Counted from the stretch's first letter, positions 1 to 32,000 are shown. The stretch: DNA of 32,000 bases from an uncultured bacterium (GCA_964565945.1 CAZMGY010000024.1:1-32000), one strand, 5' to 3'. The notes: generated from the sequence alone by a model not told the origin. Numbers and translations: made by a program.

Positions 1-229
1 GTTCGGGAAGCTTTTCTTTGTGAAAACTAACATTCATCTGTGCAAAAGGAGCCAACTCATGAAATCGTTTTCCACCCACCATATTGAACTCTTCATCCTC
101 AAAACGATCAATCCAGTGATACCGCGAAGGATCAATCTCAAGAACCTTCGATTTCATCACAATCCCCGTTATGGGCACAGCCATCCATACTGCAACCAGA
201 GACAGTAAAACTTTTCGCCCTCCAGACAT
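1..229 (-). CDS. hypothetical exported protein; only the N-terminal 76 codons are in the window
   Basis: Absent from the ORF track because it runs off the edge. ATG at complement 227-229 is preceded by an AGGAGGGG Shine-Dalgarno at 231-238. I translated the frame by hand and it stays open to base 1. MSGGRKVLLSLVAVWMAVPITG looks like a signal peptide. Confidence 0.45.
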   Translation of the reverse strand, partial: MSGGRKVLLSLVAVWMAVPITGIVMKSKVLEIDPSRYHWIDRFEDEEFNMVGGKRFHELAPFAQMNVSFHKEKLPE

Positions 230-320
230 ATCCCCTCCTAACATAAAGTTAACAATAAAAAACTAAAAAAATGATTATATATGAAAAAAGAATACTTATC
301 ATGACTTATTAAAATGACGA

Positions 321-689
321 TCATTCATGAAAAGAACAGGCCACCCAGACCCAAGACAGAATCAAGCAAATGCCACCAAGGGGCGTAACTATTCCAAACC
401 TGTTAATGCCTGATAACACAATTAGATACAAACTTCCACTAAAAAAAAGAACGCCTAGGGTCATAAGAACCAAAGGCCTTCCTTGCGATAAAATTTTGCT
501 TTTCCAAAGATACGCCAAGCCCATAAGAGCCAAAGCGTGATACACCTGATAAGTCACTCCTGTTTGAAAAATATTCAAATAGTATTCGGACACCTTACCT
601 TTAAGGGCATGGGCTCCAAAACCACCTAAGGCTATCGCTAAAGCCATTAGGATAGCCCCTAAGCGCATAAAACTAAGCGGACTCATCAT
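321..689 (-). CDS. DUF423 (YgdD/TMEM256-like) small inner-membrane protein
   Basis: The C-terminal 122 aa of the 198-aa ORF form four hydrophobic helices with a GGFGAH motif. The longer N-terminal extension overlaps the ferredoxin gene, so I placed the start at the ATGATG at 684-689, 4 nt after the ferredoxin stop. Confidence 0.7.
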   Translation of the reverse strand: MMSPLSFMRLGAILMALAIALGGFGAHALKGKVSEYYLNIFQTGVTYQVYHALALMGLAYLWKSKILSQGRPLVLMTLGVLFFSGSLYLIVLSGINRFGIVTPLGGICLILSWVWVACSFHE

Positions 690-693
690 AAAT

Positions 694-966
694 TTAATCA
701 AAATAGAGCTCATTGAGTTCGATTTGATGTTCTTGATCGTCTGGCAAGCTATCATCAGGAAAGATAGCTTCCACTGGACACTCAGGCACACAAGCACCGC
801 AATCAATACAATCTTCAGGATTGATGTATAACTGCTTTTTTTCGACACTTTCTTTATAGGAATCATCCCACTCTTCTTTAGTCGGATGAATACAATCCAC
901 TGGACAAACTTCGACACACCCTGTATCGCAGGTACCGATACAGGGATCCGTAATCACGTGAGTCAT
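694..966 (-). CDS. fdxA: ferredoxin, probably 7Fe ([3Fe-4S][4Fe-4S]) type
   Basis: CIGTCDTGCVEVCPVDCI and CIDCGACVPECP cysteine motifs. AAGGAG Shine-Dalgarno 8 nt upstream of the ATG. Confidence 0.85.
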   Translation of the reverse strand: MTHVITDPCIGTCDTGCVEVCPVDCIHPTKEEWDDSYKESVEKKQLYINPEDCIDCGACVPECPVEAIFPDDSLPDDQEHQIELNELYFD

Positions 967-1044
967 GATCTATACTCCTTTAATGTTTTTCTTATTCCAT
1001 TCAGCATTCTATCATACAGCCCCACCTCCGTCCATGCCATAGAG

Positions 1045-2409
1045 TTAACCTAAAAAAGCAAGAACATCGTTAAGAGAAGTGAATTTTTCGCGACACTTAT
1101 CCAAAGCTTCTCCCCGTTTGATTTCTTCGGCATTAATTTTTTGCCAATCCCCACAAGAAATCACGCGCACTTTTCTTTTGGCAAGATGTTGATGAATCGC
1201 ATCACTTGTCGGCTGCTCGCAGGGCGTTAATTGATCAAGATCACTTAATAAGGTGGCCATCGTTTTAACACTATCTGGTTTGTTAGTTCCAATAATCCCA
1301 CTAGGCCCACGCTTAATCCACCCCACCACATAAACACCGTCTTCAACTCGGCCATCACTGTGAGGAATCACGCCACGCTTTTCGTCAAACGGAACTCCTT
1401 GCAAAGGCACACCATAATACCCAATGCTACGGATAAAGAGCTGGCAATCAATTTGCTTGGTCTCACCTGTTGCCACAACTTTTTGAGACCCCGCCTTACC
1501 CTGCAACTCATTACGCCCTAAAACGAGACCTTCAACATCTTGATCCCCCAAAAGTTCTACGGGCCTTTCGAAAAAATGAAACCAAATGCGACGATTCTTT
1601 TGCCCCGTGTGACCCGTCTCTACAAGCAGCTTAAGCGCCTCTACATTTTTGCACGATTGTTTGTTATCGGGATGATCAATTTCTTTTTGATCTTCGGCCG
1701 ACAAATCTAAATCTTCGGCCGCCACAATCACATCACAATCGTTAAGTGTCCCAAGTTCTTTAATTTCGTGATTAGTAAAGGTCGCCTGAGCCGGACCACG
1801 GCGCCCCACTAAATGAATATCCTTAATCTGACTTTGCCCTAGAGCATCCAAGGCCTGCATACTAATCTCTGTATCCGCCAGATCTTCGCGTGTTTTGCCT
1901 AAAATTCGCGCCACATCTAAAGCCACATTACCATGACCAATAATCACAGCAACCTCAGCATCTAAGTTGAACTCATAATCTTGAAAATCAGGATGCCCAT
2001 TGTACCAGGCCACAAATTCGGTTGCAGCATGGCTACCTGACAGATCTATGTTAGGTACCGACAGAGTTCTATCGGTCTGGGCCCCGCAAGCCACAATCAG
2101 AGCATCATAATGCTGTTTAAGCTCATCAACAGTGATATCTTGGCCTACATTCACATTACCCCAAAATTGAAAAGTCTCATGCGAAAAAATGCGCTCATAA
2201 ATCTTAGTCACCGATTTGATCTTAACATGGTCTGGGGCCACACCATAACGCACCAAACCAAAAGGCATGGGAAGCTTTTCGAACATATCAATTACAACAT
2301 GTTGTTCAGCCTTTTGTAAAGCCTCGGCCGCGTAAAATCCGCTAGGACCACTCCCAATAATAGCAACTCGTACTGGACGTTCTTCTGAACCTAAAGGCTG
2401 CTCGTTCAA
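1045..2409 (-). CDS. fprA: NADPH:ferredoxin (adrenodoxin-type) reductase, FprA family
   Basis: Collinear with my recollection of mycobacterial FprA: VAIIGSGPSGFYAA, GVAPDH, VIIGHGNVALDVARIL, GWIKRGPSGIIGTNK. TTG start with AGGAAAGGTGAG just upstream. Confidence 0.85.
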   Translation of the reverse strand: MNEQPLGSEERPVRVAIIGSGPSGFYAAEALQKAEQHVVIDMFEKLPMPFGLVRYGVAPDHVKIKSVTKIYERIFSHETFQFWGNVNVGQDITVDELKQHYDALIVACGAQTDRTLSVPNIDLSGSHAATEFVAWYNGHPDFQDYEFNLDAEVAVIIGHGNVALDVARILGKTREDLADTEISMQALDALGQSQIKDIHLVGRRGPAQATFTNHEIKELGTLNDCDVIVAAEDLDLSAEDQKEIDHPDNKQSCKNVEALKLLVETGHTGQKNRRIWFHFFERPVELLGDQDVEGLVLGRNELQGKAGSQKVVATGETKQIDCQLFIRSIGYYGVPLQGVPFDEKRGVIPHSDGRVEDGVYVVGWIKRGPSGIIGTNKPDSVKTMATLLSDLDQLTPCEQPTSDAIHQHLAKRKVRVISCGDWQKINAEEIKRGEALDKCREKFTSLNDVLAFLG

Positions 2410-2435
2410 TATGCACTCACCTTTCCTCTTAGATC

Positions 2436-3071
2436 TTACGGTTTATCGGCAACTTGTTGGGCTTTATTTTTCTGACGTTTTTTGGAACGCTTGCATTGAA
2501 AAGATAAATCATCCACCAACTGCTGCAACTGTTTCTGATTGGTACCGTCGTAATATCCACGAATACGACCCAAATCATCCACCAACACAAAATATACACT
2601 ATGTAAGGCAATATTTTCAAGATGTCCTATGCGAAAATCGTTTTTAAGCAAATTGGTAATGGTATCTCGAGACCCTGTTAAGAAGTGCCATTTGCTCAAA
2701 TCTTCTTCATACTTTTTGGCATAAGTCTTCAAGATCTCTGGCGTATCATTTTCAGGATTCACCGTAAAGCTGACCATGCGAATATCCTCCAACAACTTAA
2801 ACGAACGGTGAACCGCGGCCATATTTTCACTCATCAACACGCAAGGACCAGGGCACGTCGTAAAAATAAAGTCCGCCACCCAAACCTTGCCTTTCAGGTC
2901 ATCCAAACCAAAAGCTTGGCCACGCGCATCGGTCAGTTGAAACGAAGACACTTGTCCATAAATTGGCAAAGACTTTTTGGTGTAACGCTGCAACCACAAT
3001 GGCAACAAAGCTAACAAACCAACAATAATAAAAATATACACCTTGCGAAAAGGATTAATTTTAATTTTCAT
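2436..3071 (-). CDS. SCO1/SenC copper chaperone (thioredoxin fold), membrane anchored
   Basis: FIFTTCPGPC CxxxC copper-binding motif with a downstream His, plus an N-terminal TM helix. Start placed at the MKIKINPF ATG (3069-3071), which overlaps the stop of the upstream small ORF as ATGA. Confidence 0.85.
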   Translation of the reverse strand: MKIKINPFRKVYIFIIVGLLALLPLWLQRYTKKSLPIYGQVSSFQLTDARGQAFGLDDLKGKVWVADFIFTTCPGPCVLMSENMAAVHRSFKLLEDIRMVSFTVNPENDTPEILKTYAKKYEEDLSKWHFLTGSRDTITNLLKNDFRIGHLENIALHSVYFVLVDDLGRIRGYYDGTNQKQLQQLVDDLSFQCKRSKKRQKNKAQQVADKP

Positions 3072-3262
3072 ACCAAACAATCTCCAAGAATAAGTCCTAG
3101 CAATAGCGACAAACACGCAACCGAAGCCAATAAAACCATTTTGGCTTTTTTAAGAGAGGGTGCCTCTACCAACTGCATCGATAAAACAAAAAAAGCAACT
3201 CCCAAGAGTAACGCTCCAAAAAAACACATCTCTCCAGCCATTTGCATGGTCACTGGTAACAA
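3068..3262 (-). CDS. small two-TM membrane protein, or the C-terminal remnant of a truncated gene
   Basis: Two hydrophobic helices. Its stop overlaps the SCO1 start (ATGA). The first start codon is TTG, with ATGs only at 3247 and 3241, and the frame stays open upstream to 3406 with no start codon. Confidence 0.3.
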   Translation of the reverse strand: MLPVTMQMAGEMCFFGALLLGVAFFVLSMQLVEAPSLKKAKMVLLASVACLSLLLGLILGDCLV

Positions 3263-3416
3263 AGAAAAAAGAGCACAACCACTCCGATTAAAATCAAGTA
3301 AATACCCAGCATTAACACTGAAAGAGACCGAATGCGTCCTTCTATCTCGATGAAGCAGACAAGCGTGAGGTAAAGGTCGTGCGCAAGTCCGTATTATATA
3401 GTTACATTAGGATTAT

Positions 3417-3445
3417 ATCCTACTGCCATTCATTTTTCTTGTCAA
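3417..3445 (-). promoter_or_regulatory. candidate sigma70-type promoter for the SCO1-fprA-fdx operon
   Basis: On the minus strand: TTGACA (3440-3445), a 17-nt spacer, then TAGGAT (3417-3422). The -35 box lies inside an AT-rich 8-1-8 palindrome. Confidence 0.3.
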
Positions 3446-3465
3446 GAAAATCTCACTCTTTTAGT

Positions 3466-4608
3466 TTAAGGCTGAAAAAACGTCCGCAGCACATGAACAA
3501 TATACATCACGTCTTCCTCGGTCAAATCATAAAACAAAGGCAAACGCAATAATCGCTCAGATTCTAAAGTTGTCCATTGATCGAAGCCATGCATTTTTCC
3601 CCAAGTTCGACCTGCAGGAGCCGAATGCAGCGGTACATAATGCATCACAGCGCAAATATTATGGTCCTCCAAATAATCAATTAACGCTTGACGCTGATTC
3701 ATATCTCTAAGTTTAATGTAATAAATGTGTCCATTAGGAGAAACAATCTGGGGTCTTTGAAGAACCCCTTGCTGCTCCAAATCCTCTAACTCACGATGAT
3801 AAACTTGACACAACGCATGCCGCTGATCATTCACCTGATTGATCTGTTGCAATTGCGGCCATAAAAAAGCCGCCGAAAGTTCATTTAGCAAATAGGAGCC
3901 CCCAACATCGAGCCAACAATACTTGTCAACCACGCCTCGGTCGAATTGACTCCGGTTAGTTCCTTTTTTTTGCAAAATTTCGGCACGTTCAACAAGAGAG
4001 GCCTCATTTACTGCCAAAAGGCCTCCTTCTCCACAGGTGATATTTTTTGTTTCATGAAAACTTACGCAGCCCAAATGCCCTAGCGAACCTAAAGTTCGTC
4101 CTTGATAGTCCACACCAATCGCTTGCGCAGCATCTTCAATCACAAAGAGATCATACTTACTTGCCAGCTCCATCAAAGCCTCCATATCGCAAGGAACACC
4201 CGCATAATGCATAGGAATAATCGCCTTTGTTTTGGCTGTGATTGCTGTCTCAACTAGGGCTATATCCATGTTCATCGATGAAGGATCGACATCAATAAAA
4301 ACTGGAACCGCTCCACGAATTACAAAAGCATTGGCTGTCGAAACAAACGTGTATGATGGCATAATGATTTCATCACCAGGTTGAATCTCGATCAAAAGAG
4401 CGGCAAACTCTAAGGCCTGACTGCATGACGTCACCAAACAAGCTTTGGGCACACGCATCTCAGATTCAAACCACTGCTCACACTTTTGAAAATAAGCATG
4501 CCCTGCTGATAGCTGCCTCTGTCGAATGGCATCTTGAACACACGCCTCTTCACCTCCTAAAACAAGAGGTTTATTAAAGACTATCCGTCCCCGAACAATG
4601 GCTTTCAT
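3466..4608 (-). CDS. wecE: dTDP-4-keto-6-deoxyhexose 4-aminotransferase (DegT/DnrJ/EryC1 family, WecE-like)
   Basis: Long collinear matches to my recollection of E. coli WecE: IIMPSYTFVSTANAFV, FHETKN (PLP lysine), KGTNRSQF, VDKYCW, YYIKLRD, ESERLLRLPLFY. Confidence 0.8.
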   Translation of the reverse strand: MKAIVRGRIVFNKPLVLGGEEACVQDAIRQRQLSAGHAYFQKCEQWFESEMRVPKACLVTSCSQALEFAALLIEIQPGDEIIMPSYTFVSTANAFVIRGAVPVFIDVDPSSMNMDIALVETAITAKTKAIIPMHYAGVPCDMEALMELASKYDLFVIEDAAQAIGVDYQGRTLGSLGHLGCVSFHETKNITCGEGGLLAVNEASLVERAEILQKKGTNRSQFDRGVVDKYCWLDVGGSYLLNELSAAFLWPQLQQINQVNDQRHALCQVYHRELEDLEQQGVLQRPQIVSPNGHIYYIKLRDMNQRQALIDYLEDHNICAVMHYVPLHSAPAGRTWGKMHGFDQWTTLESERLLRLPLFYDLTEEDVMYIVHVLRTFFQP

Positions 4609-4611
4609 TAA

Positions 4612-5400
4612 TTACCGTTCTCCCTTTAAAAAAGACATAACATTTCGATAAGCAATGTTCTCCAGTTTAACACTATCCACCCCCCGCGCCAAATATTCAA
4701 AACGTTGCCGAACCTTGTGATAGCTATATTCTGGAGAATCGGTACCAATGCATATTCGACGGTCGAAATGATGAAACAAAAACTTTAAATCCAAATCGAT
4801 TGAGCTTCCTTCATATTTGCACAACGTTAAAGACAGATCCAAAAGGACGTTATCATTAAACCTCACCAACTCCATATATTCCAAAACTCGCACATCACCT
4901 CCATGCACCAAAACCATCCGCACATGCGACACTGCCTTCAACAACTTAACCAACATACGTAGGGGGTCGTAGTCTGGATATCGCTCCCACTCACGGTGAC
5001 AATAGGTGCAAACAAATACGTTAAGCTTCTTGTCTGCCGCCAACGTGCACACATCCACAAGAATATCCCAGTCGTTTTGTAAACAAAAATCAGACAATCG
5101 CGGATGAATTTTGATCCCTTGAAACCCCAAGGCATGAATCTTATCCATCTCCTTAGCTTTGTCACTAACTCCAAAATCAAAGGCAGCAATCGGAATCATT
5201 GTTTCATATTTGCGAGCTTCTTCAATGAAGCTCGCATGACAATAACCATCTTGTCTTGGCAAACCTACCGCACAGCATCCCACGTAGTTATGATTTTGCA
5301 TCTCACGATCCACTTGCTCAAACGTAAGTCCTTGCCGCTGATTCAACCATGTTCCTGTTACCGTCGGATGCGCTAAAGCATCAAATAAGGGTAAAATCAT
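4612..5400 (-). CDS. metal-dependent TIM-barrel hydrolase (Amidohydro_2-like)
   Basis: Ordered ligand-like motifs FDALAHP, GIKIHP, VLVHGG, IGTDSP. Lies 3 nt upstream of wecE and 6 nt downstream of the ATP-grasp gene. Confidence 0.65.
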   Translation of the reverse strand: MILPLFDALAHPTVTGTWLNQRQGLTFEQVDREMQNHNYVGCCAVGLPRQDGYCHASFIEEARKYETMIPIAAFDFGVSDKAKEMDKIHALGFQGIKIHPRLSDFCLQNDWDILVDVCTLAADKKLNVFVCTYCHREWERYPDYDPLRMLVKLLKAVSHVRMVLVHGGDVRVLEYMELVRFNDNVLLDLSLTLCKYEGSSIDLDLKFLFHHFDRRICIGTDSPEYSYHKVRQRFEYLARGVDSVKLENIAYRNVMSFLKGER

Positions 5401-5406
5401 ATCTAA

Positions 5407-6549
5407 TCACTCCGAACTTTGAGCAATCAACGATTGCATCACGCGATTCATCGTTGTTCGTTCTTCAAAACCTAACAACATATTAGCCACATACTTATCG
5501 TACACAGAAGAATAAGCCGTCTCTTGCAGCTGATATTTATTAGCTTCATCAAGATTCATATGATTCGAACGAACCATAAACGAAGCAACATAAGGAGAGG
5601 TCTCGCCAGAGGAACTAAGCAGACCTTCCCATTCATGCCCCAAAGCCAACTCCACACACCAAGCTGTTAGATCATAACCCGATTGGTAAGCAATCGCCTG
5701 AGGAATAAAGTTGCCTCCAGCCCTTGGCCCTATCTCGATCACAAAGGGAGTTCCTTGTTTGTCAATACGCACATCAAAATTAAACGCACCATCGCCGTAC
5801 CCAACCTTATGCAATATGGATTGGATTATTTCGGTCGCCCGACTCAAAACCTCGGGGTCATGCGAACTGGGAAAAAATTCCGCAATCGGCTCCACAGCAT
5901 CATAAGTATTATCACAAAAACCATCGCCATAAGCGATATGAACAATTTTACCACGATAGACAAAACCATCTCCACACACCTGCGGACCTTGCTTCTCGAT
6001 AAAGTCTTCCACAATCACTTTCCCCTCAAAGGAATTAAGAAAGGCCCCATCCAAAGCCATTTCGATCTGTTTATCGGAGCGAACCACACTCACAGCCAAG
6101 CTTCCTGAACGATCACAAGGCTTAATCACATAAGGTTTTTCGCGCTTGTGACAATGCCTCCAAGCCGCACCAAGTGTGGAAAAACTCTGAAACGCTTGTT
6201 TTTGGATATAGCTTTCTTGCATAAACTGACGAAACCTCTCCTTATTGCACAAAAAATCGATAGACCTTCGTGAAGGACCTGGCAAATCCAAATGCGCCAC
6301 AAGTTCCACCATCGCGGGCACAGAAATATCGGAACCATAACTTAAAACACCGTCCACCTGTTCGTGTTGAGCAATCTCCAAAAGACGCCCAATGTTACGC
6401 GTACTCACGTTATAACTCTTATCCGCCAAAGCATGTCCTGGGTTGTCGGTGCGATTATCACAGGTCACCACGCGATATCCCTTTCGGAAAGCGTACCAAA
6501 TGGGTGGCAATTGAAAAGCCGCCGCACCTAACAACATAAGCGTTTTCAT
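5407..6549 (-). CDS. ATP-grasp carboxylate-amine ligase
   Basis: Rossmann-like N-terminal pre-ATP-grasp region (MLLGAAAFQLP), then YVIKP, IVEDFIE and a FNFDVRI..EIGPRAGG ATP-grasp core. Confidence 0.7.
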   Translation of the reverse strand: MKTLMLLGAAAFQLPPIWYAFRKGYRVVTCDNRTDNPGHALADKSYNVSTRNIGRLLEIAQHEQVDGVLSYGSDISVPAMVELVAHLDLPGPSRRSIDFLCNKERFRQFMQESYIQKQAFQSFSTLGAAWRHCHKREKPYVIKPCDRSGSLAVSVVRSDKQIEMALDGAFLNSFEGKVIVEDFIEKQGPQVCGDGFVYRGKIVHIAYGDGFCDNTYDAVEPIAEFFPSSHDPEVLSRATEIIQSILHKVGYGDGAFNFDVRIDKQGTPFVIEIGPRAGGNFIPQAIAYQSGYDLTAWCVELALGHEWEGLLSSSGETSPYVASFMVRSNHMNLDEANKYQLQETAYSSVYDKYVANMLLGFEERTTMNRVMQSLIAQSSE

Positions 6550-7211
6550 GAGACATCCCTCATAGCTAAATACAAGCCTTGATTAACAATCACCGAAGAA
6601 TGACATAATACATACTCAGCTTCGCCAACTACATCAAGGCATATCGCATCACTTCTTTCCCAGTCCGAGCTAGTATACTTAAGCACGTACGTATGCTTTA
6701 AGCCCTGCTCACTTGGCTGCCACTTTTGAAAACTGGTGTACCACATATGCCATTTGTCCTTATGCTTGATCACACACATAGAACCTGTGCCCAAAGGATC
6801 ATGATCACTACGATCCATCATCGGAACTCGTGACACACGTTTCGCCGAACCAATATGATTCTGAAAGGGAGTTAAAATAGTCGGCATCCATCCCGTATAG
6901 TAGAGAAACAACTTTTGTTCGCTTTGAACCACAGAAGGATAAGAAACATCATTTTCATCAAAATAACCCAACTCTCCAGGAATTAGCATAGGTTCTCTAT
7001 CTAAGCCTTCCTATTGCCAAACATCCTTCTCAATGCTAAAATGTCCTCGTCCAATATGAGAGTGATTAAAAGCATCACGCCCAGTTAAATATACTATCCA
7101 TTCACTACTGACAAGGCTTTCATGTACACAGGTCAAATCTGTTTTGTCTAATTAAGACATCTCTTGAGTTAGTTTAAGAATATAACTTAAAAGCATCCAT
7201 ACCTGTGCCAT
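6546..7211 (-). pseudogene. beta-propeller glycosidase-like gene (GH32/43/130-style blades) interrupted by two in-frame stop codons
   Basis: One frame reads from ATG 7209-7211 to the stop at 6546 with a TAA at 7152-7154 and a TAG at 7011-7013, and no frameshift. Blade-like repeats: WIVYLTGRD..HIGRG, LFLYYTGW..HIGSA, WHMWYTS. Only the last 147 codons form an intact ORF. Confidence 0.5.
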
Positions 7212-7214
7212 CAC

Positions 7215-7997
7215 TTACCTCACATCTAAATCAACAGAGTTAGCCACACGTTGAGAAGTTTGCACTTTATTGACCGCAAACAAAGCCATCCACCGCCCAC
7301 GAAAGCTTAACCAATCCAAAGGAACCTCGGGATCAATCGCTTCGACCCCATGAATCATATCAGCTTTAAAAAAACAAATATCCTCTACAGCTAAATGATC
7401 ATCCACAGACAACTTGTTACCACCTTCGGACTCAAGCACTAACCCCCCCGAATTAAAATCAGCCCCCTTGGTCGATAAGTTCATAACGGCAACCACGGTT
7501 TGGTGAAACCCTATGGGGTCACGGTGCTTATTCAAATAGCCCCCTCCGCGAGGATAGAACTGAAACGCTATTTTAGACACACAACCTTGATCGTCGTGAT
7601 GACCCAAAAAACGCGTCTCTTCAAAGCCATTGAGACGGTTTTTTAAACGTAAGACAGGATCCATCAGTCCAAACAGGTTAAAAACGTCTTGGTTCCAAGG
7701 AAAAAAAGTAAACTGATGAAACATTCCCTTCACATACGAATATTCACATTCACGATTAACACGATGAAAGTTCGGGCTTCCTACAGCAATCGGCTGATAA
7801 TTAGGCAACGAAGCCTGAGCAATGCCTTTTAAATACACACACATCTCCTCAGCCAAAGAGTGTGGGGTCACCTGTCTCACAAACAGCAACTCTCCATTAT
7901 GAACAGCATCTTGAACCTCACTCAAAACCTTGGCATCACCCAATAAATCTTCACACGCAACAAACGAATGAATGCTCCAGAATCCAACACTAATCAT
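7215..7997 (-). CDS. putative Fe(II)/2-oxoglutarate-dependent oxygenase
   Basis: HxD..H facial-triad candidates (YLNKHRDP, then ADMIHGVEA) and a distal RGRW arginine. AGGGG Shine-Dalgarno 7 nt upstream of the ATG. Confidence 0.5.
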   Translation of the reverse strand: MISVGFWSIHSFVACEDLLGDAKVLSEVQDAVHNGELLFVRQVTPHSLAEEMCVYLKGIAQASLPNYQPIAVGSPNFHRVNRECEYSYVKGMFHQFTFFPWNQDVFNLFGLMDPVLRLKNRLNGFEETRFLGHHDDQGCVSKIAFQFYPRGGGYLNKHRDPIGFHQTVVAVMNLSTKGADFNSGGLVLESEGGNKLSVDDHLAVEDICFFKADMIHGVEAIDPEVPLDWLSFRGRWMALFAVNKVQTSQRVANSVDLDVR

Positions 7998-8057
7998 TAA
8001 TCTACCCCTATCCTACACGGTAAGTTCTTAAGGTAGGGTCAGAAACACGGAACTGAC

Positions 8058-8330
8058 TTACACTTTTGAAAGCAACACTACAAAAAAACCTAAACATTGT
8101 GCCAACTTGGATTCTAAATCAATTAAGGGCTGATCTTCGAGAAAAACAGGATGATCAATTTGCTGATTAATCGCCCACCACACACATCCAGAAGGATTCT
8201 TCCCCGAACAACCCCATAGGTGTGAATCAAAGACAAATACCAATCCAGGTTCAACCTCGACCTGAATGGCCTGACTTTCTAACACAGGGTCAACGATCAA
8301 ATTAAAAAAGAAATCCTCCTGATTCATCAT
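8058..8330 (-). CDS. hypothetical 90-aa protein, possibly a dioxygenase C-terminal remnant
   Basis: Co-directional ORF within the cluster. VFVFDSHLWGCSGKNPS weakly resembles the PhyH-type 'fd..llHgSg.N.S' segment, but the His is displaced. Flanked by non-coding gaps of 60 and 218 bp. Confidence 0.3.
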   Translation of the reverse strand: MMNQEDFFFNLIVDPVLESQAIQVEVEPGLVFVFDSHLWGCSGKNPSGCVWWAINQQIDHPVFLEDQPLIDLESKLAQCLGFFVVLLSKV

Positions 8331-8548
8331 GCCACAAATTTACCCCTATCTTGCAAAAAATCGCCCCCATAATCGTTCATTTTCTGACCTCAACAAGCAT
8401 CTATTTTATCCCGCATCATCTTCAGTCCCTCTTAGAAAAAAACATTACTAAGCACTCAAAAACCATCACGTTCCAAAAGCACCCTAGGGTAATCCAAATG
8501 AGAGACATGTTGGCATTGATTCAATCTTGGATAGGCTTGCTAAGCTTT

Positions 8549-9478
8549 TCATAGGGTCTCCCTCACAAAATAAAGTGGCTGTTCTTTCACATGTTCAAAC
8601 ACTTGAGCCAAATACAAACCCAAAATGCCAATAAAGAACAGAATCAATCCAGTCGACAAAAGTATCATCCCCATAAGAAACATCCAGCCCTCTTGAAAAT
8701 ACTTAAAAAAATGAGTGCCCAGCAAAACAAGCAAATAAACAAAAGCTCCAAACATCAACAAAAACCCAATAGCAATCGAGCCATATAATAGACGATACGA
8801 CTGAGAGGTTAAGCCATTGATCGCATGCCGTATCAATTTTGGTAATGAATAGCTACTTGAACCAGCAAAACGATTTTGATGCACCACAGGAATACTGGTT
8901 TGACGAAAACCTAACCACTTAAGCACCATAATAAAATGTTGATTACGATTACGTACTTGCCGATACGCCTCAACCACCGATCGCGTTAACATACAAAAGC
9001 TACCCACTTCGATAGAATACGAATCACGACGTCCCAACCATCGATTCACCCATTCAAACAAACGTGCACAAGCATTCTTAAAAAAGTAATGGGCACGATT
9101 TTCTTTGAAGGTGAAAACAATATCGTTACCCTCATCCAGTTTGGCCATCATCCGACTTAAATCCTGAGGGCTATCTTGAAGATCTCCATCCATCACCACC
9201 ACCCGCTCGCCCAAAACCACATCCAAACCTGCCATAATCGAAATGTGTTGACCACAGTTATGGCTCAAATCCAAGCCCCTGACGCGCTCGTCTTGATTAG
9301 CAATCCTCTTGATCGTAGGCCAATCTTTGGAATGACCCGCATCGTTCACAAAGATAATCTCAAACGACAAGTCCTCTAATTGCTCACACAAACGACGATG
9401 AAGCTCGTCCAAACAGTCGTAACAATAATATACGGGAATTACAACCGAAAGATCGCAGGAGCCCTGTCTTTCAAACAT
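8549..9478 (-). CDS. polyprenyl-phosphate glycosyltransferase, GT2 family (ArnC/GtrB/DPM1-like)
   Basis: VVIPVY, FVNDAG, NCGQHISIMAG, MDGDLQDSP, GSSSYSLPKLI, and two C-terminal TM helices. Collinear with my recollection of ArnC. Confidence 0.85.
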   Translation of the reverse strand: MFERQGSCDLSVVIPVYYCYDCLDELHRRLCEQLEDLSFEIIFVNDAGHSKDWPTIKRIANQDERVRGLDLSHNCGQHISIMAGLDVVLGERVVVMDGDLQDSPQDLSRMMAKLDEGNDIVFTFKENRAHYFFKNACARLFEWVNRWLGRRDSYSIEVGSFCMLTRSVVEAYRQVRNRNQHFIMVLKWLGFRQTSIPVVHQNRFAGSSSYSLPKLIRHAINGLTSQSYRLLYGSIAIGFLLMFGAFVYLLVLLGTHFFKYFQEGWMFLMGMILLSTGLILFFIGILGLYLAQVFEHVKEQPLYFVRETL

Positions 9479-9481
9479 ACC

Positions 9482-11389
9482 TTATACCTCTTTTTTCAAC
9501 CTTAATACGTCTATAAAACCTTCGTCAATAGGTTGGTACATTTTATCATGAACATAATTCTGATGCACATACGCCCACAAACGTGGAAACTTATCCTCAG
9601 GGGTTAGACCATCCACCTCCATATCCCACTGTATCACGATAAGCTCGGGTGCCTGGCGCCTTGCAATATCAATGACGCGCTGCTCATCACGCGCATTAAC
9701 AATATTGTAGGGGCTTATATGATTCTTCAACATAAACGGTCGATCTGCCAAAAATGATAACAACGGCACATTCCCAAACAAGTAAATCTTTTCATCAGAC
9801 AAGGTATGCTTTTGCAAATACGCAACCACATAATCCAACTCCTGGGCATAAGCTTCATTAAGTACAAAGCCTTTTGCTCGTCGAGATTGCACATAAGCTT
9901 CTCCCCCCATTAACTCAGGTTTCCCCCATCGATTCATCCCTGAGCCAATCGACTTTTTCAAATACGAAACGCTCACAGCGCGTTGACCTAAACCCCTATA
10001 AACACTAACAGATACAATCATACACACAGCTAAAGCAAGATAACGTCTCCAAGATGTCTTCAACAGAGATAAAACATCATCCAGCAATGCCGCAACAACA
10101 ATCATGAGAGGAATTCCATCCAACAGAAGCGACTCCATCCCAGCACGGTACAACAAGTGAATAAACGACAACAATGCCACCACCCATAACCCTATCGTCA
10201 AAATCAAACGCACATTTCGCGGTCCGTGAATCCATCTCCACATAAGCATAAATCCACTGAGCGACATCACTACATGAGGCGAATAATAAACAAAAATCTT
10301 TTTAACAATAGCTAATGGAGCTAAACCTTTGGCTTTAAGCAAAGAAATCGTGGGATAAGCCAAACAATTATGTCCCCAAAAAGCCGCTCCATTCACATCC
10401 ACCTTAGGCCACAACCAAGTCCATTCGATCCAACCCAACACATGGCACAAGCCTAAAAATAATCCAGCTCCCAATCCCCCCACAAGCAAAGATAACACAG
10501 TCTTGCCCACCAGTCGCCAACGCGAATTATTTTGCCCACTCACATAGAAAAAGCCCATCACTAATACAGCCAACAAAGCCACATTTGCTCGTTCACTCGC
10601 AAAAAATTTAATAAGCACCAAGCCAATTCCAACACAAATCAAATAATAAAAGTGCTTGGTGTGCATATACTGATATACAAACAACAAAGGTAAACACGCA
10701 ATCGTGTAACGAATCAAAGAGCTATGAAATGTAGCTTTAAAAGGAAATAACAGAACAAACATAGCCACAAGAACATACCACCGCAAAGGCCGAAACGCCA
10801 CTTGCCTTTGCAATAACGTATAAATCAGATAAAACCCCAAGAGGTTTAAAAAAGCTATGTAAACTGTAAATACAATCAGTTTGCTCCCCCAGAGATGCAT
10901 TAGACCCACGACAGGAAGCAAATTCAAAATGCCATACACATAGCTAACGTCTTGATGCTGAAGCATCGCCTGAATCACGCGAAGATAAGCTCCTGTTTCA
11001 AAATAAAGCTGAAAAGGATTGCCGCCAGGCATATTTATATATAGAAAATCAGGGTAGACATACAAAAAAGCCCCTAAACTCATCACCATCAGAGTCATCC
11101 ACCATCTATCGCAAGGAACCTGTGCGTTTGTATCCCTTAAAAGAAGTCTCGTGAACGACTTTTGATGCCAGGCATACAAAGCCACCCCAAAACCTGGAAC
11201 TATCACTATAAACGCATAATTGAGAAAAATTTGAATCATCGAAACTTTATTAAGGATGGAATCACTGATCATTCCTTGTTGACGCGCCATTTCAACATCC
11301 CACTGCATAGCTGGCATTAAATAGAGCACAAGAGCCGTTAATCCAAAAAGTAACCCAAAGGCCCTCCAATCCTTATGGTTAGGAATCAT
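9482..11389 (-). CDS. polytopic membrane protein with a C-terminal soluble domain; putative GT-C glycosyltransferase (ArnT/PMT-like)
   Basis: About 12 or more hydrophobic segments, then a ~150-aa soluble tail. An acidic first loop (QWDVEMARQQ) follows TM1. Ends 3 nt before the GT2 start. Start moved to the ATG at 11387-11389 because GGAGG (11395-11399) sits 5 nt upstream; the ORF-track TTG would overlap that site. Confidence 0.5.
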   Translation of the reverse strand: MIPNHKDWRAFGLLFGLTALVLYLMPAMQWDVEMARQQGMISDSILNKVSMIQIFLNYAFIVIVPGFGVALYAWHQKSFTRLLLRDTNAQVPCDRWWMTLMVMSLGAFLYVYPDFLYINMPGGNPFQLYFETGAYLRVIQAMLQHQDVSYVYGILNLLPVVGLMHLWGSKLIVFTVYIAFLNLLGFYLIYTLLQRQVAFRPLRWYVLVAMFVLLFPFKATFHSSLIRYTIACLPLLFVYQYMHTKHFYYLICVGIGLVLIKFFASERANVALLAVLVMGFFYVSGQNNSRWRLVGKTVLSLLVGGLGAGLFLGLCHVLGWIEWTWLWPKVDVNGAAFWGHNCLAYPTISLLKAKGLAPLAIVKKIFVYYSPHVVMSLSGFMLMWRWIHGPRNVRLILTIGLWVVALLSFIHLLYRAGMESLLLDGIPLMIVVAALLDDVLSLLKTSWRRYLALAVCMIVSVSVYRGLGQRAVSVSYLKKSIGSGMNRWGKPELMGGEAYVQSRRAKGFVLNEAYAQELDYVVAYLQKHTLSDEKIYLFGNVPLLSFLADRPFMLKNHISPYNIVNARDEQRVIDIARRQAPELIVIQWDMEVDGLTPEDKFPRLWAYVHQNYVHDKMYQPIDEGFIDVLRLKKEV

Positions 11390-11483
11390 ATCTGCCTCCA
11401 ATATGTGGTGCTAAAAAAGGTTTAAATAGCGAGGGAATATCATAACTGGGAAACAAATCACACACATTGTGCCCACGTTCGAG

Positions 11484-11555
11484 CTAAATGAACAGCGAAT
11501 AAATCACCACAAAGGCCACAAGACTCATCACTGGAATGGCAATTAAAAAAGACAT
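11484..11555 (-). CDS. candidate 23-aa hydrophobic micro-protein (MSFLIAIPVMSLVAFVVIYSLFI)
   Basis: ATG at 11553-11555 with GGAG 7 nt upstream, giving a single predicted TM helix. Too short to appear in the ORF track. Confidence 0.25.
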   Translation of the reverse strand: MSFLIAIPVMSLVAFVVIYSLFI

Positions 11556-11993
11556 TCACTTACTCCTTATATTAAGTGTCCAGTATATCAAATTTATTAG
11601 GCAGCTATCAAGGTTTCAAAAGTTGGGCGATACTCTTGCATTTTAGCAGAGTTAACGGCTACCTAAGACTCGGATCAGTTGCAAATTGCAAGCTTTGATA
11701 CGGCTGCTGTTGAAGCACACATTCAACAAATCCTTGATACTAAAGTAATTCAGCATTTTGGTTCCAGGTAACAACTTTTATGGATTACACATCCATTCAA
11801 TCATCCACTAGGATTTTAAATGCTCTTTAGCCAAAGCAAAGTCAGACCCCCAGCGATCCAGAGAAGCCACAGGCATTTGATCGCCCTGAATATGAGCGTT
11901 CCCATAATCTAAGCAGTCCGCAAAGAGCAACAACTTTCCAGCATCGTACAACTCTTTTTTCTGATCTTCTTGGACAAAACCTATTTTCTACGT

Positions 11994-13877
11994 TTATTCA
12001 GGCATTTTCACACTAGAATCAACCTTGACTAACCCCATCAAAGCCGTCGTGATCGCCTCGGCTTCGGAATCACTGAATCCAAAATCCGGCATGATCAATT
12101 TTTCTAGCGGATTAAGGATTTTTCCATGATCAAAACCACGTGGATTTTTAATTTTATTAAATAACCAATCATGCTTGGTGTGAGGAATATCATGTCTAAA
12201 ACCAAAGTCAAACTGATGCAAAGTTTTACTAGCAATGCCATTCAATTCACCTCCAATCGGTAAAGCATCTTCCATACCCTCCACCTCATGACACGATGCG
12301 CACCCATAATAATTCACCAACTTCTCACCACTAAAAAACTGCTTTTCTTGAATGCTCATTTGTGTCAACTTCTCTTTCGACTGATCTTCGGTCAGCACTT
12401 TATTCATAAAGTCTAGAGTGATTTGATCTAAAATCTTGTGATCTAAATCAGGTACATTTTTCTGACCCAAAGATTTATCTGTTTGACTCATAAGATAAGA
12501 CGTAATATCAGCAGCTTCTTGATCGCTCAAACGCATATCAGGCATTGTAGTCGCAGGATGATAACTTTGTGGCTCTTTCAACCAATTGAATAACCACTTC
12601 GCATTTGTTTTTGATCCCATATTCAAAAGATTAGGACCCTGCTCACGAGTCAAATCTTTAAGAGTCAAATTTCTCTCTTGACCTATACCAGATTGAACTT
12701 GATGACAGCTAGAACATCCTGGACCAGCAAGCAACTCTTCACCTTTCACAGGATCACCTTTAACGGGAATTTCTTCCATATCATAGGTTTTGCTTTTTTC
12801 GTAAAGAAAAGCTTTGATCGCATGAATTTCTTGCTCTCCTCGACGCACCGACTCGGCATTGCTGTTATTGGCTAAATTAAAATAAGAAGGCATCCATGTG
12901 TTATGGCGAAAACTTTTAGGATCATGAATCCAATGATAGATCCACGTATCTGTGGTTAACTTGTCCGCCATTTTCTTTAAGTTAGGTCCAGGACGATCGT
13001 AGCTGGCAAACTTATCCATCTTATGACAAGCATCACACCCCGATTGCGCTATCAAGCGAAGACCCAAGTTAAGTTTTTCGGCACCTTTAATTGATGTTTT
13101 TGGGCTATGACATTGAAGACAGCTCGCTTCAATGTGTTTTTTAGGTAACATAGGTTGATCCCACTCAGCCATCGGATGCCAGTCATATTTTTCCTTCCAC
13201 TCTTTGGCTTGCTCGGGGCTATTCGGTGTATGCACCGAACTTTGGAACGATGTTCCCTGACCACGACCTTGATGACAAGATGTACAAGAAGATCCTTGAA
13301 TCGGATGAGGAGACTCACTCGACAAATAAAGCTCTAAGTTAGGATGTGTCCGGTCAGGCTGCGGCATATTCTCATAGCCTTTTTTCATAATCCCTTTGTG
13401 ACAAGAAGTACAGAGCTCCACTTTAAGAACTTTGGAAAAATGGAGATCACCCTTAATGTCTTTAACCGCCCTTCGATCAATTTTATCATAAGGGTTCAAC
13501 ATATCAAGAACAGGCAAGTCGCCCACAATTGATCCCAAGTTGTTTTGAACATCCATCGAACCAAGATCAACTTTTTTCAACTTTCCTTCCAAAACATTTT
13601 TTTGCACCTCAACAACCCGTACATCTCGCCCCGCCTTTTTCAATTCCGAGGCTGTTTTAAGTTTGTCTACCTCCTGATCGAGCAACTCTTTGGTCTGTGC
13701 CGATTCAAACTTACGAAATTCCTTCTGATAAGTTTTCCATTCATTGTTGTAATCTTTAAAGAAAATGATCAGAATCAATGCTAACAACAAAGAGGCAACA
13801 ATAAGAAAGCACTTTCCCAATGAGTTTAAACTATAACAACTTTTTGGCCATTTGTTTTGATTTCGTTTGCTCAACAC
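11994..13877 (-). CDS. membrane-anchored hexahaem c-type cytochrome
   Basis: Six CXXCH motifs: CTSCH, CTSCH, CLQCH, CDACH, CSSCH, CASCH. N-terminal TM helix followed by a coiled-coil-like segment. Three C-terminal class-I-like modules each carry a downstream MP motif. GTG or TTG start after GAGGG. Confidence 0.85.
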   Translation of the reverse strand: MLSKRNQNKWPKSCYSLNSLGKCFLIVASLLLALILIIFFKDYNNEWKTYQKEFRKFESAQTKELLDQEVDKLKTASELKKAGRDVRVVEVQKNVLEGKLKKVDLGSMDVQNNLGSIVGDLPVLDMLNPYDKIDRRAVKDIKGDLHFSKVLKVELCTSCHKGIMKKGYENMPQPDRTHPNLELYLSSESPHPIQGSSCTSCHQGRGQGTSFQSSVHTPNSPEQAKEWKEKYDWHPMAEWDQPMLPKKHIEASCLQCHSPKTSIKGAEKLNLGLRLIAQSGCDACHKMDKFASYDRPGPNLKKMADKLTTDTWIYHWIHDPKSFRHNTWMPSYFNLANNSNAESVRRGEQEIHAIKAFLYEKSKTYDMEEIPVKGDPVKGEELLAGPGCSSCHQVQSGIGQERNLTLKDLTREQGPNLLNMGSKTNAKWLFNWLKEPQSYHPATTMPDMRLSDQEAADITSYLMSQTDKSLGQKNVPDLDHKILDQITLDFMNKVLTEDQSKEKLTQMSIQEKQFFSGEKLVNYYGCASCHEVEGMEDALPIGGELNGIASKTLHQFDFGFRHDIPHTKHDWLFNKIKNPRGFDHGKILNPLEKLIMPDFGFSDSEAEAITTALMGLVKVDSSVKMPE

Positions 13878-13999
13878 TACACCCTCAACTTATTTGGCAC
13901 CAAAAAAAATATACTTTAATAAACAATCATAAAACAAATTACAGTTTATTTTCCAAACCTCTTTGTCTTATCCCTAGCAACTTTAAATTATAGAATCAC

Positions 14000-15082
14000 T
14001 CATACCGTCTCCTTAAGCACTTCAGATTGAGATGAAGCCGCTACCTGATTAGAACCAAACTCCTTCATTTTTTCCAACTTGGTATAAAATTCACTGATTT
14101 TTCGATCGATAATACTATAAACATCCTTAATCGCTGTTTTACGTCGCTGATAGTTTTGTTCGAGAGTCGCTCCCAAATCATCTATGGCAAACAAAGCAAG
14201 TTGATCATACTGAGCCACCTGAGGATCAATGTTACGTGGCATAGAAATATCCATTAAAAGCAACTCTGAAGTCCGATGCCTCATCACGTGCTCCATCACT
14301 TCGCGATCAACCACATAATGAGGCGCATTCACCGCACAAATGCAAAGGTTGACATCTTGCAAAACCCGTGTTAACTCGAGAAAAGAAACAGCTTCAGCCT
14401 GGAATTTCTCTGCCAAAGCCATAGATTTATCTCGGGTTCGGTTCATGATGTATAGGGTATCCAACGAGCGTGTTGTCAATTGCTTAGCTGCAAGCTCTCC
14501 CATTTGACCCGAGCCTATAAGCAGAACTTTTTTACCACTTAAGCTTCCCAAGTATTTTTCGGAAAAATTAACAGCAGCCCAGCTAACAGAGGTCCCTCCA
14601 TAGCCAATTTCGGTTTCCTCATGCGCCAATTTCCCCATACGCACCGCTACTCGGCACAACAAATTGAGTGCACGGCTAAGCATATTCGACTCCTGAGCTT
14701 TGGCAAAAGCTTCTTTTACTTGGCCTAAGATTTGTTTTTCTCCTAAAATTAGTGAGTCCAAGCTTGATATCACCTTAAACAAATGCTCAATGGCATTATC
14801 TTTGGATTGACGATAAAAATAATTTTTGAAATCACTATGCCATTTCTGTTTTTTGACTTGAAAAAGTGTTTGTAGAACGAATTCGGCATCAAGATTGCTT
14901 CGCACCATGTCAACATAGATTTCAATACGGTTGCAGGTACTCACCACAAAGGCACCCAAAACTTCGTTCCTCAGCTTGAGCTGGCTAAGCAACAATTCTT
15001 GCTCAATCGCCGAAAGACAAAACTTTTCTCTAACTTCAATTGGCGCCGTTTTATGACTAATACCAATAACATCTAAATGCAT
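14000..15082 (-). CDS. hemA: glutamyl-tRNA reductase (short form, 360 aa)
   Basis: GISHKTAPIEVREKF, the STCNRIEIY catalytic Cys motif and an LIGSGQMG NADPH-binding site. Confidence 0.9.
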   Translation of the reverse strand: MHLDVIGISHKTAPIEVREKFCLSAIEQELLLSQLKLRNEVLGAFVVSTCNRIEIYVDMVRSNLDAEFVLQTLFQVKKQKWHSDFKNYFYRQSKDNAIEHLFKVISSLDSLILGEKQILGQVKEAFAKAQESNMLSRALNLLCRVAVRMGKLAHEETEIGYGGTSVSWAAVNFSEKYLGSLSGKKVLLIGSGQMGELAAKQLTTRSLDTLYIMNRTRDKSMALAEKFQAEAVSFLELTRVLQDVNLCICAVNAPHYVVDREVMEHVMRHRTSELLLMDISMPRNIDPQVAQYDQLALFAIDDLGATLEQNYQRRKTAIKDVYSIIDRKISEFYTKLEKMKEFGSNQVAASSQSEVLKETV

Positions 15083-15144
15083 AAAACCTATTTAGACTCC
15101 ACTCTTTTCAGACATCCCTACACAAGAAAAAAAATACACCTCCC

Positions 15145-15172
15145 AATATTATACATGGATTGGTATAATATT
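15145..15172. promoter_or_regulatory. 10-bp perfect inverted repeat (AATATTATAC-8 nt-GTATAATATT) in the hemA/hemY divergent intergenic region
   Basis: Each arm presents a TATAAT hexamer pointing outward; the right arm reads TGgTATAAT. Read directly from the sequence. Confidence 0.3.
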
Positions 15173-15288
15173 ACAAATATTTTTTAATCGTTATGAATCC
15201 TGCAGTCAAGCCGCAAAATGACAGATAATAGTAGTGATTATAATTGTATAATACATATTTTAATTAATTAAATAATAGGACAGACTCA

Positions 15289-16632
15289 ATGAAGATTATC
15301 GTATTAGGAGCCGGCATCGCAGGCCTCGTAGCCGCCTATCGCTGCAAACAAACCTATCCCGATAGCACAATCACCATCATCGAACACAAGCCTCAAGTGG
15401 GTGGATGGATCGATTCATTGCATCAAGACGGATTTATTTTCGAGCAAGGTCCTCGCAGCATTCGCCCCAAAGGTAAAGGTCAAGTCCTCCTCAAATTGAT
15501 TGTAGATCTTGACCTAATGGATCAAATTCTCATCGCCAACCCTGCCGCTAAACGCCGTTATATCTATCACCAAAAACTTCTTGAAGTGCCATCAGGGCTA
15601 CTTAGTTTAATCCAGTCACCCTTGCAAGGTGTTTTTCTCGAAGCATTACAAACCGATTGGAAGCTTCGGTCGTTCCCTTTCGAAAAAGTGAGTTTGGCTC
15701 AATTTTCTCGGCGCCACTTTGGAGATCGCTTCACACGGCTCATTCTCCAGCCAGCTGTTTCAGGAATTTGGGCGGGAGATATTGAACAGTTGAGTGCTCA
15801 AGCAACTCTGCCTCAGCTCACCCTTTTGGAACAAAAAGAAGGCTCCCTTCTACGCTCTTGGCTTAAGAAAAAAAAGAAGAAAATTCCGTGGCCCTACAGC
15901 CGTGAACTCAAAAAAGCCGTTCTTATATCTTTTCGTCAAGGGATGTCCTCACTCCCTTTAGCCCTAGCCAAACAATTGCACCAACACCTTAAACTCGAAG
16001 AAACGGTGCAAAACATTCAATGGGATGGTCAAACCTACACCGTCCAGACCAACCAAAACAGTTACCAAGCCCAACATATTTTTTCGGCTCTACCAGCCCA
16101 CATTCTAAGTCCGTTGGTTTTTGACTGCGACAAAGCTCTCAGCCACAAACTCAGCCAAATCGACTATGCCCCCATCACCGTCGTCACCTTGGCCTATCAA
16201 CAGCCCGTTCATGCCATTAAAGGATTTGGCTATCTGAACGTGCAAAACTCATCCCAAGATATTTTAGGAGTCGTGATGAATGATCAAACATTCCCAGATC
16301 ACGCACCCAGCTCTAGCCAATCTCTAAGTGTTATGATTGGCGGAGCACGATTTAAGAACTTTGCTCAGTACTCCCAAGACGATTTTATCACCATGGCCCA
16401 AAACGCTGTTCGGAACCATTTGGGCATCCAAATAAATTCTGATATCGCACACTGCAAAATTATGCCCAAAGCAATCCCCCAATACAATATGGGATACAAC
16501 GGTTTAACACAAAGCCTGCTCCAAAGATGTCCTTTAGGTTTGCACCTGATTGGAAACTACATGGGAGGCGTTTCGGTCATCGACACCATTGCGCAAGCCG
16601 AACACAGCGTTGCCAAGCTCCTCACTCCATGA
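15289..16632 (+). CDS. hemY: FAD-dependent protoporphyrinogen (or coproporphyrinogen) oxidase, HemY/PPOX family
   Basis: IIVLGAGIAGLVAAY dinucleotide fold, GGWI, FEQGPRS, and the expected length for a PPOX. Confidence 0.85.
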   Translation: MKIIVLGAGIAGLVAAYRCKQTYPDSTITIIEHKPQVGGWIDSLHQDGFIFEQGPRSIRPKGKGQVLLKLIVDLDLMDQILIANPAAKRRYIYHQKLLEVPSGLLSLIQSPLQGVFLEALQTDWKLRSFPFEKVSLAQFSRRHFGDRFTRLILQPAVSGIWAGDIEQLSAQATLPQLTLLEQKEGSLLRSWLKKKKKKIPWPYSRELKKAVLISFRQGMSSLPLALAKQLHQHLKLEETVQNIQWDGQTYTVQTNQNSYQAQHIFSALPAHILSPLVFDCDKALSHKLSQIDYAPITVVTLAYQQPVHAIKGFGYLNVQNSSQDILGVVMNDQTFPDHAPSSSQSLSVMIGGARFKNFAQYSQDDFITMAQNAVRNHLGIQINSDIAHCKIMPKAIPQYNMGYNGLTQSLLQRCPLGLHLIGNYMGGVSVIDTIAQAEHSVAKLLTP

Positions 16633-16691
16633 CAAAAGCGATATACTATGATTTAATAATAGGCTAACCCAACATATTTAGAGAAATTTCT

Positions 16692-17735
16692 ATGTTAACG
16701 AGACCTTTATTCATAAACGCTTGCTTAAATCAAAATGATGACCGTCCGCCTGTGTGGATCATGCGTCAAGCTGGTCGTTATTTGCCTGAATATCGCAAAA
16801 TCCGTAAGCAACATAACTTTATCTCTATGTGCAAAACACCCGAAGTGGCCGTCGAAGTAACCTTGCAACCCATTCAACGCTATCACATGGACGCTGCCAT
16901 TATTTTTTCCGATATCTTGGTAATACCCCAAGCTCTGGGCTGTCCCCTACGTTTCGAAGAAGGTGTTGGCCCTATTTTTGATCAACCTGTGCGCAACACT
17001 CACGACGTGGACAAACTGATTGCCGAAGATGCCGCGCATCGGCTTGACTATGTGTATCAAGCCATCAAGTTAACCAAACAAGAACTTAACAATACTCCCC
17101 TGATTGGTTTTGCCGGAGCCCCTTTCACCGTAGCTGCCTATTTGGTCGAAGGACGTTTGAGCAAAAATCTCCACATGATCAAAAAGATGATGTTTCAAAA
17201 CCCAGATTTGCTTCATAGTCTCATGGATACATTGACCGACGTGACCATTGCTTATTTGAATCAACAAATCGAAGCTGGTGCCGACGCCATTCAAATATTC
17301 GAATCGTGGGCTCATGTCTTGTCATGGGATCATTTTCAGTCATTTTCCTACGATTATATTCGCAAAATCATCCGAGGACTTAAGCGCCCCAATCACGTTC
17401 CAGTTATTGTTTTTGCTCGTGGCAGTAGTTTGTTCGCCCCAGTGCTTTCCGATGTTGGAGCTAATGTACTAGGTCTTGATTGGACTTGCTCTCTCAGCCA
17501 AATGAGAGAGCAACTACCCTCTCGTTTAGCACTGCAAGGTAACTTTGATCCACACCTAATGTACGCTTCACCGCAAACCATTCAAACAACGGTTCAACAC
17601 ACCTTAAACACCATGCAAAACAATCCAGGCTACATTGTTAACCTAGGCCAGGGTCTCTTACCAGACATGAACCCAAAGCACGTTCAAGCCTTTGTCGAAA
17701 CAGTCCAATCTTTTGCGAAAGAGTCCCTCTCATGA
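16692..17735 (+). CDS. hemE: uroporphyrinogen decarboxylase
   Basis: PVWIMRQAGRYLPEY signature, with collinear HemE motifs through to the C-terminus. Confidence 0.95.
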   Translation: MLTRPLFINACLNQNDDRPPVWIMRQAGRYLPEYRKIRKQHNFISMCKTPEVAVEVTLQPIQRYHMDAAIIFSDILVIPQALGCPLRFEEGVGPIFDQPVRNTHDVDKLIAEDAAHRLDYVYQAIKLTKQELNNTPLIGFAGAPFTVAAYLVEGRLSKNLHMIKKMMFQNPDLLHSLMDTLTDVTIAYLNQQIEAGADAIQIFESWAHVLSWDHFQSFSYDYIRKIIRGLKRPNHVPVIVFARGSSLFAPVLSDVGANVLGLDWTCSLSQMREQLPSRLALQGNFDPHLMYASPQTIQTTVQHTLNTMQNNPGYIVNLGQGLLPDMNPKHVQAFVETVQSFAKESLS

Positions 17736-19108
17736 GTACTCCCTCTTTAAGCAAAGAGTTGATTCAACAATACAACGTACAAGGGCCTAGGTACACGAGT
17801 TATCCAACCGTACCTAATTGGTCCGAAGATGTAACTTATCAAGATTACAGTCTAGCCCTTCAAAACATGGGGAAAGACAACCAAGCTATCTCACTTTATA
17901 TTCACATCCCCTACTGTGAAAAACTTTGCACCTTTTGTGGATGCATGGTCAAAATCCGTCCCAATAAACCCTCTGTGGGCGATCATTATTTGGATATCCT
18001 ATTCAAAGAGCTTGACCTTATTGATCAAAACGTTCAGAAAAAAAAAGATGTGTTTCAATTCCATATTGGAGGAGGCACGCCCAATTTTTTAAGCATCGAC
18101 CAAATGCAACGCTTATGGGATCGTCTAGCTCAAAGCTTTAATATCGACGCCGATGGAGAAATTGCAATCGAAATTGATCCACGCACCGTTTCACACGAGC
18201 AACTTAAGCACTACCGCAAGTTGGGCTTCAATCGTATTTCGATGGGAATTCAAGACTTTGAGCTCAAGGTTCAAGAAGCCATTAATCGCATTCAACCTTT
18301 CAACTTAGTCCAAAGTATCTTTGCCACCTGCCGCGAACTTGATTACGAATCAATCAACTTTGATCTTATTTACGGCCTGCCCTTTCAAACCCAAAAAACA
18401 TTTCTCAATACCGTTGAACAAGTTAATCAATTGCGCCCAGATCGGATTGCGCTTTACAGCTTTGCGCATGTCCCTTGGCTTAAAAAACACCAAAAACTAA
18501 TTGATCTGGCATCACTTCCCAAGCCAGAAGATAAGCTCGACATTTTTCTTAAGACCCGCCAGTTTTTCCTAGAGCACGATTACGATGCTATTGCTATGGA
18601 TCATTTCGCTCTCAAAAGCGATGCTATGGCTCAAGCATTTCATCAAGGGGCGCTATATCGCAACTTTATGGGCTACACCCTAAGGTACACGCAAGATTTT
18701 ATTGGCCTGGGTCTTTCCTCGATTGGCTTTGTGCAAAATACCTTTGTCCAAAATCATAAAAACCTTAACCACTATCAATCCGCTCTCGAAAAAGGGTTCC
18801 TCGCTACCGAACGCGGCAAAGTTTTGCATCAAGATGATCAAATACGCCTATGGATCATCAATGCCTTTATGTGTCAGTTTTCGCTCAACACACAAACATT
18901 TGAACAAATATTCGGTCTATCTTTTGGCGACTATTTTCAAGACGAACAAGCCCATATTCAAAACTGTCTCAAAGAAGGCCTCCTTACACAAAACGGCTAC
19001 ATTTACCAAGCCACGGAACTCGGCAAACTCTTTATTCGAAACATCTGTATGGGATTTGATGCCTATTTCAAGCCATCCAAAGAACAACGATTTTCACAAA
19101 CCATTTAA
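17732..19108 (+). CDS. hemN: oxygen-independent coproporphyrinogen III oxidase (radical SAM)
   Basis: YIHIPYCEKLCTFCGC CxxxCxxC motif, GGGTPN, and RYTSYPT at the N-terminus. Overlaps hemE as ATGA. Confidence 0.9.
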   Translation: MSTPSLSKELIQQYNVQGPRYTSYPTVPNWSEDVTYQDYSLALQNMGKDNQAISLYIHIPYCEKLCTFCGCMVKIRPNKPSVGDHYLDILFKELDLIDQNVQKKKDVFQFHIGGGTPNFLSIDQMQRLWDRLAQSFNIDADGEIAIEIDPRTVSHEQLKHYRKLGFNRISMGIQDFELKVQEAINRIQPFNLVQSIFATCRELDYESINFDLIYGLPFQTQKTFLNTVEQVNQLRPDRIALYSFAHVPWLKKHQKLIDLASLPKPEDKLDIFLKTRQFFLEHDYDAIAMDHFALKSDAMAQAFHQGALYRNFMGYTLRYTQDFIGLGLSSIGFVQNTFVQNHKNLNHYQSALEKGFLATERGKVLHQDDQIRLWIINAFMCQFSLNTQTFEQIFGLSFGDYFQDEQAHIQNCLKEGLLTQNGYIYQATELGKLFIRNICMGFDAYFKPSKEQRFSQTI

Positions 19109-20229
19109 TGTATTTTTTTGGTCAATTGACGCGACACCATATCTTGAAAAGCTACAAAGACTTCTTCAATAGTAATATCCTTAATGCAGGCAAACTTGTT
19201 TTGACACATCTCTGCTAAACAGTCCGCCCCACTGCAAGGCAAGTTTTTGTCCACCACACGGTGAATCGATTCTCGTGGTCCCCAACGAACGAGGTTAGAA
19301 GGACCGTTCACCAGTACTGTCGGAGTTGCCAGCATAACTGCAAGATGCATTGTTCCCGTGTTGTTACTCACAAAAGCATCACAACGTTTTAGCAAATAAA
19401 CCAATTGCTTTAAATCAGTCTGCCCCATAAGGGAAACCACCTGGTCAGGAGCCTTATGCTCCACTTTCTCCCAAAAAACACTCTCTTCTTTAGTTCCAGT
19501 CAACACAATGCGACAGTCATACTCCTGAGCAATGCGAGACATCAACTGAATGTATTTTTCAATATCCCAGGCACGGAAAGGCCGTAAGGCAGAGCATGAA
19601 GTATGCAAACCAATCACAAAATCATCTTTCGCAATTCCATAGTTATCCTCCAACCAATCATCCATCGCTCTCTTTTCCTGATCAGACAACGACCACAGAA
19701 CATAGTTCAAAGATTTAACCTCGAGACTCTTTTTAATAAGAAATTTAGGCACATCTTTTTCATACATTTGTGTCGGATCAACGTCATAAGCTTCATGATA
19801 CAAAAATCCATGAATCCCAACATCAAACCCTATTCTCCAAGGAATCCTAAGCAAAAGCATCATTAATGCCATCATCAAAGTGTCGCCATAAGACAAATCA
19901 ATTGAAAGATCAAAACGTTTCCGCTTTAGCATCATCCACAAAGCCAACTTGTCTTTCCGCGACATCGATGGATCATAAGCCAAACATTCCACCACACCAG
20001 GTATCATTTGAAGCAAAGGAACATAAGGAGGTTTCACCAAAAGCGTCACTTTCGCCTTAGGGAAATGTTCAATCAGCGAATAAATCGCCTCTAAACTTAG
20101 AGCCACATCTCCTAATCGGTCACAGCGAATCGCTAAAATATGATTGGGAACAGTCGGCTTCTTGCCTGGAAATACAATCCTTTTAGCCAAAACAAAACGT
20201 TTTAATAACAAAAAAACTTTTTTTTTCAT
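19105..20229 (-). CDS. glycosyltransferase family 9 (LPS heptosyltransferase-like)
   Basis: N-terminal ILAIRCDRLGDV and C-terminal FVSNNTGTMHLA GT9 hallmarks. The start overlaps the murE stop (ATGA). Confidence 0.8.
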   Translation of the reverse strand: MKKKVFLLLKRFVLAKRIVFPGKKPTVPNHILAIRCDRLGDVALSLEAIYSLIEHFPKAKVTLLVKPPYVPLLQMIPGVVECLAYDPSMSRKDKLALWMMLKRKRFDLSIDLSYGDTLMMALMMLLLRIPWRIGFDVGIHGFLYHEAYDVDPTQMYEKDVPKFLIKKSLEVKSLNYVLWSLSDQEKRAMDDWLEDNYGIAKDDFVIGLHTSCSALRPFRAWDIEKYIQLMSRIAQEYDCRIVLTGTKEESVFWEKVEHKAPDQVVSLMGQTDLKQLVYLLKRCDAFVSNNTGTMHLAVMLATPTVLVNGPSNLVRWGPRESIHRVVDKNLPCSGADCLAEMCQNKFACIKDITIEEVFVAFQDMVSRQLTKKIH

Positions 20230-21650
20230 AAGGTAGTTATTGTAACATTAGACAGGTTAGAAAGCACCTTTTGATCACAATATTCATATTTAACCCCACA
20301 TATATCTTGGTAACTTTCGTGCCCCTTGCCCGCAATCAGCACCACATCACCCTCGGATGCCTGCTGAAGAGCCACAATAATTGCTTGCTCTCTTGACTCA
20401 ACTTCTAAACAATGACTTGCCACAGCAATCCCTGCGGCAATCTGTTGCATAATAATGTGTGAATTTTCATAGCGTGGATTATCCGAAGTAAGCACAATTG
20501 AATCAGCCCAGTCCGAAGCCACCTTTCCCATTAAAGGACGCTTATCCTTATCACGATCTCCTCCACAGCCAAACACCACCCATAGATGCTTAGCATACTC
20601 TTGCTTAAGCGTTTTAAGAACATTGGCTAAGGCATCTGGTGTATGCGCATAATCAATAAAAACAAGTTTCCCATCAAATTCATAGGACTCCAAGCGGCCC
20701 GGTATCATTACCTTATCCTGCAAAGCCTTCTGCATGCGAGAAACGTCCCACTGCAACACATACCCCACAGCTAACGACGCCAACACATTAAGATCGTTAT
20801 ACGACCCAACTAAACCATGATTGACTTCGTAAGGCATATCATTATGCCAAAACACCTGCAAACGTCCTTGAGAATTTTTAACGCCCCTAAGGTCACATCC
20901 CTCCGACCCACCATAACGAATCACCTGAGCCCGACAATTTTTAACCATTTCCTCGGCATAAGGATCATCGGCATAAATCACCGCATAAGTATCCCTTTCA
21001 AGCTCGTCAAACAATCGTTTCTTAGCTTTAAGATAATCCTCCATTGTGGAATGATAATCCAAATGATCATGGGTTAAATTGGTGAAAACGGCAACTTTCA
21101 CAGGTAAAGAATGCAAGCGACCTTGCTGCAAAGCATGCGAAGAGGCTTCCATCACACAAACATCCGCACCCTGATCCACTAATTGACGCCCCCATCGGTA
21201 ACTATCTGGAGGTGCTGGTGTTGTATGTTGCTCTTTGGCCAAAATGGTCTCTCCGATGCGGTAATTAATCGTACCCAACACACCCACTGTCTTGGAACAA
21301 GCCTGCCCCAAAGCTTCTAAAAGATAAGTGACTGAGGTTTTACCATTCGTCCCTGTGATCGCAATATTGACCATCGCGGACCATGGGTCACCATAAACCC
21401 AACTGCAAATCGCATGCAAATCAGATTCTATCGTATCGGAAACCCTAACAGGCACAGTCGAAGACAGAAGACGGTGACTCAGCACCGCAACTGCTCCTCG
21501 CTCCACCGCCATATCGATATAATCGGCTCCATCGACACACGTTCCAGACAAAGCTACAAATAGATCCCCAGGCTGAACAAGGCGTGAATCAACGCACACA
21601 CGTGAGCAGGTGAGCAGTAACTCTTTCAGTTGTTCCACAATTTCAGACAC
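20226..21650 (-). CDS. murE: UDP-N-acetylmuramoyl-L-alanyl-D-glutamate--2,6-diaminopimelate ligase
   Basis: ITGTNGKTS P-loop, a DNPR motif (LTSDNPRYE) and GKGHE. GTG start with GGAGG 5 nt upstream. Confidence 0.9.
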   Translation of the reverse strand: MSEIVEQLKELLLTCSRVCVDSRLVQPGDLFVALSGTCVDGADYIDMAVERGAVAVLSHRLLSSTVPVRVSDTIESDLHAICSWVYGDPWSAMVNIAITGTNGKTSVTYLLEALGQACSKTVGVLGTINYRIGETILAKEQHTTPAPPDSYRWGRQLVDQGADVCVMEASSHALQQGRLHSLPVKVAVFTNLTHDHLDYHSTMEDYLKAKKRLFDELERDTYAVIYADDPYAEEMVKNCRAQVIRYGGSEGCDLRGVKNSQGRLQVFWHNDMPYEVNHGLVGSYNDLNVLASLAVGYVLQWDVSRMQKALQDKVMIPGRLESYEFDGKLVFIDYAHTPDALANVLKTLKQEYAKHLWVVFGCGGDRDKDKRPLMGKVASDWADSIVLTSDNPRYENSHIIMQQIAAGIAVASHCLEVESREQAIIVALQQASEGDVVLIAGKGHESYQDICGVKYEYCDQKVLSNLSNVTITTL

Positions 21651-21665
21651 ACAAACCTCCGCACA

Positions 21666-23348
21666 CTATTGTACAACATAGCTTTTAAGTTCTTCTCCAA
21701 TGCGCTGAAAAATAGGCGCTGCTATCACACCCCCATAGCGATAAACATAGGGCGGTTCGTCCACAAAAACCCCAATGCAATACCTAGGGTTATCAGCAGG
21801 AAAAAACCCAATAAAAGAGCCGACATACTTATTTTTAGAATATCTTTTGGTTTTGGGATCATATTTTTGAGCCGTTCCCGTTTTACCCGCCACACGAATA
21901 CCTTTGATCATTGCACGACGTGCCGTTCCTTGATGTGATACCACAGATTCAAGCATGAGAGATACTTGCTGAGCAACATCTTTGCTAACAACTTTTCGAA
22001 CCACTTCAGACTCATAACGAGCCACCATGACCCCCTTTTTTTTTCTTAACTCCTTCACAATTTTAGGAGCCATCAAATAACCTTTATTAGCAATCACACC
22101 CATCGCATAAACCATCTGAATCGCCGTTGTCCCAATCTCTTGTCCCATTGGCAAAGAAGCTATTGAGGCTTTGGACCAAGAGTCCACAGGTCTCAAAACT
22201 CCTTCCACTTCCCCCAACAAATTAAGTCCCGAACTGCGACCAAAACCAAAAGCTCTCATATAGTCATAGAGCTTTTCCTCACCTAGTTTCTGTGCTATTT
22301 TGGCTGTTCCAATGTTACTCGACTTCTGCATAATCTGATGCACCGTAAGCCATCCGTGAGGCTTATGATCATGCAAAGGTCGCGAACGACCTTTAACCTT
22401 ATAACGACCATTTTCACAAAAAATCTTATCCTCATTTTGAACAAGTCCCTCATTAAGTGCCGCAGCAAAAGTTACAATTTTAAAGGTTGATCCTGGTTCA
22501 AAGGTATCGGCAATCGCACGATTGCGACGGTCATCCGCCTGACTTTTGCTTGCCTGATTCAGATCAAAAGAAGGAATGTTCGCTAAAGACAACAGCTCTC
22601 CTGTTCGGGGATCTATCACAATCACACTGATCGACTTGGGCTTGTATTTCTCATAACACATCGCCATTTCTCTCTCAACAACATACTGAATGCGCTCATC
22701 CAAAGTTAATACCAAGTCATAACCATCCTGAGGAACCCTTGTATGACGTTTAAGCGCCAAGAGTTCTCGTGATTTCCCATCCTTAGTGAAAGCTTTAAAA
22801 CCTTCTTCCCCTTTTAAGTTTTGCTCATAATAAGCTTCTAGACCTTCTAAACCATGGTGATCGGCACCAACAAAACCAATCACATGAGAGGCCATTTTCC
22901 CCTTGGGATACTCTCGCTTTTGTTCACGATCAAAATAGACACCTTTAACATTTTCTTTAAGGAGAATTTTATACAGCTGATCATCCATTCGGCGTTTAAG
23001 ATACACCGCTTTTTTGGAACTATTCAAACGCTTTTGAATCACGGCTAAATCCATACCTAAAATTCGATGCAAATGCTTAGCCACTTGCTCTTTATTTTGC
23101 ACTTCGTGAGGAGCCACTTTTAAAGTGTATTGATAATGACTCATAGCTAAAGGTAAACCATTGCGCTCAAAAATCGAACCCCGCAACGGTTTAAGCTTCT
23201 GGAAAGCCTCGTGCTGCACTTTAGCATAATCAATTAAGTCTTTTCTGATCACTTGCAAATAAAACAAACGTCCAAGCAAGAGAACAAACAGAAATGCCAG
23301 AAAAAGAACTACATGTTTCGAACGAGAGATATAAGCCTTTTTCACCAC
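21666..23348 (-). CDS. ftsI: division-type class B penicillin-binding protein (transpeptidase)
   Basis: N-terminal TM anchor, then STFK, SSN and KTGT active-site motifs in the canonical order. Confidence 0.9.
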   Translation of the reverse strand: MVKKAYISRSKHVVLFLAFLFVLLLGRLFYLQVIRKDLIDYAKVQHEAFQKLKPLRGSIFERNGLPLAMSHYQYTLKVAPHEVQNKEQVAKHLHRILGMDLAVIQKRLNSSKKAVYLKRRMDDQLYKILLKENVKGVYFDREQKREYPKGKMASHVIGFVGADHHGLEGLEAYYEQNLKGEEGFKAFTKDGKSRELLALKRHTRVPQDGYDLVLTLDERIQYVVEREMAMCYEKYKPKSISVIVIDPRTGELLSLANIPSFDLNQASKSQADDRRNRAIADTFEPGSTFKIVTFAAALNEGLVQNEDKIFCENGRYKVKGRSRPLHDHKPHGWLTVHQIMQKSSNIGTAKIAQKLGEEKLYDYMRAFGFGRSSGLNLLGEVEGVLRPVDSWSKASIASLPMGQEIGTTAIQMVYAMGVIANKGYLMAPKIVKELRKKKGVMVARYESEVVRKVVSKDVAQQVSLMLESVVSHQGTARRAMIKGIRVAGKTGTAQKYDPKTKRYSKNKYVGSFIGFFPADNPRYCIGVFVDEPPYVYRYGGVIAAPIFQRIGEELKSYVVQ

Positions 23349-23376
23349 ACAACCTATGACAAGCTAAAAAATTTAT

Positions 23377-23763
23377 TTACGCACTGCGCCCAGATCTTTG
23401 ATCGCCATGACCTGCATCCGCAAATGTCATAAAGCTAGGCATAGGTGGTATTGGAACATCTATTCCTTGAGATTGCAAATGCTCGGCTAGTTCGTGCTTT
23501 ACCTGAGATTCTACCTTATAAACTACTTTGGTTTGTCGACCACGAATCAAGCCTAATTCATTACAAGATATGGTTTCGATACGCTCCAAGGAACTCAATG
23601 AAGCTTCTTTGAGTTGGAGGGCCCTGACCTGAAAGTGCAAATCTTTAAGCGTTTCTTCTTTTTGTGTTAAAACACGCCCCATTTGAATCCACTGAACATG
23701 TTGCCAAACACAACAAAAAATACAAACAAAAGAAACCCCTAAAACCATAAAAAAGCGATGCAT
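23377..23763 (-). CDS. ftsL: FtsL-like division protein (TM helix plus coiled coil)
   Basis: Position between rsmH and ftsI, a single TM helix, and a heptad-like segment. The start is ambiguous: ATG at 23763, or TTG at 23775 overlapping the rsmH stop. Confidence 0.6.
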   Translation of the reverse strand: MHRFFMVLGVSFVCIFCCVWQHVQWIQMGRVLTQKEETLKDLHFQVRALQLKEASLSSLERIETISCNELGLIRGRQTKVVYKVESQVKHELAEHLQSQGIDVPIPPMPSFMTFADAGHGDQRSGRSA

Positions 23764-23768
23764 ATTCT

Positions 23769-24662
23769 TTAACAATCCTCTAATTCCAAGCGTTCACAAA
23801 CTCTCATCTTGGCACTGCGTGATCGTTTGTTATGCTTAATTTCTTCAACACTAGGAACGATTGGTTTTTTGGTTAACAACTGACACAAACCTTGTTTAGA
23901 CCATTCACGAAACTGAACTTTAACTCGACGATCCTCGAGAGAATGATACGAAATTACACACAGCCGTCCCCTGGGTTTAAGACAAAACAGGCTATCTGTT
24001 AAAAAACGATCCAGATGATCCAGTTCTTGATTAACAGCAATTCGCAAAGCTTGAAAGGTGCGGGTTGCTGGATGAATTTTGCCACGACGCCCATAGGCCC
24101 TCACAACAAGATCGGCCAACTCTGTCGTGGTCTCAATAGGGTGACGACGGCGCGTCTCCACCACCAATTTTGCGATGCGCCGCGAACGACGTTCATCACC
24201 ATACTGGTAAATGGTATTTGCAAGTTCTTGCTCACTCAACTGACTGACCAAATTAGCTGCCGAAGGGCCTTCGCTACGATTCATTCGCATATCTAGAGCC
24301 GCATCCTTCATAAAGCTAAATCCCCGCTCACCCTCATCCAATTGCAGGGACGAAACACCTAAATCAACCAAAATTCCATCCACAGCGGAAATATTCATCT
24401 GATCCAAAACGCTCTTTATCTCACTGTAGTTTCCCCAAACACAATGAGAGGTTCCCTCAACCGCACGCAATTGCTCTTTGGCAATCGCTAAAGCCTCTTG
24501 GTCCCGATCAATACCAATCACACAACCATCGGGACCAGTCTTCTTTAAAATAGCTTGGGCATGTCCAGCACATCCCACAGTGCCGTCCACAAAAACGCCC
24601 CCTGATTGAACCGCTAAGGCATCTAACACTTCGTCGAACAACACAGGTATATGTTTTTGCAT
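23769..24662 (-). CDS. rsmH: 16S rRNA (cytosine1402-N4)-methyltransferase
   Basis: HIPVLFDEVL, DGTVGCAGH, DLGVSS, SYHSLEDR. I preferred the ATG at 24662 over the GTG at 24671. Confidence 0.9.
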   Translation of the reverse strand: MQKHIPVLFDEVLDALAVQSGGVFVDGTVGCAGHAQAILKKTGPDGCVIGIDRDQEALAIAKEQLRAVEGTSHCVWGNYSEIKSVLDQMNISAVDGILVDLGVSSLQLDEGERGFSFMKDAALDMRMNRSEGPSAANLVSQLSEQELANTIYQYGDERRSRRIAKLVVETRRRHPIETTTELADLVVRAYGRRGKIHPATRTFQALRIAVNQELDHLDRFLTDSLFCLKPRGRLCVISYHSLEDRRVKVQFREWSKQGLCQLLTKKPIVPSVEEIKHNKRSRSAKMRVCERLELEDC

Positions 24663-24786
24663 AACACGCACTTAACCCAAGAATAAATCTTGTCTAACTT
24701 ATTCAGCGGGTTTTCCCAACACACATGAGAGTCTAAGCTCTTTAATCCAAATGACTCATTTGGACACACGTGTCATGACCCAGCTA

Positions 24787-25245
24787 TTAACCCTGCAGAA
24801 GATCCCCCTCTTCTGCCCCCAAAGATTCCGCAAGCAACTCAAACGAATCGTGATTATTTGCATTAAATTCTTGCCATATCTGGCGATCCCAAATTTCGAT
24901 TTTATTGTCCAAACCAATCACCGTGATATCTCGATCCATTTTAGCTTCGTCTTTAAACTTATCGGGAATCAAAATACGTCCTTGTCGATCACAAACAACT
25001 TCCATTGTTCGCGAATACAATAAACGCTGAAACTTACGAACATCCCCTTTGAAGTAAGAATTATTTTTGAGACCGTTAAGTTCATCTTGCCACCCATCGG
25101 GTGTATACAAAGCTAAACAGGTGTCGAAACCACGAGTCATGAAAAATTTGGGAAGACTATCGGGATCCAAAGCTTCACGAAAGCGGGATGGCAATATAAA
25201 TCTATTCTTACCATCTAAAGAGTGTTTATACTCTCCAAAAAACAT
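24787..25245 (-). CDS. mraZ: transcriptional regulator MraZ
   Basis: MFFGEYKHSLDGKNRFILP and a second DRQGRILIP SpoVT/AbrB-like repeat. Confidence 0.95.
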   Translation of the reverse strand: MFFGEYKHSLDGKNRFILPSRFREALDPDSLPKFFMTRGFDTCLALYTPDGWQDELNGLKNNSYFKGDVRKFQRLLYSRTMEVVCDRQGRILIPDKFKDEAKMDRDITVIGLDNKIEIWDRQIWQEFNANNHDSFELLAESLGAEEGDLLQG

Positions 25246-25248
25246 TTA

Positions 25249-25288
25249 TTACTTTCCTCCACTTTGCCCCACTTTGCTCTACTTAAGA
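25249..25288 (-). promoter_or_regulatory. putative MraZ operator: AAAGT(G/A) boxes at 10-bp phasing in the mraZ leader
   Basis: The plus strand has ACTTT at 25251, 25261 and 25271 and ACTTA at 25281. This includes the tandem 10-mers CCACTTTGCC and CCACTTTGCT (25259-25278), which read GCAAAGTGG twice on the mraZ strand. Confidence 0.45.
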
Positions 25289-25291
25289 AGT

Positions 25292-25320
25292 ATTATAGAG
25301 GTATCGCTCCATTTATTCAA
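25292..25320 (-). promoter_or_regulatory. sigma70-type promoter of the mraZ/dcw operon
   Basis: On the minus strand: TTGAAT (25315-25320), a 17-nt spacer, then a perfect TATAAT (25292-25297). This predicts a leader of about 40 nt. Confidence 0.5.
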
Positions 25321-25547
25321 GGGTTTATTACAGTTTTTTTCACTTTGTCATCACGGGTGTTTTTTCACACATTTGTCATACTTAGACCTTAATACTTATG
25401 ACCCCACAGCTTCTATTCTTGTCATATTGTGGCTTGACCACGGATCTGGATCGTATAACATAGGTCCGCAGTACCACGTGGGATACACGACAGACAAGCC
25501 ACGGTATGACTTAAATATAAAGTGGAATAACTAAAAAAATAGAAAAA

Positions 25548-26438
25548 TTAGAAGTGTTGAAAACCTATTTGCTGAATATCAGAACCATCTTTCCAAGTAA
25601 GATCGGGATAAGAGGAATCGATACGGCCAATCAAAGAAATCTTAAAAGGAGCCGCATCCAATAGGCTGTGCTGATCATCAGACAAAGTCACAAGAAGCTC
25701 AAAATCTTCGCCATCCGACAAAGCCGCCTTCAAAGCATCTTCAGACGACAAGGATGAACAGATTTTGGACACTGGAATCTGATTAGGATCCAACCAAGCG
25801 CCCTTTTGTTGAGAAGCCGTCATAAGATGACGCAAGTCCCCCACTAAACCATCACTGATATCTATCATTGAACTGGGACGACAATGCTGAACTAACCATT
25901 GCGCTTCATTTATACACGGAACAAAGGAATAATGCTTACTTGCACGACTTCCCCCCAAAGACCCTGTCACACAGACCCAATCCCCATCTTGCACTCCAGA
26001 TCGGTAAACAACCTTCCCCTTAGCAGCTTTAGCTAAGATGGTCACACTCAAAATCAAACGATCCGAAGCAACAGTATCTCCACCAATAATCGCTATGTTC
26101 CAACACTGGTTAAGTGTCTTGATCCCCTCGTACATCTGCAAAACCTGTTGTTCCGTTAGCCCCTTAGGTAAACCCAAAGAAATCAACATAGCTTCGGGTA
26201 CACCCCCCATTGCCGCAATGTCGCTCACATTAACGGCTGCGGCCTTATAACCGATTTGCTCAAAGGTCATTTCATCCAAAGCAAAGTGAACATCTTGCAC
26301 CAGCATATCAGTCGATACCAAAGTGACTTCATCTTCGTTGTGCGGTAAAACCGCACAATCATCACCGATACCAACCATGTCAGCAGGTACTAAACCATAC
26401 TTTGCTTGAATCTGTTCAATCAGTTTAAATTCATTCAT
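25548..26438 (-). CDS. thiL: thiamine-monophosphate kinase
   Basis: GIGDDCAVL and the AIR-synthase-like fold motifs DISDGL and GEDFELL. Start placed at MNEFKLIEQI (ATG 26436-26438), which overlaps the mtnA 3' end by 8 nt. Confidence 0.85.
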   Translation of the reverse strand: MNEFKLIEQIQAKYGLVPADMVGIGDDCAVLPHNEDEVTLVSTDMLVQDVHFALDEMTFEQIGYKAAAVNVSDIAAMGGVPEAMLISLGLPKGLTEQQVLQMYEGIKTLNQCWNIAIIGGDTVASDRLILSVTILAKAAKGKVVYRSGVQDGDWVCVTGSLGGSRASKHYSFVPCINEAQWLVQHCRPSSMIDISDGLVGDLRHLMTASQQKGAWLDPNQIPVSKICSSLSSEDALKAALSDGEDFELLVTLSDDQHSLLDAAPFKISLIGRIDSSYPDLTWKDGSDIQQIGFQHF

Positions 26439-27483
26439 TAGAAACCAAAACTTCGGATGACAGATTTTCAATTTTGACATCAAAGGGAGGATACAAAACA
26501 CCTTGATCGGTGATCAAAGCTGTCACCAGCTCGTTAGGTGTCACATCAAAAGCAGGATTGTAAATAGTCACATCCAAGGGGGCGGTTTGATTACCAAACC
26601 CATGCACAATTTCATGACTCTCGCGCTCTTCAATCGGAATGCTTTTTCCTGAAGACAACGAGGTATCAAAAGTTGAAAAAGGTGCCGCCACATAAAAAGG
26701 AATGTGGTGTTTTTCGGCCAACACAGCCAAATTATAGGTTCCAATTTTGTTGGCCACATCACCATTGGCTACAATGCGATCGGCTCCAACGATAATTGCA
26801 TTTACACCCTTATCACGAATCACATGGGCCGCCATATTGTCAGCGATCACGGTCACATCAATCCCCGCCTGACTCAATTCCCAAGCCGTGAGTCGCGACC
26901 CCTGCAACAGAGGCCTAGTTTCATCGGCAAATATCTTGAGATGCTTGCCCTGTTTCTGTGCTTCGTACATAACAGATAAAGCAGTCCCTGCTCCACCAGT
27001 AGCTAAAGCCCCAGCATTGCAATGGGTTAGCACTACAGATTGTTCATCCAAAAGCTCTGAGCCAAACTGCCCTATTCGCTGGCACAAAGCTTTATCCTCT
27101 TTATGAATCGCGTGAGCTTCTTTCAATAAAATCGCTTTCACTCGAGCCAAGTCGTTAACTTCTCGTACCTTGTCATGACAACGCCTTAAAGCCCATTCCA
27201 AATTAACAGCCGTCGGGCGACACTCTACCAAATAGCTCAAACGTTCTTCAAAAAAGATCCAAAAAGCGCTCATATCTTGATCGTTATCATAATCCTTGAC
27301 CGCTAAATACAAACCATAGGCGCCAGCAATCCCAATGGCTGGCGCGCCACGCACTTGCAAACGCTTAATCGCATCCCAAACATCTTCGACAGTCTCGCAA
27401 TCTCGATACACCAATTCTTGAGGAAGTCGTGTCTGATCAATCAAACACACATGAGTCTCTTTCCATTCTATCGTTTCAAACAT
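26431..27483 (-). CDS. mtnA: S-methyl-5-thioribose-1-phosphate isomerase (eIF-2B alpha/beta/delta family)
   Basis: LIDQTRLP, VRGAPAIG, THCNAGALAT, GADRIVANGDVANKIGTY. GAGGAG Shine-Dalgarno 8 nt upstream. Confidence 0.85.
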   Translation of the reverse strand: MFETIEWKETHVCLIDQTRLPQELVYRDCETVEDVWDAIKRLQVRGAPAIGIAGAYGLYLAVKDYDNDQDMSAFWIFFEERLSYLVECRPTAVNLEWALRRCHDKVREVNDLARVKAILLKEAHAIHKEDKALCQRIGQFGSELLDEQSVVLTHCNAGALATGGAGTALSVMYEAQKQGKHLKIFADETRPLLQGSRLTAWELSQAGIDVTVIADNMAAHVIRDKGVNAIIVGADRIVANGDVANKIGTYNLAVLAEKHHIPFYVAAPFSTFDTSLSSGKSIPIEERESHEIVHGFGNQTAPLDVTIYNPAFDVTPNELVTALITDQGVLYPPFDVKIENLSSEVLVSNE

Positions 27484-27570
27484 TTTACAAGCTCCTCATA
27501 CTGCTCAGCCTCAATATACACTATTTGACATACTAATATGCAATCTATTACAAAATACTTTAACAAAGAA

Positions 27571-28035
27571 TTAGGATTTAGGCTCAAACTCTAAGGCAGA
27601 AGAGTTAATGCAATATCTTAGGCCTGTTGGCTCAGGACCATCAGGAAAAACATGTCCCAAATGACCCTCACAACAAATGCAGTGTACTTCGGCGCGCGTG
27701 CTCCACAAAGATCTTTCTTCTTTGATGCCAATAGATTCTTTGGACAAAGGCTTCCAATAGCTTGGCCAACCTGTCCCCGACTCGTATTTGTGTTCCGAAG
27801 AAAATAGTTTTTCGCCACATCCCGCACAAACATAGGTTCCCAATTTTTTATTATCCCAATATTTTCCTGTAAATGCCCTTTCCGTACCTTCATGACGCAG
27901 CACTTTGTATTGCATAGACGTTAATTGCTCTTTCCATTCTCGGTTGGATTTAATCACTTTGTTGTCCATAGCCACTCCTTCACACCAAGGGATCAAAAGC
28001 CCTAATAGGCTCATTATCCAAATCCATTTATACAT
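27571..28035 (-). CDS. msrB: peptide-methionine (R)-S-oxide reductase with an N-terminal signal peptide
   Basis: Two zinc CxxC pairs (CAGCG, CICCEG), GWPSY, and the catalytic RYCINS. The N-terminus is hydrophobic (MYKWIWIMSLLGLLIPW). Confidence 0.9.
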   Translation of the reverse strand: MYKWIWIMSLLGLLIPWCEGVAMDNKVIKSNREWKEQLTSMQYKVLRHEGTERAFTGKYWDNKKLGTYVCAGCGEKLFSSEHKYESGTGWPSYWKPLSKESIGIKEERSLWSTRAEVHCICCEGHLGHVFPDGPEPTGLRYCINSSALEFEPKS

Positions 28036-28099
28036 TACAGATGGCTCCTATGAATATGCACCCCTATTGTATGGACTTAAGTCGAAAAAAAGAAGAGTT

Positions 28100-28777
28100 T
28101 TAACTTACCTTATCAAATAGACGTTGGACAACGAAATCTTCAATCATATCAAGAATACGAGACGAGGTATTCACAAAGCGCAGTCCGTAGGTGTATAGAA
28201 AATCATCATTATCTATAGGGTTATGCCCCCCCCACACAACCACGCACAAATTATCAGCTTCCACCTTTTCTTCCAAATTGAACAAAATATAGATGTAGTC
28301 TCCAACTTCGACATGCTCATTGGCCTGCATAGCCACACCAGTCTTGCAAATATTAACCAAAAAGGACTCTTGAATGTGGCGCATGGGCTCAAAATGATCC
28401 CCCTCAACCATCACAGCATCACACAAAATACTTTGATGAACATTCATCCGAGGGTACTGACGTCTCTCGATATGCCAACCCGACTCAGTTGGCTTTAACA
28501 TAAGTCTTAAACAACCATCCTTGCGACTGATACCTTCACACGATAAATGAAAGCCCATAATACCTTTTTTCCCATAAAAAATAGCCAACATAGTAGGACC
28601 TAAAGGAACTTTTCTGAGCAACTCTTCATTGTCCCCAGACACAAGGAGACTATCGGCACTTGCTTCTTCAATAACCACCTTAAGCTCCTGGGAATTCTGC
28701 CCCTCCGAAAAGATAAGCACCATCATATTTTGCAAATTTAACATATCTTTAATTTCTGCAAACGAAAAAACTTCCAT
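28100..28777 (-). CDS. YcgR-like c-di-GMP receptor (PilZN-like N-domain plus PilZ domain)
   Basis: RRQYPR (RxxxR) followed by NICKTG, a (D/N)xSxxG variant with Cys in place of Ser. Start moved to the ATG at 28775-28777 because GGAGGAGGG sits immediately upstream. Confidence 0.7.
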   Translation of the reverse strand: MEVFSFAEIKDMLNLQNMMVLIFSEGQNSQELKVVIEEASADSLLVSGDNEELLRKVPLGPTMLAIFYGKKGIMGFHLSCEGISRKDGCLRLMLKPTESGWHIERRQYPRMNVHQSILCDAVMVEGDHFEPMRHIQESFLVNICKTGVAMQANEHVEVGDYIYILFNLEEKVEADNLCVVVWGGHNPIDNDDFLYTYGLRFVNTSSRILDMIEDFVVQRLFDKVS

Positions 28778-28851
28778 TGAGCCCTCCTCCACACTAATTG
28801 TTTTCTCTAAAATTAAAGGATAACATATTATTTAATACAAATCAATATTCT

Positions 28852-29895
28852 TTAACTGTTTTTAATATCGAATTCAAAAACGTGATTCACCGCTTGAGAT
28901 AAAATGCGATCCATGGAAACAAGATGTAACTTGTAACGACCCGCCGCAACCCTCTCGGGCATCTTAAGTCGCAGGGTCAGAGGAAATGAACGCGCGTCTC
29001 GATCTAACGGCATCACCATACGACGGTTCACCCAATACGGAATATCGAGAACAATATCATAATCTTCATTCGTCACAGAAGCATGCATTTGAAGCCACAC
29101 CTCTCCTTGGGTTGTTTGTCTTAGATTATCAAAAACTATATTCAACCAAATTGGATCCCCTCGATCAAAAACTTTCGCCAGCTTTTCAGGCACTAAAGCT
29201 CCACTGTAGAGCCTCGCTTTCCTAACCAGAAAAGGAAATGTTTTCCAAGACTTAGAGTTTTCCGAAAGCTCCAAAGGCTGCTCAGCTGGACGTAAATCAA
29301 ACCCCGTTCGAGCTTCTTGGATATGACAAATCATTCGCTTCACACCTTTCTGCATAAGATGCTCTCGCAAAAGAGCTTTATCTTGATCGGTTCGAAAAGA
29401 TAACGAACGATCTTCGACCGTTTGATAGACATCAATCATTGTCTCTTCGAGCACGTGAACTTGGCGGGTATCGTACAAACGATACCCCACCTCCATCGCC
29501 ATGGTGGTTTCAATTTTAAGATGCTCTTGGTCCGAAACAACCTTTTCTTGAATATCAAACAGGCCAACGTGCCCCACAAGAACCGCATCAACATTGAGCA
29601 ACTTACCAATATCTTGAATCACTTTGGAGCCAAAAGGCTGTTCAAAAAGGTAGGGGTAGTGCACTTGCAGTTGTATCAAAACTCCTTCATCAGTCACTGC
29701 AAAAAAGCCTTTATCTCCCAAAGCCTTCCTTAATAAAACTGCAAAGGCAATTCCATGATCCTCGGAACCAGAAAAATCGAGCACGCATACCTTTTGAATG
29801 GACTTAGGAATAAAAGCATTCAGATCGCTCTCCAAGGTTCCCCAACATAAGCTAACAACAATGCTTAAGATCCCAAGTTTAAGACGCAGACGCAT
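28852..29895 (-). CDS. exported protein of unknown function: CsgG/LpoB-like N-terminal alpha/beta domain plus a beta-rich C-terminal domain
   Basis: The ORF-track start lies deep inside pepA. The internal ATG at 29893-29895 has GGAGA 4 nt upstream and gives the signal peptide MRLRLKLGILSIVVSLCWG. The segment KVCVLDFSGS..FAVLLRKALGDKGFFAV..IGKLLNVDAVLVGHV matches the pattern I remember from periplasmic CsgG-like lipoproteins. Confidence 0.5.
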   Translation of the reverse strand: MRLRLKLGILSIVVSLCWGTLESDLNAFIPKSIQKVCVLDFSGSEDHGIAFAVLLRKALGDKGFFAVTDEGVLIQLQVHYPYLFEQPFGSKVIQDIGKLLNVDAVLVGHVGLFDIQEKVVSDQEHLKIETTMAMEVGYRLYDTRQVHVLEETMIDVYQTVEDRSLSFRTDQDKALLREHLMQKGVKRMICHIQEARTGFDLRPAEQPLELSENSKSWKTFPFLVRKARLYSGALVPEKLAKVFDRGDPIWLNIVFDNLRQTTQGEVWLQMHASVTNEDYDIVLDIPYWVNRRMVMPLDRDARSFPLTLRLKMPERVAAGRYKLHLVSMDRILSQAVNHVFEFDIKNS

Positions 29896-31300
29896 GAGTC
29901 TCCAACCATTGAGAAAGCAACCGCACTCCAAAACCCGTGGCATGTTTAGGCACATAACCTTTCGCCTCTCCATCGTTGTTAGCCACACCAGCAATATCCA
30001 AGTGCGCCCAAGCGGTTTTGCCAACAAACTCTTGCAAAAAGGTAGCTGCCGTTATAGAACCAGCATGACCACGACCAAGGTTCGAAAGATTATTCAAATC
30101 AGCCAAGTCACCCTTCATCGCATCGGAATATTCTTGATAAAGAGGTAAACGCCATAAACGTTCATGCGTTTGCTCTCCCGCTTGAAACAAACTTTCCGCA
30201 AGGTCATCATTGTTTGCAAAAAGTCCCGCCACAATGCTACCAAACGACACCAAAATAGCTCCCGTCAAAGTGGCTAAATTAACCATCTCTGTAGGTTTGT
30301 AGGTTTCACTTACATACGTTAGAGCATCCGCCAAAATCAAGCGCCCTTCGGCATCAGTGTTTTTGATTTGAACAGTTTTGCCTGAGTAAGATCTGTAAAT
30401 ATCCCCAGGAAAATAAGCATCTCCACCAATCGCATTGTAAGCAGCCGCCACGGCGCACACCACATTCACTTTAAGACCCAAAGCGACAACCGTCTTGAAC
30501 AGGCCCAAGGTAGTTGCTGCTCCAGCCATATCGTAACGCATGGTTTCGATACTGCCCGAAGGCTTTAAATTCAATCCCCCTGTATCAAAAGTGATCCCTT
30601 TACCAACCACAGCCCTCACCTTTTTTGAATCGGGATTTCCTTTGTATTCAAGGATGATCAATCGAGGAGGATAAGGCCCACCTTGCCCCACTGCTTGCAA
30701 CAAGCCCATACCTTCTTTGGCTATCTTTTTTTCATCAAAAATAGTTACTTTACACTCTTTATGAGCTTTAACCATCTCCTTCGCTTGATCAGCCAAATAA
30801 GCTGGCGTGACCACATGAGCCATCTCATTCACCAAATCCCGGGTGTAAGACGTACCTTCGGCAATGGTTTGAGCATAAGTAATATCTGCAGAAGCAACTT
30901 TAGCTCCGACCAAATCAACCGATTTTAACGCTTTGGATGATCCTTTGTCTGTTTTATACTTATCAAAGCAATAATTTTTTAAAATCAAAGCTTCGGTTAC
31001 AGCCTTGGTCATATCACTTACATCAATGCTTTTAAGATCAGGCACAAGGAGAGATACATTCTCTTTCTTAATTTTTTGCGCTTCAGAAACAGCCAAAGCG
31101 ACCGCATGACGTACACTCTCTAAAGTCACTTTTTTTTCGTCACCAAGGCCAACATGAATTTTGGTGGCTGTCGGGCAATACAAAACAACAACTTCTTTGT
31201 TATCTCCCGAGAATTCTTTGATTTTTTTAGATTGCTCTTTGCTAAGTAAAATTAAATGTGTTTTGATTCGTGCCGATTTGCTTGCTTGAATTTTAATCAT
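29879..31300 (-). CDS. pepA: leucyl aminopeptidase (M17)
   Basis: VGKGITFDTGGLNLKP and NTDAEGRLILADAL signatures. GGGAG Shine-Dalgarno upstream. Confidence 0.9.
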   Translation of the reverse strand: MIKIQASKSARIKTHLILLSKEQSKKIKEFSGDNKEVVVLYCPTATKIHVGLGDEKKVTLESVRHAVALAVSEAQKIKKENVSLLVPDLKSIDVSDMTKAVTEALILKNYCFDKYKTDKGSSKALKSVDLVGAKVASADITYAQTIAEGTSYTRDLVNEMAHVVTPAYLADQAKEMVKAHKECKVTIFDEKKIAKEGMGLLQAVGQGGPYPPRLIILEYKGNPDSKKVRAVVGKGITFDTGGLNLKPSGSIETMRYDMAGAATTLGLFKTVVALGLKVNVVCAVAAAYNAIGGDAYFPGDIYRSYSGKTVQIKNTDAEGRLILADALTYVSETYKPTEMVNLATLTGAILVSFGSIVAGLFANNDDLAESLFQAGEQTHERLWRLPLYQEYSDAMKGDLADLNNLSNLGRGHAGSITAATFLQEFVGKTAWAHLDIAGVANNDGEAKGYVPKHATGFGVRLLSQWLETHASAS

Positions 31301-31372
31301 GGTTTCAGACTCCCTTTAGCATTTGTGTGTCTTATCGTACTCAATGCACGCTTGATTGACAAGTCAACATCA

Positions 31373-32000
31373 TCACCCCTCCTTCATCCAACGATGCGTA
31401 CCTAAACCACACGCAACATCATTTTTTTGCCAGGCACAAGCCAATGCCCTCAAAGCCTGAAGTCCCACTTCTGATTCAAAACAAGAGCTAATCACTAGCG
31501 CGCACGAATGGCTTTGTGCCAAATCACGCAAAGGCTTCAGTCGATCCAGGCCCCCCACCAATGTTGGCTTAACAACTAAAGCCTTAAAGACATCCATCGA
31601 AGAGCGCCAATCCCAATCGTTCCAATAGAGACTCTCATCTAAGGCAAGGGGCACCTTCGTTTGCTCCATCAAAAGAAGCCAATCATTCGGATCCTTACAA
31701 GGCTCTTCAATGAATTCAAGCGGCCAAGAGGCCGTTTGCTCACAAAAATCAAGGACATCGTGCAAACTCCAGGCCCGATTAGCATCGATGCGTAAGTGAC
31801 GAGGCCGGTAGAGCTCAACTACCTGTTGGACACGTTCAATATCTTCTGCTACAGGCAACTCCCCCACCTTAAGCTTAAGCGTAGATCCTAAAGACACATC
31901 TGCACCTTCGCGATATAATTCAGCAACTGGCAATTTTTCTAGAGGAATCGGCAAGGTATCAGACCACCATTGAGCTAAAGAACATTGGTTTTGCAACGCT
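31373..32000 (-). CDS. menC: o-succinylbenzoate synthase (enolase superfamily); 5' end lies outside the window
   Basis: LRIDANRAW, FIEEP and ALDESL metal-ligand motifs. The frame is still open at base 32000. Confidence 0.7.
   Translation of the reverse strand, partial: ALQNQCSLAQWWSDTLPIPLEKLPVAELYREGADVSLGSTLKLKVGELPVAEDIERVQQVVELYRPRHLRIDANRAWSLHDVLDFCEQTASWPLEFIEEPCKDPNDWLLLMEQTKVPLALDESLYWNDWDWRSSMDVFKALVVKPTLVGGLDRLKPLRDLAQSHSCALVISSCFESEVGLQALRALACAWQKNDVACGLGTHRWMKEG

Follow-up and report, generated by a model that had tools for sequence, protein, structure and literature searches.

We lean toward reading positions 3466-11389 of the window (the whole 32-kb stretch of DNA analyzed here) as a widespread, uncharacterized amino-sugar tailoring cassette, present here in partly decayed form and combined with an enzyme pair for delivery on a lipid carrier. 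The most likely function of the operon is permanent N-acylation and oxidation of dTDP-Fuc4N, followed by decoration of the envelope at its periplasmic face via undecaprenyl phosphate, with the chemistry being putative and the acceptor a candidate. The features of the locus are as follows:

3466-4608, minus strand, predicted WecE-type aminotransferase (380 aa)
4612-5400, minus strand, predicted amidohydrolase (262 aa)
5407-6549, minus strand, predicted ATP-grasp ligase (380 aa)
6546-7214, minus strand, propeller remnant (putative GH130-like pseudogene)
7215-7997, minus strand, predicted 2OG oxygenase (260 aa)
8006-8383, minus strand, putative PhyH remnant, containing a 90-aa ORF at 8058-8330
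8549-9478, minus strand, predicted GT2 (309 aa)
9482-11389 (ATG start, 635 aa) or to 11401 (TTG start, 639 aa), minus strand, predicted GT-C membrane protein
11402-11993, minus strand, upstream intergenic region of ~590 nt, with the likely operon promoter

The span 3466-11389 is confirmed as a tightly packed minus-strand operon, much as the first-pass annotation had described it. From the WecE end to the membrane protein, successive features are first separated by 3 and 6 nt, next overlap by 4 nt (ATGA), and are then spaced by ~0, 60, 218 and 3 nt. In 33 unrelated genomes, the same families lie within 10 kb of one another, which indicates a grouping beyond chance. Upstream, the best sigma-70-like site lies on the minus strand at 11611-11582 (TTGATA, an 18-nt spacer and TATACT, 10/12 matches, with an extended TG); the total of such sites is no greater than in shuffled sequence, so the promoter evidence is weak. 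The window holds no flippase gene, and none of its ORFs of at least 100 aa was recognized as RmlA/RmlB, Wzx/Wzy, WaaL or GtrA/ArnEF, each scanned ORF having another assignment or no match. This agrees with the absences claimed earlier, which also covered equivalents of ArnA and ArnD.

With respect to the individual proteins, the family assignments of the first-pass annotation were all borne out. Direct Pfam/NCBIfam matches were obtained for DegT/WecE, ATP-grasp and GT2; the amidohydrolase, the 2OG oxygenase and the GT-C protein lacked matches of their own and were placed through a homologue and profile, through fold and motif, and through fold, respectively. The WecE protein matches Pfam DegT_DnrJ_EryC1 (E 1.7e-88) and passes two NCBIfam cutoffs, those of PRK11706 (532 bits, cutoff 375) and TIGR02379 ECA_wecE (516 bits, cutoff 435), whereas the ArnB model scores merely 232 bits against a cutoff of 631. 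It is 46-50% identical to the aminotransferases of related cassettes and contains the sequence SFHETK, which we take to resemble the PLP-lysine motif of the family. These matches identify a predicted WecE-type PLP aminotransferase of the dTDP-4-keto-6-deoxyhexose type, whose expected reaction is most likely the conversion of dTDP-4-keto-6-deoxy-D-glucose to a dTDP-4-amino-4,6-dideoxyhexose, Fuc4N being the likeliest product.

The ATP-grasp protein matches Pfam Dala_Dala_lig_C and ATP-grasp_4, and its best hit in a single-sequence PDB search is the L-amino-acid ligase 3vot (E 6e-12). Its family profile (A6) aligns with 4dim (E 7e-61), 3vot (E 2e-56), BacD (E 2.5e-37) and the L-amino acid ligase 4wd3 (E 1e-36). 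Identity is 54% to the homologue in related locus L007, 40% to that in L008, 38% in L032 and 39% in L043, and residues K103, K143, E272 and R276 are invariant. The Pfam, PDB and profile matches agree in predicting an ATP-grasp carboxylate-amine ligase that is nearest to L-amino-acid ligases.

The adjacent 262-aa protein has no Pfam or NCBIfam family match of its own, its sole Pfam line being a sub-threshold Radical_SAM hit (17.8 bits vs a 29.5 cutoff). It is, however, 70% identical to the L007 homologue and 50% to the L008 homologue, and the latter matches PF04909 at 41.6 bits (cutoff 26.4). Its family profile (A5) finds the PDB entries 3irs (E 3e-11) and 3cjp (E 9e-11), and ACMSD weakly. Homologue and profile thus concur on a predicted Amidohydro_2-like TIM-barrel metalloenzyme, with D7, K97, H99, H166, D188 and D221 invariant. 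Amidohydro_2 also takes in decarboxylases, lactonases and hydratases, and 3irs and 3cjp, the nearest solved relatives, are both without assigned function; given these two points, a role in trimming or cyclizing the product is a guess.

The 260-aa oxygenase likewise has no Pfam, NCBIfam or PDB sequence match. Its AlphaFold2 model (pLDDT 94.8) retrieves PHD2, bacterial prolyl-4-hydroxylase, IPNS and H6H as the top PDB entries in Foldseek (E ~1e-7, probability 1.0), and 27-30 homologues share H158, D160, H216 and R235 without exception (HxD...H...R). Fold and motif together support the earlier call of a 2OG oxygenase, and we assign the modeled protein to the double-stranded beta-helix 2OG/Fe(II)-dioxygenase fold, in a family without a Pfam or NCBIfam model.

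What had been listed as an orphan ORF turned out differently. This 90-aa ORF clusters with 258-287-aa proteins of six related loci, one of which (L036) matches Pfam PhyH at E 2.2e-22. A tblastn search of the window with the L032 PhyH protein finds residues 176-274 alone, across two reading frames, such that ~175 of ~270 codons are gone and a frameshift is present. Positions 8006-8383 are accordingly annotated as the apparent C-terminal remnant of a PhyH-family 2OG dioxygenase of ~270 aa, which implies two oxygenases in the ancestral cassette. The GT2-PhyH-oxygenase adjacency is shared by the window and L032; in L019 the same three genes are neighbors, but the oxygenase is encoded on the other strand from GT2 and PhyH. 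The beta-propeller had been recognized as disrupted from the outset: it carries in-frame TAA and TAG codons in one reading frame and, relative to 16 intact homologues, is missing ~90 N-terminal and ~75 C-terminal residues. Its intact relatives (~308 aa) match Pfam Glyco_hydro_130 (E 1.6e-7), and the profile (A4) matches the beta-1,2-mannobiose phosphorylase 7fip (E 1.9e-13), marking 6546-7214 as a putative pseudogene of a GH130-like five-bladed beta-propeller.

Two genes of this copy of the cassette, GH130-like and PhyH, are dead, and with two of eight genes lost the whole pathway could be disappearing. The operon may be a non-functional relic whose six intact ORFs have yet to acquire lesions, a reading that we regard as distinctly unlikely. 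Besides the two dead genes, the same lesions are fixed across the six independent assemblies in which the locus occurs (99.93-99.99% identity), and RmlA/RmlB and flippase genes are missing nearby. Nonetheless, no truncation affects the six remaining ORFs, which retain every family-invariant residue, catalytic ones included, while their neighbors have decayed heavily, a contrast that implies selective retention. Neither lost gene is obligatory, given that functional-looking relatives also do without the propeller (L026 and L043) or, in most loci, without PhyH. With both genes decayed, the product made here is probably simpler than that of the ancestral cassette.

In terms of delivery, the GT2 (Pfam Glycos_transf_2, E 5e-21) can be aligned over its entire length with GtrB sll0501 (5ekp, E 1e-39) and ArnC structures (E ~1e-36), as its earlier description as ArnC-like would predict. 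It scores 161 bits (E 3.7e-47) with NCBIfam PgfS and 133 bits with ArnC, both under the equivalog cutoffs, and displays a DGDLQD motif and hydrophobic C-terminal segments. We assign it as a predicted GtrB/ArnC-type polyprenyl-phosphate glycosyltransferase. The 635-aa membrane protein has no Pfam, NCBIfam or PDB sequence match, and a word-indexed search returned only the protein itself, whereas an exhaustive HMMER search recovered 80 relatives at ~24% identity; 12 of 44 aligned members of this family match PMT_2. The AlphaFold2 model (pLDDT 85, pTM 0.89) has a soluble alpha/beta domain at the C-terminus, and Foldseek places ArnT (5f15, E 7.5e-7) first, followed by DPY19, STT3, PglB, PMT and Emb. 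The family-invariant E131, G133, Y152, G153, R227, E266 and R415 are all kept. The structural check proposed in the first-pass annotation thus supports a GT-C fold with ArnT as the best PDB match, and the modeled protein is classed as a GT-C-fold integral membrane glycosyltransferase. Its family occurs in none of 33 related loci and appears to be lineage-specific; for most of the large membrane proteins in those loci, GT-C identity is not demonstrable.

Those 33 loci, anchored on the oxygenase with co-occurrence scored within 10 kb, provide the comparative evidence. WecE, ATP-grasp, amidohydrolase, oxygenase and GH130-like genes, usually with GT2, are adjacent in 33 species genomes from more than 10 phyla; carriers include Bdellovibrionota, Cyanobacteria, Verrucomicrobia, Planctomycetes, Nitrospira, Actinobacteria, Bacteroidota, Legionella, SAR11, Acidobacteria and others. 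Pseudoroseomonas cervicalis PL22-11A and Hyella patelloides LEGE 07179 are cultivable organisms with a homologous cassette. By tblastn, the amidohydrolase is present in 23 loci, the propeller in 21, ATP-grasp in 19 (23 by ORF clustering), GT2 in 18 and DegT/WecE in 21 (14 at 38% identity or above). L032 (Bacteriovoracaceae) even preserves the window's order of GT2, PhyH, oxygenase, propeller, ATP-grasp and amidohydrolase, with WecE following on the opposite strand. Methyltransferases and an HMGL-like aldolase accompany the cassette. Among the 25 long loci, GT2 and the propeller occur together in 11, GT2 alone in two and the propeller alone in four, a co-occurrence that our proposed route leaves unexplained. 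RefSeq labels core cassette members "hypothetical" (the plasmid WecE homologue is named rffA), and literature searches found no description of the cassette. The genes are therefore strongly co-conserved, contrary to one outcome that would have counted against the first-pass annotation, and the view that their combination is undescribed stands.

In relatives, the cassette lies inside polysaccharide loci with RmlA/RmlB, Wzx, Wzm/Wzt, GT4 and pyruvyl transferase genes (RmlA and/or RmlB being beside it in L020, L027, L032, L033 and L037), which suggests a sugar-tailoring module used by O-antigen-like loci. The earlier separation from O-antigen loci needs qualifying, as the gene set does sit in polysaccharide loci, none of which is annotated or characterized. 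This same context among GT4 enzymes, Wzx-type flippases, pyruvyl transferase and Wzm/Wzt exporters could mean that the cassette feeds an ordinary, cytoplasmically assembled O-antigen or capsule, with GT2 and the 635-aa protein serving a separate decoration. We consider this very improbable: the 32-kb window has no polymer-assembly genes, GT2 and GT-C lie 3 nt apart and share an operon with the tailoring genes, and GT2 accompanies the cassette in 18/33 loci, next to PhyH/oxygenase in L032 and L019.

A further alternative, which we judge rather unlikely, is transient protection in the style of Arn. Here ATP-grasp would acylate the dTDP-4-amino sugar, formate (PurT-like) being one candidate, to pull an unfavorable transamination forward and feed GT2, and the amidohydrolase would deacylate the undecaprenyl-phosphate-linked sugar as ArnD does, with the result that the sugar arriving at the envelope is cationic and carries a free amine. 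The series WecE, GT2 and ArnT-fold GT-C parallels ArnB/ArnC/ArnT, and no other gene would fill the ArnA and ArnD roles. In the window, L007, L008, L032 and L043, the genes for ATP-grasp and the amidohydrolase are direct neighbors or overlap; both occur in 19 long loci, with no amidohydrolase in the absence of ATP-grasp. The N-terminal half of the ligase also matches the PurT model (E 1e-15), but the full-length family is nearer L-amino-acid ligases (E 2e-56) than PurT (E 1e-27), and the amidohydrolase is not a NodB/ArnD-type deacetylase. Moreover, six long loci and one plasmid retain the ligase, amidohydrolase and oxygenase with no GT2 within 10 kb, a pattern that would not be expected of an enzyme whose substrate is a lipid-linked intermediate. 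Some of these loci use Wzm/Wzt export; the trio without GT2/GT-C is seen in the Wzm/Wzt-type L028, L035, L040 and L042 and in plasmid pL11-D. Such a cycle also leaves no role for one or two oxygenases, the methyltransferases or the HMGL-like aldolase. Of the Arn-like logic originally proposed, loading and transfer from GT2 to GT-C is retained, whereas the protection cycle, offered alongside permanent N-acylation, becomes the weaker option. Persistence of the trio without GT2/GT-C instead places it at the nucleotide-sugar stage, before lipid loading.

Taken together, these observations suggest the following route for permanent N-acylation. RmlA/RmlB, presumably encoded outside the window, would supply dTDP-4-keto-6-deoxy-D-glucose, which the WecE-type enzyme would transaminate at C4 to dTDP-Fuc4N; the enzyme family is established, and the stereochemistry is presumed. 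ATP-grasp would then activate a carboxylate, probably of an amino or hydroxy acid, and form an amide with the 4-amino group. In steps whose order is not fixed, the dioxygenase may oxidize the acyl/aminoacyl group or the sugar, and the amidohydrolase may trim or cyclize. GT2, assigned by family and with a presumed donor, would take the completed sugar off dTDP and load it onto undecaprenyl phosphate. After flipping, the ArnT-fold GT-C would place a single sugar onto a periplasmic acceptor, for which LPS core, lipid A and protein are candidates.

Products of the kind that this cassette could make are known. N-acylated amino-dideoxyhexoses with aminoacyl or substituted 5-oxoprolyl groups occur in Escherichia coli O123, Vibrio anguillarum V-123, Plesiomonas shigelloides O74, Vibrio cholerae O5 and Campylobacter coli LOS, where amide-linked, hydroxylated, methylated, amino-acid-derived groups are seen on Qui4N, Qui3N and Fuc3N (PMC10609480); for C. 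coli, such biosynthesis has been called unknown (bioRxiv 10.1101/050328). Those O-antigen species are not represented among the 33 loci, and the link is offered as a hypothesis.

Among characterized systems, Arn (Pmr), which adds 4-amino-4-deoxy-L-arabinose to lipid A, shares a DegT-family 4-aminotransferase, a GT2 aligning full length with ArnC structures (E ~1e-36), a GT-C whose best PDB fold match is ArnT, and the gathering of amination, lipid loading and periplasmic transfer in one operon. In contrast to Arn, the aminotransferase here is of the WecE type (dTDP-6-deoxyhexose) and falls below the cutoff of the ArnB model, and the GT-C shows no relation to ArnT at the level of sequence. The ArnA dehydrogenase/formyltransferase, NodB-type ArnD and ArnE/F are absent, and in their stead are ATP-grasp, the Amidohydro_2-like protein and one (ancestrally two) 2OG oxygenases, which also occur elsewhere without GT2/GT-C.

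The bactoprenol-linked systems, namely GtrA/GtrB/GtrV (O-antigen glucosylation), CsbB/YfhO, GtcA-type and streptococcal PgfS, similarly pair a GT2 with a polytopic GT-C-fold transferase for predicted single-sugar transfer outside the cytoplasm, and the GT2 here is nearest to GtrB sll0501 (E 1e-39) and PgfS (E 3.7e-47). To our knowledge, these systems use common UDP-sugars and have no sugar-tailoring enzymes, whereas here a dedicated amino-sugar pathway is joined to GT2/GT-C and the window has no GtrA-type flippase. With the WecE/WecD branch of ECA (dTDP-Fuc4NAc), the locus shares an aminotransferase that passes the WecE equivalog models; it differs in lacking a WecD-type acetyl-CoA N-acetyltransferase, WecA, WecF, WzxE and WzyE, with N-acylation predicted to be ATP-dependent through ATP-grasp. 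Finally, the ligase profile aligns full length with the L-amino-acid ligases BL00235/3vot, BacD and 4wd3 (E 2e-56 to 1e-36), and the shared chemistry would be an acyl-phosphate followed by an amide bond. Identity to these enzymes is low, and the context here points to an amino sugar, rather than a second amino acid, as the acceptor.

The locus at 3466–11389 on the minus strand probably encodes a lipid-carrier single-sugar decoration system of known type that is fed by a dedicated nucleotide-sugar pathway. The tailoring cassette occurs widely without annotation, contains families that lack a Pfam model and, in the window copy, has partly decayed. The operon is laid out as follows:

3466–4608, minus strand, aminotransferase (380 aa)
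4612–5400, minus strand, 262-aa protein (amidohydrolase)
5407–6549, minus strand, ATP-grasp protein (380 aa)
6546–7214, minus strand, disrupted reading frame (propeller)
7215–7997, minus strand, 260-aa protein (oxygenase)
8058–8330, minus strand, 90-aa ORF
8549–9478, minus strand, GT2 (309 aa)
9482–11389, minus strand, membrane protein (635 aa from an ATG; 639 aa from a TTG at 11401)

These ORFs lie on the minus strand throughout and are closely spaced, the gaps in gene order being 3 nt, 6 nt, a 4-nt ATGA overlap, ~0 nt, 60 nt, 218 nt and 3 nt. The first-pass annotation had described a tightly packed, co-directional gene set, a description that is confirmed here and extended by co-conservation. 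The operon G+C content (0.40–0.44) is the same as that of its flanks, both of which are made up of housekeeping genes: a c-type cytochrome, hemA, hemY, hemE, hemN, a GT9 heptosyltransferase-like gene, murE, ftsI, rsmH and mraZ on one side, and an SCO1/SenC protein, an FNR-like flavoprotein, a ferredoxin and a DUF423 protein on the other. The absence of RmlA/RmlB, Wzx/Wzy, WaaL and GtrA/ArnEF genes, also noted at first pass, was borne out over the full 32 kb. Promoter and terminator scans returned site counts that were not above shuffled expectation, so that the operon boundaries are drawn from gene spacing. Specifically with respect to authenticity, the region 890–21390 is present at 99.93–99.99% identity in six independent SRA-derived assemblies (SRR19984991, SRR23257867, SRR12008133, SRR12008131, SRR12008127 and SRR23257892); because all six share both the locus and its lesions, the locus is genuine and has become fixed in a natural population, and the organism recurs across samples.

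The next gene upstream, across a 590-nt intergenic region from the operon, is at 11994–13877 (minus strand); its 627-aa product combines a SoxX-like c-type cytochrome domain with several CxxCH motifs. The GT9 heptosyltransferase-like gene (19105–20229, minus strand) overlaps the end of murE within a cell-division gene cluster, an odd place for an LPS-core-type enzyme, and its product falls under all NCBIfam equivalog cutoffs; a GT9 gene is also found near P0106, a distant relative of the 635-aa protein in related locus L044. Plus-strand G–C skew is uniformly and strongly negative across the window at 1–32000 (−0.14 to −0.30), and most genes of the window lie on the minus strand. Neither tRNA genes nor Rfam matches were detected in scans of the 32 kb. 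Two ORF pairs, 321–917/694–966 (DUF423/ferredoxin) and 28852–30027/29879–31300 (an unassigned 391-aa ORF/leucyl aminopeptidase), overlap by >140 nt, probably as a result of over-extended upstream start codons.

The two genes at the upstream end of the operon have the features of a pair that loads a sugar on a lipid carrier and then transfers it. Residues 2–306 of the 309-residue GT2 align with the polyprenyl-phosphate glucosyltransferase GtrB sll0501 (5ekp; E 1e-39), and full-length alignments were obtained with three ArnC structures (E ~1e-36). The protein matches Pfam Glycos_transf_2, and its sequence contains a DGDLQD motif and hydrophobic C-terminal segments. It scores 133 bits against the NCBIfam ArnC equivalog, for which the cutoff is 529, and also misses the cutoff of the PgfS equivalog. 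On this sequence evidence the GT2 is a putative lipid-carrier loader of the GtrB/ArnC type, and a member of that superfamily rather than an ArnC orthologue.

The 635-aa protein, like the 262- and 260-aa proteins, was assigned to its family by profiles and structure prediction, sequence searches being insufficient. It has no match in Pfam, NCBIfam or PDB sequences, a word-indexed search returned solely the protein itself, and an exact-sequence lookup matched the ATG-start form and not the TTG-start form. An exhaustive HMMER scan recovered 80 relatives at ~24% identity, and 12 of 44 aligned family members match PMT_2; the resulting family profile gave nothing significant against PDB sequences. 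The AlphaFold2 model (pLDDT 85, pTM 0.89) has ArnT (5f15) as its best Foldseek match in the PDB, with an E value of 7.5e-7 and a TM-score of 0.45–0.51, and the top 23 matches are all GT-C proteins (ArnT, DPY19, STT3, PglB, PMT and Emb). Residues E131, R227, E266 and R415 are invariant in the family and retained in the window protein. Taken together, these observations support a predicted GT-C fold, which is the outcome that the first-pass annotation had anticipated for an AlphaFold and Foldseek check. In related loci, neither an hmmsearch with the window GT-C family nor hhalign comparisons with large membrane proteins (those of L008, L032, L012 and L033) revealed a convincing relation, and Pfam PMT_2 was found in only two of the large membrane proteins of these loci. 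The gene neighbourhoods of two distant relatives of the GT-C protein were uninformative.

In terms of sugar synthesis, the aminotransferase passes the WecE models PRK11706 (532 bits, cutoff 375) and TIGR02379 (516 bits, cutoff 435), and scores 232 bits against the ArnB model PRK11658 (NCBIfam), under the cutoff of 631. The ATP-grasp protein has weak Pfam matches. A profile built from 24 cassette homologues is closest in the PDB to 4dim (E 7e-61) and the L-amino-acid ligase 3vot (2e-56), followed by BacD (2.5e-37) and the L-amino acid ligase 4wd3 (1e-36), with PurT far behind (1e-27). Judged by its conserved ATP-binding Lys/Glu/Arg residues and its full-length similarity to L-amino-acid ligases, this protein is a candidate ATP-grasp carboxylate–amine ligase. 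It belongs to a subfamily (window, L007, L026, L032 and L043; 38–54% identity) whose loci lack an HMGL-like aldolase gene, which suggests that the acid substrate is a common metabolite.

The 262-aa protein does not match PF04909 at E ≤0.01, and searches of Pfam, NCBIfam and the PDB returned only one sub-threshold Radical_SAM line. A 50%-identical homologue matches Pfam Amidohydro_2 with 41.6 bits (cutoff 26.4), and the family profile matches 3irs and 3cjp, structural-genomics amidohydrolases without known function, at ~1e-10. The invariant residues of this family are D7, K97, H99, H166, D188 and D221. The 260-aa protein has no match in Pfam, NCBIfam or PDB sequences, and its family profile likewise gave nothing significant against PDB sequences. 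Its AlphaFold2 model (pLDDT 94.8) has 434 fold matches in the PDB at E ≤0.001, the first being PHD2, a bacterial prolyl-4-hydroxylase and IPNS. Residues H158, D160, H216 and R235 are invariant across 27–30 homologues, and constitute the classical facial triad (H158/D160/H216) and the 2OG-binding arginine (R235). The double-stranded beta-helix fold of the model and this motif identify the protein as a predicted 2OG/Fe(II) dioxygenase. The family guesses made from the unaided sequence were all correct, that for the 262-aa protein being supported through its homologue and family profile. A second, divergent oxygenase paralogue (~27–29% identity) is present in L008/L026, L027, L028 and L033; in L008/L026 it occupies 13727–14425, between the GT2 gene and a PMT_2 GT-C gene.

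Two genes of the window copy have decayed. The reading frame at 6546–7214 contains TAA and TAG stops in a single frame and, relative to 16 intact homologues (~308 aa), has lost ~90 N-terminal and ~75 C-terminal residues. These homologues match Pfam GH130 (E 1.6e-7) and the beta-1,2-mannobiose phosphorylase 7fip (E 1.9e-13), and the frame is therefore a pseudogene of a GH130-like propeller. An alternative genetic code was considered for the in-frame stops and rejected, as the stops are both TAA and TAG and all neighbouring genes are clean under table 11. The 90-aa ORF, initially taken for an orphan, clusters with PhyH-family dioxygenases of 258–287 aa. At 8006–8383 (minus strand), the last ~100 codons of a ~270-aa PhyH gene are left, with one frameshift and ~175 N-terminal codons deleted; the ORF corresponds to the C-terminal end of a PhyH-family 2OG dioxygenase and is a second pseudogene. 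Intact PhyH copies lie between the GT2 and 260-aa oxygenase genes in L032 and L019. Both genes are dispensable elsewhere, as the propeller is missing from L026 and L043 and PhyH from most loci, and their loss would simplify the product. The presence of two fixed pseudogenes could also mean that the whole operon is a decaying relic. We regard this as distinctly improbable, since the six intact genes keep all of their invariant residues.

To survey co-conservation, we scanned one genome per GTDB species with the oxygenase family as query, which yielded 33 loci, none of them from the window's own genome. Their hosts include Omnitrophota, Cyanobacteria, Bdellovibrionota/Oligoflexia, Bacteroidota, Planctomycetota, Actinomycetota, Nitrospirota, Verrucomicrobiota, Acidobacteriota, Melainabacteria, Legionella, SAR11 and Caulobacteraceae. 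Within 10 kb of the oxygenase gene, tblastn detected the amidohydrolase in 23 of the 33 loci, the propeller in 21, DegT/WecE in 21 (14 at ≥38% identity), the ATP-grasp protein in 19 (23 by ORF clustering) and the GT2 in 18. The recurrence of the cassette families that the first-pass annotation had proposed to look for was thus observed, and the cassette has spread widely, probably through horizontal transfer. Its closest relatives are found in Bdellovibrionota, and horizontal transfer makes these an unreliable taxonomic clue. Among the loci first examined around ATP-grasp homologues, the closest relative (L007) carries propeller, ATP-grasp, amidohydrolase and GT2 genes. Window order is retained in L032 (a Bacteriovoracaceae MAG) for GT2, PhyH, oxygenase, propeller, ATP-grasp and amidohydrolase, with WecE on the opposite strand, and GT2, PhyH and oxygenase are also neighbours in L019 (a Bdellovibrionaceae MAG). 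An Anaerolineales MAG (L008/L026) has a row of oxygenase, ATP-grasp, Amidohydro_2, GT2, oxygenase paralogue, PMT_2 GT-C and DegT genes, and this row is embedded in a locus that also encodes Wzx-type flippases, GT4 enzymes and a pyruvyl transferase.

Accessory genes of the related loci encode methyltransferases of class I and of the CmcI type, RmlA and RmlB, a DmpG/HMGL-like aldolase and its unassigned partner protein, Wzm/Wzt exporters, EamA-like membrane proteins of small size (restricted to four of the loci) and large polytopic membrane proteins that are mutually unrelated in sequence. The aldolase occurs in up to ten loci and its adjacent ~320-aa partner, without a Pfam match, in five; loci of this kind are L021, L022, L025, L033 and L037 (in the last at 11930–13935). 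A ~700-aa soluble protein, also without a Pfam match, lies beside the cassette in L013, L016, L020 and L029. Genes for an initiating transferase, Wzx/Wzy or Wzm/Wzt, and WaaL surround the cassette in several relatives. The initial statement that this is not a standard O-antigen locus accordingly holds for the window and does not extend to these relatives.

The cassette occurs in two flavours. In the first, the tailoring enzymes are joined by a WecE of 45–50% identity, a GT2 and the propeller, and in most cases by a large membrane protein. In the second, found in Acidobacteriota and some Alphaproteobacteria, a different DegT, CmcI methyltransferases and Wzm/Wzt accompany the ATP-grasp, amidohydrolase and oxygenase genes, and there is neither GT2 nor propeller. 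Across 25 long loci, GT2 is always accompanied by ATP-grasp and amidohydrolase, while the amidohydrolase is found without GT2 in six loci and the ATP-grasp protein without GT2 in ten. The propeller tends to go with GT2 (both in 11 long loci, GT2 only in 2, propeller only in 4), a co-occurrence that the proposed explanations leave unaccounted for. It is also conceivable that the cassette makes a sugar for an ordinary polymer, and that the GT2 and GT-C are unrelated to it. Against this stand the operon structure and the recurrent adjacency of GT2, and we consider it very improbable.

Building from these data, we propose that RmlA and RmlB, encoded elsewhere, would supply dTDP-4-keto-6-deoxyglucose, from which WecE, by family evidence, would form dTDP-Fuc4N. 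The ATP-grasp enzyme would acylate the 4-amine; its kinship with L-amino-acid ligases makes an amino or hydroxy acid the probable carboxylate donor. The oxygenase and amidohydrolase may then tailor the acyl group by hydroxylation, trimming or cyclisation. The GT2, again by family evidence, would load the product on undecaprenyl phosphate and, after flipping, the GT-C protein would move the sugar to a presumed envelope acceptor, in keeping with its predicted fold. The loci in which ligase and amidohydrolase occur without GT2 indicate that these two enzymes and the oxygenase act while the sugar is still soluble and nucleotide-bound, and count against the amidohydrolase as an ArnD-like enzyme working on a lipid-linked intermediate. 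The same loci bear on an Arn-style cycle in which the amine is protected and later deprotected. Such a cycle would fit the tight coupling of the ligase and amidohydrolase genes, the PurT-like N-terminal region of the ATP-grasp protein and the otherwise unfilled ArnA and ArnD roles. Nonetheless, we consider it unlikely, given that ligase and amidohydrolase occur independently of GT2 and that oxygenases, methyltransferases and an aldolase accompany the cassette. Of the Arn-like interpretation offered at first pass, the delivery half and the undescribed combination of tailoring enzymes stand, and the protect/deprotect option is disfavoured.

The chemistry of surface glycans governs serotype, recognition by phages and by the immune system, and cationic-peptide resistance. 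The structures of the N-acyl groups that decorate amino-dideoxy sugars are well documented, and to our knowledge many of these groups have no known genes. Such sugars are usually N-acylated by acyl-CoA N-acyltransferases, in place of which the cassette probably uses ATP-grasp chemistry. A compact and widespread cassette is thereby defined where current annotation reads "hypothetical", along with two families that lack a Pfam model, the dioxygenase and the GT-C of the window. Two delivery routes serve this cassette, namely single-sugar decoration through GT2 and GT-C, and polymer loci with Wzm/Wzt or Wzx, and its modularity offers a clear entry point for biochemical reconstitution. Cultivable carriers are Hyella patelloides and Pseudoroseomonas cervicalis, the latter a possible experimental model. 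In P. cervicalis the cassette, with no GT2 nearby, lies on the 129-kb plasmid pL11-D (NZ_CP115855.1, 118947–126245), where the genes are a methyltransferase, rffA, two hypotheticals, an "amidohydrolase family" gene, a hypothetical (the oxygenase homologue) and an "ATP-grasp domain-containing" gene. RefSeq thus labels the oxygenase homologue and two neighbours as hypothetical, and the cassette core is not functionally annotated. A description of the cassette was not found in literature on ATP-grasp enzymes with viosamine, WecE, DegT or GT-C, and none of the cassette enzymes appears in a paper on O-antigen genomics of Vibrio anguillarum.

With respect to known systems, the locus is not an Arn locus. 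In place of an ArnB-type aminotransferase for a UDP-4-keto-pentose it encodes an enzyme that passes the WecE models; the domains of ArnA (UDP-GlcA decarboxylase and N-formyltransferase) and ArnD (NodB-type deformylase) are found in no ORF of the operon or window, and the small flippase subunits ArnE/ArnF are missing from the window. The GT2 aligns with ArnC over its full length yet stays under the equivalog cutoff, and ArnT is the best fold match of the 635-aa protein without a sequence-level match. Nor is this an ECA or O-antigen locus, as WecD, WecA, Wzx/Wzy and WaaL are absent from the operon, and the 32-kb window likewise has no initiating transferase and no Wzm/Wzt. The delivery half would, by analogy, work like ArnC/ArnT or GtrB/GtrV, and the GT2 fits the GtrB/ArnC/DPMS type (N-terminal GT-A domain with DxD, C-terminal transmembrane helices) by its full-length homology to GtrB, its DGDLQD motif and its hydrophobic C-terminal segments. 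For the tailoring half no characterised counterpart was found, and L-amino-acid ligases provide the closest chemistry. The closest known products are O-antigen sugars with aminoacyl or substituted 5-oxoprolyl N-acyl groups (table, PMC10609480), the biosynthesis of which, in the case of Campylobacter coli, is described as unknown (bioRxiv 10.1101/050328); no species with these groups is among the hosts of the 33 loci. The accessory-rich cassette variants may give rise to such 5-oxoprolyl and aminoacyl groups, an attractive hypothesis. More speculatively, and with low confidence, the five enzymes (WecE, the L-amino-acid-ligase-like ATP-grasp, the Amidohydro_2-like protein, the Pfam-less dioxygenase and the GH130-like protein) could be a general means by which bacteria decorate amino-dideoxyhexoses with N-acyl groups derived from amino acids, in an ATP-dependent rather than acyl-CoA-dependent manner. 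The variants with HMGL-like aldolase, C-/O-methyltransferases and PhyH would then be the origin of the long-known hydroxylated and methylated 5-oxoprolyl (pyroglutamoyl) and aminoacyl O-antigen substituents, with the amidohydrolase acting as a lactam-forming cyclase.
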